From contig JAIOPE010000161.1 of the NCBI GenBank assembly GCA_021414065.1, positions 1 through 40,299 on the forward strand: a stretch of DNA of 40,299 nucleotides. The letters run 5' to 3'. The translations under genes and the position numbers were made by a program. This DNA is from Planctomycetota bacterium. GTDB taxonomy: Bacteria; Planctomycetota; JAJSAM01; JAJVHW01. The first letter of the stretch is position 1. The number at the start of each line of letters is the position of its first letter. The notes beneath the pieces were generated by a model, which worked only from the letters and a program-made list of their open reading frames with translations, did not search any database and had not been told where the DNA came from. Below, one piece after another: positions 1-40,299 of the stretch.

Positions 1-69
1 CGCCGTGAACGCGATCAGCGTCTTCGGCATGGTGTCATCGCGCATGAGAGGGATCTGGTCAGCCAACAT
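1..69 (-). CDS. Partial 5' end of an outward-facing gene (MLADQIPLMRDDTMPKTLIAFTA...), running off the window edge; function unknown
   Basis: ATG at 69 (reverse strand) preceded by GGAGG; identical to the mirror-image partial ORF at 40255..40299; only 23 codons visible. Confidence 0.4.
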   Translation of the reverse strand, partial: MLADQIPLMRDDTMPKTLIAFTA

Positions 70-70
70 C

Positions 71-91
71 TAGACCTCCGTGTTAGGTCTA
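71..91. promoter_or_regulatory. 7-bp stem / 7-nt loop hairpin (tagacct-ccgtgtt-aggtcta) covering the Shine-Dalgarno sequence of the flanking gene; mirror copy at 40233..40253
   Basis: Perfect palindrome read directly from the sequence; GGAGG lies in the 3' arm and the hairpin ends 2 nt before the ATG. Confidence 0.5.
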
Positions 92-139
92 TGTTAGCTT
101 GACCCTCCGACAGGCACCTGAGCGACGTGGAGAGGCCTC

Positions 140-375
140 GCCCGGATCATTCACGAAGCTCCGCGGGAGGACGGCGTGCGTCGCAGGAAGCACAAGCACT
201 TCACGCCGATTCTAGGTACGTTCGCGCCACGACACACTGTCCTGGGCGAGATCCGCGGAGTCGGCCGCAAGGCGGGACCCGCAGCGTCGGCTTTGTCAAG
301 CCACGCAAGGGTCCCGACGCAGCGGACGACCCGCGGGCTCGTCCAGGCGCGGAGCTTCGTGAATGATCCGGGCTA
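140..375 (+). repeat. Copy 1 of a ~235-bp terminal-inverted-repeat-bounded, miniature-transposon-like / structured-RNA-like element (arms gcccggatcattcacgaagctccgcg and its exact complement)
   Basis: The two 26-nt terminal arms are perfectly complementary; the ~100-nt core gagatccgcggagtcggccgcaaggcgggacccgcagcgtcggctttgtcaagccacgcaagggtccc... is shared with the copies at 4632, 37430 and 39951; TA at the right junction (374-375) forms the TAG stop of the 373..810 gene. Confidence 0.85.
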
Positions 376-810
376 GGACCGGACGGTCGCCGAGTCGGCC
401 TCGCCCACGCGCGCGCCGTCAGGCGCGGGCGCGTGGGGAGCGGCCGGGTCGAGGTCCCATCCGAACTTCTCTTTCATCATGCGCATCAGCCAAGGCACAG
501 CGACGCTCAGCGCTGCCTCTCGGATGATCGTGGACCACATCGACTGGGCCGGCGGGGGACTGCCCCTGTTCTGCGTCCCCGACCGGCTCTCGGACTTCCT
601 GGCGATGAACATCTTCACGAGCATGGCGCCGACGATCGCGCCGACGCCCGTGGACGCGACTGGGTTGTCGTGGATCATCTTCCCGAGGCCGAGTGGGTCT
701 CGGGCGTGCTCGGTGAGGCCGTCGGCCGCGCGTCGCCACTTGCGCCGAGCGACCTCTCGTTCCGCTCGGAGCGTCTCCCACTCCCGCTTCCAGTCGGTCT
801 CGTACTTCAC
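373..810 (-). CDS. DUF883/YqjD-like membrane-anchored protein (third gene of a yqjD-yqjE-like operon); GTG start
   Basis: C-terminal DNPVASTGVGAIVGAMLVKMF anchor motif resembles ElaB/YqjD proteins; GTGA start/stop overlap with the upstream gene at 807-810; the stop TAG is formed at the repeat-element junction. Confidence 0.55.
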   Translation of the reverse strand: MKYETDWKREWETLRAEREVARRKWRRAADGLTEHARDPLGLGKMIHDNPVASTGVGAIVGAMLVKMFIARKSESRSGTQNRGSPPPAQSMWSTIIREAALSVAVPWLMRMMKEKFGWDLDPAAPHAPAPDGARVGEADSATVRS

Positions 811-1247
811 GGCGCCTCGTCTCCGGGCGCGTCGCGCCCGTTGCGCAGCATCTCGACGTCGGCGTTGAACTCCGCGAGCGTCGCCGGGAATGCGAGGTCC
901 GGCGAGCTGAGTCGGCCGGTCGCGCGGACGGCGAACGCCACGCCGGTGCCGAGAGTGCCGATGCCGACGATCGCGAACGCCAGCCACTCGTCCATTCCGG
1001 TGACGTGCGCAACCAGAAGCGACACGCCGAAGAGGCTGAGCGTGAGTCCGACCGCGGCAACCAGAAGGGCGGCGACGAGAAGCGCCAGGCGGAGAACCAC
1101 CCGCTGCAGCACCACGCGCCCTTCGGACGCTGCCATCTGGGCAGTGTTGTGGGCCAGGTCCACGCCGGAATCAGCGAGTGCGCGGAGCAGTGCGAAGAAA
1201 CCGCGCTGCTCCGCGCCGGCCAGCTGCGAGGGCTCGGGCCGCTGCAT
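807..1247 (-). CDS. YqjE-like (DUF1469, holin-X-like) inner membrane protein
   Basis: Two hydrophobic helices; genome-typical GC3-rich codon usage; start ATG 5 nt after the upstream TAG; gene order DUF883-DUF1469 as in E. coli yqjD-yqjE. Confidence 0.7.
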   Translation of the reverse strand: MQRPEPSQLAGAEQRGFFALLRALADSGVDLAHNTAQMAASEGRVVLQRVVLRLALLVAALLVAAVGLTLSLFGVSLLVAHVTGMDEWLAFAIVGIGTLGTGVAFAVRATGRLSSPDLAFPATLAEFNADVEMLRNGRDAPGDEAP

Positions 1248-1252
1248 CGCTG

Positions 1253-1471
1253 CTACGACGTACGACGCCCGAGGAGGTACCCGAGGAGGGCGCCGACGCC
1301 GACGGCGACGAGGACCGACTTCACCGGGTTCTCCGAGATGTAGTCACGGGAAACCTCGAACTTCTCCTGCGTGCCGGTGACGACCTTGTCCTTGAGACGC
1401 GTTGCGGCCGCCTCGACCGTGCGAGCGCCTTCGACCAGCGCGCCATCAACTGCTGAAATGCGATCTGCCAT
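1253..1471 (-). CDS. DUF883 (ElaB/YqjD/YgaM) family ribosome-associated membrane protein
   Basis: C-terminal ENPVKSVLVAVGVGALLGYLLGRR anchor typical of DUF883; GAGGTG Shine-Dalgarno upstream of the ATG at 1471. Confidence 0.75.
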   Translation of the reverse strand: MADRISAVDGALVEGARTVEAAATRLKDKVVTGTQEKFEVSRDYISENPVKSVLVAVGVGALLGYLLGRRTS

Positions 1472-1573
1472 ACGACACCTCATTCGTTCGTTCTGTCCAT
1501 CCGACTCGGCGGAGACACTCCGCCGATCCGTGAGCGACTTCGTCTCGCGACGTCGTCCGTTCACCCACGCAGG

Positions 1574-2017
1574 CTATGACTCACCGTGTCTGCGCGCCAT
1601 GGGGTGGAACCCGACCCGGGCCTTTGCTTCGATCTCCGGCGTCGTCATCTTGTCTGCCGTCTCCACGCTGACGACGCACTTCTCGGGCACGGTCTTCTCG
1701 ATGCGCTTGCGCAGCTCGCCCTTCGCCTCTCCGGGTCCGAAGATGGCGATTGTCTGGGCACCTTGGAACGCGGCGATCACCCGGTCGTAGTACACGTCGA
1801 TCTGCGCGTTGAACTTGCGATCTCGGGAGTCGTCGTGCGGCACGTGCACGGCCTCGTGCTTGACGTTCGACCGCACGCCGTCGGTCCTTCCGAGTTGTCG
1901 TTCGACGTCCGACTCGATGATCGTCGTAGCCTCGACGTCGTTGATCAGAGTCACGACGATCGCGCGGCGGTGGTCGATCCACAGCGCCACGCGCTTTCCC
2001 TCTGCCTGATTGGTCAT
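1574..2017 (-). CDS. Conserved hypothetical cytoplasmic protein (147 aa; possibly host-attachment-like or eRF1-like, uncertain)
   Basis: Strong AAGGAG Shine-Dalgarno 7 nt upstream of the ATG at 2017; balanced amino-acid composition unlike the overlapping Arg-rich artefact ORFs. Confidence 0.75.
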   Translation of the reverse strand: MTNQAEGKRVALWIDHRRAIVVTLINDVEATTIIESDVERQLGRTDGVRSNVKHEAVHVPHDDSRDRKFNAQIDVYYDRVIAAFQGAQTIAIFGPGEAKGELRKRIEKTVPEKCVVSVETADKMTTPEIEAKARVGFHPMARRHGES

Positions 2018-2042
2018 CTGTTGCTCCTTCGGTTCACCGCGA

Positions 2043-2213
2043 CTACTTCGTCTTGATCGCTTCGCCGGCTTCCTTCACCTTGTCGCCGGTCTTGTCGAGC
2101 GCGCGGTCGAGCTTCTCGCCGGGCGTGTCGCCGCGGTTGTTGCAGGCGCACAGACCGAGACCGAGGAACGCGGACGTCAGGACGAGCAAGGCGGTCTTCT
2201 TCGTGATGTGCAT
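2043..2213 (-). CDS. Small lipoprotein (56 aa; entericidin/CsbD-like composition)
   Basis: MHITKKTALLVLTSAFLGLGLCAC signal peptide with a lipobox cysteine; GGAGA Shine-Dalgarno; it is the only plausible coding part of the 509-aa six-frame ORF 2043..3572. Confidence 0.65.
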   Translation of the reverse strand: MHITKKTALLVLTSAFLGLGLCACNNRGDTPGEKLDRALDKTGDKVKEAGEAIKTK

Positions 2214-2558
2214 GACGGACTCTCCGGATTGTGGTCCGGGGCCGACACCCGACTCATTCGGGGCCGCTCCCCGGTGCCGAGGGCGCGCCGCCGACGAGTT
2301 CGAACGGCGCCGACTCAGGTTAGACGCAGCCTGCGCCCGGTTGCCATGGGGTCGAACCCTACCTGGCCGCAGCAAGGGAGAGAGCAAGCACGTTCGCGCG
2401 CCGTGCGATCCGCTGGTCCGTCGGAAGTAGGGTTTCGCCCCATTGTTGGAATAGTCCGCCGGACCTAGTGTATGGGGCAGCGGGACCTTCGGCACGCGGG
2501 CATTCGCACTCAGCGGACGACGCACCAGCCGAACGGAGTCCTGCGATAGGAGCGCCAC

Positions 2559-2945
2559 ATGAGACTCTCGATACCAGCCGCACTTGCGGTCTGTCTTTTC
2601 ACGGCCGTCGCGTGCCAGAGCGCCACCGTCCGTGGGCCGCAGGGCCAGTCGGTCACCGCGAACGCACCGGTGTGGATGACGATCCACCGCGGCGAGTCGT
2701 CGCCCCTTGAGATCGGCATCGACCGTACGAAGTTCACGGGGCCGGTCACGGTTTCCATCTTCCAGCTCCCGAAGGGAGTCGAGTCCGACAAGGCGTCGAT
2801 CAAGGCCGAGACCACCAGCGTCACCTTCATCTTGAAGGCCTCGAAGACGGCCGACCTCGTCAGCAACCAGGCGGTCGGCATCACGGTCGAGGATCCGAGC
2901 GGGCGCCAGGCCACCCAGTTCGTCAATCTCACAGTCAACGACTGA
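2559..2945 (+). CDS. Lipoprotein (128 aa), paralog of the next gene
   Basis: Signal peptide with LFTAVAC lipobox; shares LPKGVxSDKASI / LPKGVDVVDSGSKI and overall architecture with the 2985..3392 gene. Confidence 0.75.
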   Translation: MRLSIPAALAVCLFTAVACQSATVRGPQGQSVTANAPVWMTIHRGESSPLEIGIDRTKFTGPVTVSIFQLPKGVESDKASIKAETTSVTFILKASKTADLVSNQAVGITVEDPSGRQATQFVNLTVND

Positions 2946-2984
2946 GCCCGGCTCCGGTCCCAAACAACGAGCAACGAGAACACA

Positions 2985-3392
2985 ATGAACAACAACCTCA
3001 TCGTCGCAGCATTCGCTCTCACGTTCGCAGCGTCCGCCCTTGCCGGATGCTCGAAGAGTTCGACCGTCCAGAGCGCTTCCAACGGCAAGCTGACGCTGGT
3101 CAAGCCGGCCGCCGTGACGATCTATCGCGGCGGGATGACGAAGGCGGCCGTCAAGATCCAGCGCGCGGACCTTCTCGGTGACGTCTCGATCGCGTTCACG
3201 GACCTCCCGAAGGGTGTGGACGTGGTGGACTCCGGCAGCAAGATCGTCGGCGACGAAGGCAGCTACACGCTGCGCGCCGGCGACGACGCGGCTCTCGTCG
3301 AGAACTACTCGGCGACCGTCACCGCCACGACCGGAACCGGAGGCATCGCAGTCTCCGAGCCGATCACCATCAGCGTCAAGGTCAAGCAGTAG
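2985..3392 (+). CDS. Lipoprotein (135 aa), tandem paralog of the 2559..2945 gene
   Basis: Signal peptide MNNNLIVAAFALTFAASALAGC; paralogous core. Confidence 0.75.
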   Translation: MNNNLIVAAFALTFAASALAGCSKSSTVQSASNGKLTLVKPAAVTIYRGGMTKAAVKIQRADLLGDVSIAFTDLPKGVDVVDSGSKIVGDEGSYTLRAGDDAALVENYSATVTATTGTGGIAVSEPITISVKVKQ

Positions 3393-3534
3393 GCGCCCGC
3401 GACCGCAGACAACCATGCGGTCCCGGTCGTCGGTCGTGAGCAGTGGATCGTCGGTGCGCCCCCGTTCGGCGGGTGGACCGACGGTTCGGGTTGAGTGTCG
3501 GGGGTCCGCGCGCGGCTCCGCACCAGGAGTTTCC

Positions 3535-4137
3535 ATGACGATGACGTGCCCCGGATCAGTTGTGAATTTCATCCTCGACGAGGAGCCCCATCTCCACAGC
3601 GTCGCGCGGAGGCTGACTCGATGCGAGTCCGACTCCGACGACCTGGTGCAGGAGACGCTGCTCCGGGCGTATCACGCGCGGGACCGGTTCCAGCCGGGTA
3701 CGTCGGCGCGTGCGTGGACGACGACCATCCTCCGCCGGCTCTTCCTCACCGGCGCGGTGCGTGCGAAGCGCGCCTGGATGCGGACGGACACCGACGCGTG
3801 CGGTCCGCTGGGAGTCTCTGTCGCCCGCGCGCCCGCGCAGGTTGACGCGAACTTCGAGTCGTCGCACGACCGGCCGGCGCCGGACATCCGGACGCTCGGC
3901 GACGGAATGGACGACGTCGTGAAGAACGCGCTGGATCGCGTCCCTGATGTCTATCGCACGACGTTCCTCCTCTCGGTGGTCCGCGGCATGTCGTACGAAG
4001 AGATCGGCCGACAACTCGGTGTGCCGCTCGGCACCGTCATGAGCCGAATCCACCGGGCGCGGGAGCGACTGAAGGGGGACCTCGGTCCGCACCGTCGCGA
4101 ACTCGCCGGGTCGGGCCTGCAGCGTCGCTGCAGTTGA
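3535..4137 (+). CDS. ECF (sigma-70 family) RNA polymerase sigma factor
   Basis: Region 2 (DLVQETLLRAYHARDRFQPGTSARAWTTTILRR) and region 4 (MSYEEIGRQLGVPLGTVMSRIHRARERL) motifs; AGGAG Shine-Dalgarno before the ATG at 3535; the upstream part of ORF 3178..4137 is a low-complexity artefact. Confidence 0.85.
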   Translation: MTMTCPGSVVNFILDEEPHLHSVARRLTRCESDSDDLVQETLLRAYHARDRFQPGTSARAWTTTILRRLFLTGAVRAKRAWMRTDTDACGPLGVSVARAPAQVDANFESSHDRPAPDIRTLGDGMDDVVKNALDRVPDVYRTTFLLSVVRGMSYEEIGRQLGVPLGTVMSRIHRARERLKGDLGPHRRELAGSGLQRRCS

Positions 4138-4184
4138 TCGCCGGGCCGGAAGTCGGCACTCGTCAAACTCGAAGGAGAAACACC

Positions 4185-4337
4185 ATGGGTACGCTGCTCA
4201 TTGTCATCCTCGTCCTGATGCTCCTCGGAGCCATTCCGACGTGGCCGCACAGCAAGAGTTGGGGCTACTACCCGAGCGGGGGCATCGGGCTCGTCCTGGT
4301 CATCCTCGTGGTCCTTGTCCTTGCCGGCCGGATCTGA
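4185..4337 (+). CDS. DUF3309 family small membrane protein
   Basis: MGTLLIVILVLMLLGAIPTWPHSKSWGYYPSGGIGLVLVILVVLVLAGRI matches the DUF3309 pattern; GAAGGAG Shine-Dalgarno. Confidence 0.75.
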   Translation: MGTLLIVILVLMLLGAIPTWPHSKSWGYYPSGGIGLVLVILVVLVLAGRI

Positions 4338-4482
4338 GCGAAGTCGGGGCGCGGATAGGCCCTCTGGCGGATCGGCCATGAAGGGACCTGTGCGTCAGTT
4401 TCACGGCAAGCATGTCGCCGCTCGCCTCGTGGCGGTGAGCAGCGCCTGGAAGTTCCCCGTCGGCCACGGATAGGCGGTTCCC

Positions 4483-4632
4483 ATGCTCGATACCCTGATC
4501 ATCGTCCTCGTCATCATGTGGCTGCTCGGCCTCGTCACGTCCACCACGCTCGGTGGGTTCATCCACGTGCTGCTGGTGATCGCTGTCATCGCCGTGCTGC
4601 TCCGGCTCATTCGCGGCCGAAGGGCGGTCTAG
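4483..4632 (+). CDS. lmo0937-family small membrane protein (49 aa; not in the ORF track)
   Basis: MLDTLIIVLVIMWLLGLVTSTTLGGFIHVLLVIAVIAVLLRLIRGRRAV read from the sequence; the TAG stop at 4630-4632 overlaps the first base of repeat copy 2. Confidence 0.65.
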   Translation: MLDTLIIVLVIMWLLGLVTSTTLGGFIHVLLVIAVIAVLLRLIRGRRAV

Positions 4633-4865
4633 CCCGGACAATGCACGAGGGTTCGCGTGAGAACGGCACGCATCGTAGGAAACAGAAGCACTTCACGCCG
4701 ACTCAAGGCACGTTCGCGTCGCGACACACTGTCCTGGCAGAGATCCGCGGAGTCGGCCGCAAGGCGGGACCCGCAGCGTCGGCTTCGTCAAGCCACGCAA
4801 GGGTCCCAACGCAGCGGACGGCCCGCGGGCTCGGCCAGGCGCGAACCCTCGTGAATTGTCCGGGC
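4632..4865 (+). repeat. Copy 2 of the element bounded by 26-bp terminal inverted repeats
   Basis: Arms gcccggacaatgcacgagggttcgcg and cgcgaaccctcgtgaattgtccgggc are 25/26 complementary to each other, yet differ from copy 1 at 6 arm positions, 5 of them compensated on the partner arm; TA flanks both ends. Confidence 0.85.
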
Positions 4866-5002
4866 TAGATGGGACCGAGCCGAGTCGTCGGAATCGTGCT
4901 CATCGCGGCCGGGGCGTACGTCCTCTTCACGCGCAAGTCCTAGGTAGCCGTCCAAATCACTCACCGCTCGGTTTCCCGCGCGGCCTTCCGGAGGCATCGT
5001 CC

Positions 5003-5161
5003 ATGCAGAAGTTCATCCGTGTTGCAGTCGTCGTCGCAGTCTTGGCGCCCATGCTCCTCGCCATCACCGGGTGCCGCACCAGCGCTCAGAACGGCGCGCT
5101 GATCGGCGCCGGCGCGGGCGCGCTCGGCGGCTACGTGATCGGCAACGAGCGCGACAAGTAG
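5003..5161 (+). CDS. Small glycine-zipper lipoprotein (52 aa)
   Basis: MQKFIRVAVVVAVLAPMLLAITGC lipobox followed by GALIGAGAGALGGYVIG; GGAGG Shine-Dalgarno. Confidence 0.65.
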   Translation: MQKFIRVAVVVAVLAPMLLAITGCRTSAQNGALIGAGAGALGGYVIGNERDK

Positions 5162-5186
5162 TCTCCCGGTCGGCACCGCATTGGTC

Positions 5187-5233
5187 GGCGGGGAGGATCT
5201 GGCAGCCATCCGGGCTGTCCGATCCTCCCCGCC
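5187..5233 (+). terminator. 13-bp perfect stem (extendable to ~21 bp) hairpin after the lipoprotein gene, followed by TCGATTCCCG
   Basis: ggcggggaggatc...gatcctccccgcc lies 26 nt after the stop codon; resembles the hairpin at 14995..15033. Confidence 0.5.
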
Positions 5234-5506
5234 TCGATTCCCGGTTCCTGCGGACGGGGACCGAACAGCGCGCGAACGGGCGTGGATCCAGTATTCTCGG
5301 AGTCGCCGTGTGACTTTCGGGGGTCGCCAGACGTCTTCTTCACGGATGCCGAGGCGGCTCTTCGTGCGCGGCGGCGATCGTCTGGCGTTCCAGCCGGAGT
5401 CGGCGACGTTGTCGCCGGCCCAGTTGTCCGTGTCCGGAATTCGAGCCGTGCGTCGCCCACGACATGCGACGTGGACCGACAAGCCCCTTCCGCGGAGCCC
5501 ATCATC

Positions 5507-7429
5507 ATGCACCGTGCCTCTCCAGCGCCGCGCCGGCCGTTCGCCTCCGCGACCGCAGTCCTCGTCGTCCCGGCGCTGGTCACGGCGCTCGCCGCCGGCG
5601 CGGCCGCGGGCACACCGCGCGGCCCCGCGTTCGGCTCGAACCGTTACAAGACCGAGATCACCCTCGCGAACGATGTCGACGACTACGTCACGCCGCTGAT
5701 CGCCGGGGAGAAGCTCACGCTGGCGGTCGCCGCCGACCGCTCCTCCGACCTCTTCCCCAACGTCACGGTGCTCGACCCGGACGGCACGGATCGAACACCG
5801 GCACTCTCGGTGAAGAAGGGGGGGGCGGCGGTCTCGTTCAGGTCGCTCGTCATCGACAAGACCGGCCCCTGGGTCGTCAGGCTGGCCGGCGACCACGGCA
5901 CGACCGGGACGTACACGGCGAAGTTCCAGGTCAAGGGGGCCCCGGCCGTGGTGCTCCGGAAGCAGACCATCGGCGGAGCGGACCCGCTCGAACGTGACCA
6001 CACGTTCCAGGGAGTCGAGGGGGCGCGGCTCACCGCGACCATCGCGATCGCGAAGGGCAGCACCGGCGGGGCGATCGGGTCCGTCGAGGACCCGTCGGGC
6101 GCGCCGATCGGGATCGGGCTCGGCAGGAAGCGCGGGAGCAAGACGACCCACGTGATCGAACCGCTCGGGACGGGGAACGGCGCGTACCTGCTCTCCGTGG
6201 ACGCCCCTGAGGGCCACGCGACCTACGACCTCTCCTTGCTCGTGGACGTGCCTTCGCGCCCGAAGGGGACGATCACGCTCTCGCCGCTCGAGCCGAAACT
6301 CCAGCCCATCGCCGGTCCGGTGGTGGGTAACTCCACGCAGGTGCTCCGGCTTTACGGCCAGAACTTCTCTCAACTGGCGAAGCCGGTCGTCTGGTTCGGC
6401 GACAAACGCGCCACCGTGCTGACCGTGGCGGTGCTCGGTTCGGCGGTGGACGTCGTTCCTCCGCCGAACCCGCAGGGCACCACCGTCAGCGTGTCGATCG
6501 TCAACCCCGACGGCCAGGCGGTCGTCGCCGACGACTACTTCCGGTACGCGATCCCCGAGCCGGCGGCGCTTGCGAAGATCACGCCCGGCACGGCCTCCGT
6601 CTACGCCGGGAAGTCCCTGCGGTACACGGTGTCGCTCTCGAAGGCAGTGTCCGGGGCCGACGCGACGATCGCGATCGAGGTCGCGGGCAGCGTCGGCTCG
6701 GCGCCGGTTTCGATCACGATCCCCGCCGGTTCGTCGTCGGCGGGCTTCGACCTCGCAGCGGCGAGCGTTCCGGCGTCCGGCACGGTCAGCGCCACGTACG
6801 GCACGGTCACGCTCGCTGCGAGCGTGAGTGTCATCCAACTCCCGACCGGTGGAGGCGGCGGAGGTGGCGGCGACCCGCCGCCTCCGCCGCTGCCGGACGA
6901 GATCGACATCTCGGGGTGGACCGTCGTCCAGGGGAACTCCGCCCGGACGTTCACGATTCCCGCGGGCACGAAACTGAAACAGGGGGACTACGTCGTGATC
7001 GGCCGCGCGACGGGGCAGACCTCGTTCCAGACCTACTGGGGCACCATCCTCACGCCGAATGTCCACTACCTGACCGCCGACCCGACCAACACGTCGGCGA
7101 GCACCGACGACTGGCCGTCGATCAATGGCGGCGAGACGTACGAGGTGCGCGACGCGACGGGCACGTCGGTCGACGGCGCCTCCGCCGCGATGGGCGCCGC
7201 GGCGGGCGAGAACTGGCAGCGCACGGCCGGTCAGGCGGCCTCCGTGAAGGCGTCGTGGACGGTCTCGACGACGGTGACGCCGGGCTCGGCGCCGACGCCG
7301 GGGACCGGGCAGGCGCCGTCCACGACGAAGCACGGCGTCTACATCAGCGAGTTCTCCGACACGACCGGCGCGGGCAACTTCGTCTACGAGTTCGTCGAGT
7401 TGCACTTCGACGGACTCCTCGGGCAGTAG
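5507..7429 (+). CDS. Secreted multidomain protein with an IPT/TIG-like domain, a Gly8-Pro5 linker and a C-terminal lamin-tail (LTD) domain
   Basis: Signal peptide MHRASPAPRRPFASATAVLVVPALVTALAAGAAAG; C-terminal VYISEF...NFVYEFVELHFDG resembles the LTD EFVEL motif; consistent coding composition across 640 aa. Confidence 0.8.
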   Translation: MHRASPAPRRPFASATAVLVVPALVTALAAGAAAGTPRGPAFGSNRYKTEITLANDVDDYVTPLIAGEKLTLAVAADRSSDLFPNVTVLDPDGTDRTPALSVKKGGAAVSFRSLVIDKTGPWVVRLAGDHGTTGTYTAKFQVKGAPAVVLRKQTIGGADPLERDHTFQGVEGARLTATIAIAKGSTGGAIGSVEDPSGAPIGIGLGRKRGSKTTHVIEPLGTGNGAYLLSVDAPEGHATYDLSLLVDVPSRPKGTITLSPLEPKLQPIAGPVVGNSTQVLRLYGQNFSQLAKPVVWFGDKRATVLTVAVLGSAVDVVPPPNPQGTTVSVSIVNPDGQAVVADDYFRYAIPEPAALAKITPGTASVYAGKSLRYTVSLSKAVSGADATIAIEVAGSVGSAPVSITIPAGSSSAGFDLAAASVPASGTVSATYGTVTLAASVSVIQLPTGGGGGGGGDPPPPPLPDEIDISGWTVVQGNSARTFTIPAGTKLKQGDYVVIGRATGQTSFQTYWGTILTPNVHYLTADPTNTSASTDDWPSINGGETYEVRDATGTSVDGASAAMGAAAGENWQRTAGQAASVKASWTVSTTVTPGSAPTPGTGQAPSTTKHGVYISEFSDTTGAGNFVYEFVELHFDGLLGQ

Positions 7430-7437
7430 GGGGCGAC

Positions 7438-7956
7438 GTGCCGATCCTTCGCGTCGGGAACGTGTACATCGCCGACACGGCGCGCGTGACCGGGTTCGTC
7501 ACGCTCGGCCGCGACGTGAACCTGTGGTACGGGGTCGTCGTCCGCGGCGACGTCGCCCCGATCACGATCGGCGAGGCGACGAACGTGCAGGACGGATCGA
7601 TTCTCCACTGCGAGCGCGACGAACCGCTCGTCGTTGGGCCCAACGTCTCCGTGGGACACGAGGCGGTCGTCCACTGCGCGTCGGTCGGCGAGGGCTCGCT
7701 CATCGGGATCGGCGCGCGGGTTCTCGCGGGGGCGGTGATCGGCAAGGGATGTCTGGTCGCCGCCGGCGCCGTCGTTCCGCCCCGGATGGTGGTCCCGGAC
7801 GGCATGTGCGTGATGGGCCTCCCGGCCCGCGTCGTGCGCGCCGTCAGCGCGAAGGAGCGCAAGTACCTCGCAGACGTGCCGCCCGGCTACGTGCTGCTCG
7901 CGCGTCACCACGCCGACGACCCCCACGCCCCGTACGTCCGTCCGTACTCGGGCTGA
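7438..7956 (+). CDS. Gamma-carbonic-anhydrase-like hexapeptide-repeat protein (YrdA/PaaY/CaiE family); GTG start
   Basis: Left-handed beta-helix hexapeptide repeats and the ...MCVMGLPARVVRAV... tail; AGGGGG Shine-Dalgarno before the GTG. Confidence 0.85.
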   Translation: MPILRVGNVYIADTARVTGFVTLGRDVNLWYGVVVRGDVAPITIGEATNVQDGSILHCERDEPLVVGPNVSVGHEAVVHCASVGEGSLIGIGARVLAGAVIGKGCLVAAGAVVPPRMVVPDGMCVMGLPARVVRAVSAKERKYLADVPPGYVLLARHHADDPHAPYVRPYSG

Positions 7957-7973
7957 GAGGGGCGCGCGGAGGA

Positions 7974-10805
7974 TCAGTCGGTGCCGAGCGGACCCAGATC
8001 GGTGAGCTCCGCGAGTTTCCGCTCGCAGTCCGCGAGGCACGTGCAGTCGGCCTCGTGGCTGAGATCCTCCGGGCGGTGGGCGCGGTAGATCTCGACGTTC
8101 GCCGCGTAGAGGCGGCGGGCCTCGTCGCGCTGCGCGGGGTCGGCGCGGTCGAGCAGATCGGCGTGGACCTCGCGTACGTTGCCGAGCAGTCCGAGCGCGT
8201 CGAGGTCGCCGGGTGCCGCCGCGCACGCTGCCTCGCACAGCCCCAGGGCCTCGCGCGCGGGGGCACGGGCGTCGTCGGTCCGCCCCGCATCGCGCAGCGC
8301 AGAGGCGAGCCCGTAGATCGACCATCGCAGCGCGCGGGCGTCGTCCGCATACCGACCGTCGTCGTGCTGACCGCTGTCTCGCTGACTGGGCGCGGGGGCG
8401 GCGAGTTCGCGGCGGATGCCGACCTCGTTCGTGATCGCGAGAATCGACTCGTCGGTCAGACCCGCGGACTTCGCGGCGAAGTGAATCGCGTTGTGCGAGA
8501 TCGCGAGCGCGCGACGCAGACTCTCGTCCGCAGGGTTCTCGAGAACGAGGCCGTCGTCGATCGCGAGCGCCTCGCGGAGCGGAACGAGGGCGCGCTCCGC
8601 CGCTGCGCGTCGGCCGTCGGCCGCGCCGGAACCGGAGTTGTCACTCGCATCTGCGCTCGACGTGCCACCTGCGGCTTCGCTCGCACCGGCGCGATTGCCC
8701 GCCGCGGCGAGAATCTCGCGGCCGAGGGCGTCGAGTGCCGTCGAGAGGCTCCGCAGCGGCGGCACTTCCCCCGGTGCGGCGCCGACGCGGCGGCGGCAGG
8801 TCGCGACTGCGGCGCGCCGATGACGCAGCGCCGCGTCGTGGTCTCCGATGCGCGACCGCAACTCCGCGGCCTCGCCCTGCCGTGAGGCCAACGACGCGTG
8901 CCGGGCGTCGTCGCCCGGCTCCACCTCTACCTGCCGCGCCACGCACTCGGCCTCACGTTCGGCCGACTCGGCCGCCCCCCGGAGATCTCCGCGTTCCTCG
9001 AGAAGGTCGCCGCGCACGTCGTGGACGGCGGACGCCAGCGCCAGCCAGTCGACGGACTCCGGCTCCCGCTCCAGAGCGGCGTCCGCGAGTGCGGCGGCCG
9101 TGGCGAGTTCGTTTTCCGAGCCGACGATGTCGCCCGCCCGGCCGAGGGCCTGAGCGAGACGCCGGTGGTCCCAGCCGACGAGACGCAGGAGCCCGTCGTT
9201 CCCGGGTTCGTCCCGGAGGAGGTCCTCGCGGCCGGCGATCGCCTGGCGAAGGTGGGGCACCGCCTCCGACGGCCGGCCGCGGAGGACGAGGCACTGCCCG
9301 AGCCGCGCGTGCGCGACGATTCTCCCGACGCGCAGATTGCGCGGTGCACCCGGCCGCGCGGCGCAGCGTTCGGCGGTCGCCACCGCGTCTCGGAACACCG
9401 ACTCCGCGTCGTTCTCGCGACCGTGTTCCCCGAAGAGTCCGCCGAGGCGACCGAGCGACGTGAGCAGCAAGTCTGCGGCGCCTGCGTGGTCGGGGACGCG
9501 CGACGAGACGGTGCGGCGGACATCGGCAAGGCGCCCGCACGCCGCGAGTTCGCCGTCGGCGTCGCCGGTCGCCGCGCGCGCGTCGGCGAGTCGGTCGAGC
9601 GCATGGCCGAGGCTCGCCGCCGCGTCGAGATCGCCGTCCTGGTCCGTCGCGAGGCGTGCGCACGACGCCTCAAGTTCGACGACCGCCGCTGCCGCGTCGC
9701 CGCTCGCGAGCAGCGCGCTCCCGAGGTCGAGCCGCGCGCGGCCCTCGGCCGTCGCATCGCCCGGAAAGAGCTGCACGGCGGCATCGAGTCGAAGCCGATA
9801 GGCATCGATCGCCGCCGTCGCGTCGCCCGCGTCCATGCGCAGGTCGCCCATCTCCTCGTGACGTCGCACGAGTTGCCGCGTCGCCTCGGTGTCTCCCGGC
9901 TCGAGCGAAACGATCGCTTCGGTCAGGAATGTGGCCCGCTCCAGCTCCGCGATGGCAGCCGCGAAGCTGCCGGACTCGCGGAGGACGACACCCGCCATCG
10001 CGTGCGTCGTTGCGAGGTCCTTCTGCCACCGCACCTCGCTCGGGGCGCCCGCCGCGACGGACTCGAGCAGGCGCGTGGCCTCGCCGAGAGCGGCCAGCGA
10101 GCGGTCCCACTCGCCCGTGTCGCGGAGCGTCCACGCCAGGTCGCGCAGCGCCGCCGAGACCCCCGCGGCGACCGCGCTGTCGCTCGTCGCCAGTCGTTGG
10201 ATCTGGCGCGTGCGAGCGAGCACTGCTTCGCGCTCGACCACGGCGTCCGCCGTGTCGCCGAGTCGCGACCGGATCGAGGCCAGCGTCTCGTGCGCGTCGG
10301 CCGAGACGGCGAGCGCGCGGCCCTCCTCCGGGTCGGCTGCGGCACAGGCGTCGGCGATCCGTGCGGCCGTCGTGCCCTCCGCGACCGCCTCGGCGAGCCG
10401 GCCCGACGCACCCAGGTAATCCGCGCACCGGACGTGCAGGGCAGCGATCGAGCCGCCGCGCTCTCGGTGGAGCGGGTCGATCGACGCCGCGGCGACGTGG
10501 TGGCCGATGGCCTCGCGTGTCGCTTCGATCGCGTCGTCGAGGCGGCCCGCCCTGGCGTGGCAACGGCCTTCGGCGGCCAGGCACCTGCCGAAGTCGTCTC
10601 GCACCTCCGCGCTCGACGGCAGTCGAGCCGAGGTCTCCGCCAGCTCCGCGCGGATGCCTCGCAGCACCGCCAGCGACGCCTCGGCGTCGGAGGTGTCTGC
10701 GGCGTCCACGGCCCGGTCGAGACGATCGTCGAGACCGTCGCCCTCTGCGTCGCGGTCGCCCTGCATGTCGCCGGCGTCGAACCCGCCGGCGTCGTCGGAC
10801 GTCAT
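7974..10805 (-). CDS. Large (943 aa) TPR/alpha-solenoid repeat protein, translationally coupled to the upstream ABC-F gene
   Basis: ATGA overlap with the ABC-F stop (10802-10805); long array of Ala/Leu-rich helical repeats; no nucleotide-binding motif recognisable. Confidence 0.75.
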   Translation of the reverse strand: MTSDDAGGFDAGDMQGDRDAEGDGLDDRLDRAVDAADTSDAEASLAVLRGIRAELAETSARLPSSAEVRDDFGRCLAAEGRCHARAGRLDDAIEATREAIGHHVAAASIDPLHRERGGSIAALHVRCADYLGASGRLAEAVAEGTTAARIADACAAADPEEGRALAVSADAHETLASIRSRLGDTADAVVEREAVLARTRQIQRLATSDSAVAAGVSAALRDLAWTLRDTGEWDRSLAALGEATRLLESVAAGAPSEVRWQKDLATTHAMAGVVLRESGSFAAAIAELERATFLTEAIVSLEPGDTEATRQLVRRHEEMGDLRMDAGDATAAIDAYRLRLDAAVQLFPGDATAEGRARLDLGSALLASGDAAAAVVELEASCARLATDQDGDLDAAASLGHALDRLADARAATGDADGELAACGRLADVRRTVSSRVPDHAGAADLLLTSLGRLGGLFGEHGRENDAESVFRDAVATAERCAARPGAPRNLRVGRIVAHARLGQCLVLRGRPSEAVPHLRQAIAGREDLLRDEPGNDGLLRLVGWDHRRLAQALGRAGDIVGSENELATAAALADAALEREPESVDWLALASAVHDVRGDLLEERGDLRGAAESAEREAECVARQVEVEPGDDARHASLASRQGEAAELRSRIGDHDAALRHRRAAVATCRRRVGAAPGEVPPLRSLSTALDALGREILAAAGNRAGASEAAGGTSSADASDNSGSGAADGRRAAAERALVPLREALAIDDGLVLENPADESLRRALAISHNAIHFAAKSAGLTDESILAITNEVGIRRELAAPAPSQRDSGQHDDGRYADDARALRWSIYGLASALRDAGRTDDARAPAREALGLCEAACAAAPGDLDALGLLGNVREVHADLLDRADPAQRDEARRLYAANVEIYRAHRPEDLSHEADCTCLADCERKLAELTDLGPLGTD

Positions 10806-12748
10806 CTCTGCGACTCGATCTTCTCGCTCAGGTCGAGCCACTCGGACTCGGCGAACGCCATCTCGCGCTCGACTTCCTGGACCTGCGCGTACAGGTTCGG
10901 ACGGTAGTTCGCCGGGTCGTGCTCGAGTTCCGCGTGCAGTTCCGTGCGCCGCGCCTCGAGGGTGGCCATCTTCTGGTCCACCTTCTTGCGCGCGTTCTCG
11001 AGCCGCGCGAGCTCTGCGCGCCGGTGGCGATGATCGACCGGCGCCTGCGCGGGGGCCTGCGCGACGGGCTTCACCGACTGCGGCGGAGAGGACTGCGGGC
11101 GGGCCTGGGCGGCGGGAGCGGCGGAGGTTCCGCCCTGCTGTGCGGGCTTCGCCTGGGGCGGGTTCCGCTTCGGCGGATTCGCAGTCCGTGCGGGGGCGGC
11201 TCCCGCGGTACCGGTCGTCGCGCCGGCGGCCGCCTTCTTCGCGCGGCCGCCGTCCTGCACGTCGCGCGAGCGCTTCTCGAGCTCCTCGACGTAGTCGGCG
11301 TACGTTCCCGGCACGACGCGGACGCGGCCGTCGGCGACCTCCACGATCTCCGTGGCCACCATGTTCACGAACGTGCGGTCGTGGCTGATGAAGACCACGG
11401 TGCCGGCGAAGTCGCGTAGTGCCGTGCCCAACGCTTCGACGGTCTCGAAGTCGAGGTGGTTCGTCGGCTCGTCGAGCAGCAGGACCGGGCGTTTCATGAG
11501 CAGCATGCCCGCGAGGCAGAGCCGCGCGCGTTCGCCCCCGGAGAGCACGCGGACCGGCTTCAGGACGTCGTCGCCGGGGAACAGGAACGCGCCCGCGAGG
11601 TCGAGGATCGCCTGGCGGAGGACGTCCTTCGCGGCGCACCGCTCGAGGTGCGACTTCACGGTGTCGTCCGGGTGGAGCGCGTGGTAGACGTGCTGCGCGT
11701 AGACGCCGATCTCGAGGTTCGGCGCGCGCCAGACGGAGCCCTGGACGGTGGCCAGGTCGCCCGCGAGCGTGCGGAGCAGCGTCGTCTTGCCCTGGCCGTT
11801 GTCGCCGACGATCGCGATGCGCGCGCCGCGTTCGACGTGCATGCTCACGTTCTTCGCCACGACGCGGTCGGGGTAGCCGATCGAGACATCTTCGAGTCCG
11901 AGCGCGGCGCCGCGCTTCACCTCGACTTGCGGGATGCGGATGCGCACCGTGGCCAGCGGGTTCGCGATCGCGATCGGCTGGAGGCGTTCGATGGCCTTGC
12001 GCTTCGACTGCGCCTGCGTGGCCTTCGACGCCTTCGCGCCGAACCGGTCCACGAACGTCTGCAGGTGCGCGCGCCGCGACTCGATGGCCAAATTCGTGCG
12101 TCGGGCGACGTCCATCTGCTCCGCTTGCCAGCCGAAGAACTCCTCGACGTCGCCCGGGTAGAGCGTGAGCAGTCCGCGTTCGACCGACAGCGTGTGGTCG
12201 CAGGTGCGCTTCAGGAATTCGCGGTCGTGCGACACGATCATCGCCCCGCCGCGGAAGTCGGCGAGGAAGCCCTGGAGCAGCATCACGGTCGAGAGGTCGA
12301 GGAAGTTCGTCGGCTCGTCGAGCACGAGGAAGTCGGGGTCCGCGAGGAGCATCGCCGCGAGCTTCACGCGCGTGCGCCAGCCACCGGGCAGTTCGCCCAT
12401 CTTGCGGTCGAGCACCTCGCCGCGCAGCCCGAGCTTGCCCGCGACCTCGCCGCAGCGCCACTCCGGCTTCTCGGTGCGACGCTCGAGGTACGCGATCGGC
12501 GTCTCGTCCACCGTGAATGCGTCGTGCTGCTCCAGGTATCCGATGCGTACGCCGTCGGAGATGATCACGTCGCCCGAGTCCGCTTCCTCGAGTCCGAGGA
12601 TGATCCGGCAGAGCGTGGACTTGCCGGCGCCGTTGCGCCCGAGCACGCCGACCTTCGCGCCGTCGGGGATGGCTGTGGAGCCCCCGTCGAGCACGCGGAC
12701 TGCGCCGTACGTCTTAGTCAGGTTGCGAACTTGGACGGATACGCTCAT
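10802..12748 (-). CDS. ABC-F family ATPase (Uup/YheS/EttA-like translation factor), 648 aa
   Basis: Two complete ABC cassettes: Walker A GRNGAGKST and GDNGQGKTT; signatures LPGGWRTR and LSGGERAR; Walker B LVLDEPTN and LLLDEPTN; PAQ-rich linker and C-terminal coiled coil. Confidence 0.9.
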   Translation of the reverse strand: MSVSVQVRNLTKTYGAVRVLDGGSTAIPDGAKVGVLGRNGAGKSTLCRIILGLEEADSGDVIISDGVRIGYLEQHDAFTVDETPIAYLERRTEKPEWRCGEVAGKLGLRGEVLDRKMGELPGGWRTRVKLAAMLLADPDFLVLDEPTNFLDLSTVMLLQGFLADFRGGAMIVSHDREFLKRTCDHTLSVERGLLTLYPGDVEEFFGWQAEQMDVARRTNLAIESRRAHLQTFVDRFGAKASKATQAQSKRKAIERLQPIAIANPLATVRIRIPQVEVKRGAALGLEDVSIGYPDRVVAKNVSMHVERGARIAIVGDNGQGKTTLLRTLAGDLATVQGSVWRAPNLEIGVYAQHVYHALHPDDTVKSHLERCAAKDVLRQAILDLAGAFLFPGDDVLKPVRVLSGGERARLCLAGMLLMKRPVLLLDEPTNHLDFETVEALGTALRDFAGTVVFISHDRTFVNMVATEIVEVADGRVRVVPGTYADYVEELEKRSRDVQDGGRAKKAAAGATTGTAGAAPARTANPPKRNPPQAKPAQQGGTSAAPAAQARPQSSPPQSVKPVAQAPAQAPVDHRHRRAELARLENARKKVDQKMATLEARRTELHAELEHDPANYRPNLYAQVQEVEREMAFAESEWLDLSEKIESQR

Positions 12749-12763
12749 GGGGGGAGAGAGCGT

Positions 12764-13219
12764 ATGACGTTCACGGCGCGGGCTCACGTCTTCGACGGGC
12801 GGGCCAGGGGGGCTACGCTCCGGGGCGTGCCGATTTTCACTCCCGGGCGCCGCAGACTGCTCGTTGCGTTCGCCGCCGGAGCGGTGCTCGCGCCGGGTTG
12901 GAGCGGGCGCCTGGTGCCGGTGGACCACGACCTGCTGCTCGACGAGGCCGGGCGATCGCACAACCAGACCGGCGTGACGCGGCCCGGTGCCGCGCCCGGC
13001 GAGGAGTGGCACCTCCAGTACCTCGACTCGTGGCCTGCGCGGGTGCTCGACGAGTTCGGGCTCCGCGCGCGGTCGTCGTGGCTCGTGCCACCGGACTTCG
13101 TCGCACACATTCCGGCCGGATCCGCCCGGGCCGACGGCTACTACCGGAACGTCACGTCGTGGCACTGGCCGTGGTGGCGCCCCGGCGGCGGCGTCGCGTG
13201 GGAGGTTCCCACCAACTGA
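12764..13219 (+). CDS. Hypothetical exported protein (151 aa, Trp-rich C-terminus)
   Basis: GC3-rich codon usage; diverges from the ABC-F gene; no recognisable motif. Confidence 0.5.
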   Translation: MTFTARAHVFDGRARGATLRGVPIFTPGRRRLLVAFAAGAVLAPGWSGRLVPVDHDLLLDEAGRSHNQTGVTRPGAAPGEEWHLQYLDSWPARVLDEFGLRARSSWLVPPDFVAHIPAGSARADGYYRNVTSWHWPWWRPGGGVAWEVPTN

Positions 13220-13405
13220 CGGCAGGCGTCCCCGGACGAGGTCGGCGGCGGGTGGACATGTCTCCCGCCGAGGACACGCCACGAGCCCGGCAGGCGCGGC
13301 ACCGCAGGTGCAGGAAATGACGCTGGAAACCGGCCCGTCCGTGCCGGACCATCCACGGGTGCTTGACCTTCGAACGTGAAGCGACCCCAAGAACGGGAGA
13401 CGACC

Positions 13406-14974
13406 ATGCGAATGCGTACCAAGCTCGCCCTGACCACGCTCGCGATCGCGACGACCTTTGCCTGCGGCGTGGCGGAGTCGCCCGTCGGCGCCCGCTTCGC
13501 CGGCACGGCCTACGCCCAGCAGAAGCCGGAAGTCGATCTGGCCGGCGAGTGGGACAAGGCCCACGAGACCGCGCTCCGTGAGTCGGCGAAGGCCTACGAG
13601 ACGCTCTACAAGTGGTGCAAGGACAAGAAGCTCGACTTCACCGCGATCGGTGCCCGGCGCCTCATCCTCCGTTACGACCCGGAGAACGAAGAGGTCCGCA
13701 AGTTCGTCGGCTACATGAAGACCCCCGACGGCAAGTGGGAGCGCAACGAGGCCCGCCGCGACTCGATCCGCGAAGAGGCGGACATCGAGGACCCGAAGGC
13801 GCAGAAGTACCCCGAGAAGGAGCTCTCGACGAACAAGTCGGTTCTCGGCAAGTGGAAGGGCCTCGCACAGAAGGCGAAGAAGAACGGCGAGGACGCCGCG
13901 AAGGTCGACCCGACCGCGGCCGAGCCGTGGGCGAAGAAGGCCGCGCTGGCCTGGGAGCGCGTGCTCCAGGTTGACTCGTCGAACGAAGAGGCCCACAAGT
14001 CGCTCCAGCACCCGAAGTTCGGCGGCAAGTACGTCCGCCCGGAGGCGGTCCCCTTCCTGAAGATGCGCGACGAGCGCAAGCAGGGCGGACTGAAGCGCGC
14101 GGCCCTGCCGTTCAAGACCGAGACCATCGACATGGACGGCCTGCTCAAGGCGGCCGGCCTGACCGGCGGCGCCGCGAAGTCGGAGCACGTCGAGATCAAC
14201 ACCGTCCACGGCAAGGAAGTCGCCGCGCGGCTGTGCACCTGGGCAGAGCGCGCGCTGACCGACTTCGTCGAGATCTACGGCGTGGACGCCGACGTGAAGA
14301 ACCGTCTCGGCATGAACAAGTTCGACGTCGTGAAGGACAAGACCGAGCTGGAGAAGATCTCCGCCGCCGGTGGCTGGCCCGCGGCGAAGGTCGCTGAGTA
14401 CACGAAGTACTTCGGCGGCTACCAGATCGTCCCCGGCCAGTACGCTTCCACGAACTCCGCCGGCGCCGACGCCGACGACAGCGTGATGCACCGCATCGGC
14501 CACGTGGTCGGTGAGGCCGCGCGCAACATGGCGATCCAGGACGTCGGCTCGCCGAACGGCGGGATCGAGGACTACCTGCAGGAGACGATCGCGTACGACC
14601 TGACGCGCCGCCTCACCGGCACGACGCTCACGACCTGCGGCACGTTCGGCAAGTACGGCATGGACATCGAGCCGAACCCGAACCGCGACATCTGGATCGA
14701 GCTCGCCAAGCGCCAGGTCGAGTACGACGACGACGTGCCGCTCGCGACGCGCCTCTGGAAGGTGTCGCTCCAGAACCAGGACCTGAAGGGCCCGGAGACC
14801 GTGAAGGGCTACGCCCTCATCCAGTTCCTCTTCGAGTCCGACGTCGAGAAGGGCCGGAAGTTCGTCTGGACGGCGCTCGCCCAGGGCACGCCGAAGGCCG
14901 TCGAGACCGTCTACGGCATCACGATGGAGGAGCTCGACGCGCAGTACCGCGACTGGATCTTGAAGTCCTGGTAG
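13406..14974 (+). CDS. Secreted Lys-rich hypothetical protein (522 aa)
   Basis: Signal peptide MRMRTKLALTTLAIATTFACG; GGGAGA Shine-Dalgarno; lysine is about 10 % of residues, unlike the Arg-dominated neighbouring proteins. Confidence 0.8.
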   Translation: MRMRTKLALTTLAIATTFACGVAESPVGARFAGTAYAQQKPEVDLAGEWDKAHETALRESAKAYETLYKWCKDKKLDFTAIGARRLILRYDPENEEVRKFVGYMKTPDGKWERNEARRDSIREEADIEDPKAQKYPEKELSTNKSVLGKWKGLAQKAKKNGEDAAKVDPTAAEPWAKKAALAWERVLQVDSSNEEAHKSLQHPKFGGKYVRPEAVPFLKMRDERKQGGLKRAALPFKTETIDMDGLLKAAGLTGGAAKSEHVEINTVHGKEVAARLCTWAERALTDFVEIYGVDADVKNRLGMNKFDVVKDKTELEKISAAGGWPAAKVAEYTKYFGGYQIVPGQYASTNSAGADADDSVMHRIGHVVGEAARNMAIQDVGSPNGGIEDYLQETIAYDLTRRLTGTTLTTCGTFGKYGMDIEPNPNRDIWIELAKRQVEYDDDVPLATRLWKVSLQNQDLKGPETVKGYALIQFLFESDVEKGRKFVWTALAQGTPKAVETVYGITMEELDAQYRDWILKSW

Positions 14975-14994
14975 CGGCGTAGCGCTCGGTGTTC

Positions 14995-15033
14995 GAGGGG
15001 GATGATCCGGCAACTGTCCGGACCATCCCCCTC
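14995..15033 (+). terminator. 16-bp stem / 7-nt loop hairpin followed by TCGATTCCCG, 20 nt after the stop of the secreted protein gene
   Basis: gagggggatgatccgg-caactgt-ccggaccatccccctc with one mismatch in the stem. Confidence 0.55.
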
Positions 15034-15068
15034 TTCGATTCCCGCGGTGCCGCGCGTACTCTCACGCC

Positions 15069-15779
15069 GTGAACGCACCGCGTCCATCTCCTCGAATCCA
15101 CGCCGTCCTCGGCATGCACCGGAGCGGCACGAGCTGGCTCGCGGGCAGCCTCCAGGAGAAGGGCCTCGAGCTCGGCGAGGTCTCGACCCGCGAGCAGCAC
15201 AACGTGAAGGGCAACCGCGAGAGCGCGGCGCTCATGGCCGTTCACGACGGCGTGCTCGACGACAACGGCGGGTCGTGGAAGAAGCCCACGTTCCCGAACC
15301 GCTGGAGCGACGCGCGCAGGGCCGAGCTCGCCGCGTTCATCGCCGGTATGAACGCCGACTACTCCGCGTGGGGCTTCAAGGACCCCCGCGCCCTTCTCGT
15401 CTTCGACGAGTGGGTCCGCCAGGTGCCGGCACTCATCCGCGTCGGCATCTACCGCCACCCTGCGGCCGTCCACGCGTCGCTCGCCGCGCGCAGCGACCGG
15501 TTCGACACGAAGCGCTCCTTCGGCCTCTGGGAGACGTACAACGCCCGCCTCGTCGAGGAGCTCCGTCGAAGCGCGTTCCCGCTGCTCCGCTTCGATGTCC
15601 CGCAGGACGAACTCCTCCGCGGTCTCGATGTCGTTGCGCGCGAGCTCGCACTTCCGCACGCCGACGTGCCCTCGACCTTCTTCGAGCAGGGACTCGTCCA
15701 CAACGAAGCCGCCGCCGAGATCCCGAAGAACTGCAAGGCGCTGTGGGACGAACTGGAGTCGCGCCGTCTGCGAGTGTGA
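15069..15779 (+). CDS. Sulfotransferase family protein (PAPS-dependent); GTG start
   Basis: RIHAVLGMHRSGTSWLAGSL phosphate-binding loop (5'-PSB) typical of sulfotransferases; ~236 aa. Confidence 0.8.
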   Translation: MNAPRPSPRIHAVLGMHRSGTSWLAGSLQEKGLELGEVSTREQHNVKGNRESAALMAVHDGVLDDNGGSWKKPTFPNRWSDARRAELAAFIAGMNADYSAWGFKDPRALLVFDEWVRQVPALIRVGIYRHPAAVHASLAARSDRFDTKRSFGLWETYNARLVEELRRSAFPLLRFDVPQDELLRGLDVVARELALPHADVPSTFFEQGLVHNEAAAEIPKNCKALWDELESRRLRV

Positions 15780-16044
15780 CTGCGGTCCCGACTGCCGCCG
15801 CGAACCGCGCGCGGTCTGAACCTGCGCGCCTCGACTCCTGTTAGACGCTGAACTTGCTCGCTGCTCGGCGATCTGTCGCGACGGCGAACGGCACAGGAAA
15901 CCGTACTTCTCTCGCATGACGTTCCAACCAGCGACCGACTCCGCACTGGAGTCGGCGCGGACCGACGGGGCGACGACCTCGCGCTCGTGGTGACGTACTC
16001 GACGCGTGGGGATGCGTTCCGACTGTGCAAAAGGGGGGGGGACC

Positions 16045-18024
16045 ATGTTCGAACACCCGGCGCTCTGGACACTCATCGGTCTGGCTTTGTTCCTCGTGGC
16101 GATCGTCGCGCTGCCGTCGTTCCGTGTGATTGGTCCGACCGAGGTCGGGCTCGTGATGAAGCGGTACGGGCGCAAGCTCCCCGGCGACAACCCGATCGCC
16201 TTCGACGGCGAGGCCGGGTATCAGGCGGAACTGCTCATGCCCGGCGTGCGGTTCCGGTCCTGGCTCACGTACCGCGTGCAGAAGTTCCCGTGGGTGCAGG
16301 TGCCCGCCGGAGAGATCGGCGTCGTCATCGCGCAGGTCGGCGCGGCGGTGCCGCAGGGCGCGAAGTCGGCCGTCTACCGCAAGGAGTTCGGGAACTTCAC
16401 CGACCTGCCCGGCTTCGTCCACGGCGGCGGGCAGAAGGGCGTGCAGCGCCGCGTGCTGGCGCCGGGCTCGCTGCTCCCGCTGCACCCGGTCGCGTTCATG
16501 GCGATCACGAAGGCGCGGGTCTACGGCCTCGCGGCGTCGCCGGAGATCGAAGAGCGCGCCGTCAACCGTGTGCTCTCCCCGGAGGCGTTCAACCTGCGAC
16601 CCGACCAGCTCGACGTCGTGCGCATCGCACCGCGCGTCGCCGAAGGCATCGGCGAGAAGCAGGACGTCGTGGGCGTCGTCACCACGCTCGAAGGCCGCCC
16701 GCTCGCGTCCGGTTACATCGCGAGCCGCCTGGGCGGCTTCGCCGACGTCGAAGCGCTGGAGCGCGCCGACCCGAATGATGACGCGCGACTGATCGACGCC
16801 CTGTTGGGCGACAGCAACCACCTGCACGACAACTACCAGGACATCCAGGCGTTCCTCGACGCCGGCGGCGAGATGGGCCTCCAGCACGACGTGCTGCGCT
16901 ACGGCGCGTACAACCTGAACCCCTTCCTCGTGAAGGTGGAGATCGTGCCGATGCTGGTCGTGCGCCAGGGCGAGGCGGCGGCGGTGAAGGCGTATGTCGG
17001 CCTCTCGACGCAGGACACCTCGGGCGCCGAGTTCAAGTTCGGCTCGCTCGTCCGGCCGGGCCACCGCGGCCTGTGGCGCGAGCCGCTCCGCACCGGCAAG
17101 TTCGCGATCAACCCTCGCATCTACCAGGCCGAGATCGTGCCCACCGCGATCCTCAACCTGAATTGGGCGAAGGCTGTCTCCGCAGCGCACAACCTCGACG
17201 CGAAGCTCGAGGCGATCATCGCGAAGAGCAAGGAGGGCTTCGTCTTCAGCATCGACTTGCAGGTGCTGATCCACGTGCCCGACGCGAAGGCGCCGCGCGT
17301 GATCTCGATGGTCGGAACGATGCAGAACCTCGTGAACGAGGTGCTGCAGGCGGCCGTCGGCAACCTGTTCCGCGACAAGCTCGGTTCGATGCCCGCGATC
17401 GAGTTCATCGAGACGCGCGGCCGCGTGCAGCAGGAGGCGTTCGAACACATCCGCACGCAGCTCGAGCGGTACGAGGTCGAGGTGCGCGGCGTCTACATCC
17501 AGGACGTCATGCTGCCGCAGGACGTCGTGAAGGTGCTCACCGAGCGCGAGATCGCGAACCAGGAGATCGCGACGTTCCGCATGCAGCAGAGCGCGCAGTT
17601 GGAGCGCGTCAACATGGAGAAGGCGAAGGGCACGGCCGACATGCAGGCCGACCTGGCGCGTTCCGCCGTCGGCGTGGACATCAAGAGCAACGACGCTCGC
17701 GCCCGTGAGAAGGAAGGCGAGGGCGAGGCGGCGTACATCGAGCAGACGGGCCGCGCTGCGGGCGCCGAGGTCCGGGCCGTCGGACTCGCGCGCGCCGAAG
17801 CGTACGAGCGGCAGGTGGCCGCGCTGGGCCAGAACGCGACTGCGGTCGTCAACTCGATCGAGGCGCTCTCGCGCAGCGGCGTGTCGTTCGTCCCGCAGGT
17901 GCTCGTGGCGGGCGGAGGTGGAGGCGCGCTCGAAGGCCTCGCGGCGACGCTCATCTCGCACTTCAAAGGGCCAGCAGCGCTCGCCGCCCCGGTCACGCCC
18001 GACGCCACCCCCGCGGGGGCGTGA
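16045..18024 (+). CDS. Flotillin-like SPFH/band-7 domain membrane protein (YqiK/FloT-like), 659 aa
   Basis: N-terminal transmembrane helix, SPFH core, and C-terminal EA-rich coiled coil (EREIANQEIATFRMQQSAQLERVNMEKAKG); the Shine-Dalgarno sequence is a G9 homopolymer. Confidence 0.85.
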   Translation: MFEHPALWTLIGLALFLVAIVALPSFRVIGPTEVGLVMKRYGRKLPGDNPIAFDGEAGYQAELLMPGVRFRSWLTYRVQKFPWVQVPAGEIGVVIAQVGAAVPQGAKSAVYRKEFGNFTDLPGFVHGGGQKGVQRRVLAPGSLLPLHPVAFMAITKARVYGLAASPEIEERAVNRVLSPEAFNLRPDQLDVVRIAPRVAEGIGEKQDVVGVVTTLEGRPLASGYIASRLGGFADVEALERADPNDDARLIDALLGDSNHLHDNYQDIQAFLDAGGEMGLQHDVLRYGAYNLNPFLVKVEIVPMLVVRQGEAAAVKAYVGLSTQDTSGAEFKFGSLVRPGHRGLWREPLRTGKFAINPRIYQAEIVPTAILNLNWAKAVSAAHNLDAKLEAIIAKSKEGFVFSIDLQVLIHVPDAKAPRVISMVGTMQNLVNEVLQAAVGNLFRDKLGSMPAIEFIETRGRVQQEAFEHIRTQLERYEVEVRGVYIQDVMLPQDVVKVLTEREIANQEIATFRMQQSAQLERVNMEKAKGTADMQADLARSAVGVDIKSNDARAREKEGEGEAAYIEQTGRAAGAEVRAVGLARAEAYERQVAALGQNATAVVNSIEALSRSGVSFVPQVLVAGGGGGALEGLAATLISHFKGPAALAAPVTPDATPAGA

Positions 18025-18057
18025 GTGCGACTGCCCCGGAAGACTCCATCGTCACGT

Positions 18058-18078
18058 GACGCCGCGCACGGCGGCGTC
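18058..18078 (+). terminator. Short GC hairpin after the flotillin gene (no U-tract)
   Basis: gacgccgc-gcacg-gcggcgtc; adjacent 12-bp palindrome cgtcacgtgacg. Confidence 0.3.
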
Positions 18079-18102
18079 ACGCGCGCGGCGTAGCATCGAG
18101 CG

Positions 18103-18462
18103 ATGCGCATCCGCTCGCTGTCCGCCTTGGCGTTGCTGTTGCTGCCCTTCGCGCTCGTTGCCTGCGACCACACCCGGCTCACCGGGCGGATTGTCCCCGA
18201 ACGGGAGATCGTGCGCGTCGGCGAGTCGCTTCGACTCGACCTCGAAGTGCCGCCTGAACTCTCGAACATCCACCGCGTTCTCTGGGAACTCGCGCCCGCC
18301 GATGCGGGCGAGATCCGATGGACGCGCGCCGAGACGGGCACGGCCGATCGCACCGCGGTCGTCGTTCCGAAGCGCGCAGGCGAGTTCGAGGTGCGGGCGC
18401 TCGGCTACTACAAGCAGACGAACCCGCAGCCGATCACGTCCATCCGACTCCGCGTCGAGTAG
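18103..18462 (+). CDS. Lipoprotein (119 aa)
   Basis: MRIRSLSALALLLLPFALVAC lipobox; coding-like composition. Confidence 0.6.
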   Translation: MRIRSLSALALLLLPFALVACDHTRLTGRIVPEREIVRVGESLRLDLEVPPELSNIHRVLWELAPADAGEIRWTRAETGTADRTAVVVPKRAGEFEVRALGYYKQTNPQPITSIRLRVE

Positions 18463-18464
18463 CG

Positions 18465-20222
18465 CTACTCGTCCCACACGCCGAGCAGTTCCGCGCGCTC
18501 GCGGCAGAGCGAGCGGATGGCGGCGAGGTCCTCGGCGTCGAGGCCCGATCGCTTGCCCTTGCGGACCTTCGACGGCTCGATCGGCTCCGTGAGGCCGCCG
18601 GCTGGAAGGCCCGAGAGGAATGGACCGACGATGTCCATCGGGCGCTCGACGAGGGTGCGGTAGGGCACGAGAACGACGCCTGCGCGGGGGTGTTCCACCG
18701 CGTCGAGGACGAGGCCGGCGAGGTAGCGCCACCACGCGGCGCGGCGCCATGCAGGCGACTCGATCTCGGCCACGGCTTCGAGTTCGCGGCGGCGGCGCGA
18801 CGAGATGAAGCGCTGCTTCAGTCCGCCGACCTTGAGCGACGCAACGTCGGCCTCGCGCAAGTGCTCGAACGAGTCCTTGAAGCTCGCGACGGTGTCGAAC
18901 GGATCGCGGACGCAGATGGCGATGCGAGCGCCCGGCATTGCGCGGCGCAGGTCGTCGAACCGGGCGAGGAAGCCGAGCGGGTTCTTCGCGCCGATCACGA
19001 AGTCGTCGGAGGTCACGCGCGGCGTGTACTCGGTCGCCGAGTTCGCGCCGACCGTGTCGTCGGTGACCTTGCCGTCCTTCAGCTTGTTGCGGATCGGCAC
19101 GCCTTCGACGACGTCGCGTCGGCGGTCGCGGAGGAAGAGCGGGACAGTCCATGGCGTCGCTTCGTGGCGGAGCGCGTGGGTGATCTCCTCCGGCTCGTTG
19201 AGGACGACGCAGTTGTCGTAGCGGTGGAGCAGGTTGCAGAGGTAGCTGGTCCCGCTGCGCGGGATGCCGGTGACGATGACGTCGGGCGTGACCGTCGTGG
19301 CCGCCGAGCTGCCCGACGGCGAGGCCGTCGCGACGACCGCGCGCCGCGCCGGGCGCAGAATCTCGCCCCAGCCCTCGTGTGCGCGCAGCAGGTCGCCGAG
19401 CGCCGGTTCCTCCTCGCACAGGCTGCGGACGAGGTCGGCGAGGATCGGCTCGCGGCGGATCACCTGCGGCTTGTGGTAGTGCGCGAAGAACGGCACGCGC
19501 GCGCTGTCGATCGGCTTGCGATGGGCGGGGAAGTTGTAGCGCTCGTCGAGCACGTCGGTCGCGAGGCCGAGCTTCTGCGCGGCCACGGGGAGCGCGATCT
19601 GATCGAGATTCGGGCGCTTCCGCGGGATGCCCCACTTCGCGTCGATCCGACGGCAGGCGTCGAGCCATGCATCGCCGAACCCAGCCGCAGCGTCCACGCC
19701 GATCCAGCCGGCGTTGTAGTAGGGCGGCACCGTCTCGCCGGAGACCGACGTGACGATCCGTGCCTCGGTCATCGGCAGCCCGAGCACGGCGTACGCGCGC
19801 TTCCACGCGCGGAGGTCGTCGAACGTGGCTTCGTCGGCGGGCTTGACGTGGAGGGGCAGATCGAACCGCGGTTCGTCGTGGAACGGCGAAACGCAGAGGA
19901 CGTCTCTGTCCACGAAGACGAGCTTCGCCGCGTCGCACGGCACGCGCAGGCACGAGACCTTGTTGCCGATCGGGTAGTCGTCGGCGATCTCGTTGCGGAT
20001 CGGTGCGACGCGCACTCCGAGCCGTGCGAGCAGAGCACGCGTCGTCTCGGGAAGGGCGCCCCAGCGCTCCGCAGGCTCGGGAACGCACGCCACCACCTCG
20101 CCCGGCACGCGCAGGTTCCGCCGGAGCGAGGCGGCGAGCAACGCCGCTTTCACCTCGAGCTCGCCCGCCTGGGCGACGAAGAGGAACGCGAAGCGTCGCG
20201 ACGCGGAACCGGAACCGGCCAT
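18465..20222 (-). CDS. Putative bifunctional GT8-like glycosyltransferase / sulfotransferase fusion protein (585 aa)
   Basis: N-terminal half has LVFVDRDVL (DxD) and YYNAGWIGV (compare GT8 YFNAGVLL); C-terminal half has the sulfotransferase P-loop VTGIPRSGTSYLCNLL. Confidence 0.8.
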   Translation of the reverse strand: MAGSGSASRRFAFLFVAQAGELEVKAALLAASLRRNLRVPGEVVACVPEPAERWGALPETTRALLARLGVRVAPIRNEIADDYPIGNKVSCLRVPCDAAKLVFVDRDVLCVSPFHDEPRFDLPLHVKPADEATFDDLRAWKRAYAVLGLPMTEARIVTSVSGETVPPYYNAGWIGVDAAAGFGDAWLDACRRIDAKWGIPRKRPNLDQIALPVAAQKLGLATDVLDERYNFPAHRKPIDSARVPFFAHYHKPQVIRREPILADLVRSLCEEEPALGDLLRAHEGWGEILRPARRAVVATASPSGSSAATTVTPDVIVTGIPRSGTSYLCNLLHRYDNCVVLNEPEEITHALRHEATPWTVPLFLRDRRRDVVEGVPIRNKLKDGKVTDDTVGANSATEYTPRVTSDDFVIGAKNPLGFLARFDDLRRAMPGARIAICVRDPFDTVASFKDSFEHLREADVASLKVGGLKQRFISSRRRRELEAVAEIESPAWRRAAWWRYLAGLVLDAVEHPRAGVVLVPYRTLVERPMDIVGPFLSGLPAGGLTEPIEPSKVRKGKRSGLDAEDLAAIRSLCRERAELLGVWDE

Positions 20223-20324
20223 GAGTTCGATGATGCCCCGGTGCGCCGGAGGAACCAAGCCTCCTGACGCCGCGGGCACCGCGCGTGCTGAAAGCGCCGC
20301 TTCATTGCGCGGCCGCCAGGCGCT

Positions 20325-20735
20325 ATGCTCCTCGACCCCATGAGCGACGAGGAATCTCCCGACGACGTCCCCACGGCTCTGAACCACGTCCACCTGATCG
20401 TGCGCGACCCGGATGCGGAGATCCGATTCTTGACGCAGGCGCTCGGCTTCAAGCGCGATCCGTCGCATCCGTCGTTCGTCTGGCTCGGCAACATGCAGAT
20501 GACGGTCTCGAAGGGCGAGCCGATCCGCCACGCGCGGTTCCACCTCGGGTTCCGGATGAACTCCACGGCGCACGTGGACGCCCTTCGGACACGGTTGCAG
20601 CGCTTCGGCGTCGCTACGACCGAGCCGTCAGCCGACGGCTCCCACTACTCGTGTTACTTCACGGACCCTGCCGGGTATCGCTTCGAGATCCTCGCCGAGG
20701 GCGGCATCTCGGCCCTCGGCACGCTGCCGGAGTGA
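20325..20735 (+). CDS. VOC/glyoxalase-family protein
   Basis: HVHLIVRD...FLTQALGF...FEIL pattern of the glyoxalase/bleomycin-resistance fold; 136 aa. Confidence 0.75.
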   Translation: MLLDPMSDEESPDDVPTALNHVHLIVRDPDAEIRFLTQALGFKRDPSHPSFVWLGNMQMTVSKGEPIRHARFHLGFRMNSTAHVDALRTRLQRFGVATTEPSADGSHYSCYFTDPAGYRFEILAEGGISALGTLPE

Positions 20736-20794
20736 CACGTCCTCGCCCCGCGACCGAACCCGGCGCCCGCACGCGAATCAAGGAGAGTTTCCTC

Positions 20795-22267
20795 ATGAAG
20801 TGGACCACCCAGCGGACGCGCGGCCTCGTCGTGGCCGGCGTCGTCGGGACAGGAACTCTGTTCCTCGCGGCGGTCGGGCCCGTCGCTCGGGCCGGCGATC
20901 TCGACCTGCCCGCCCAGGAGAAGACGCTCGAGAACGGTCTGAAGATCGTCGTGCTCGAGGACCACTCGATCCCGAACTGCGCGATCAACATCTGGTGGCG
21001 CGTCGGCTCGCGCAACGAGCACGTCGGCGCCACGGGGCTCGCGCACTTCTTCGAACACATGATGTTCATGGGCGGCGCCAAGTACGGCGACCAGTTCGAC
21101 GTCGTGATGGAGAGTCAGGGCGGCTCGAACAACGCATTCACCACGTTCGACAACACGACGTACCAGGACTGGTTCCCGACGACGGGGCTTCCGCTCATCC
21201 TCGACATGGAGCGGGACCGGATGAGCGGCATGGTCTTCTCGACCGAGAAGGTCGAGCACGAGCGGGAGGTCGTCCACAGCGAGTACCGGGGCGACATGGA
21301 GGATCCGGGCGCCCGACTGAACGAGTTGTTCCGCGCCACGGCGTACACGTCGCACCCGTATCAGTGGGACGTGCTCGGCTGGGAAGCCGACATCAAGAAC
21401 TGGAAGCAGTCCGACCTCGAGGAGTTCTACACGGCGAACTACGCACCGAACAACGCCACCCTGGTGCTCGTAGGCGACGTGAAGGCGGCGGAAGCGTTCG
21501 CGGAGATCGAGAAGGCGCTCGGCGCGATTCCGCGCAAGGCCGAACGGCGCCCGATCCACACGATCGAGCCGGAGCAGAAGGGCGAGCGGCGCGTTGTCCT
21601 CGAGGACGCGAACGCGTCGCTGCCTCAAGCGCTCTGCGGGTGGCACATCTGCAAGACCGACGACCCCGACTTCCCGGTGCTCGAGGTCATCGAGGACATC
21701 CTCCTCGACGGCGAGTCGAGCCGGTTGAATCAGGCGCTCGTCGAAGCGGAGGGACTCTGCCTCGGCGTGGGCGGGGGGTGGCAGGGGCACCAGTTCGACG
21801 CGAGCCTCTTCACGGTGGAACTGACGATGCGTGACGGTCTCGACACCGCCACCGGCGAACGCCGCGCATACGAGGAGATCGCGAAGCTCGCCAAGGACGG
21901 CCCGACCGACCGCGAACTGCGCCGCGTGAAGAACAAGAACCGCGCGGAGTTCGTGCGCCGTCTCCAGACGATCGACGGCAAGGCGGCGATCCTCGGCGAG
22001 ACCGACCTCTTCTTCGGCGGGTGGAAGAACCTCTCGAAGCGGATCGAGCGGATCGAAGCCGTCACGGCCGACGACGTGAAGCGCGTGACCGCGAAGGTCT
22101 TCACGCAGGCAAACCGCACCGTGGCCACGCTCGTCAATCCGACGAAGACGTTGCACGGACCGGCGAAGGCCGCGGGCGGACACGAGGACGCCGACGAAGA
22201 CGATGAGGACGGCGAGGACGATGAGATGCCGGAGGGCGCGAAGAAGCCCGGCGGGGAAGGCCGATGA
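20795..22267 (+). CDS. M16 family zinc metallopeptidase (pitrilysin-like), active subunit
   Basis: HFFEHMMFMG inverted zinc-binding motif HxxEH; signal peptide; AGGAGA Shine-Dalgarno. Confidence 0.9.
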   Translation: MKWTTQRTRGLVVAGVVGTGTLFLAAVGPVARAGDLDLPAQEKTLENGLKIVVLEDHSIPNCAINIWWRVGSRNEHVGATGLAHFFEHMMFMGGAKYGDQFDVVMESQGGSNNAFTTFDNTTYQDWFPTTGLPLILDMERDRMSGMVFSTEKVEHEREVVHSEYRGDMEDPGARLNELFRATAYTSHPYQWDVLGWEADIKNWKQSDLEEFYTANYAPNNATLVLVGDVKAAEAFAEIEKALGAIPRKAERRPIHTIEPEQKGERRVVLEDANASLPQALCGWHICKTDDPDFPVLEVIEDILLDGESSRLNQALVEAEGLCLGVGGGWQGHQFDASLFTVELTMRDGLDTATGERRAYEEIAKLAKDGPTDRELRRVKNKNRAEFVRRLQTIDGKAAILGETDLFFGGWKNLSKRIERIEAVTADDVKRVTAKVFTQANRTVATLVNPTKTLHGPAKAAGGHEDADEDDEDGEDDEMPEGAKKPGGEGR

Positions 22268-22659
22268 GCCGCCCGGCCTGGCTTGTGGCCGCGGCCGCGC
22301 TCTCTGCGTGCGCGTCTCCCGACGTCGATCCCACGCAACCCGGACTCGACGACGCGCCCGCGACGGTCGGCCTGGCGAGCCCGAGCGGCGGCGACGGGAC
22401 GCGCACGTCGCCGGCCGTCTCGACGAAGCCGGCCGTGCGCGACGACTACGCCTACTGGCAGCGTCTCGACGACGAGGCGACGCTTGAGTACACGACGGCG
22501 AACGCGTTCCGGATGCTCGCCGTGGCGACCGGCAACCACGCCGCAGCCGGCGAGGCGAACCTGCGTCACGACGCAGCGTTCGAGCGCCACATGCTGTACT
22601 CCGTGAAGGCCAATCTGGCGTGGAACCGCGAGCACGGCGTCCGGGCGGGTGCGAAGTGA
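22264..22659 (+). CDS. Small putative lipoprotein lying between the two M16 peptidase genes
   Basis: ATGA overlap with the upstream stop and TGATG overlap with the downstream ORF; AAAALSACASP lipobox; GC3-rich. Confidence 0.5.
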   Translation: MSRPAWLVAAAALSACASPDVDPTQPGLDDAPATVGLASPSGGDGTRTSPAVSTKPAVRDDYAYWQRLDDEATLEYTTANAFRMLAVATGNHAAAGEANLRHDAAFERHMLYSVKANLAWNREHGVRAGAK

Positions 22660-22724
22660 TGCGCCGAGACGCCGCGCTCCGCGGATCGGATGCCGCAGCC
22701 CTGATTCGTGACGGAGGTTCGTCG

Positions 22725-24224
22725 ATGTCACCCAGGTCCCGCTCGCTTCTCAAGCAGTCGTTGTGCGCGCCGCTGGTCTGCGCCGTGGCCGCGCTCTCGG
22801 CGTGCGCGTCCGAGCCGCGTGCTCCCGAAGTCTCGACCACGGCCGACGCGGCGCCGGTCGAAGTCGTTCCCGCCGCTAGCGCGGCGGCCCCGGCGGTACG
22901 GCGGTCGCTGCTCCCCACGAGCACCGACTTCACGCTGCCGAACGGGATGCGCGTCCTGCTCGTGACGGACCACGAGATCCCGCTGGTCTCGTTCACGCTG
23001 CGCTGCGCGGGCGGCAGTGTCGAGGACCCCGCCGGCCGCGAGGGCGCGGCGTCGATGCTGGCGACGCTCCTCACGAAGGGCGCCGGCGCCCGCGACGCGA
23101 AGACGTTCCAGGAAGACGTCGAGTTCGCCGGCGGCACGTTCGGCGCGGCGGCGGGCCAGAAGTGGACGACCGTCTCGTGCGACTTCCTGAAGGGCGACCT
23201 CGACCTCGCGTTCGAGCTGCTCGGCGACGTCGTGATGCGCCCGAGGCTCGATCCCGACGAGTTCGAGAAGGAGCGCGGTCTCGCGGTGGACGGGATCGCC
23301 GCGGAGCGCGAGTCGCCGCAGTCCGTCATCGGCCACTACGCGACCACATGGACGTTCGGGCGCCACCCCTACGGACGCAGCCCGGGCGGCGACGAAGCGT
23401 CGCTCGCTGCGCTCACGATCGACGACGTCCGTGCGGGGGCCGCTCGGCAGCTCTCTCCGAAACGCGCGTGGCTCGCCGTCGCGGGAGACATCGACCCCGC
23501 CGACATGCGCCGCCGCATCGAGGCTCGTTTCGGTTCCTGGGCGTCGTCGTCCGGGCCTGCGGCGCCCGTGCCGCCGTGGACGGGCACCGACGGCGGCCGC
23601 GTGCTGCTCGTGGACGCTCCGACGTCGCTCCAGACCTACTTTCGCTTCGGCAATCTCGGCTTCGACTGGAAGGACCCCGACTACGCGGCGCGCTGGCTCG
23701 CGAACACGATCCTCGGCGGCCGGTTCACGAGCCGTCTGAACCGCGTGCTGCGCACGGAGAAGGGGCTGACCTACGGCGCGAACTCGTTCTTCGACGACGA
23801 CCGCAACGGTCTGTTCGTCGTCGCCACGTACACGGAGGTCGCGCGGAGTGAGGAGTGCGTGACGCTCGCGGAACAGCTCTACCGGAAGTTCATCGCGGAG
23901 GGCATGACGCAGGAGGAACTCGACTCCGCGCGGACGTACTCGAAGGGGCAGTTCGGCCCCGGTGTCGAGACCGGTTCCCAGCAGGCGGCGATGCTCCTCG
24001 CGCTCGACCAGGAGGGCGTGCCCCGCGACGTGATCGCCGGTCTCTTCGAGCACTTCGACTCGGTCACGCTCGACCAGATCAACCGCGTCATCAAGACGCG
24101 CTTCCCGAAGAAGCTCGACTGGGTGGTCGTCGGCCCGGCCGCGACCTGCCGCCCGTTCGTCACGAAGCTCGGCAAAGTGACGGAGTGCAAAGTCAGCGAC
24201 CCGGGCTGGGGTCCGAGAGAGTAG
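22725..24224 (+). CDS. M16 family peptidase, non-catalytic partner subunit
   Basis: M16 fold signatures without HxxEH; signal peptide MSPRSRSLLKQSLCAPLVCAVAALSAC; GGAGG Shine-Dalgarno. Confidence 0.85.
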   Translation: MSPRSRSLLKQSLCAPLVCAVAALSACASEPRAPEVSTTADAAPVEVVPAASAAAPAVRRSLLPTSTDFTLPNGMRVLLVTDHEIPLVSFTLRCAGGSVEDPAGREGAASMLATLLTKGAGARDAKTFQEDVEFAGGTFGAAAGQKWTTVSCDFLKGDLDLAFELLGDVVMRPRLDPDEFEKERGLAVDGIAAERESPQSVIGHYATTWTFGRHPYGRSPGGDEASLAALTIDDVRAGAARQLSPKRAWLAVAGDIDPADMRRRIEARFGSWASSSGPAAPVPPWTGTDGGRVLLVDAPTSLQTYFRFGNLGFDWKDPDYAARWLANTILGGRFTSRLNRVLRTEKGLTYGANSFFDDDRNGLFVVATYTEVARSEECVTLAEQLYRKFIAEGMTQEELDSARTYSKGQFGPGVETGSQQAAMLLALDQEGVPRDVIAGLFEHFDSVTLDQINRVIKTRFPKKLDWVVVGPAATCRPFVTKLGKVTECKVSDPGWGPRE

Positions 24225-25047
24225 ACGCGGCCGACCGGCAGTCGCGCTCGAGTGCGGCCGCGAGCACCTTCCTGTCGCCTCCGACGCGTGGCGGGTGGAT
24301 GGTCACTCGCACGTCGATGCGCTTGAGACCCAGCAGACGGAGCACGTGCGCGCCGAACGGTGTCTCGTCGGCCCACGCGACCTCACGCGCAACGCTCGGT
24401 GCGTCCGGGCCGTCGCCGAGCGTCTCGGACGGCAGCGAGTACGCGAGCGAGACCGCGGCGCAGCGCAGGCCCCGGACGCACGCGGGTTCGAGCAGCGACG
24501 ACCGGAACGGAAGGACCGTTTCGCCCGTCCCGGCCCGCCCCTCGAGGAACACGACCACCCGGAAGCCGCGGTCGAGCCAGTCGCCGGCCTCGCTCCCGGC
24601 CCGCGCGGCGTCGCGCTTCCTCGACCGGTCGATGTAGACCGTCCCGCCGAGCCGGGAGAGGGGGCCGATTCCAGGCCACCGGGCGACGTCGCCGCGGGAG
24701 ACGAACACGGCGTCGGCGACCGACGCGAGGACCAGGACGTCGATGTACGACAGGTGGTTCGGGCAGAGAAGCACGGGGCCCGCGGGGACCGAACCCGTCA
24801 GCGTCACGCGGAGGCCGAAGACGGGGCACAGGACGCGCGCCAGGCCGTGGAACGCGCGCGTGCCGGATCGGACCACCGCCTCCCGCCGGCCGAGCGTCAC
24901 GACCGCGGTGAGAATCGGTCGCAGTGCGAAGATTCCTGTGAGGACGACGGCCCAACCGAGCCTGGCCCAGGCTCGAAATCGGTCGCGGGGGGTGACGGAA
25001 CCCGGCGGCTGCGGTAGGGTTTGCAATCTCGCGGAGGGTATCTGCAT
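24193..25047 (-). CDS. 1-acyl-sn-glycerol-3-phosphate acyltransferase (PlsC family)
   Basis: NHLSYIDVLVL (HX4D block) and FLEGRAGTGE (FPEGTR block); N-terminal transmembrane helix; GGGAGGG just upstream of the ATG at 25047. Confidence 0.8.
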   Translation of the reverse strand: MQIPSARLQTLPQPPGSVTPRDRFRAWARLGWAVVLTGIFALRPILTAVVTLGRREAVVRSGTRAFHGLARVLCPVFGLRVTLTGSVPAGPVLLCPNHLSYIDVLVLASVADAVFVSRGDVARWPGIGPLSRLGGTVYIDRSRKRDAARAGSEAGDWLDRGFRVVVFLEGRAGTGETVLPFRSSLLEPACVRGLRCAAVSLAYSLPSETLGDGPDAPSVAREVAWADETPFGAHVLRLLGLKRIDVRVTIHPPRVGGDRKVLAAALERDCRSAASTLSDPSPGR

Positions 25048-25174
25048 TCCCTCCCGGTGAGGAAGTACGGCACCTGCATTCGCCCGACGCCGCCCCCGAC
25101 GCTCAGGTTGCGGTAACACCGTGACCGGCGTTGCGGAGGGGTCTCATGGATACGGACCGCACGAGGACGCTTCA

Positions 25175-26923
25175 GTGAACGCCCTGGACGACGGAACCCT
25201 GCTGGATCGGTGGCGAGAGAACCGCGATGGCGACGCCTTCGCGGAGATCGCGCGCCGTCACTCGCCCGTCGTCTTCGACATCACCTGCCGCGTGCTCGGC
25301 GACCGGAGCCTGGCCGAGGACATCCTCCAGGAGGCGCTCCTCGACCTCGCACTGGAGGAGACTCGCAAACCCGTCGATGTCGGCGTGGTTGCCTGGCTCG
25401 TCCGTTTCTCGATCTGTCGCGCCCGGAACCGCCGGGCGTCGGAACGCTGCCGGACGCGGCGGCAGATCGTGGTCGGGAAGGAGCGGCCGGAGGAGTCCAT
25501 GCCGGACGACGCGCTGGAACTGAAAGACGAACTGGAACGCGCGCTCGGCGGGTGCGACCCCGAGGACCGCGCGCTCCTCGCCATGCGCTTCCTTCACGGG
25601 TGGGAGTACGACCGGATCGCCTCGGCGCTCTCGATCCAGGAGGGCGCGGCCCGGGTACGCGTCCACCGCGCGCTGCGGAACGTCCGTGCCAAGGTCCAGA
25701 CGACGGCCGGTTCGGAGAACGCGTCCCGCGTCGCCCCCGCGCTTGGCGCCCTGCCGGTCGCCGCGATGTCGCAGAAGTCGCTCGATGCGTCGATCCGCTC
25801 GGTCGTGGAGATCGCCAAGGTGCGCCTCGGGGCGCCGGCGAACGGCGTCGAGCACGCGACGGCCGCGTCCAGGTCGTTCCGCGTTGCCGTCTCGCTGACG
25901 GGTGCGGCGCTGCTGTTCGTGGCTGCGGCGGGCGCGACGTCCGTCGTCGATTTCGGATCGCCGGGTGTACCGCAGCCAACCGAGGTCGCCCGCGTCGAGA
26001 CGGTCCGCGCGGCGGTCGTCGTTCCCGGTGCCGACGTCGGCGATGTGCCGGCGCCCGTCGGTGGGGCGTTCCGCGTTGCGCCCCGCCCCGCCGGCTGGGA
26101 CCACGGGTCCATCGGGCGCCTGGTGCGTGGCGAAGGCGTGGACCGCGCCGCCGCCCCGTCGCTCGCCCGCGCCGACCTGCTGCGCGGGGATGCGCCGCGT
26201 GTCGATGCGCCGGGGGGCGCCGAACGCGGGCCGTGGGCTCACGAAGTCGGGTTCGACCCCGCTGACGCGTTCCCCGCGTCGGCCGGAGATTCTCCGAGTG
26301 CGCTCCGCCCGAACGTGCGGGGAGCCTGCGCTGCGAAGGGCGAGCCGTTCTCGTCTGATGGCGAGCGGGCGGGCGCTCTCGGGGGATCCGAGGCCGTGGC
26401 GGACGACGACACCGTCTCGCCTGTGCGGATCTTGGTGCGACCGGACGTCATCGAGTCGGCGCGCGCGTCGGTTCACCGCCGCGCCGTGCCTTTGGTGACG
26501 CTCGACGCGCTTCCGGATGCGACGCGCGCGCTCGTCGATGAGGCGCAGGGGCTGCTGCGCGACTACCTCTCCTCGTCGAACCTGGTCGGCACCGAGGCGA
26601 CGAGCGTGCGTCGCAGCATTCGCGAGGTCCGCAAGGGCTTCGGTGCGCTGCGCCGCGACACCGGGCGGCCGACGGGAGCCGAGGCCGCCGCCGCGCGGGC
26701 GACTCGCGCGAAGAACCAGGCGGTGCGCCAGGTGCTCGGCCTGCTCACGCAGGTCGTGCTCTCGGACGGCCGCGTCGCCGGCGACCTGCGCTGGCCCGCG
26801 GGCGCCGACGTCGCGTTCGCCCTCGAAGAGGTGATCCGAGTTCTCGGTGCGCAGTCGCAGGGCGCGGACCGCGGTATCCCGAGCGGCGCTGTCGGGCCCG
26901 CGTCGGCGGGAGGGGTGCAGTGA
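25175..26923 (+). CDS. ECF sigma factor fused to a ~400-aa C-terminal extension with one transmembrane helix (putative fused anti-sigma or sensor module). Start assigned to GTG 25175; GTG 25121 is an alternative
   Basis: Sigma region 2 (LLDRWRENRDGDAFAEIARRHSPVVFDITCRVLGDRSLAEDILQEALLDLA) and region 4 (LLAMRFLHGWEYDRIASALSIQEGAARVRVHRALRNV), then a hydrophobic FRVAVSLTGAALLFVAAAGATSVV segment in the same uninterrupted frame; GAGGA Shine-Dalgarno before 25175. Confidence 0.7.
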   Translation: MNALDDGTLLDRWRENRDGDAFAEIARRHSPVVFDITCRVLGDRSLAEDILQEALLDLALEETRKPVDVGVVAWLVRFSICRARNRRASERCRTRRQIVVGKERPEESMPDDALELKDELERALGGCDPEDRALLAMRFLHGWEYDRIASALSIQEGAARVRVHRALRNVRAKVQTTAGSENASRVAPALGALPVAAMSQKSLDASIRSVVEIAKVRLGAPANGVEHATAASRSFRVAVSLTGAALLFVAAAGATSVVDFGSPGVPQPTEVARVETVRAAVVVPGADVGDVPAPVGGAFRVAPRPAGWDHGSIGRLVRGEGVDRAAAPSLARADLLRGDAPRVDAPGGAERGPWAHEVGFDPADAFPASAGDSPSALRPNVRGACAAKGEPFSSDGERAGALGGSEAVADDDTVSPVRILVRPDVIESARASVHRRAVPLVTLDALPDATRALVDEAQGLLRDYLSSSNLVGTEATSVRRSIREVRKGFGALRRDTGRPTGAEAAAARATRAKNQAVRQVLGLLTQVVLSDGRVAGDLRWPAGADVAFALEEVIRVLGAQSQGADRGIPSGAVGPASAGGVQ

Positions 26924-27570
26924 GCTTCTCGCCCCCCGTCTCGCCCCGGTCGTTCACGCGCCGGTCGTTGATGCAACGTCCGTTGATGCAACGTTCGTTC
27001 ATGCGACGACCGGGGCGGATGGCCCTTGCCGCGCTCCTCGGAGCGGTCGTCGCCGTGGCGGCGCTGCCGTCGCCGCAGGCCGACGCCGTGCCGTCGGGGG
27101 GCGTGCTCGGCACGTGGAAGCTCAAGCTGAAGATCGACGGTTTCGGAGCCCGTGCGTCGGCCCAGGGCGCGGGCGCCGCGACGGTGGATTCCCAGCGCGC
27201 AGTCGGCGACGCGGTCCTCGTGATTCGTCCACGCGACGCGCAGGTGAACGACGGGATCGTCACCATCGAAGTCGCGCTCGACGCCGCCACCGCACAGACG
27301 GTCCTCGGTCGAGCCACGCCGGGAACGCCCGCGTTCCGCGGCACGGCCGCGATCCTCGGCGACTCGCTCGCCGTCATCGACTCCGGGCAGCCGAACTACG
27401 TCAACGCGATCACGCTGCGCTTCGCGCCGGGCGGTCGGAAGCTCGCCGGCTCGTGGATCGCGGTGTTCCCCGCGAGCGAACCCACGCTCGGCGAGCAGAA
27501 GTTCGCCGCTGGCGTTTCGGCGACCGTCACCGGCACGCGCAAGCTGCGCGACGCGCCTCGCGATCGTTAA
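26920..27570 (+). CDS. Secreted hypothetical protein; start uncertain (GTG 26920 overlapping the upstream stop, or ATG 27001 / 27019)
   Basis: GTGA overlap with the sigma-fusion gene; signal-peptide-like MRRPGRMALAALLGAVVAVAALPSPQADA; N-terminus encoded by a 3x15-bp tandem repeat. Confidence 0.6.
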   Translation: MSFSPPVSPRSFTRRSLMQRPLMQRSFMRRPGRMALAALLGAVVAVAALPSPQADAVPSGGVLGTWKLKLKIDGFGARASAQGAGAATVDSQRAVGDAVLVIRPRDAQVNDGIVTIEVALDAATAQTVLGRATPGTPAFRGTAAILGDSLAVIDSGQPNYVNAITLRFAPGGRKLAGSWIAVFPASEPTLGEQKFAAGVSATVTGTRKLRDAPRDR

Positions 27571-27635
27571 CGGTCGCACGCGTGCGGTGACGGCTGCTGC
27601 GGCGTTCGGAGCCGCCCGCATCTGTATCCTCGGAA

Positions 27636-27678
27636 CCCGTCGCGCGGGGGAGGGGTACTATCGGTCGAGCGTGGCTTC
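27636..27678 (+). promoter_or_regulatory. 10-bp stem hairpin (cgcgggggag...cttcccccgcg) whose 3' arm abuts the tatA Shine-Dalgarno sequence
   Basis: Inverted repeat read from the sequence; lies 66 nt after the upstream stop and directly 5' of GGAGGTGtaccGTG. Confidence 0.4.
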
Positions 27679-27696
27679 CCCCGCGGAGGTGTACCG

Positions 27697-27894
27697 GTGA
27701 CTCCCCTTCTCGCGATCCTCGGCATGGGCAACGGCGAGCTGATCCTCGTCCTCGCGATCGTTCTCCTCCTCTTCGGCGCGACGAAACTCCCGAAGCTCGC
27801 CCGCTCGATGGGGCAGTCGGTGAACGAGTTCAAGAAGGGCATGAACGAGGGCAAGGAAGACACCCCGCCGTCGGAGACTCCGGAGAAGAAGTAG
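27697..27894 (+). CDS. tatA: Twin-arginine translocase subunit TatA/E
   Basis: GNGELILVLAIVLLLFGATKLPKLARSMGQSVNEFKKG matches the TatA transmembrane plus amphipathic helix consensus; GGAGG Shine-Dalgarno before GTG 27697 (ATG 27724 is an alternative). Confidence 0.8.
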   Translation: MTPLLAILGMGNGELILVLAIVLLLFGATKLPKLARSMGQSVNEFKKGMNEGKEDTPPSETPEKK

Positions 27895-28343
27895 TGGCAT
27901 CCCAGGGATCGTCGTCGCCCGACGTCGGGGGCACTGCTCGCGCGATCCAGCCCGCGGGCTGGCCGAGGCCCCGCGGTTACAGCAACGGGGTGCTCGTCCC
28001 GGCCGGCCACGACATGGTGTTCACGGCCGGAATGGTCGGGTGGGACGTCCACGAGAGAATCGTTCCGGGCGGGTTCGTCCCCCAGTTCGAGCAGGCGCTC
28101 GCGAACATCGTGGCGGTCGTTCGCGCGGCCGGCGGCGGGCCCGAGCACATCGTGCGGATGGTGGCCTTCGTCGTGGACAAGCGCGAGTACCTCGACGCGC
28201 AGGAGTCGCTGGGTGCTGCGTGGCGACGCGTGATCGGACGTCACTTCCCCGCGATGGCGCTCGTGCAGGTGGCGGGCCTCGTCGAGGCCGACGCGCGCGT
28301 CGAGATCGAAGCGGTCGCAGCGATCCCGGCGAAGCGGGAGTGA
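27894..28343 (+). CDS. RidA/YjgF/TdcF family reactive-intermediate deaminase-like protein
   Basis: YjgF-fold pattern (...VFTAGMVGWD...IVRMVAFVVDKREY...ALVQVAGL...EIEAVAAI); its GTG start overlaps the tatA TAG. Confidence 0.85.
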   Translation: MASQGSSSPDVGGTARAIQPAGWPRPRGYSNGVLVPAGHDMVFTAGMVGWDVHERIVPGGFVPQFEQALANIVAVVRAAGGGPEHIVRMVAFVVDKREYLDAQESLGAAWRRVIGRHFPAMALVQVAGLVEADARVEIEAVAAIPAKRE

Positions 28344-28350
28344 GCCGGTG

Positions 28351-30102
28351 ATGCGACGCCGCGGTGTCCGGTCGGTGGGCGTGCTCGCGATCGTCGGAGC
28401 CATGGCGGGCGGGGCCCTCTCGGGGGATCTTCCAGGCGGCACGCACGGGATCGCAACCGCGCTCGCCGACGAGGGCTCCCCCCGCGTGCCCGCCCCGGAA
28501 GCGCCGGGCGTGGACCTGGCGGCGCCCGAGACCGCGGCGTGGATGCGCCAGGACTGGTTCGGCGTTTTCTGTGGCGAGCACCGCGTGGGCTGGATGCGCC
28601 GGTCGCTCGCCCGCGCCGAGTTCGCGGTGGGCGCCAGCGCTGGCGTTGGCGCCGGCGTGCCGTCGATCGTCCGTGAAGTCGAGGTCCACATCGACGTCGC
28701 GGGCGACGGCAACGAGATCGTGAATGCGACGCGCACCGTCTGCCGCGCTGATGGCGGCCAAGAACTCCTCGCCGCGTCGTCGGAACGCCGGGAGCAGGGA
28801 AAACGCACCGCGCGTGAGATCGTCCGCAACGGCCAGCGGTTCGACGTCGTCACCGAGCGGCGGGGCGAGCGCGTCGAAGGCGCGGTTGCGGCGACGACCT
28901 GTTCGCTCGCCGACGAACTCGGGATCGAGCGCGTCGTAGCCCTCGCCGCGCGCGGCCCGGCGGCGCCCGGGAAATCGCACGCGCTGCGGGTTGCGTCGAT
29001 CGACCTCGGCACGCTGGTCGCCGGCCAGCGTCGTCTGACCGTCGGATCCGTCGAGGGCGAAGGCGACGCGCGCATCTTCACCGTGGAGGTCGAGGTCCTG
29101 TCGGGCGAGGACACGCGTTCGGGGAGAGATCCGCGCCCCGCCAAGGACACCGTACGCGTCGATGTGACGGGCGCGGTGGTCGAGGGCTCGCTCGGCCCAC
29201 GGTTCTCGTACCGCAGGGAGGACGAGGTCGTCGCGAAGCACGCGGCGTCGCGGAAGTCGCTCGAGGCGCTCTCTCGTATCCCGCTCGACGCACCCGGCGA
29301 TCGGCCGATCGGTCCGCAGTCATCTGCCGAGTGCGTTCCCGCAGCCAGGCTCGGCGATCTCGCGGGCGTGAAGAAACTCACCATCGCGTGGGACGACGCG
29401 AAGGGCCGCGCGTTCGTCGCGAACGCCCGGCAGAAGGTCCGGATCGACGGCAAGTCGCTTGTCGTCGCGATCGGCCGCGACGCCGACGCCGAATCGAGTG
29501 CGGTTCCCGCCGACGAGGCCTCGCAGCGCGACGCCCTCGTGGACGAGCCGGGGCTCGGCGTGGTCGATCCGAACGTCGGCAAGGCCGTGTCGTTCCTGCT
29601 CCGGGGCACGGCGAACCGCGGCCAGCAGGTGGCACGGATACTCGAATTCACGTCCACCCGGATTGCGAAGGAAGTCGTTCTCGGCACGCCGTCCACGCTT
29701 GAGATTCTCCAGACACTCCGCGGCGACTGCACGGAGCACGCGCAGGTGTTCGTTTCCTTCTGCCGCGTTGCGGGCATTCCGGCGCGCACGGTCGAGGGCC
29801 TCGCGTGGATGGGCGACGACGTCGGCGCGTTCGGCTGGCACCAGTGGGCGGAGGTGGCGATCGGCGGGAAGTGGCTGGCGCTCGATCCCACGACGGGAAT
29901 GGACCCCGCGCCTGCGGCGCACATCGCGCTGGACGCCACGCCCGAGATGCGCACGCTGCTCTGGGGGGCTCGACTTCGGCTGGTCGGAGTCGAGCGGGAC
30001 GACAAGAAGGCGCGGAGCGATGCCGATCCGCAGGGGGCTCCGTCCGCGGGCGCGCCCGCTTCCCCGGCCGCACCGCCCGAGTCGCCAACGCGCCCGCGCT
30101 GA
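28351..30102 (+). CDS. Secreted transglutaminase-like cysteine protease domain protein (583 aa)
   Basis: Signal peptide; C-terminal TGase core GDCTEHAQVFVSFCRVAGIPARTV...GWHQWAEV...ALDPT (Cys-His-Asp). Confidence 0.8.
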   Translation: MRRRGVRSVGVLAIVGAMAGGALSGDLPGGTHGIATALADEGSPRVPAPEAPGVDLAAPETAAWMRQDWFGVFCGEHRVGWMRRSLARAEFAVGASAGVGAGVPSIVREVEVHIDVAGDGNEIVNATRTVCRADGGQELLAASSERREQGKRTAREIVRNGQRFDVVTERRGERVEGAVAATTCSLADELGIERVVALAARGPAAPGKSHALRVASIDLGTLVAGQRRLTVGSVEGEGDARIFTVEVEVLSGEDTRSGRDPRPAKDTVRVDVTGAVVEGSLGPRFSYRREDEVVAKHAASRKSLEALSRIPLDAPGDRPIGPQSSAECVPAARLGDLAGVKKLTIAWDDAKGRAFVANARQKVRIDGKSLVVAIGRDADAESSAVPADEASQRDALVDEPGLGVVDPNVGKAVSFLLRGTANRGQQVARILEFTSTRIAKEVVLGTPSTLEILQTLRGDCTEHAQVFVSFCRVAGIPARTVEGLAWMGDDVGAFGWHQWAEVAIGGKWLALDPTTGMDPAPAAHIALDATPEMRTLLWGARLRLVGVERDDKKARSDADPQGAPSAGAPASPAAPPESPTRPR

Positions 30103-30172
30103 CCTCCATCGCAGTCCACCCGCGCGATGCCATGTGCATCGACCCGACGACGGTCCGCCCTTGGCCGTTCAA

Positions 30173-30221
30173 CTCAAAGGCCGTGACGAGACCCCGTCAG
30201 GGGTTTCTCCACGGCCTTTGA
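30173..30221. terminator. Bidirectional terminator: 13-bp perfect outer stem (ctcaaaggccgtg / cacggcctttgag) with an inner gagacccc/ggggtttc stem, lying between convergent genes
   Basis: Perfect inverted repeat read from the sequence between the transglutaminase-like gene stop (30102) and the minus-strand lipoprotein stop (30227). Confidence 0.55.
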
Positions 30222-30226
30222 GTGCG

Positions 30227-32077
30227 CTACTTCCCGCCCTTCTTCGCGTCGTCGAGCTTCTTCTGCGCCGCGTTTCCGTACTGCGCCGCGCGGAGGCTCG
30301 GATACGGGTTGCCGTAGGCCTTCGCCGTCGGGTCGGCGCGCTTCTTCGCGAAGGCGACGACCTTCGCCCAGTCGCCCTTCTCGAACCAGTACTTGCAGAG
30401 GTTCTCCAGCGTGTCCCAGTAGCCGCGCCCGGGTTCCTGCCCGTCGTCGTCCACGAGGGCGAGCACCCGGTCGAACATCGGCAGGCTCAGTTCCTTCCGG
30501 TCGGTCAGGTGGAAGAGGTAGATGAGCGCGCAGTCGTTGACGTAGTCCTGCTCGTTGGGCGAGGCATTCACGCTCGCGAGGTAGTAGCGGAGGCTCTGCT
30601 CATAGTCGCGGCCCACGTCGCGGTACCAGAGGCCGGCGTTGTTCCCGTAGCGCCCGTCGCCCGGGTTCTTCGCGACCGCGGCGTCGTATGCGCGCACGCG
30701 CACCGACAGCGGGACGTCCTTGCCGGAGCCCGCCGCGGGATCGTTCAGCAGGCGGTCGAGCGCGTCGGACGCCTCGCGGCAGTCGCCCTCTGCGCTGTTC
30801 TCGACACAGGCGGTGAACTCGCGCACAGCGTCGGTCGTCGCGCCCGCTTGGTCCGCCAGGAGGCCCAGGTTGTAGTGAACCGCCGGGTGCTTCGGCGCCA
30901 CCTTCACGGCGGCGTCGAGAACCTCCTTGGCTCGCTTCGTATCAGGCGTCCCCTCGGTGCGCACGACGTGCGCCGTCCACAGATACGCCCACACGGCCTT
31001 CGGGTTCCCGTCGATGACCTTCTGCAGCGCCGCGAGCTTCTTCTCGCGCTCCTTCGGGTAGATGGCCGCCAGCAGGCGCACGGGTTCCGCGTCGTCCGGA
31101 AGCAGCGCCGCCGCCGCGACGTAGCCCGCCTCGATCTGGTCCGAGGGCACCCGCAGCCACTGCTTCGCGATGGTCGCCTGGAGCCGCGCGCGACCGTCCG
31201 ACGGGTCCAGTGCGGCGGCCCGCGTCCAGTGGACGTCGGCCTGCTCCCAGTTGCGCACCGCCGTCGCCATCTCGCCGAGGATCGCGTGGGCCTCGCCGTC
31301 GTCTGGGAACTCGCGGAGGCGCCGCTCGAGAACCTCCTTCGCTCCCGCGGGGTTCTCCTCGAACCGGAGGATCCGCGCGCGCAGCACGGCGCCGCCGGGC
31401 ACGTCGGCGTCGATCGCGGTCGCCTGCTTCCACCGCATGTGGGCGTCCGCGACGAGTCCCTTCACCAGGAAGCCGTCCTCACTGCGAGCGAGCCCCAGCT
31501 CAGCGAGTGCCAGAAACGCGCGCCCCTGTGCAATGCGCAGGTCGGCGCTCGTCCCCAACTTCTCTTCGGCGGCACGGAGGTCGGAGATCGCCTCCGACGC
31601 GAGGCCTTCTGCGATCTTCGCCCGCGCCGAATCGATCGCTTCCTGCACCCCGGGTGCGATCGGGGCACGCGGTGGCTTGACGGGCGCAGGCGGGACCGGC
31701 GGCGCGGCGGGCTCCTTCGGGGCGCTGGGCTCCGACGCGGTCGGCTTCGACTTCGACGCGTTCGGATCGTCGGTTTTCGGAACGTCCGCGTTGGGACCGA
31801 CCGCGTTTGGATGGTCCGCGTTGGGATCCGAGGGTCGCGGCGATGGGTCGCGCGGGGCGCGGCTGGCTTCGGGGATCTCGCCCGCCGGACGCCCCGGCGT
31901 CGCGGCGGGGGACGGCACCGTCGATCCCTCGCGCTCGGAGGCGTGCTCACCGGTCGTCGGCGCGGCGTCCGGCCGAGCGGTGATCGGGGGCACGTCGCCC
32001 GGATCGGCTCTCCCGCACGCGGAGAGAAGCGCCAACGGGAGACCGAGCAACGCTGAACGGCGGCGGGATGTCTGCAT
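30227..32077 (-). CDS. TPR-repeat lipoprotein (616 aa) with a Pro/Ala-rich N-terminal linker
   Basis: MQTSRRRSALLGLPLALLSAC lipobox; long disordered PAPK-rich linker, then TPR-like helical repeats. Confidence 0.8.
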   Translation of the reverse strand: MQTSRRRSALLGLPLALLSACGRADPGDVPPITARPDAAPTTGEHASEREGSTVPSPAATPGRPAGEIPEASRAPRDPSPRPSDPNADHPNAVGPNADVPKTDDPNASKSKPTASEPSAPKEPAAPPVPPAPVKPPRAPIAPGVQEAIDSARAKIAEGLASEAISDLRAAEEKLGTSADLRIAQGRAFLALAELGLARSEDGFLVKGLVADAHMRWKQATAIDADVPGGAVLRARILRFEENPAGAKEVLERRLREFPDDGEAHAILGEMATAVRNWEQADVHWTRAAALDPSDGRARLQATIAKQWLRVPSDQIEAGYVAAAALLPDDAEPVRLLAAIYPKEREKKLAALQKVIDGNPKAVWAYLWTAHVVRTEGTPDTKRAKEVLDAAVKVAPKHPAVHYNLGLLADQAGATTDAVREFTACVENSAEGDCREASDALDRLLNDPAAGSGKDVPLSVRVRAYDAAVAKNPGDGRYGNNAGLWYRDVGRDYEQSLRYYLASVNASPNEQDYVNDCALIYLFHLTDRKELSLPMFDRVLALVDDDGQEPGRGYWDTLENLCKYWFEKGDWAKVVAFAKKRADPTAKAYGNPYPSLRAAQYGNAAQKKLDDAKKGGK

Positions 32078-32501
32078 CCGGCGGAGACTACCCGGACCGG
32101 CCGCGCGGGGGAACCCGGCTCGGTTCGCGACACCCTCTGAGGAGCCGTCGCGGTCGCCGTGCGACGCAGTGCTACGGTCTCGCTACGCTCCGGGCGCCGA
32201 GTCGCGAACGGTACAAGCGTGTTCCGCGCGGCAACGTGCGAAAGTGGTCACCAGGTGTCAACGCCTGGAGTCGCCTTGGCACCTCGGGCGCGTACGAATC
32301 GTGTCAGTCCGGCGGCTCCCGGCCTCGCCGATGCGCCGTGCGGGATCGACCGACGCCTGGCGGGAGATCGGCGCGGGTGTGGCACGGCGCGTGCTTTAGG
32401 TGGAGCGACGCACTCAGGGGTCGCGAACCCACGCGTAAAGCACGGGTTTCACCCTCCCTTCCCATCCCCAACCCAAGAAACCGTCTCCCCCTGGGGCGTC
32501 C

Positions 32502-32540
32502 GGGGCATCCTCCGCGAGGAGGGTGCCCCGGCGTCTTTTC
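32502..32540 (+). terminator. Intrinsic-terminator-like hairpin: 12-bp stem with a GCGA (GNRA) tetraloop followed by GCGUCUUUUCC, inside a 630-bp intergenic region
   Basis: ggggcatcctcc-gcga-ggagggtgcccc (one G.U wobble), then a tcttttcc tract; no plus-strand CDS lies upstream. Confidence 0.6.
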
Positions 32541-32710
32541 CGGGACCGCAGCGCGGCGCAGGGCACCGCGGCAGGCCTCAGCGCGTCGGCATCGAGTCGT
32601 CGTCCGTGGGCCGAAGGCACGCACCCGTTGCGTCCGGTGTGTCCCTGGGTTTCGGGGTGCCGCTGCGGGCTGCGCGGAATTCGAGTCAATCCAAACGGGC
32701 TCCCGGTCCG

Positions 32711-34714
32711 ATGGGTGACCGTCGGTCGGACGTGCCTTCCGGAGATTGCAGTTCATCCTCCGGGGTGGTACGAGTCCCGCCCGACGTCCCCCGAGACGAG
32801 AACACCGCCTTGCAGCCCCGCATCGACGACCCCCGACCGCCCGCCACGGACTCCGCGCGCGACCAAGCGCAGCGGGCCGCAGCCGAGGACGCGCTGATCC
32901 AGCGCGTCGCGGAACTCGAGGAAACGGTCGCCGCCGAGCGCGCGCAGCACGCTGCGCGTGCGAAGGAGGTCGAGGCCGGCGTGGCGGTTCTGCGCCGGAC
33001 CATGCAGCAGTTGCAGGAGGAGACGAGGCGCCGCCGCGACGAGAACGCGCGTCTCGTCGAGCAGTTGGAGCAGAGCCGTGTCATCGTCGAGGAGAGGTCT
33101 GCAACCGGGCAACCGGCCGGGCCGGACGCGGCCACCGCGGACGCGCTCGAGGCCGCGCTGGCCGACGCGGATCAGGCGCGCCGCGACGCGGAGGTCCTCG
33201 TCGCTCGGATCGCGTCCATCGAGGACGAGCTCATTGCTCGCGACAACGAGCTGACGCGCGCCGCCGATCGCATCGCTGAGCTGGAGTCGAGGGTCGCCGC
33301 TTCCTACCGCGAGCCGACCGCCCAAGCGGCGGCACCGCTTGCGACCGTCGGTCGTCTGGCACCGAAATCCCCCGCGCGCTTCGAGACGGACGAGGACCTG
33401 CTCACCGACGACTCGCCGGAAGCGGCTTCGTCCCCGGTGGAGCTCGCGCCGAAGGTCCCGACGCCGGACGCCTCCGCCCCGGCTGCGACGACCGCGTCTG
33501 CGATCGCGGCACCTTCTCCGCTCGTGCCGGCTTCCGGCGCGCCCAAGACGACTGCCGCCGACCACGCCGCCGCCGCCCGTCGCAACGACGAGGAGCATCT
33601 CGCTGCTGCTCCCGCCGCCGCGCAGGACCCGTCGTTCCCGCAGATCGCGGGTCTCCGCGTCGAGCGCCTCGTCGAGGAGACGGCTTCCGGCAGCGTCTAC
33701 GAAGCGCGCGAGATCGAGTCGCGCCGCGCCGTCGTGGTCCGCATCCTTCCCGGCGTGATGAAGCTGCTCGACGGCAAGCGACTCGACTCCGTCCTGCTCG
33801 CAAAGCACCCGAATCTCGTGTCGGTGCTCGGCTTCGCAGTCTGTCGTCAGGGGCCCTACCTCGTGATGGAACGGGACGAGGGCGAGTCGGCCGCCGACTG
33901 GGTTGCGCGCCTCGGCACGCTGCCCGAGCGGATCGCCCTCTCGGTCATCCTGGAGATCGCGCGTGGGCTCCGCCAGGCGGCGTTTCACGGTGCGTTCCAC
34001 GGCGACCTCTCGCCGGACTCCGTTCTCATCGACGTCGCCGGGCGCGTGCGCGTTCGCGGCGTCGGGCTCAGAGTGGTGCTCTCGCCGAACGACGGTTCGG
34101 CCCGCGCGCCGGAGTTCGCATCCACCGAGCGCCTGCGCGGGAGTCCGCCGCCGGATGTCCGAGCGGATCTCTACTCCCTCGGCGCGGTGCTCTTCTTCCT
34201 GCTCACCGGGAAGCCACCGTTCGCCGGCGAACGCGACGCGCTTCTGCGTCAGCACGCGGCGAACTCGCTGCCCGACGTACGCGAATCGCGGCCGGACGTC
34301 TCCGACGACACAGCCAAGCTGCTCCGCCGACTCCTCGCGTCCGACCCGGACCTGCGTCCGCAGACGTGGGATCAGCTCCTCGTGGAACTCGAGCGCCGCG
34401 TCCCGGGCCGCGTCTCCACGGCGTTGCGTGGCAACATGTCCACGCGCGCGCGTCGCTTCGTGGTCGCGAATCCGTGGGTGCTCGGTGCGGCCGTCGGCGG
34501 CCTGCTCCTCGTCGCAGGGATCTGGCGCGTCGCCCTCTCGCACGACCCGTCGGCTTCAGAGCGGTTCCGCGCGGCCTGCGTGACGGCCGAGAAGCTCGCT
34601 GCGGCGGGCGACCCCGAAGAGGCCCGCGGCGTCTATCGCCGGTTCCTCGCGGGCACCGGCGACGCCGACGTCGAGCGCGAAGCTGCGCGGCGCTTCGACG
34701 AGCTGAAGAAGTAG
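32711..34714 (+). CDS. Ser/Thr-kinase-like protein (probable pseudokinase) with an N-terminal coiled coil and a C-terminal transmembrane helix; start uncertain
   Basis: Kinase subdomain VIb is degenerate (HGDLSPDSVLID instead of HRDLKPxN); subdomain IX DLYSLGAVLFFLLTGKPPF; coiled-coil N-terminus; transmembrane helix VLGAAVGGLLLVAGIW; the upstream part of ORF 32159..34714 looks non-coding. Confidence 0.7.
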   Translation: MGDRRSDVPSGDCSSSSGVVRVPPDVPRDENTALQPRIDDPRPPATDSARDQAQRAAAEDALIQRVAELEETVAAERAQHAARAKEVEAGVAVLRRTMQQLQEETRRRRDENARLVEQLEQSRVIVEERSATGQPAGPDAATADALEAALADADQARRDAEVLVARIASIEDELIARDNELTRAADRIAELESRVAASYREPTAQAAAPLATVGRLAPKSPARFETDEDLLTDDSPEAASSPVELAPKVPTPDASAPAATTASAIAAPSPLVPASGAPKTTAADHAAAARRNDEEHLAAAPAAAQDPSFPQIAGLRVERLVEETASGSVYEAREIESRRAVVVRILPGVMKLLDGKRLDSVLLAKHPNLVSVLGFAVCRQGPYLVMERDEGESAADWVARLGTLPERIALSVILEIARGLRQAAFHGAFHGDLSPDSVLIDVAGRVRVRGVGLRVVLSPNDGSARAPEFASTERLRGSPPPDVRADLYSLGAVLFFLLTGKPPFAGERDALLRQHAANSLPDVRESRPDVSDDTAKLLRRLLASDPDLRPQTWDQLLVELERRVPGRVSTALRGNMSTRARRFVVANPWVLGAAVGGLLLVAGIWRVALSHDPSASERFRAACVTAEKLAAAGDPEEARGVYRRFLAGTGDADVEREAARRFDELKK

Positions 34715-34791
34715 TCGGCCGCCCGTCAGGGTCCGGCAGTCGTCAGTCGCGAGTCGGCTACCCGGTCACGTAGATCGGTACGTGAGCGCCC

Positions 34792-35520
34792 TCATCGCCC
34801 GGCGGCTCCGCGGTGGCCGAGTACGAGGTGCGGCACGTCGGCGAACGTGCGCGCCACGAGCGTCGGGGGGCCGACTGGTTCGAGCGGTTCCTCGTCGCGG
34901 TGCCACGGCGCGGGGTGCGGCACGTGGACTGTCAGCATCCCTGCGCGTCGCGCCGGGTTCACGTCGCTCCGAGCGCTGTTCCCGACCATCCACGCCATGC
35001 GCGGTTCGGTCTGCCGCCGCTCGCACTCCTGTGCGTAGGCGCCCGAGTGCTTCTCCGGGACGACGCGCACGCCGTGGAACAGACTCGCGAGCCCTGAACG
35101 CTCGACCTTCGCCGTCTGCTCCGCCTCGTCGCCTTTCGTGAACACGACGAGCCGCGCGCGGGGCGCCATCGCGGTCAGCGCCTCGGCCACGCCCGGGAGC
35201 AGTTCGATCGGGTGGGAGCGGATCGCGTCCTCGGCCCACAGTGCGAGATCGCCGAACGCTCCCGCCTCCCCGCGCGGCGCCCCGGGTCGGAGTTCTGCGT
35301 ACGCTTCGCGCAGCGACGCGACGAACGGCGCCGCGCCGTACCCGGTGCGCGGGATGTTCCGGTCCTCGCACGACTCGAGCGCCGCCGTCGCGCGGACCGT
35401 GTCCACGCCGCAAGACTCCATGAACTGCGCCCACGCATCGAGGACGCGCACGAAGTGCCGGTAGTTCTCCCAGAGCGTGTCGTCGGCATCTACGAGCACG
35501 AGCGGCAGGTGGTGCTTCAC
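34792..35520 (-). CDS. HAD-superfamily hydrolase; GTG start
   Basis: LVLVDADDTLW (DxDxT motif I), then the C-terminal ...VFTKGDE...GNSARSDV... blocks; diverges from the GT gene at 35565 with only a 44-bp gap. Confidence 0.7.
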   Translation of the reverse strand: MKHHLPLVLVDADDTLWENYRHFVRVLDAWAQFMESCGVDTVRATAALESCEDRNIPRTGYGAAPFVASLREAYAELRPGAPRGEAGAFGDLALWAEDAIRSHPIELLPGVAEALTAMAPRARLVVFTKGDEAEQTAKVERSGLASLFHGVRVVPEKHSGAYAQECERRQTEPRMAWMVGNSARSDVNPARRAGMLTVHVPHPAPWHRDEEPLEPVGPPTLVARTFADVPHLVLGHRGAAGR

Positions 35521-35564
35521 GGCGGGATGGTACTGAAGCGGCGCGACGCTCGTACGATGCGGGT

Positions 35565-36794
35565 GTGCGACTTCCGCCGGTTCTCCGCGCCTGCCTCCTC
35601 CTCTTCGCCACCGCGCTCGTCGTGCGCGTCGGCGCCGCGCTCGTTCTCGGAATCGCGGGCGCGCCGGTCGAAGACGAGATCGACTACGTCGCGCTCGCGC
35701 GCTCCCTCGCGTCGGGCCGCGGCTTCTCGTTCGTTCCGGCGGGCTTCGAGCACCTCGAACCGCGCATGGCATTCCGCCCGCCGTTGCTCCCGCTGCTCCT
35801 GACGCCGGTGACGTGGCTCGGCGGCGGCGTCGCCGCGATGCGGTGCGTGTCGATCGTCTGCGGTGCGCTGGTCCCGGTCTTCGCATATCTCGGCCTCCGT
35901 CGCACGTCGCTCGGCGAGCGGGCGCGGTGGGTCGGCGTGCTGCTCGCGTTCTGGCCCACGGGCGTCTGGCTCTCGATCCGCGTGCTTGCAGAACCCTTGG
36001 CCGCAGCGCTGATCCTCGGCGCGATTGCGGTTCCCCCCGACGACGCCGCGCACCCACGGCGTTCGGCCCTTGCCGGCGCCCTCGCCGGGCTCTCGGTCCT
36101 CGCGCGTCCGGCGTCGATCGTCGTGGCGGCGCTTCTCGCGGGCACCCGCGGCGGACGCACACGCGCCCTGTGGTTCGCCGCCGCACTCACGGTCGTCGTC
36201 GCGCCGTGGGCGGTGCGGAACGCGGCGATCCACGGTCGTCCGCTCCTCACCACGAACACCGGCGTCACGCTGGTCGGCGGGAACTCCGCGGCGTCGCTCA
36301 CATCGGCGGCGCCCGGCCGCTGGCTGACTCCCGACGTCACGTACGCCGGTGCAGCGAACGCGCCGGACCTGTGGATGTGGGGCTGGTCCGGCGAGACCGA
36401 GGAATCGAGCGACCGGCGGTTTGCGGCCGACGCGATCGCGTGGACGACCGGACACCCGGCAGACGCCGCCCGGCTGGCCGCGTGGAAGTTCGTCCGCTTC
36501 TTCGACCCCGATCAGCACAGCGCGAAGCCGGACGCCGCACTGAAGCGGGCGATCGGTTGGGCGACGTTCGCGCCGGTGCTCCTCTTCGCACTCGCTGGCC
36601 TCTGGCTGTCGCGCGGCGACCCCGCGCTCCTCCCGTGGGCGCTGCTGCTCGCCGGCACGCTTGCGACGTCGCTCGTGTTCTACTCCGACACGCGCATGCG
36701 CAGCCCCGCCGACCCGGCATTTGCTGCGTTCGCCGCTGTGGCGGCGGCCCGTCTCGTCCGGCGCTCCGTCGTGCGGGGGCCCGGGGGACGGTAG
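35565..36794 (+). CDS. Membrane glycosyltransferase of the ArnT/PMT (GT39/GT83-like) family; GTG start
   Basis: Multiple transmembrane helices; DEIDYVALARSLASGRGF periplasmic-loop motif characteristic of ArnT/PMT-type transferases. Confidence 0.8.
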   Translation: MRLPPVLRACLLLFATALVVRVGAALVLGIAGAPVEDEIDYVALARSLASGRGFSFVPAGFEHLEPRMAFRPPLLPLLLTPVTWLGGGVAAMRCVSIVCGALVPVFAYLGLRRTSLGERARWVGVLLAFWPTGVWLSIRVLAEPLAAALILGAIAVPPDDAAHPRRSALAGALAGLSVLARPASIVVAALLAGTRGGRTRALWFAAALTVVVAPWAVRNAAIHGRPLLTTNTGVTLVGGNSAASLTSAAPGRWLTPDVTYAGAANAPDLWMWGWSGETEESSDRRFAADAIAWTTGHPADAARLAAWKFVRFFDPDQHSAKPDAALKRAIGWATFAPVLLFALAGLWLSRGDPALLPWALLLAGTLATSLVFYSDTRMRSPADPAFAAFAAVAAARLVRRSVVRGPGGR

Positions 36795-36806
36795 AACTAG
36801 GGGGAC

Positions 36807-37415
36807 ATGACCGAGCCCCCACGACGCAGCCCCGCGGAAGCGGATGCCATCCTCAGCGCCGAGTTCGCGCGAATCGGCACGCACCGCGACGCTCTCGGTG
36901 AAACCGGCGCCGCCGCCGTGGCCGGGTGGACGCTCATGCACGGCATGGAGTGGGAAGCCGCCGCGATCGCGTGGGAGATGGCTGCGAAGGGCGACCCCGA
37001 CGACCCCGAACCGCTGAACGAGTGGGGAGTCTGTCTGCTTGAACTCGGCCGGTTCGACGAGGCGGCGAATCTGTTCCGCCGGACGATCGACGTCGATGCC
37101 CGCCTCGTTGCCGCGGGGCGCGACGGCGTCGAGTGGATGGAGAACGACCCCGCGTACCGGCTCGGAGTCGCGCTCCACGCGAAGGGCGATCTCCGCAGCG
37201 CGATCGCGTCGTACGAAGACAGCGCGCGGCGCAACCCGACGGGCGTGGACGCGCTCCGCGAGGCGGCGCGGTCCCGGCTGGCCCTGGGGGAGCCGGAGGC
37301 TGCGCTCGAGGTGCTCGGGCGCCTCGAGCGTCGCACCGTCCGACTGACCCTGCGAGCCGAGGTGATGGCGATGCGCGCCGACGCGAACCGGATGCTCCGC
37401 GAGCGCGGGACCTGA
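36807..37415 (+). CDS. TPR repeat protein (202 aa)
   Basis: TPR-like helical repeats (WGVCLLELGRFDEAANLFRRTIDVDA..., LGVALHAKGDLRSAIASYEDSARRNP...); AGGGGGA Shine-Dalgarno. Confidence 0.7.
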   Translation: MTEPPRRSPAEADAILSAEFARIGTHRDALGETGAAAVAGWTLMHGMEWEAAAIAWEMAAKGDPDDPEPLNEWGVCLLELGRFDEAANLFRRTIDVDARLVAAGRDGVEWMENDPAYRLGVALHAKGDLRSAIASYEDSARRNPTGVDALREAARSRLALGEPEAALEVLGRLERRTVRLTLRAEVMAMRADANRMLRERGT

Positions 37416-37429
37416 GGCCCGGATGCCTA

Positions 37430-37675
37430 GCCCGGATCATCCACGAAGCTCCGCGCCTGGGCGAGCCGGCCTCGTCGACGACTGGTCGTCCGCTGCGCTC
37501 AGACCCTTGCGTGGCTTGACAAAGCCGACGCTGCGGGTCCCGCCTTGCGGCCGACTCCGCGGATCTCGTCCAGGACCGCGAGTTTTCGTGCGAATGAGCC
37601 TCGTATCGGCGTGCATCGCAAGCCCTTCCTACGTTGCACGCCGTTCTCCCGCAGAGCTTCGTGAATGATCCGGGC
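37430..37675 (-). repeat. Copy 3 of the terminal-inverted-repeat-bounded element (inverted relative to copies 1 and 2); its right arm supplies the ATG of the downstream gene
   Basis: Arms gcccggatcatccacgaagctccgcg and cgcagagcttcgtgaatgatccgggc; core is the reverse complement of the copy-1 core; TA at both junctions; both arm mismatches become G.U pairs on the minus-strand transcript. Confidence 0.85.
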
Positions 37676-38018
37676 TAACGACGACGGCCCGCGCCCGCCG
37701 GACGCCGTGCCGCCGCCGGATGCGTACCCGGAGCTCGCGCGAGAACTGCAGTCCGCACGGCTGCACACTGCGCTCTGGCGCATCGCGCGCTGGACGGGCG
37801 CGGTCTTGCTCACGCTCGTCGCGTTGTTCTTCGGGTTCGTCCCGGGCATCCCCGGCTTTCCGCTGTTCTTCCTCGCGCTGTTCCTGATCGCGGCCGACTA
37901 TCCGCCGGCGCGGCGACTCGGCGTACGGCTCCTGCGCAAGTTCCCGCGTGTCCGCCGCGCCGTGCCGAAGCGCTGGCGTCGCACGAAGGGGCCGACGCGG
38001 AAGGGTGGTGGCGCATGA
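37665..38018 (+). CDS. PGPGW-domain small transmembrane protein; annotated ATG lies inside the terminal arm of repeat copy 3 (true start may be downstream)
   Basis: FFGFVPGIPGFPLFFLALFLIAADYPPARR resembles the PGPGW transmembrane family; TGA/ATG overlap (ATGA) with the downstream EEP gene. Confidence 0.6.
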   Translation: MIRANDDGPRPPDAVPPPDAYPELARELQSARLHTALWRIARWTGAVLLTLVALFFGFVPGIPGFPLFFLALFLIAADYPPARRLGVRLLRKFPRVRRAVPKRWRRTKGPTRKGGGA

Positions 38019-38743
38019 AGTTCCGCCTCCTCTCGTACAACGTTCACCAGTGCGTGGGCACCGACGGGCATCGCAGCGTCGAGCGAGTGGCCGACGTGAT
38101 CCGCCACTACGCACCCGACGTCGTCTGCCTCCAGGAAGTCGTCTGGCACGAGCATGACCAGCACGCACAACCGCAGCGACTCGCGCAACTCCTCGGCATG
38201 GCGCACGGCGCGGTCGGGCTCTATCGCAACCTCAAGGACGGTGCGTGGGGCAACCTGACCCTCTCGCGTTTCCCGATCGAGGAGTCCGAGACGCTCGACC
38301 TGTCGCTCCTCGTCCGCGGGAAGCGCACGCGCGGAACGCTGTACACGCACCTGCGCGTGGACCGGCGCACGCTCCACCTCTTCAACCTCCATTTCGGCCT
38401 CGCCGGGTTCGAGCGCTCCGCCCAGATCGCGCGCGTGCTCGACCGCGCCGACGAGGTTGCCCCGCACGGCGCACCCGTGGTCCTCGTGGGCGACACGAAC
38501 GACTGGCGTAACCGGCTCTGTTCGGGCGAGCTCGCGAAGGCCGGGTTCACTGCGGCGACCTGCCACGCGAAGGACCCGGGACCAGCGACGTTCCCCAGCA
38601 AGAGCCCCGTCGCCGCACTCGACAAGCTGTTCCTGCGCGGGCACGTTCGCGCGCAGCGTCACTTCGTCTCGCGGCTCGCCGACGCGACGCTGGCGTCGGA
38701 CCACCTGCCCGTGCTGATCGAGATGGAGCTCACGTCGCCGTGA
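38015..38743 (+). CDS. Endonuclease/exonuclease/phosphatase (EEP) family protein (YbhP-like)
   Basis: LLSYNV, VVCLQE, GDTND, SDHLPV catalytic blocks of the EEP fold. Confidence 0.85.
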   Translation: MKFRLLSYNVHQCVGTDGHRSVERVADVIRHYAPDVVCLQEVVWHEHDQHAQPQRLAQLLGMAHGAVGLYRNLKDGAWGNLTLSRFPIEESETLDLSLLVRGKRTRGTLYTHLRVDRRTLHLFNLHFGLAGFERSAQIARVLDRADEVAPHGAPVVLVGDTNDWRNRLCSGELAKAGFTAATCHAKDPGPATFPSKSPVAALDKLFLRGHVRAQRHFVSRLADATLASDHLPVLIEMELTSP

Positions 38744-39951
38744 GCGCGGGCTCGGACCAACTGTCCGTCCCGCGCGCGCCGCGCGGCGTGCGGGACGTCT
38801 TCCGCCGCCGCCTCGGACGTCGCATCCGCAACGCCTTCACCGTCGCCGAGGGGAACTCCATCGAGCCGCTCGGTCCGGGCTCTGCGTTCTTCACGCGCAT
38901 GGCTTCTGCGATCGACGCGGCCTGCGTCGCAGTGGACGTCGAGATGTACCTGTGGCACGACGACGAGGTGGGACACCTCTTCGGCGACGCGCTCGTGAAC
39001 GCCGTGCGACGCGGCGTGCGGGTCCGCCTGCTCGTGGACGCGCAGGGCGCTCGCGACGCGATGGGCCTGGTGAACGACGTGGGGGCGGCGGGCGCCGACG
39101 TGCGCGTGTTCAACCCATTCCGGCTCCGGGTCTGGAGCCGGTACATCCATCGCACGCACAAGAAGATCGTCGTCGTGGATGGATGCGTGGCCTACACGGG
39201 CGGCGCCGGCTTTTCGCTGCACTTCTCCGGCTCGAAGGGCGGCGAGCATCCATGGCACGACCGCATGTACGAGATCCGTGGACCGGTGGTCGCGCATCTC
39301 GAAGCTGCGTTCGAGGCCGACTTCTGGCGCTGGGACCCGAGGTGTGCGCCGTGCGACGGTCCGGATGTGACGATCCCGGTGCCGCAGGCGCCCCTCCAGC
39401 TCGGCGGCTCGCAGATACGCCTCCTGCGCGGCTGGCCCGACGCGCGCGACTTCCGACCCGTCCTGCTCGAGGCGATCCGTGCAGCGAGCGTCCGCATCTG
39501 GATCGGCACGCCGTACTTCCTCCCGCCGCACTCGGTGCGCAAAGCGCTCTACCAGGCGGCGGCGCGCGGCGTGGATGTGAGGGTGATCCACCCGTCTCTC
39601 TCGCACGCGAACTCGATCCTGTATCACGCGGTGCGCGCCCGGTACGGCCGCTACCTCCGCCTGCGCGTGCAACTCCACGAGTACGAATCGGCCTTCTACC
39701 ACGCGAAGACGCTCGTCGTGGACCGCACACTCGCGGTCGTCGGAAGCAGCAACTTCGATTCGTGGAGCTGGAAGCGCAACGCTGAGATCGACCTCGCGAT
39801 CACCGACGCGCCGACCGTCGATCGGATTGCCGCACTCCTCGACGCCGACTGGGCTTCGAGTCGACCGATCACCAGCGAAGACGCTCGCATCCGCAGCTTC
39901 ATCGCAAGCCTGCGCCAGCGTTTCTCCGAGTCGATCGAAGACTGGCTCTAA
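38740..39951 (+). CDS. clsB: Cardiolipin synthase / phospholipase D family protein (ClsB-like); GTG start
   Basis: Two HKD motifs, HRTHKKIVVVDGCVAYTGGAGF and YHAKTLVVDRTLAVVGSSNFD; GTGA overlap with the EEP gene; EEP-cls order mirrors E. coli ybhP-clsB. Confidence 0.85.
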   Translation: MSAGSDQLSVPRAPRGVRDVFRRRLGRRIRNAFTVAEGNSIEPLGPGSAFFTRMASAIDAACVAVDVEMYLWHDDEVGHLFGDALVNAVRRGVRVRLLVDAQGARDAMGLVNDVGAAGADVRVFNPFRLRVWSRYIHRTHKKIVVVDGCVAYTGGAGFSLHFSGSKGGEHPWHDRMYEIRGPVVAHLEAAFEADFWRWDPRCAPCDGPDVTIPVPQAPLQLGGSQIRLLRGWPDARDFRPVLLEAIRAASVRIWIGTPYFLPPHSVRKALYQAAARGVDVRVIHPSLSHANSILYHAVRARYGRYLRLRVQLHEYESAFYHAKTLVVDRTLAVVGSSNFDSWSWKRNAEIDLAITDAPTVDRIAALLDADWASSRPITSEDARIRSFIASLRQRFSESIEDWL

Positions 39952-40184
39952 CCCGAATCATGCACGAAGCTCCGCGCCTGGACGAGCCGGCGGGTCGCCC
40001 GCTGCGTTGGGACCCTTGCGTGGCTTGACAAAGCCGACGCTGCGGGTCCCGCCTTGCGGCCGACTCCGCGGATCTCGTCCAGGACGGTGTGTCGCCGTGC
40101 GAACGAGCGCCGGATCGGCGTGCACCGCAAGCCCTTCCTACGTTGCACGCCGTTCTCCCGCGGAGCTTCGTGAATGATCCGGGT
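39951..40184 (-). repeat. Copy 4 of the terminal-inverted-repeat-bounded element; its first base completes the TAA stop of clsB
   Basis: Arms acccgaatcatgcacgaagctccgcg and cgcggagcttcgtgaatgatccgggt; the terminal a...t pair replaces the g...c seen in the other copies; part of the window-bounding inverted repeat with copy 1. Confidence 0.85.
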
Positions 40185-40254
40185 GAGGCCTCTCCACGTC
40201 GCTCAGGTGCCTGTCGGAGGGTCAAGCTAACATAGACCTAACACGGAGGTCTAG

Positions 40255-40299
40255 ATGTTGGCTGACCAGATCCCTCTCATGCGCGATGACACCATGCCG
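40255..40299 (+). CDS. Partial 5' end (15 codons, MLADQIPLMRDDTMP...) of an outward-facing gene identical to that at 1..69
   Basis: GGAGGtctagATG, with the Shine-Dalgarno sequence inside the palindrome 40233..40253; nucleotide-identical mirror image of the window start. Confidence 0.4.
   Translation, partial: MLADQIPLMRDDTMP

Follow-up and report, generated by a model that had tools for sequence, protein, structure and literature searches.

Four copies of a short repeat in a Planctomycetes MAG contig are, in our judgement very probably, members of a family of non-autonomous DNA transposons (MITEs) that insert at TA, carry a structured core kept by selection, and are moved in trans by a putative DDE transposase. 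The window, by which we mean the whole stretch of 40,299 bp that was analyzed, is one complete contig with a G+C content of 70%. Within it the element shows the generic attributes of a bacterial MITE: it is short, multi-copy and non-coding, it has terminal inverted repeats (TIRs) and a TA duplication, and it has empty sites. The family is real and well defined and is a new one, from an under-sampled phylum.

Copies, relatives, and genomic setting

Repeat finding, MAFFT, and BLAST recovered four copies of 234–246 nt, at exactly the coordinates given in a first-pass annotation that had been made from the letters alone, and found no further copies in the window, weak ones included. Pairwise BLAST E-values among the four range from 1e-48 to 1e-72. 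The copies, together with a flanking sequence (the X flank) that adjoins two of them, are arranged as follows.

X flank, left: 1–139, minus strand; 25–139 is the reverse complement of 40185–40299, 100% identical
Copy 1: 140–373, plus strand, 234 nt; TIR-L 140–165, variable arm 166–241, core hairpin 242–346, TIR-R 348–373
Copy 2: 4632–4865, plus strand, 234 nt; TA at 4630–4631 and 4866–4867
Copy 3: 37430–37675, minus strand, 246 nt; TA at 37428–37429 and 37676–37677
Copy 4: 39951–40184, minus strand, 234 nt; TA at 39949–39950, opposite side joined to the X flank
X flank, right: 40185–40299, plus strand; meets its element at the same position and in the same relative orientation; truncated where the contig ends

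The element has the termini GCCCGG...CCGGGC, and its 26-nt TIRs, annotated as perfect or near-perfect, are complementary at 26, 25, 24, and 24 of 26 positions across the four copies. The nearly invariant core reported at first pass is equally evident: it spans ∼100 nt (242–346 in copy 1) and differs by 4%–7% among copies 1, 2, and 4. The arm between the left TIR and the core had been called hypervariable. It does vary, by 14%–36%, and is better described as two subtypes, with copies 1 and 2 differing by 17%, copies 3 and 4 by 14%, and the two pairs from each other by 28%–36%. The TIRs group differently (copies 1, 3, and 4 versus copy 2), and because this grouping disagrees with the variable-arm subtypes, the copies must be mosaics. 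Copy 3 carries a 12-nt insertion at 37472–37483, AGTCGTCGACGA in element orientation, on the 3′ side of the core hairpin, and a change of CCCRAC to CTGAGC that breaks part of a GGGACCC/GGGUCCC helix; it may be a decaying copy.

The contig holds ∼35 ordinary chromosomal genes, including those for ECF sigma factors, an ABC-F ATPase, M16 peptidases, a Ser/Thr kinase, TPR proteins, TatA, a HAD hydrolase, an endonuclease/exonuclease/phosphatase-family protein, and a PLD-family protein (MCE9638153.1). The gene order over ∼28–40 kb recurs in six related contigs from metagenomes or MAGs. Between 27990 and 39951, comparison with three distant relatives (L011, L013, and L015) gives 55%–60% amino-acid identity and a conserved order of L-PSP, transglutaminase, TPR, kinase, HAD, a 410-aa protein, TPR, a 110-aa protein, Exo_endo_phos, and PLD.

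Plasmid and phage collections were searched with the whole element or the first 5 kb of the contig, and viral contigs and GTDB genomes with 29-mer and 20-mer patterns from the core. In the sequence libraries searched, the family was found nowhere besides two metagenome fragments. These came from a metagenome scan that returned five loci, of which only L003 (complete, ∼72% identical) and L005 (∼75% identical, cut by the contig end), both from JGI metagenomes, are true homologs. The other three (L001, L002, and L004) are chance matches of 22–28 nt in likely coding sequence, and a single 20-mer match in the GTDB genomes (L008) is a coincidence, also in coding sequence. Two independent Logan contigs of the same sample, from run SRR15633504 (L006 and L007), end inside elements, ∼30–50 nt into the TIR; such breaks are expected of multi-copy DNA and confirm that short-read graphs leave the repeats unresolved. 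The repeats likewise explain the assembly breaks seen here in the source organism.

The L005 copy is interrupted within its left TIR by a group II intron (704–1577) with a truncated RT/maturase ORF at 1015–1461. The intron begins with GUGCG at ∼704, and Rfam places domains D1–D4 at 728–868 and domains V/VI at 1483–1577; the junction reads ...TA/GCCCGCTTCGTTCA/GUGCG...intron.../GCAGGGTTCGCG. It lies in the same orientation as the aligned element (plus) and the upstream ORF. This separate, inserted intron is the sole intron signal in the family, and a group II intron was rejected as the identity of the element itself.

Insertion at TA and on stop codons

Copies 2 and 3 are each flanked by a duplicated TA. 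With a slash marking each end of the element, the junctions read GTC-TA/GCCCGG...CCGGGC/TA-GATG at copy 2 and ATGCC-TA/G...C/TA-ACGACGAC at copy 3. Deleting copy 3 together with one TA yields TGA-7nt-ATG CCT AAC GAC GAC, in frame with the downstream gene. The relative L011 has a TGA-8nt-ATG arrangement that matches this reconstructed empty site, and in the relatives the TPR gene and the ∼110-aa gene lie 8 nt apart or overlap. Because deleting both TAs or neither breaks the frame, the TA is a true 2-bp target duplication.

The insertion of copy 3 falls after codon 2 of a membrane protein gene now called at 37665–38018, splitting codons 2 and 3. The original ATG is left upstream at 37423, an in-frame ATG within the TIR (37665) takes its place as the start, and the beginning of the protein changes from MPNDD... 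to MIRANDD.... The old ATG opens an 81-codon ORF (37423–37668) that runs through the whole element, and its TGA overlaps the new ATG as ATGA, an overlap that would be compatible with translational coupling.

The remaining copies lie on stop codons. At copy 4, the TA at 39949–39950 and the terminal A of the element (39951) form the TAA stop of the PLD-family gene (38740–39951); the C terminus of this protein, ...IEDWL*, is invariant in seven homologs, and in relatives a convergent gene follows directly. At copy 1, the TA at 374–375 and the last base of the element form the TAG stop of a minus-strand gene at 373–810. At copy 2, the TA and the first base of the element form the TAG stop (4630–4632) of a DUF5670 gene at 4483–4632. 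The L005 copy sits on the TAG stop of its upstream ORF, bringing the total to four of five mapped insertions. This prevalence follows from the termini, which start with G (A in copy 4) and so regenerate TAG or TAA in either orientation.

The targets read C-TA-G or C-TA-A. In the window TA is scarce (304 occurrences), and CTAG is strongly depleted, with only 11 sites, five of which are at, or were created by, element junctions. Among the called genes, 20 end in TGA, 14 in TAG, and 2 in TAA. At the sites of copies 3 and 4, the six syntenic relatives have no element, and a scan of ∼70 kb of their DNA found no copy.

Considered together, the junctions, the stop-codon sites, the scarcity of CTAG, and the copy-free relatives show that the element is mobile and inserts at TA, usually within CTAG or CTAA. 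The first-pass suggestion of a TA-targeting miniature transposon is thus upheld by the duplicated TA around copies 2 and 3, the reconstructed empty site, the insertion into a conserved stop codon, and the six empty relatives. Two observations sit less easily with a MITE: copies 1 and 4 have no TA on the side that faces the X flank, and L003 has no recognizable TA duplication.

A conserved core in a covarying hairpin

In both metagenome homologs the core is frameshifted by 1-nt indels, which rules out a protein-coding element, and a six-frame protein search (a chimeric translation; spurious ORF calls in related elements) returned no matches. The ORFs that cross the copies are therefore non-coding, as had been proposed. 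A covariance-model search against Rfam 15 gave no match at the gathering score, and at E ≤ 10 returned only generic hairpin noise of 11–18 bits against thresholds of 50–89; the element had not been recognized as any named RNA family, and even lax filters supply none.

Each copy folds as one long hairpin with three parts: a terminal stem of 25 bp, a side arm that is less conserved, and the ∼100-nt core hairpin. For copy 1, ΔG is −155.7 kcal/mol with z = −11.6, and the opposite strand is similar. The consensus on a six-sequence alignment (A5) contains 81 pairs, with 94.2% of cells paired and 20 pairs changed on both sides, a covariation signal that rests on only six sequences from three lineages. 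None of 500 shuffles reached the consensus values, and controls in which the partner was slid were 32%–36% paired. In the terminal stem pairing is complete (100%), and 11 of the pairs covary. Relative to copy 1, the TIR of copy 2 differs at 6 of 26 positions (five paired and the unpaired position 12), and all five paired changes are compensated in the opposite arm; in copy 4, both terminal bases have changed jointly from G..C to A..T. The core hairpin combines covarying distal helices with invariant internal loops. Its 7-bp GGGACCC/GGGUCCC helix has an AA/GCA internal loop on each side, and this pseudo-two-fold layout suggests binding by a dimeric protein.

Segments of the element diverge at very different rates. 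Among copies 1, 2, and 4, the 4%–7% seen in the core compares with 4%–31% in the TIRs and 17%–30% in the variable arm. Between L003 and L005 the corresponding values are 10%, 23%, and 47%, and between the window copies and L003 they are 25%–29%, 31%–42%, and 45%–46%. In every comparison the core shows the lowest divergence, and it evolves 2–4 times slower than the rest of the element, TIRs included. Within-genome pairs that include copy 3 differ by 15%–19% in the core and 14%–36% in the variable arm. Since in a typical MITE only the TIRs are constrained, a core that is more conserved than the TIRs reverses the usual pattern and argues for a function of the core. This indicates a selected structured RNA or a protein-binding hairpin. 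The core would bind a protein, perhaps a dimeric one, either in co-transcribed RNA or as a site for transposition or for a host factor, and in transcripts the perfect 25-bp stem would be a substrate for RNase III, as in Correia elements.

The first-pass annotation had also offered a structured non-coding RNA or terminator module as a candidate. The structured part is supported by the conserved, covarying fold, which does not itself decide between action as RNA and action as DNA. The terminator part has no direct support: an intrinsic terminator was rejected because a T-run, or U-tract, is absent 3′ of the hairpin. A bridge-RNA- or omega-RNA-like guide was rejected as well, the variable arm having no complementarity of ≥9 nt to the flanks of any copy.

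It is possible, if on balance unlikely, that transposition has merely spread what is chiefly a structured non-coding RNA gene, or a cis-regulatory 3′ UTR or RNase III module, with the core as the functional RNA. The excess conservation of the core over the TIRs in three independent comparisons, with invariant loops and covarying stems, would be expected of such an RNA. So would a strand bias: all four one-sided changes in the terminal stem give G-U in the plus orientation, and across terminal stem and core G-U outnumbers A-C by 8 to 2, a weak asymmetry. The orientation of the L005 intron implies transcription of that same strand, and we take both observations as no more than hints of plus-strand transcription. 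Against an RNA gene stand the lack of an Rfam match and of any promoter or terminator consensus (none of sigma-70 type was found in 1–5200), and the finding that, of the four window copies, three lie antisense to the genes on either side, copies occurring in both orientations relative to neighboring genes. Moreover, a palindromic DNA site for a dimeric protein, or arm-to-arm conversion, could give the same compensation.

A broader proposition, which we consider improbable, is that the core hairpin and the covarying terminal stem together form the functional unit, as a mobile structured RNA or a folded DNA recognized by its shape, and that the element is not a passive deletion derivative of an IS. 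If so, the unit might serve its own transposition, or might serve the host as a portable module for RNA processing or regulation.

The hairpin might alternatively act as folded single-stranded DNA for an HUH transposase or an integron-type tyrosine recombinase, by analogy with REP/RAYT, IS200/IS605 ends, and attC. The terminal stem is indeed compensated whatever its sequence, and extrahelical and internal-loop bases are conserved. However, the 2-bp TA duplication and the 26-bp TIRs together bear the signature of a staggered DDE cut, and HUH and integron-type systems produce no such duplication; GTTRRRY boxes are absent, as is any integron or RAYT context, and the element is far larger than REP. 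We regard this alternative as very improbable.

The X flank and the mobilizing enzyme

The first-pass annotation missed that copies 1 and 4 have a 100% identical left flank in common, which reaches the contig ends. This X flank joins both copies at the same nucleotide, with no TA there (TC is in its place at copy 1), and has an 8-nt palindrome, GAGGCCTC, at the element junction. A 7-bp palindrome, TAGACCT-N7-AGGTCTA (71–91), overlaps a GGAGG ribosome-binding site. An ATG at 70 opens an outward ORF, gene X, that leaves the contig after its first 23 codons (MLADQIPLMRDDTMPKTLIAFTA...), with 87% GC3. Among 5.8 billion proteins there was no candidate for this 23-residue N terminus, none sharing three 5-residue words with it, and searches by tblastn on plasmids and against Pfam found nothing. 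The X flank is probably a multi-copy mobile element, which would account for the contig ending within it.

In the relatives, the PLD gene is followed by a block of aminotransferase, M16 peptidase, and NifU genes that is missing from the window; the absence would fit an insertion or a rearrangement at the position of copy 4 and X.

One tentative explanation, to which we give somewhat less than an even chance, is that X is a mobile element in its own right, with site-specific insertion at the outer edge of the MITE's left TIR, much like IS110/IS1111-type or other repeat-targeting elements. The junctions are identical on two MITE subtypes, and identity drops sharply at 139/140. The left TIR is also the site hit by the L005 group II intron, so it attracts other mobile elements, and by synteny with the relatives the place directly after the PLD gene, now taken by X, should hold an aminotransferase gene. 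DEDD (IS110) transposases typically start with G-I-D-x-x-K. The N terminus of X lacks such a start, and only 139 nt of X and one junction are seen.

The alternative that X is the transposase of an autonomous parent appears rather unlikely to us. Copies 1 and 4 would then be its structured 5′ end, and copies 2 and 3 would be that end mobilized alone; the corresponding layout, about which we are equally doubtful, would run from outer TIR through core, inverted inner TIR, and a 69-nt leader to gene X. Such a parent would explain why both copies meet X at one and the same nucleotide and in matching orientation, with TA only at the outer TIR, and why the assembly stops within X at either end of the contig, as multi-copy sequence would lead one to expect; the mosaic subtypes show, in addition, that copies recombine. 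Yet the two X flanks match at 100% across 115 nt, whereas the copies that it adjoins differ from their first base and by 28% in the variable arm. Because X is identical and the adjoining copies have diverged, two independent junctions fit better than recent copies of one unit. The 23-residue N terminus of X, furthermore, matches no transposase family.

A retron-like msr-msd RNA, with the terminal repeats as a1/a2 and X as a downstream reverse transcriptase, seems to us extremely improbable. A unit of ∼235 nt with long inverted repeats and a long hairpin, found twice 69 nt upstream of a gene, does resemble such a system, but copies 2 and 3 sit among ordinary genes with none of this kind next to them, the TA duplications, empty sites, and stop-codon insertions show transposition, and the weak strand signal points in the direction opposite to X.

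For the MITE that we favor, the enzyme would be encoded elsewhere: no transposase, integrase, or reverse transcriptase was found among the ∼35 genes of the 40-kb contig, and the plasmids, phages, viral contigs, and GTDB genomes searched yielded neither an IS with a matching terminus nor further copies. A 2-bp TA duplication combined with TIRs is a hallmark of IS630/Tc1-mariner and also of the IS427 group of IS5. A DDE transposase of either type, encoded elsewhere in the genome, would cut and paste the element in trans, an assignment that says how the element works and not to which family it belongs. The earlier proposal of derivation from an IS630/Tc1-like element fits the TA target and the TIRs; as neither an autonomous partner nor a matching IS terminus was found, that family is unproven, and elements of the IS5/IS427 group duplicate TA as well. 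Divergence among the TIRs reaches 31% inside a single genome while their complementarity stays perfect, which sequence-specific binding by one transposase would not predict. Several cognate transposases, arm-to-arm conversion, or recognition based on structure could each produce this pattern.

Relation to known mobile repeats

A close parallel is RUP, a MITE of pneumococcus thought to be mobilized by IS630-Spn1 and frequently located beside or within IS elements (PMC2229807). Like RUP, the present element is small, non-coding, and non-autonomous, with TIRs and insertion at TA, and here two copies abut a repeated, gene-bearing element. In contrast, RUP is 107 bp and AT-rich, its TIRs match an IS630 member, and no conserved internal structure or function has been reported for it; the element described here is 234 nt and 70% G+C, no partner IS was found for it, and its core is more conserved than its TIRs.

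Correia/NEMIS elements of Neisseria have 26-bp TIRs and a TA duplication. In their transcripts the ends pair and are cut by RNase III, the expression of adjacent genes can change, and no transposase is known (PMC2229807, PMC10969869). They differ from our element in being 100–155 bp long with an IHF site and sigma-70 promoters, motifs that were not found in it, and in having no sequence relationship to it; host phylum and base composition are unrelated too. The element is thus an analog of Correia/NEMIS and not a member, and processing by RNase III is something we infer. ERIC/IRU elements of enterobacteria are imperfect palindromes, transcribed and intergenic, often at the 3′ ends of genes, whose RNA hairpin affects mRNA stability (PMC10969869). 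Correia/NEMIS and ERIC alike form end-to-end RNA hairpins that are processed by RNase III or RNase E, with effects on their neighbors (PMC2229807, PMC10969869). ERIC, at 127 bp, has another sequence and another host, whereas the fold here is branched and includes a separately conserved core of 100 nt.

Among autonomous elements, IS630/Tc1-mariner and IS5 (IS427 group) have terminal inverted repeats and duplicate TA in CTAG-like sites. They differ in encoding a DDE transposase, of which there is none in the window. Two further candidates were rejected. The termini GCCCGG...CCGGGC lack the R″/R′ boxes (RYYYAAC/GTTRRRY) of an attC site, and the neighbors are syntenic chromosomal genes; REP/RAYT, a palindrome of 20–40 nt with a GTAG/CGTC head and a Y1 transposase, does not accord with a 234-nt unit, a TA duplication, and a window without a RAYT.

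To our knowledge, MITEs have been little documented in Planctomycetota. The family provides an unusually clean case of a TA-targeting element that survives in a 70% G+C genome by using the TAs of stop codons. If the excess conservation of the core over the TIRs and the compensation in the terminal stem hold in a larger alignment, the core would represent a new structured RNA or protein-binding motif, and the family would become a test case for structure-dependent constraints on MITE ends. It is not related in sequence to RUP, Correia/NEMIS, or ERIC, and its unusual traits are a core more conserved than its TIRs, full compensation in the terminal stem, the regeneration of stop codons on insertion, and another repeated element joined to its end.

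Follow-up and report, generated by a model that had tools for sequence, protein, structure and literature searches.

How can the two arms of a dispersed repeat change in sequence and still remain complementary to each other? The question is raised by the window analyzed here, a stretch of 40,299 nucleotides that is the entire contig of a Planctomycetota MAG in NCBI (encoding MCE9638153.1) and has a GC content of 70%. It holds four copies of a repeat unit, first drawn at 234-246 nt (140-373 and 4632-4865 on the plus strand; 37430-37675 and 39951-40184 with the core inverted), and the original prediction read the pairing preserved between their drifting arms as the signature of selection on an intrastrand stem, either an RNA hairpin or a DNA cruciform. 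A script-based comparison reproduced the pattern on which that reading was built. The arms of copy 1 (140-373) are complementary at 26/26 positions. The left arm of copy 2 differs from that of copy 1 by 6 changes (positions 8, 9, 12, 18, 20, and 22), five of which are mirrored in the right arm (8, 9, 18, 20, and 22), leaving copy 2 (4632-4865) paired at 25/26 positions with an uncompensated G.A at position 12. Copy 3 has two mismatches, which read as C.A on its plus strand but as G.U on the minus, as had been described. If the arms were independent, the chance of five mirrored complementary changes in the right arm would be ~3.8e-7; the mirroring is real and goes beyond chance.

Anatomy of the repeat

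The repeat unit, carried by a Planctomycetota genome, is a non-autonomous MITE whose ends are of the IS1380 type. A repeat search and nhmmer located four copies at unrelated loci in the 40-kb window. The element proper runs CCCGG...CCGGG and is 232 nt long with 25-nt arms (CCCGGATCATTCACGA...). At 232-244 nt, the window copies are short units (<600 bp) without a transposase gene, as bacterial MITEs are, and the open reading frames inside them are not conserved. Their terminal inverted repeats are complementary at 23-25 of the 25 arm positions across the four copies (script), and the arms enclose a left region that evolves fast and a hairpin of 107 nt that is conserved.

Copy 2, delimited by the repeat search and nhmmer, occupies positions 4633-4864 on the plus strand. 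It comprises a left arm (4633-4657), which is an IS1380-type TIR of the variant CCCGGACAATGCACGAGGGTTCGCG, a variable left region (4658-4732) with 15-36% pairwise differences among the window copies, the conserved internal hairpin (4733-4839), and a right arm (4840-4864; reverse complement CCCGGACAATTCACGAGGGTTCGCG). A target-site duplication of CTAG flanks it at 4629-4632, assigned from the sequence and the duplication statistics given below, and at 4865-4868, assigned from the sequence. Copy 1 (141-372, plus strand) has arms at 141-165 and 348-372, a left region at 166-240, and a hairpin at 241-347; its flanking 4-mers are CTCG (137-140) and CTAG (373-376). The core of copy 3 (37431-37674, minus strand) is inverted, with arms at 37650-37674 and 37431-37455, a left region at 37575-37649, and a hairpin at 37456-37574 that carries a 12-nt insertion; it lies between CTAG (37427-37430) and CTAA (37675-37678). 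Copy 4 (39952-40183, minus strand), likewise core inverted and mosaic in composition, has arms at 40159-40183 and 39952-39976, a hairpin at 39977-40083, and a left region at 40084-40158, and its flanking 4-mers, CTAA (39948-39951) and TGAG (40184-40187), are not a duplication.

Two stretches at the contig ends, 25-165 and 40159-40299, are inverted repeats of each other, with 100% identity across the flank and the first arm of both copy 1 and copy 4; they differ only at the base beside CCCGG (G versus A). This repeat could come from rearrangement or duplication mediated by the MITE, from variation between strains, or from faulty assembly. It contains an operator-like palindrome, TAGACCT-N7-AGGTCTA (71-91 and 40233-40253), just upstream of the duplicated start of an outward-facing gene (ATGTTGGCTGACCAG...). 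Logan contigs of the same organism are short and break inside copies of the element. The gene content had suggested a myxobacterial source, a reading rejected because the contig belongs to a Planctomycetota MAG.

The ends are of the IS1380 type

In three alphaproteobacterial MAG loci (L003, L017, and L047), CTAG followed by CCCGGATAATGCACGAGGGTTGGCG is found ~90 nt upstream of IS1380 transposase open reading frames (PF13701, NF033539); the end form shared by these loci is CTAG followed by CCCGGAT(A/T)ATGCACGAGGGT(T/C)GGCG. A tblastn search of plasmids led to the named IS1380-family elements ISAzs3 and ISAcr4, the former of which, on pAB510f, has the left end CCGGGAAAATTCATGAGGGTTGGCG and the right end CCGCCTTTATTCACCAGGGTGGCGAG (reverse complement) with CTAG on both sides. 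Because the ends of the element match both those that flank IS1380 transposases and those of ISAzs3, its arms are IS1380-type terminal inverted repeats. In the ISfinder description, IS1380-family ends start with CC and the target duplication is 4-5 bp; the element has CCCGG ends, a 4-bp duplication, and a match to the ISAzs3 IRL and to the ends at the three alphaproteobacterial loci. The outer ~17 nt (CCCGGATNATNCACGAG) recur in loci from Planctomycetota, Alphaproteobacteria, and Acidobacteriota and are common to three unrelated MITE families. One of the alphaproteobacterial elements (L017, 1271-4315) is itself interrupted by an IS1182-family insertion sequence (open reading frame 2450-3760).

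No IS1380 transposase gene was found by tblastn in the element, the window, or the Planctomycetota loci examined, and since the element contains no IS1380 transposase open reading frame (PF13701 / NF033539), it is a derivative and not an IS. The MITE would derive from an IS1380-family IS, and an IS1380-family transposase presumably moves it in trans. ISAzs3 of Azospirillum sp. B510 (IRL as given above, compared with CCCGGATCATTCACGAGGGTTCGCG in the element) shares with it the CC(C) ends and the 4-bp CTAG duplication. In contrast, the IS1380 insertion sequences ISAzs3 and ISAcr4 are ~1.7 kb long with a transposase gene and have left and right ends that differ, whereas the element is 232 nt long without such a gene, has identical or nearly identical ends, and encloses structured sequence unrelated to IS1380 insertion sequences.

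Elements of the piggyBac type have CCC...GGG ends and a 4-bp palindromic, TA-centered target, TTAA. The CCCGG...CCGGG ends and the CTAG or TTAA-like targets of the element parallel this arrangement, a likeness that would reflect kinship only at the level of the transposase superfamily; piggyBac and its MITEs reside in a different, eukaryotic host domain, and their end sequences differ from those of the element. IS1380 transposases serve as the prokaryotic outgroup of piggyBac (PMC10813416).

Target duplication and insertion behind genes

When the 4 bases outside CCCGG...CCGGG were compared between the left and right sides, the first positions were equal in 17/25 copies (P=0.0085 versus shuffles) and the fourth positions in 16/25 (P=0.034 versus shuffles). 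Exact 4-bp duplications were seen as TTCA/TTCA, GTAA/GTAA, and CAAG/CAAG, which are non-palindromic, and as CTAG/CTAG; the duplication is degraded in older copies. The match statistics and the non-palindromic examples together indicate a 4-bp duplication, and thus an element proper of CCCGG...CCGGG with arms of 25 nt. The outermost pair of copy 4 is A...T where that of copy 1 is G...C, as originally reported, but it had been counted as part of the arm and belongs instead to the target duplication. One of its bases closes the TAA stop codon with which the preceding gene ends, and the difference between G..C and A..T follows from palindromic targets such as CTAG or TTAA. Besides this outermost change, the arms of copy 4 contain one G.U and one mismatch. 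An IS630/Tc1-type TA duplication within CTAG was considered and rejected on the evidence of the TTCA, GTAA, and CAAG duplications, the matches at the outer positions, and the IS1380 ends.

The targets would be TA-centered 4-bp sites (CTAG, CTAA, TTAG, and similar). Such sites in a 70-74% GC genome fall mostly at stop codons, so copies accumulate directly behind genes. To the left of copy 2, TAG (4630-4632) is the stop codon of a 49-amino-acid DUF5670 gene (4483-4632; gene call and Pfam, Logan contig L001), and to its right, CTAG directly abuts ATG 4869 of a 24-codon open reading frame (4869-4943) with no Pfam match. TAG at 373-375, beside copy 1, is the minus-strand stop codon of the gene 373-810, and TAA at 39949-39951, beside copy 4, ends the PLD-family gene 38740-39951. 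Copy 3 lies 11 nt past the TGA stop codon of the gene 36807-37415. Many copies in a second MAG, Bin_16R, likewise adjoin the ends of open reading frames, and the orientation of the element relative to neighboring genes is random.

The surroundings of copy 2 (window 4137-4943; L001 3839-4286) are a run of tiny membrane-protein genes (DUF3309, a 31-amino-acid open reading frame, DUF5670, and the 24-codon open reading frame) with an ECF-type sigma factor gene upstream. Removal of copy 2 would bring the stop codon of DUF5670 directly up against the ATG that follows (CTAGATG).

Relatives of the window genome have no element at the corresponding junctions, showing presence and absence at orthologous sites, although these relatives (L082 and L083) are distant, at 64-75% amino acid identity. 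In both, the 3' end of the PLD gene lacks the element, the gene ending in ...GACTGGCTCTGA, and in L083 the stop codon of a TPR gene and the start of the next gene are 1 nt apart where the window holds copy 3. The arm of copy 3 (GTGAATGATCCGGG) contains an ATG at 37665 that shares the reading frame of the membrane-protein gene downstream (37665-38018), and the N-terminal 24 residues of that gene's product differ between L083 and the window. Given the 1-nt spacing in L083 and the differing N terminus, copy 3 may have split a coupled gene pair and supplied a new start codon.

Related elements in other genomes

A degenerate pattern spanning all eight arms of the window copies (CCCGRANNATNCACGARGNTNNGCG) returned 74 loci, mostly from two Planctomycetota MAGs. 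The first, JAJVHW01 (Bin_16R), contains at least 21 full-length homologs at unrelated loci, with 72-79% identity (nhmmer, sampled loci); among the data examined, the family of the window element was seen in these two genomes only, the window's own and Bin_16R. In some Bin_16R copies (L063, L053, L011, and L021), the left region is lengthened by one or two further tandem repeats of the 13-nt unit GTACGTCGATNCT (alignment A2, columns 60-98), giving variants of 246 and 259 nt. At another JAJVHW01 locus (L016, 2726-4153), two inverted copies of the element surround a single gene for a metallo-beta-lactamase-fold hydrolase (2990-3901, minus strand), an arrangement that resembles a composite transposon.

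The second MAG, JBCCGH01 (P01_B01_bin.39), carries a sister MITE family of ~215 nt with the same outer ends and an unrelated interior. This family is young and almost always flanked by CTAG, and many of its copies are at contig ends. It was found at L008, L009, L018, L020, L026 to L028, L031, L036, L040, L042, L045, L048, L049, L051, L054, L061, L062, L064, L069, and L072; its arms are of two subtypes, asymmetric and symmetric (L009 and L036), and L049 has an internal deletion. A third family with the same outer ends was found in the Planctomycetota MAG OFTM281 (L022, 6534-6916), where two copies are apparently arranged head to tail with one CTAG common to both.

Other searches returned no relatives. 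An exact 23-mer of the invariant core had no match in genome, metagenome, or viral contig collections, and the degenerate core pattern gave 4 chance matches only in metagenome contigs. There was no match for the degenerate arm pattern in viral contigs, for the element in plasmids (blastn), or for a concatenated six-frame translation used to catch spurious open reading frames called over other copies.

Arm variants are shared between subfamilies and do not covary within a genome

The arms exist in two variants, GAAGCTCC and GAGGGTTC. The inner arm of copy 2, GAGGGTTCGCG, is that of both arms of all 21 Bin_16R copies, for which the consensus of both arms is CCCGGATCATTCACGAGGGTTCGCG. At positions 18, 20, and 22, copy 2 has the widespread state, which is also present in IS1380 left ends, whereas copies 1, 3, and 4 have the derived state GAAGCTCC on both arms. 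The change private to copy 2 is limited to positions 8-9. The inner arm of copy 1, GAAGCTCCGCG, is that of a solo end in L029, and the arm positions that vary are those variable among IS1380 ends generally. Copy 2 therefore represents a separate arm subfamily, with both variants occurring in other genomes, which is largely the outcome that had been named in advance as refuting stem selection on the arms. The L029 end (4378-4406) is a solo IS1380-type end of the copy-1 variant, TTAG followed by CCCGGATTATTCACGAAGCTCCGCG, directly behind a stop codon on a proteobacterial MAG contig, and no second arm to pair with it turned up within 1.2 kb.

Within Bin_16R, the preferential compensation of arm changes that had been anticipated did not appear: 21 changes were one-sided and 0 were compensated. 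Private changes numbered 0.2-0.4 per arm column, compared with 0.29 per column of the left region, a difference that is not significant, and an uncompensated G.G arm mismatch is common to 7 copies. The arms of the sister family in JBCCGH01 are non-complementary at 4-5/25 positions (4 of them clustered in the inner arm, with position 13 added in some copies), and this family with mismatched arms is abundant as well as young. Its standard right arm reads ...GCGTGAAGACTCG..., whereas L009 and L036 read ...GCGCCAACCCTCG..., a 4-base block that is the exact complement of the left arm and makes the arms perfectly complementary in copies whose interior is otherwise almost identical. This clustered switch is best read as a single templated event of arm-to-arm copying or replacement; the direction of the change is not polarized.

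The copies also appear to have exchanged parts. The tree of the window arms, ((c1,c3,c4),c2), conflicts with that of the left regions, ((c1,c2),(c3,c4)). The flank and arm of copy 4 are 100% identical to those of copy 1 and are joined to an interior of the copy-3 type, and the Bin_16R arm variant G20C is found on differing left-region types. These three observations identify the copies as mosaics, and the five mirrored changes are therefore not countable as five independent compensations in place.

The internal hairpin carries a signature of structural selection

The predicted fold of copy 1 has a minimum free energy of -154 kcal/mol (z = -12), and RNAalifold on 25 copies gave 69 pairs, with 97.8% of cells paired. 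Over the whole element, 15 pairs were changed on both sides, compared with 0-5 when partners were slid, and 0/500 shuffles reached 15. Between the consensus sequences of the two genomes, 28 of the 37 hairpin pairs are unchanged, 8 have changed at both bases and still pair, 1 has changed at one base without losing its pairing, and 0 are broken, and 11 of the 32 unpaired columns are changed, with bulges and loops retained. A loop motif, CAAGG-N7-CGCAG, is conserved and occurs twice in the hairpin (4760-4776 and 4798-4814 in copy 2), the N7 segment of one occurrence pairing with that of the other. Differences between Bin_16R copies amount to 0.7% in the hairpin, 13.5% in the left region, and 4-5% in the arms. 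Private changes in the Bin_16R hairpin (0.075 per column) are 4-5 times fewer than in the rest of the element (Fisher P = 2e-5). A signature of structural selection is thus clear and real, and it is located in the internal hairpin.

It is possible, though we hold this only tentatively, that the 107-nt module is itself functional, either as an RNA element acting within host transcripts at their 3' ends, or as a folded DNA or RNA cofactor for IS1380/piggyBac-type transposition. Rfam gave no match at the gathering threshold in the window and none at E<=5 for copy 1 or one Bin_16R copy, a scan for sigma-70 promoters and intrinsic terminators found no site in the elements, and a hairpin-only HMM found no stand-alone hairpin in ~600 kb of loci examined. 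Retron msr-msd and TnpB/IscB guide RNAs, suggested by a structured core between inverted repeats, were considered and rejected, since the neighborhood holds no gene for a reverse transcriptase or a nuclease and the element has TIRs and target duplications.

Explanations for the co-variation of the arms

The account we favor, with somewhat better than even confidence, is that the repeat is an IS1380-derived MITE whose arm co-variation reflects concerted TIR evolution in transposing lineages and not stem selection acting on each resident copy. What sets copy 2 apart from copies 1, 3, and 4 and looks "compensated" would then be the difference between two arm variants, each of them symmetric. The arms of one element would be kept alike only in lineages that are still transposing, and those of a resident copy would decay without compensation. 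The likeness could be produced by short templated copying, from arm to arm or from the end of another element (quasipalindrome-type template switching or gene conversion), or by selection for two equally good transposase sites, with the two causes acting alone or together. Co-variation that lies between subfamilies, variants that recur elsewhere, the lack of compensation within a genome, and the block switch in the sister family favor concerted evolution over stem selection. Running counter to it, all five subfamily-level arm differences are compensated, no IS1380 transposase gene was found in the window or the Planctomycetota loci examined, and the excess of G-T over A-C among one-sided arm changes (8 to 1) is not predicted by neutral decay of duplex DNA.

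In quasipalindromes, a template switch during replication converts imperfect inverted repeats towards perfect complementarity (PMC7202029). The "compensating" changes that result are clustered, as is the 4-base block in L009 and L036. Such switching is known for short, small-loop hairpins in E. coli and yeast, whereas here it would have to connect arms ~180 nt apart. Bulges and loops persist in the internal hairpin, an outcome not expected if a palindrome were simply being perfected.

Selection on the stem, the next most credible explanation for the arms, is considerably less probable. It takes the arms as the closing helix of a functional single-stranded fold (a read-through RNA hairpin, or a DNA hairpin or cruciform) and the mirrored changes as true compensatory substitutions, consistent with the compensation of 5/6 arm differences between copies 2 and 1, the low free energy and z score of copy 1, the 15 covarying pairs, and the position of copies at the 3' ends of genes, where transcription is expected. 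The 8 compensated and 0 broken pairs of the hairpin, with its conserved bulges and loops, add to this, and since the closing helix belongs to a fold with covarying internal helices, selection on the whole-element hairpin could also cover the arms. Stem selection on the arms fits poorly with the 0/21 compensated changes in Bin_16R, where conservation of the arms does not exceed that of the left region, with the G.G mismatch of a 7-copy subfamily, and with the spread of an abundant, young sister family mismatched at 4-5/25 arm positions. The varying positions, being those that vary among IS1380 ends, and the recurrence of both variants elsewhere also argue against it, as do the random orientation to flanking genes and the equal folding of the two strands (-107 versus -105 kcal/mol). 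The asymmetry between G.U and C.A, which had been suggested as a guide to the transcribed strand, is present in the arms, where one-sided changes on the "sense" strand give 8 G-T to 1 A-C, in favor of stem selection, but the contrast between paired columns (G-U versus A-C, 10 to 3) and unpaired columns (5 to 7) is not significant (one-sided P = 0.08). With two genomes, stem selection on the arms is not fully separable from symmetric selection of transposase sites or arm-to-arm conversion. What is supported of the original prediction is that the arms co-vary beyond chance, that the whole-element fold covaries, and that one-sided arm changes favor G-T; its attribution of selection to the arms specifically is not supported.

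Slightly less credible still is an explanation by transposase co-evolution alone, in which each variant fits a different resident IS1380 transposase and the arms are selected independently, with pairing as a by-product and no copying. IS1380-type ends of both variants do occur in other genomes, conservation of the outer 17 nt extends across phyla, and families with mismatched arms still spread. Identical ends are not required, however, as the IRL and IRR of ISAzs3 are quite different; the L009/L036 block is an exact copy of the other arm and looks templated; and no transposase from the element-carrying genomes was found among the loci examined. A non-mobile family of structured RNA genes bracketed by inverted repeats by chance, which the strong fold and the conserved, covarying hairpin might suggest, is very improbable and largely refuted by the absence of any Rfam match even at E<=5, by the IS1380 identity of the terminal repeats, the 4-bp target duplications, and the orthologous sites that lack the element, and by the random orientation and the restriction of the hairpin, in the DNA examined, to copies with arms.

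Comparison with other bacterial MITEs

Like the element, CREE, RUP, ERIC, and QMITE are short, dispersed, bounded by TIRs, and located at gene borders, and their transcripts form stable stem-loops. The target duplication of CREE is TA. The element has IS1380-like ends and a 4-bp duplication in place of the Correia 26-bp repeat and TA duplication, and the end sequences and parent IS families of CREE and other MITEs are unrelated to its own. CREE in Neisseria can be bound by RNase III and cleaved or protected, and it can also bind IHF and create promoters (PMC2649163). The general features of MITEs have been reviewed (PMC10969869, PMC2229807); a 2024 MITE review makes no mention of IS1380 or Planctomycetes.

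Implications for the family and its hosts

The element represents an apparently undescribed IS1380-derived MITE family in Planctomycetota. Its arms illustrate that mirrored changes in transposon ends can mimic RNA-style covariation and yet fit concerted TIR evolution between subfamilies better. Members of the family insert at stop codons, with possible remodeling of gene junctions. The hairpin is a transposon passenger whose conservation exceeds that of the transposon's ends 4-5 fold and whose pairs include 8 compensated between genomes; it is a candidate for a new structured element, and if the module is functional, selection would be preserving the hairpin in all copies even as the arms and the remaining sequence decay.

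Follow-up and report, generated by a model that had tools for sequence, protein, structure and literature searches.

Several bacteria carry MITEs, such as the Correia/NEMIS, ERIC, and RUP elements, which are short, bear terminal inverted repeats (TIRs), end in TA, and form hairpins, and which are often co-transcribed with genes or fused to gene ends (PMC2229807, PMC2759123, PMC10969869). The RUP element of S. pneumoniae has been linked to the insertion sequence IS630-Spn1 (PMC2229807, PMC2759123, PMC10969869).

We describe an element of this kind from the Planctomycetota. By repeat finding and alignment, we identified four copies of one element of 234–246 nt in a 40,299-bp MAG contig, the whole of which we call the window. 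Like Correia/NEMIS in Neisseria, ERIC (or RU-1) in enterobacteria, and RUP, this element is non-coding, has TIRs with TA termini or a TA duplication, can form a stem-loop over its whole length, and lies at gene ends. Unlike them, it is longer (234–284 nt instead of under 200 nt) and GC-rich instead of AT-rich; also, its fold is branched, it contains a variable tandem repeat of 12–13 nt, and TA is present at only about 45% of its junctions. The elements are a new family of the bacterial MITE kind, and the mechanism is not new. The family is thus an addition for the Planctomycetota: a search of the literature turned up no earlier description, and neither did Rfam (when the whole window was scanned with Rfam 15, no family matched at the gathering threshold).

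Every copy is bounded by 26-bp TIRs of the form RCCCGGATCATTCACGAAGCTCCGCG, and the TIR sequence of the family is given as RCCCGGATCATTCACGA. Eight TIR arms are found in the window, as compared to 0.08 expected by chance. In the alignment, the central ~66 nt are identical in all four copies, and the TIR of copy 2 has paired compensatory changes relative to copy 1. The element has no coding capacity: indels of 12–13 nt disrupt all of its reading frames, and no exact translation of an ORF within the elements is on record as a protein. The copies are short, they are dispersed over unrelated loci, and their TIRs are conserved from copy to copy, which supports the view that they are MITE-like mobile repeats. 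Their surroundings are ordinary chromosomal genes, including a cluster of small stress and membrane proteins, ECF sigma factors, an ABC-F protein, M16 peptidases, a Ser/Thr kinase, TPR proteins, and ClsB. The G+C content of the window is 70%. The locus is carried by the Logan sample SRR15633504. The features that we refer to are collected in Table 1.

Table 1. Coordinates of the repeat copies, the neighbouring gene boundaries, and the terminal repeat of the contig in the window.
Feature	Position	Strand	Remarks
Outer flank L of copy 1	25-139	-	115 nt; matches 40185-40299 in reverse complement at 100% identity
Element copy 1	140-373	+	234 nt; TIR arms 140-165 and 348-373
Flanks of copy 1			right TA 374-375, left TC 138-139
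TAG stop of ORF 373-810	373-375	-	its G lies opposite C373, the last base of copy 1
TAG stop of the lmo0937-family gene	4630-4632	+	gene 4483-4632, 49 aa; the G is the first base of copy 2
Element copy 2	4632-4865 (G4632..C4865)	+	234 nt; flanks TA 4630-4631 and TA 4866-4867, with the tetranucleotide CTAG at both ends
24-codon hydrophobic ORF	4869-4943	+	starts 1 nt past TA 4866-4867
TGA stop of the TPR gene (36807-37415)	37413-37415	+	12 nt ahead of the left TA of copy 3
Probable original ATG of the downstream membrane-protein gene	37423-37425	+	separated from the gene body by copy 3
Element copy 3	37430-37675	-	246 nt, 12-nt internal insertion; flanks TA 37428-37429 and TA 37676-37677
ORF of the downstream gene at present	37665-38018	+	ATG within the copy 3 TIR, overlapping the TGA of the read-through ORF (ATGA)
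TAA stop of the ClsB-like gene 38740-39951	39949-39951	+	copy 4 overlaps the last base
Element copy 4	39951-40184	-	234 nt; left flank TA 39949-39950, right flank GA 40185-40186
Outer flank L of copy 4	40185-40299	+	other arm of the inverted repeat at the contig ends

We ran a degenerate pattern for the TIR against 185,579 species genomes (GTDB) and the JGI metagenomes. It identified 22 loci in the Planctomycetota MAG Bin_16R (JAJVHW01) and 2 in the MAG P01_B01_bin.39 (JBCCGH01). All 22 of the loci in Bin_16R are complete copies (233–284 nt) with a mean mutual identity of 93.5%, and they are roughly 70–78% identical to the copies in the window (blastn). The two copies in P01_B01_bin.39, both at contig ends, have a 27-nt TIR in common with the others and an unrelated interior, which is the pattern expected if a transposase recognizes the TIR. 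We disregarded the remaining hits: the two matches in the JGI metagenomes lie within coding DNA and arose by chance, and a lone match in a Sulfitobacter genome has no partner TIR and was treated as chance. The invariant core of 22–26 nt gave no matches at all in the GTDB species genomes, IMG/VR, or the JGI metagenomes, so the MAG that the window comes from and its close relatives are not in those collections. The counts of junctions and stop codons below are for 26 complete copies (four from the window and 22 from Bin_16R), or 52 junctions.

A sequence-only reading of this DNA had placed copies 1, 2, and 4 exactly on stop codons, and both the coordinates and the sequences are correct. At each of these copies, one base is common to the element and the stop codon, which consists of the two flanking bases plus the terminal purine. 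If the elements inserted at random TA sites, finding at least three of the four window copies on stop codons would have P = 0.03. The same reading described all of the copies as lying immediately 3' of a gene. This is true of copies 1, 2, and 4; copy 3 does follow the TGA of the TPR gene at the distance that was claimed, but it lies inside the 5' end of the next gene.

Two of the overlapped genes in the window have relatives that show where the protein should end. The 49-aa protein upstream of copy 2 belongs to the lmo0937 family (NCBIfam NF033488, E = 1.5e-15); among 120 listed family members, most are 48–50 aa, and they share the GRR-x-x end. The C-terminus of the ClsB-like protein upstream of copy 4 (..SIEDWL) is flush with those of nine homologs (55–75% identity). 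Because both proteins have native C-termini, these elements must sit exactly on the original stop codons, and they have neither truncated nor extended the proteins.

Comparison with element-free orthologous loci, a check that had been proposed along with these claims, shows that copies 2 and 3 reconstruct to the gene boundaries of relatives, albeit distant ones (~70% nucleotide identity). For copy 3, the relative is a Logan contig (L004, from SRR34519444) that is syntenic with positions 28133–39905 of the window at ~70% nucleotide identity. It contains the TPR gene, a 108-aa gene, an EEP-family gene, and ClsB in that order, and it lacks copies 3 and 4. In this contig, the 108-aa gene begins 7 nt past the TPR stop, and its N-terminus is MPESDAPR. 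If copy 3 and one TA are removed from the window, then ATG-CC (37423–37427) joins TA-ACGAC to give ATG CCT AAC GAC GAC, the start of MPNDDGPR, and the spacer after the TPR stop is 7 nt, the same as in L004. This reconstruction suggests that the TA into which copy 3 inserted straddled the second and third codons of the downstream membrane-protein gene. From the orphaned ATG, an 81-codon ORF now runs across copy 3 to a TGA (37666–37668). The downstream gene probably now starts at the ATG in the TIR (37665), and an in-frame GTG at 37707 might be used instead. We considered whether the TIR provides the start codon at other copies as well. One locus (L028) resembled copy 3 in this way, but the real start of that gene is probably Met-24, which would begin a signal peptide.

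Removing copy 2 along with one TA gives GTC-TAG-ATG. In one relative (L032), the lmo0937 gene terminates in GTC-TAG; in another (L033, a JGI contig whose lmo0937 gene is 87% identical), the sequence is ACC-TAG-ATG, and a small hydrophobic gene lies directly after the stop codon. In the reconstructed empty site, the 24-codon hydrophobic ORF adjoins the lmo0937 stop directly, as in L033. The protein similarity between this 24-codon ORF and the 72-aa gene that follows lmo0937 in L033 is not significant. For copy 4, the closest relatives of ClsB end with TGA, TGA, or TAG, which at 59–75% protein identity says little either way; the two with TGA, and hence without a TA at that position (L002 and L003), are only 64–75% identical.

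What the elements insert into is best considered alongside the insertion sequences with similar targets. Members of the IS630/Tc1-mariner family duplicate a TA, and IS630 itself reportedly prefers CTAG, a result credited to Tenzen and Ohtsubo in 1991. Elements of the IS5 group duplicate 4 bp, YTAR, and the other subgroups of the IS5 family duplicate 2–4 bp, according to the descriptions in ISfinder.

The sequence-only reading interpreted the TA flanks as a TA target-site duplication and the elements as Tc1/mariner- or IS630-type MITEs. As it stated, TA lies on both sides of copies 2 and 3. It had described TA flanks for the elements generally, and this is not so for the outer junctions of copies 1 and 4, which are TC. 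These two junctions are one and the same flank, so they are not independent, and the window has just seven independent junctions, of which six are TA. Across all 26 copies, TA is found at 23 of 52 junctions (44%), as compared to a genomic frequency of ~0.6%, which is an enrichment of about 70-fold. When the flanks are pooled and read toward the element, the consensus is Y (87%), T (67%), A (71%), and R (96%), followed by CCCGG. TA is present on both sides of 7 of the 26 copies. Identical dinucleotides flank 10 of the 26, and the matching pairs other than TA are TC/TC (L005 and L008) and AA/AA (L022). These identical flanks, together with the agreement of copies 2 and 3 with element-free relatives, are the duplication and the empty sites that are expected of a MITE.

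TA is the core of the target, but 29 of the 52 junctions do not have it. Within the copies of Bin_16R, 94% of A/T positions are retained, which rules out decay after insertion as the source of the non-TA junctions. Their excess does not fit a strictly TA-specific enzyme of the IS630/mariner kind, unless selection or gene conversion keeps the interiors alike. Also, the two copies with TC/TC flanks are at unrelated loci where those flanks abut TGA stop codons, and the two loci share 10 nt of the left flank and 5 nt of the right flank.

We examined the size of the duplication in 23 copies. The outermost base of the tetranucleotide (l4 = r1) repeats directly in 17 of these (chance 0.42, P = 0.002), and the innermost base (l1 = r4) repeats directly in 15 (P = 0.04). 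Six copies have perfect 4-bp direct repeats (CTAG twice, TTCA twice, GTAA, and CAAG). These matches favor a 4-bp YTAR duplication. On the other hand, 18 of the 23 copies have terminal bases that are complementary to each other (P = 0.002), which favors their being part of the TIR. Palindromic targets, either CTAG or TTAA, satisfy both signals. Among the copies whose outer bases are not palindromic, with the flanks read by eye, three favor the 4-bp model and four favor the 2-bp model. From the flanking sequences, an IS5-like duplication of 4 bp seems just as possible as an IS630-like duplication of 2 bp, and the two are indistinguishable here. With a duplication of 4 bp, the purine that had been counted as the element's first would instead belong to the gene, as the third base of its stop codon.

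The resemblances are divided in the same way. Like IS630/Tc1-mariner elements, this family has a TA-centred target, CTAG as the most common tetranucleotide at its junctions, and symmetric TIRs; unlike them, it has many non-TA junctions and outer bases that repeat directly, and we found no IS630-type transposase or parent. Like IS5 elements, it has Y-T-A-R directly outside of CCCGG and perfect 4-bp repeats, including non-palindromic ones; unlike them, the perfect repeats are a minority and the terminal bases usually pair, which would suit membership in the TIR, and we found no parent IS. So, of the original proposal, the MITE-like nature and the TA-centred target stand, while the consensus is Y-T-A-R instead of TA, and the assignment to IS630 has an equal competitor in IS5.

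To survey the stop codons, we called genes ourselves, using a codon-usage model that had been trained on the long ORFs in these loci. In 12 of the 26 copies (9/22 in Bin_16R and 3/4 in the window), the element's terminal base doubles as the third base of a stop codon, and three more copies are within 1 nt of a stop. This survey of two genomes, which had been suggested as a check, bears out the association with stop codons. We did not find an earlier report of the one-base overlap with stop codons, seen here in about half of the copies, in a limited search of the literature on bacterial MITEs. TAG accounts for eight of the overlapped stops, and TAA and TGA for two each. The TGA overlaps have TG in the flank and A in the element, and they occur only with an A-terminal copy; thus, the stop is maintained. 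The element's right end is at the stop in seven cases and its left end in five, and both orientations are as expected from a mechanism with symmetric TIRs.

The explanation that had been offered was that TA dinucleotides are concentrated in stop codons in a GC-rich genome, so that a TA-targeting element would land on gene ends. We counted the free sites in the same sampled DNA, which is about 200 kb. There are 1110 free TA sites in coding sequence, 154 in intergenic regions, and 42 in free stop codons, so TA is not concentrated in stop codons; insertion at these sites would place 21% of copies at stops. YTAR tetranucleotides, in contrast, are almost missing from coding sequence, with 5 coding sites, 25 intergenic sites, and 4 sites at free stop codons, or 14% expected at stops. 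This gives a countable reason for TA- or YTAR-targeting elements to lie on stop codons at high GC: YTAR is nearly forbidden in reading frames. The idea that targeting brings the elements to gene ends thus holds, with YTAR in the place of TA. Nevertheless, 12 of 26 is more than either count predicts (P = 0.004 versus the TA null and P = 7e-5 versus the YTAR null). Relative to free sites, the enrichment at stops is about 2- to 3-fold (Fisher P = 0.016), so the availability of targets is not sufficient on its own. This extra excess is best ascribed to weaker purifying selection at stop codons, or possibly to some benefit. Most of the TAG stops are preceded by G (37/50), and elements occupy five of the eight C-TAG stops.

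We give a probability of roughly 70% to the following account: a TIR element is moved by a trans-acting transposase that targets Y-TA-R, and selection then filters the insertions and leaves the copies at stop codons. The 26-bp TIR ending in CCCGG would be the binding site of the transposase. The enzyme is probably of the DDE type, with the target as the guide to its family. It would insert the element into a TA-centred and roughly palindromic Y-TA-R site and would duplicate either the TA (as in IS630) or the whole tetranucleotide (as in IS5). At 70% GC, YTAR should be nearly impossible within reading frames, as TAR is a stop codon in one frame and gives rare codons otherwise, so the available targets would mostly be intergenic spacers or TAG and TAA stops that are preceded by a pyrimidine. 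Insertion at the TA of a stop codon would leave TA and a purine at the junction, and the protein would be unchanged; insertions elsewhere would be removed more often by selection. Among the copies that are retained, about half would then overlap a stop codon by one base, and copies would be enriched between convergent genes. We found no transposase gene or long TIR pair in the window or in the other loci that we fetched, and no autonomous partner IS with these TIRs was seen in the 185,579 species genomes (GTDB) or the JGI metagenomes. Because MAGs often lack IS copies, the absence of a partner is weak evidence. This account leaves the understanding of transposition mechanisms unchanged.

It's also possible, but in our view rather unlikely, that positive selection makes the association with gene ends. 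Specifically, the element might have been exapted as a useful hairpin that stabilizes or processes the 3' ends of mRNAs, serves as a substrate for RNase III or RNase E, or insulates convergent genes from each other. Correia and ERIC elements do affect mRNA via RNase III and RNase E (PMC10969869). A benefit would account for the occupation of stop sites beyond what free YTAR or TA sites predict, and 13 of the 26 copies lie between convergent genes, versus ~25% expected (P = 0.005). However, weaker purifying selection at 3' ends would yield an equal enrichment without any function. Also, five copies lie between divergent gene starts and one within the 5' end of a gene, the orientation at stop codons is unbiased (7 versus 5), and the copies in P01_B01_bin.39 retain only the TIR.

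The fold of the element bears on this possibility too. Both strands fold into a long branched hairpin (-140.6 and -142.4 kcal/mol, z = -9.1 and -9.5), and in the alignment of the 26 copies, the consensus fold pairs 97.5% of cells. Two-sided changes are seen at 15 pairs, versus 6.2 ± 1.8 in shuffled alignments and 0–5 in slid controls. The fold is maintained, as a useful hairpin would be; constraint on the RNA, on single-stranded DNA, or on the copying mechanism would all be compatible with this. But 7 of the 15 two-sided changes are in the internal helices 4–7, where they separate the window lineage from Bin_16R. The internal compensatory changes thus represent essentially one split between two lineages and few independent events. 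The sequence-only reading suggested that the long terminal stem could act as a terminator, and here the sequences do not support it: the terminal stems have no T-tract after them and no terminator-like site coincides with them, so they lack the signature of a Rho-independent terminator. The missing T-tract also argues against a function for the hairpin at gene ends.

Somewhat less probable again is that the element itself is adapted to gene boundaries. It would then be a transposon that is specialized for landing on stop codons, instead of merely being filtered by selection; its ends would spare the flanking genes, and its hairpin might act on the 3' end of the mRNA. The ends do have suitable features: each TIR, read outward, closes all three frames with a stop codon (TGA, TGA, and TAR) and contains an ATG that overlaps a TGA (ATGA). 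This ATGA seems able to restart translation, as at copy 3.

Compared to insertion by a trans-acting transposase with target duplication, we consider it quite improbable that the elements are of the REPIN or TIR-repeat type and are moved by a HUH tyrosine transposase (RAYT or TIRYT). In that case, the TA(R) heads would be part of the element or of a recognition tetranucleotide, and insertion would not duplicate the target site. RAYT-like genes with TIR repeats have been described in several species, Rhodopirellula baltica among them, and REPs are known in Planctomycetes (PMC3733652). Like REP and REPIN sequences, our elements are palindromic, structured repeats that are enriched at the 3' ends of genes and between convergent genes. 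The long structured palindrome with its compensatory changes fits such a mechanism, and so do flanks that are semi-conserved instead of strict and that do not match at many copies. Unlike REPs and REPINs, which are made up of 20–40-nt palindromes with a GTAG or CGTC head and go with a RAYT gene flanked by the repeats, the elements have a TIR architecture, with perfect 26-bp arms and a symmetric flank consensus, and they differ in size, lack those heads, and show evidence of duplicated target bases. In particular, non-palindromic direct repeats (GTAA, TTCA twice, and CAAG) flank several copies, and every reconstruction of an empty site requires the removal of exactly one TA. Finally, no Y1 transposase gene is seen in the window.

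The overlaps could also be questioned as a matter of gene calling. We scanned ten of the overlapped genes with Pfam. Seven reached the curated cut-off, including aconitase, inositol monophosphatase, subunit A of topoisomerase VI, and TPR proteins; two were below the threshold (L013 and L017) and one had no hit (L019). ORF 373–810 and the gene at L015 have no family support. So, even though ORF 373–810 matches no family and the genes in Bin_16R come from our own codon-usage caller, it is very improbable that the overlaps are due to chance at high GC or to wrong ORF calls, given that 12 exact one-base overlaps are far above both nulls, that most of the scanned genes are confirmed, and that protein lengths agree with those of homologs.

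These repeats also matter for annotation, as they break MAG assemblies and can be mis-called as ORFs, and copy 3 has displaced the start codon of a gene.

The contig itself ends in a terminal inverted repeat, whose arms are the outer flanks of copies 1 and 4 (flank L in Table 1). Although the two arms of flank L are 100% identical, copies 1 and 4, which adjoin them, are different from their first base onward. We considered a simple inversion by homologous recombination between copies 1 and 4, and we rejected it because the copy at the right-hand flank is of the copy 4 type from its first base. Synteny with relatives breaks exactly at copy 4. Our best guess is that the terminal repeat is the end of a multicopy element that abuts two MITE copies, at the same end of each, or else that it reflects an inversion polymorphism. 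Only 23 residues of the gene in flank L are available, and they have no similarity to the fetched loci; the start of this gene (ATG at 68–70, minus strand) lies behind a hairpin over the ribosome-binding site.

Of the 50 TAG stop codons in all of the fetched loci, 37 have G as the preceding base and only 8 have C. The element is present at five of these eight C-TAG stops, and free CTAG stops are therefore rare. Two element copies at unrelated loci, L005 and L008, share their flanking sequence: 10 nt are common on the left (GTARGCGTTC) and 5 nt on the right (TCAGG). The flanks of both copies are of the TC/TC type, and a TGA stop directly adjoins each copy. L007 and L026 are two further loci where TCAGG comes after the element.

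In every terminal inverted repeat (TIR), if read outward (TCGTGAATGATCCGGGY|TAR), each of the three frames runs into a stop codon (for instance, at 356-376 and 37658-37678 of the window), and every TIR also bears an ATG that faces outward. Copy 3 separates the first two codons of the downstream membrane-protein gene from the rest of the gene (37423-37668 and 37665-38018). The former ATG of this gene now starts an 81-codon ORF that runs through copy 3, and the terminal TGA of this ORF overlaps an in-frame ATG within the TIR (ATGA). This arrangement could permit translational coupling.

Some copies differ in their interiors. In copies from the MAG Bin_16R, the asymmetric side arm contains a 12-13-nt unit (GTACGTCGAT-like) that is tandemly repeated 1-5 times. 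This is a minisatellite within a MITE; an analogous case has been reported in Porphyromonas gingivalis (PMC4596501). The two copies from another MAG, P01_B01_bin.39, each lie at the terminus of a MEGAHIT k141 contig and may therefore represent either another MITE family or one end of the autonomous element.

Element copies at loci outside the window
Feature	Location	Details
Copies with the tandem unit	L006, L007, L012, L013, L015, L019, L021-L023	columns 60-123 of A4 (the alignment of element copies)
Copies from P01_B01_bin.39	L016:1-164, L018:2038-2192	same 27-nt TIR as the other copies, interior wholly different
Copies with shared flanks at unrelated loci	L005:4774-5021, L008:3761-4008	

The two ends of the window's contig (1-139 and 40185-40299) form an inverted repeat, with 100% identity over the 115 nt that lie beyond copies 1 and 4, although the two copies themselves differ by ~12%. 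This shared outer flank contains a gene start (MLADQIPLMRDDTMPKTLIAFTA), and upstream of it is a hairpin, TAGACCT-N7-AGGTCTA, over GGAGG. A multicopy IS whose end abuts MITE ends could account for the shared flank, as could an inversion polymorphism. Copy 4 is also the point where synteny with relatives stops.

At 373-5161 of the window, small genes for stress or membrane proteins are densely clustered. These encode holin-X-like, DUF883, ECF sigma factor, DUF3309, lmo0937 family, and glycine-zipper lipoprotein products, and two copies of the element lie within this cluster.

Follow-up and report, generated by a model that had tools for sequence, protein, structure and literature searches.

Probable IS1595-family insertion sequences abut copies of a small palindromic repeat at both ends of a 40-kb Planctomycetes contig

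How does one and the same sequence, in opposite orientations and with the start of the same gene reading outwards, come to stand at both ends of a 40-kb block of bacterial genes? The window (the whole stretch of DNA analysed, 40,299 nt) is the entire contig of a Planctomycetes bacterium known from a metagenome-assembled genome (MAG), and it had been noted from its sequence that composite transposons and invertible segments have this geometry. In our analysis the two inverted insertion sequence (IS) copies which that geometry calls for are very probably there, but we find no sign that the 40 kb has moved or flipped as a unit. The account that we consider probable is instead that of a complete MAG contig which ends in two inverted copies of an IS1595-family element, each lying tip-to-tip with an independent copy of a small palindromic element.

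A repeat search of the window returned positions 25–376 and 39,948–40,299 as an inverted repeat of 352 nt with 92% complementarity, and base-by-base comparison found 323 of the 352 positions to be identical, in agreement with the original observation that the two ends are reverse complements. The right arm extends to position 40,299, where the window ends; outside the left arm there are 24 further bases. Identity is distributed very unevenly along the arms. The outer block (25–139) is identical at 115/115 positions, and the first difference falls at position 140, which is G on the left and A on the right; this is the one G/A difference that had been noted outside the element copies. The 28 remaining differences all lie within the element copy, where 134–376 is identical at 214 of 243 positions, and 21 of the 29 differences in total are concentrated in 180–246. 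The similarity then ends exactly at the inner tips of the element, at 376 and 39,948. Each arm consists of an inner 243 nt that is a copy of a dispersed element and an outer 115 nt that comprises a leader and the first codons of a gene, with identity stepping sharply at 139/140. The two arms do not form a single uniform duplication, since an identical outer block is joined to two diverged members of a four-copy family. Nor is the arm as a whole a duplication specific to the window ends: 243 of its 352 nt are a small repeat also present at 4626–4868 and 37,427–37,675, and the sole duplication of that kind is the outer 115 nt.

The inner element is a non-coding, MITE-like nested palindrome of roughly 243 nt. 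The repeat search and the alignment of copies place four of them in the window: c1 at 140–376 (134–376 in the family alignment; forward strand), c2 at 4626–4868 (forward), c3 at 37,427–37,675 (reverse) and c4 at 39,948–40,184 (39,948–40,190 in the family alignment; reverse). The outer tips of c1 and c4 abut the outer block, while c2, which has CTAG on both sides, and c3 are solo copies. The terminal inverted repeats of about 38 nt match at 89% in c1 and 97% in c2. The four copies are 73–88% identical pairwise, and c1 and c4 are the most similar pair overall (88.1%). A core of 69 nt (247–315 in c1) is nearly invariant, with 65–69 of 69 positions shared in every pair, and a variable region of 67 nt falls into two subtypes (c1–c2 57/67, c3–c4 56/67, c1–c4 46/67). 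Over the first 40 nt from the tip, the outer repeat matches at 38/40 for each of c1–c4, c1–c3 and c3–c4. Since c1 and c4 are in this respect no more alike than either is to the solo copy c3, they are ordinary, independent members of the element family. The element folds very strongly on either strand (z about −11). Its core is better conserved than its terminal repeats, which is unusual for a plain MITE. An Rfam search with the element gave nothing at the gathering thresholds and only chance-level matches at E near 10, and an exact scan of public metagenome and viral contigs with a 27-mer from the core gave no match.

The ends of the element read CTAG/TTAG and cannot be separated from its palindromic tips; the outer ends of c1 and c4 read CTCG and CTCA. 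We found no 8-bp direct repeat flanking any of the four copies. For c1, c3 and c4 the orthologous sites in relatives are empty, in the case of c3 at the same intergenic position in two relatives (L006 and L008). In three of the four copies the terminal CTAG or CTAA supplies a stop codon. The inner CTAG of c1 gives the TAG (373–375) of a 145-aa gene on the minus strand (373–810), c2 gives the TAG (4630–4632) of a 49-aa DUF5670 gene, and the inner end of c4 gives the TAA (39,949–39,951) of a PLD-family gene (38,740–39,951), whose product retains the normal C-terminus IEDWL, as in the relative L012. The element thus seems to insert at or beside stop codons and to leave the reading frame undamaged. 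At c3, the outer terminal repeat contains the first ATG of a 117-aa ORF (37,665–38,018; overlap 37,665–37,675). In relatives the TPR gene and a gene of 108–117 aa are direct neighbours, in this order and without an intervening element, and the insertion of c3 may have altered or supplied the start of this ORF.

The outer block carries the start of a gene at each end. On the left, an ORF on the minus strand has its ATG at 69–67, an in-frame TAG just upstream and a GGAGG 5–9 nt before the start, and its first 23 codons (MLADQIPLMRDDTMPKTLIAFTA; 1–69) read out of the contig. On the right, the contig end cuts the gene after 15 codons (40,255–40,299, plus strand). Outward-facing gene starts are thus present at both ends, as originally described, but the full 23-residue peptide can be read on the left only. 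We doubled this peptide to reach the length minimum and ran an exhaustive phmmer protein search, which led to P0125, a protein of 274 aa that begins MLASQIPLMRDDTLPKTLIAFTA and matches the peptide at 21 of 23 positions. Two matches that scored above P0125 were rejected; they are internally repetitive proteins and artefacts of the doubling. No match came from the doubled peptide in a word-indexed protein search, from a 44-mer of the gene start in an exact scan of public genome and metagenome contigs, from a 33-mer of the leader in an exact scan of viral contigs, or from the arm compared with plasmids by blastn.

P0125 scores 155.4 bits against NCBIfam NF033547 (cutoff 75) and 53.3 bits against the Pfam family DDE_Tnp_IS1595 (PF12762; cutoff 27). 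Its residues 27–72 score 25.3 bits against Zn_ribbon_IS1595 (PF12760), which is borderline (cutoff 25.4), and CxxC pairs are visible there; P0125 thereby carries the DDE domain of the IS1595 family (e.g. ISRama1-type) together with a borderline zinc ribbon. It is 37–39% identical to annotated plasmid IS1595 transposases. Relatives of P0125 in viral contigs reach only 38–39% identity and were of no help in defining the ends of the IS. The contig that carries P0125, L013, matches the left arm without gaps at 165 of 172 positions (96%), and the matching stretch takes in 33 nt of the outer repeat of the element, the junction at the same place, the leader of 70 nt and all 23 codons. A single library fragment between adapters, L013 belongs to ENA assembly ERZ1764614. 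Its positions 1–70 and 962–1031 are Illumina/Nextera adapter, and the C-terminus of P0125 ends in translated adapter (…CLLYTSDAADE); adapter contamination is thus present in both the public assembly and the protein collection.

The window holds codons 1–23, which lie upstream of the DDE domain, and the transposase domains are those seen in the homologue P0125. Since leader and 23 codons share 96% of their positions with the first part of a gene for an IS1595-family transposase, the flanking gene is very probably the start of such a gene, which bears out the earlier guess that a transposase might be found there, and it would be expected to continue as a full transposase beyond the contig ends. 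As its best annotated relatives are only 37–39% identical, the IS is a new, unnamed member of the IS1595 family from Planctomycetota.

A palindrome had been noted within the outer block, and it is found there as TAGACCT N7 AGGTCTA, extendable to a hairpin at about 62–98 (mirrored at 40,226–40,262; GCUAACAUAGACCU / AGGUCUAGAUGUUGGC) in which both the ribosome-binding site and the AUG are base-paired. The fold of the 133-nt leader has z = −2.7. Fold-back control of transposase translation is known from other IS, and the leader hairpin resembles it. No promoter-like or terminator-like sites were found in 1–450.

Where, then, does the IS begin? The ATG sits 70 nt from the junction with the element at 139/140. 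In two annotated IS1595 members, both with long terminal repeats, the distance from tip to ATG is 54 nt (L014) and 50 nt (L015), so that the compact layout of this type, with the ATG a few tens of nucleotides from the left tip, is found here too. The 70-nt leader (70–139, minus strand, on the left; 40,185–40,254, plus strand, on the right) is identical in both arms, has its junction kept in L013 and is presumed to be the left terminal repeat region; a second, internal copy of it occurs nowhere else in the window. The outer repeat of the element has its tip pointing towards the transposase gene, and for that reason cannot be the left end of an IS that contains this gene. Taken with the step in identity at 139/140 and the dissimilarity between leader and element repeats, this orientation and the tip-to-ATG layout lead us to favour an IS that would start at 139/140, tip-to-tip with a resident copy of the element. 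Of each IS copy 115–139 nt are then visible, and the right ends lie beyond the contig.

The same junction can also be read as lying within a longer IS, one that ends at 376 and 39,948 and has the 243-nt element for its left terminal module; c2 and c3 would then be miniature derivatives, and the arms two diverged copies of this one long IS. The similarity of the arms does stop exactly at the inner tips of the element, the junction between element and leader is identical in L013, and the inner repeat of each element copy is the only one oriented to serve as the left end of such an IS. We nevertheless regard a longer IS as unlikely. The variable region groups c1 and c4 with different solo copies (46/67 between them, against 57/67 and 56/67 with c2 and c3), while the adjoining leader is identical at 115/115 positions. 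The 70 nt from tip to ATG already fit complete IS1595 members, and the ends of the element are CTAG/TTAG without the 8-bp target duplication that is the norm in the IS1595 family. The leader is, moreover, without similarity to the element repeats (shuffle p 0.16–0.97), on which ground we also rejected the element as a miniature derivative of the neighbouring IS; a parent IS with ends matching the element was not found.

For an IS that starts at the junction, its position relative to the element is the same each time: in all three junctions seen (c1, c4 and L013) it abuts the tip of the element at exactly the same base. Such abutment at independent copies of the element hints at targeted insertion, the IS perhaps having a preference for the tip of the element. 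Rather than a third independent event, L013 could represent the orthologue of the c1 or the c4 junction. We therefore offer only as a tentative proposal, with less than even confidence, that this IS1595-family element inserts site-specifically at the outer tip of the 243-nt palindromic repeat. To our knowledge, members of the IS1595 family have not been described as lying against the tips of other small repeats, and a brief literature search for IS1595 together with MITE or REP targeting found nothing specific.

Between the repeats (377–39,947, 39.6 kb) lie ordinary chromosomal genes, as judged by Pfam scans and by colinearity with relatives. The Pfam families include ECF sigma factors, a Ser/Thr kinase, TPR proteins, an ABC-F ATPase, two M16 peptidases, a PlsC-type acyltransferase, TatA, a transglutaminase, Band 7, HAD and EEP nuclease proteins and the PLD-family protein at the right end (MCE9638153.1, locus tag K8T90_20630 at NCBI). 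Among about 30 ORFs scanned with Pfam, picked by eye and by GC3, there was no transposase, integrase, invertase or other recombinase inside the segment, and no tRNA genes were found. At 807–1564, genes for a DUF883 protein, a holin-superfamily-III-like protein and a small protein form a trio that is kept in the one relative found (L011) and resembles the yqjD-yqjE-yqjK arrangement of E. coli.

Comparison of synteny, which had been suggested as a check, covered both sides of the segment. The relatives L006 and L008 are colinear with the window over 27.9–39.95 kb, and neither c3 nor c4 is present in them. The PLD-family proteins of the relatives are 58–75% identical to that of the window, and the next gene after PLD in them is a convergent cysteine desulfurase gene, with neither element nor IS in between; one further relative (PLD 64% identical) has a different neighbour there. 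At the left end, L011 is colinear with 373–3392 and then continues with a different gene, again without element and IS. A search for close relatives of the PLD-family gene among GTDB species representatives returned only Bacilli at 25–27% identity. The impression that the cargo looks like core chromosome is thus upheld by ordinary Pfam families and by a gene order that matches relatives lacking the repeats at these sites. Because it is colinear with relatives that lack both element and IS, the 39.6-kb cargo is best read as resident chromosome, entered by the small repeats and then by the IS copies.

Why the bracket should enclose precisely the whole window is explained by the assembly. Both contig ends lie inside the repeated IS, and the bracketing reflects an assembler breaking in that repeat rather than a property of a discrete element. 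The assembly would have stopped there because nothing in the visible stretch distinguishes one IS copy from the other. That the last 115 nt are perfectly identical is then in part an effect of ascertainment, since contigs end at the point where an assembler can no longer tell copies apart. In an independent k=31 assembly of SRR15633504 the same genes are on short contigs that end inside the element repeats (347–4675 and 37,623–39,986); these breaks imply further copies of the element elsewhere.

We suggest the following order of events. Copies of the element would have inserted first, where the outermost chromosomal gene on each side has its stop codon. IS1595-family copies would then have landed tip-to-tip against c1 and c4, inverted with respect to each other and with their transposase genes facing outwards, presumably by separate transposition events. 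The assembler, unable to continue through indistinguishable IS copies, would have ended the contig 115–139 nt into the IS.

The readings that treat the 40 kb as a unit, or its ends as an error, fare less well. Two inverted copies of one IS flank the block of genes, as in composite transposons of the Tn5 or Tn10 type, and recombination between them could in principle invert the segment. That the 40 kb behaves as one unit, moving as a functional composite transposon or flipping as a programmed invertible segment, nevertheless has very little probability in our view: gene order in the cargo agrees with that of relatives without the IS, the right boundary cuts a PLD–cysteine desulfurase neighbourhood that is conserved, the internal ORFs scanned include no invertase, integrase or transposase, and a pair picked from many IS copies would be inverted in one case out of two. 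Unlike Tn5 and Tn10, the segment gives no evidence of movement as a unit, its cargo is syntenic resident chromosome and the bracket falls exactly at the contig ends. A linear plasmid or phage genome with terminal inverted repeats would equally give a 40-kb sequence with inverted ends. Here, however, a gene is truncated at both ends, after 15 codons at one and 23 at the other, the chromosomal cargo shows synteny with longer chromosomal contigs of relatives, and there were no plasmid or viral matches; a linear replicon is so improbable that we reject it on the truncated gene.

An error of assembly, or a mixture within the population, is also conceivable given that the source is a short-read MAG, that the element repeats are multi-copy and break an independent assembly, and that errors concentrate at contig ends. 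There might be a single IS copy that was misjoined through an element repeat, or strains or orientations might have been merged. Yet the right junction carries its own variant (the A matching position 140) directly beside the IS tip, and the same junction occurs in an unrelated assembly (L013). From the way de Bruijn assemblers work, a k-mer joining c4-type sequence to the IS should also exist in the reads. Taken together, misjoining or merging has little probability, and a pure assembly artefact is unlikely. We retain the account of a contig that ends in two IS1595-family copies, each against its own copy of the element.

How do the two repeats compare with known systems? The IS resembles other IS1595 members in its short leader to the ATG (70 nt, compared with 50–54 nt in annotated members) and differs from them in that every instance here abuts the tip of another small repeat. 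The element resembles bacterial MITEs such as Correia, RUP and MITEAba12 in its size of about 243 nt, its lack of coding capacity, its 38-nt terminal repeats and its several diverged intergenic copies, which are missing at orthologous sites in relatives. It is unlike them in having no parent IS that we could find, a core more conserved than the terminal repeats, and no matches in Rfam or in the public collections. IS that target small palindromes are known: IS1397 and ISKpn1 insert into REP/BIME sequences, IS621 into REP, and IS4321/IS5075 into the terminal repeats of Tn21-type transposons. All are members of the IS3 or IS110/IS1111 families and have their insertion point within the palindrome. 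The IS described here is similar in recurring at a fixed position with respect to a dispersed palindromic repeat (two junctions and L013). It differs in being IS1595-type and in lying tip-to-tip with the repeat, with a possible specificity suggested by two or three junctions.

The analysis thus identifies two unnamed repeats, one an IS1595-family element and the other MITE-like, in a poorly sampled lineage of Planctomycetes. The locus also carries a caution, in that an inverted repeat bracketing a whole draft or MAG contig usually marks a repeated IS at which the assembly broke, and not a discrete mobile or invertible element of 40 kb. If the IS does home on the tip of the element, the small repeat would serve it as a landing pad and so determine the places at which IS copies, and with them IS-mediated inversions, come about; targeted insertion, if proven, would add a new case to the IS that home on small palindromic repeats.
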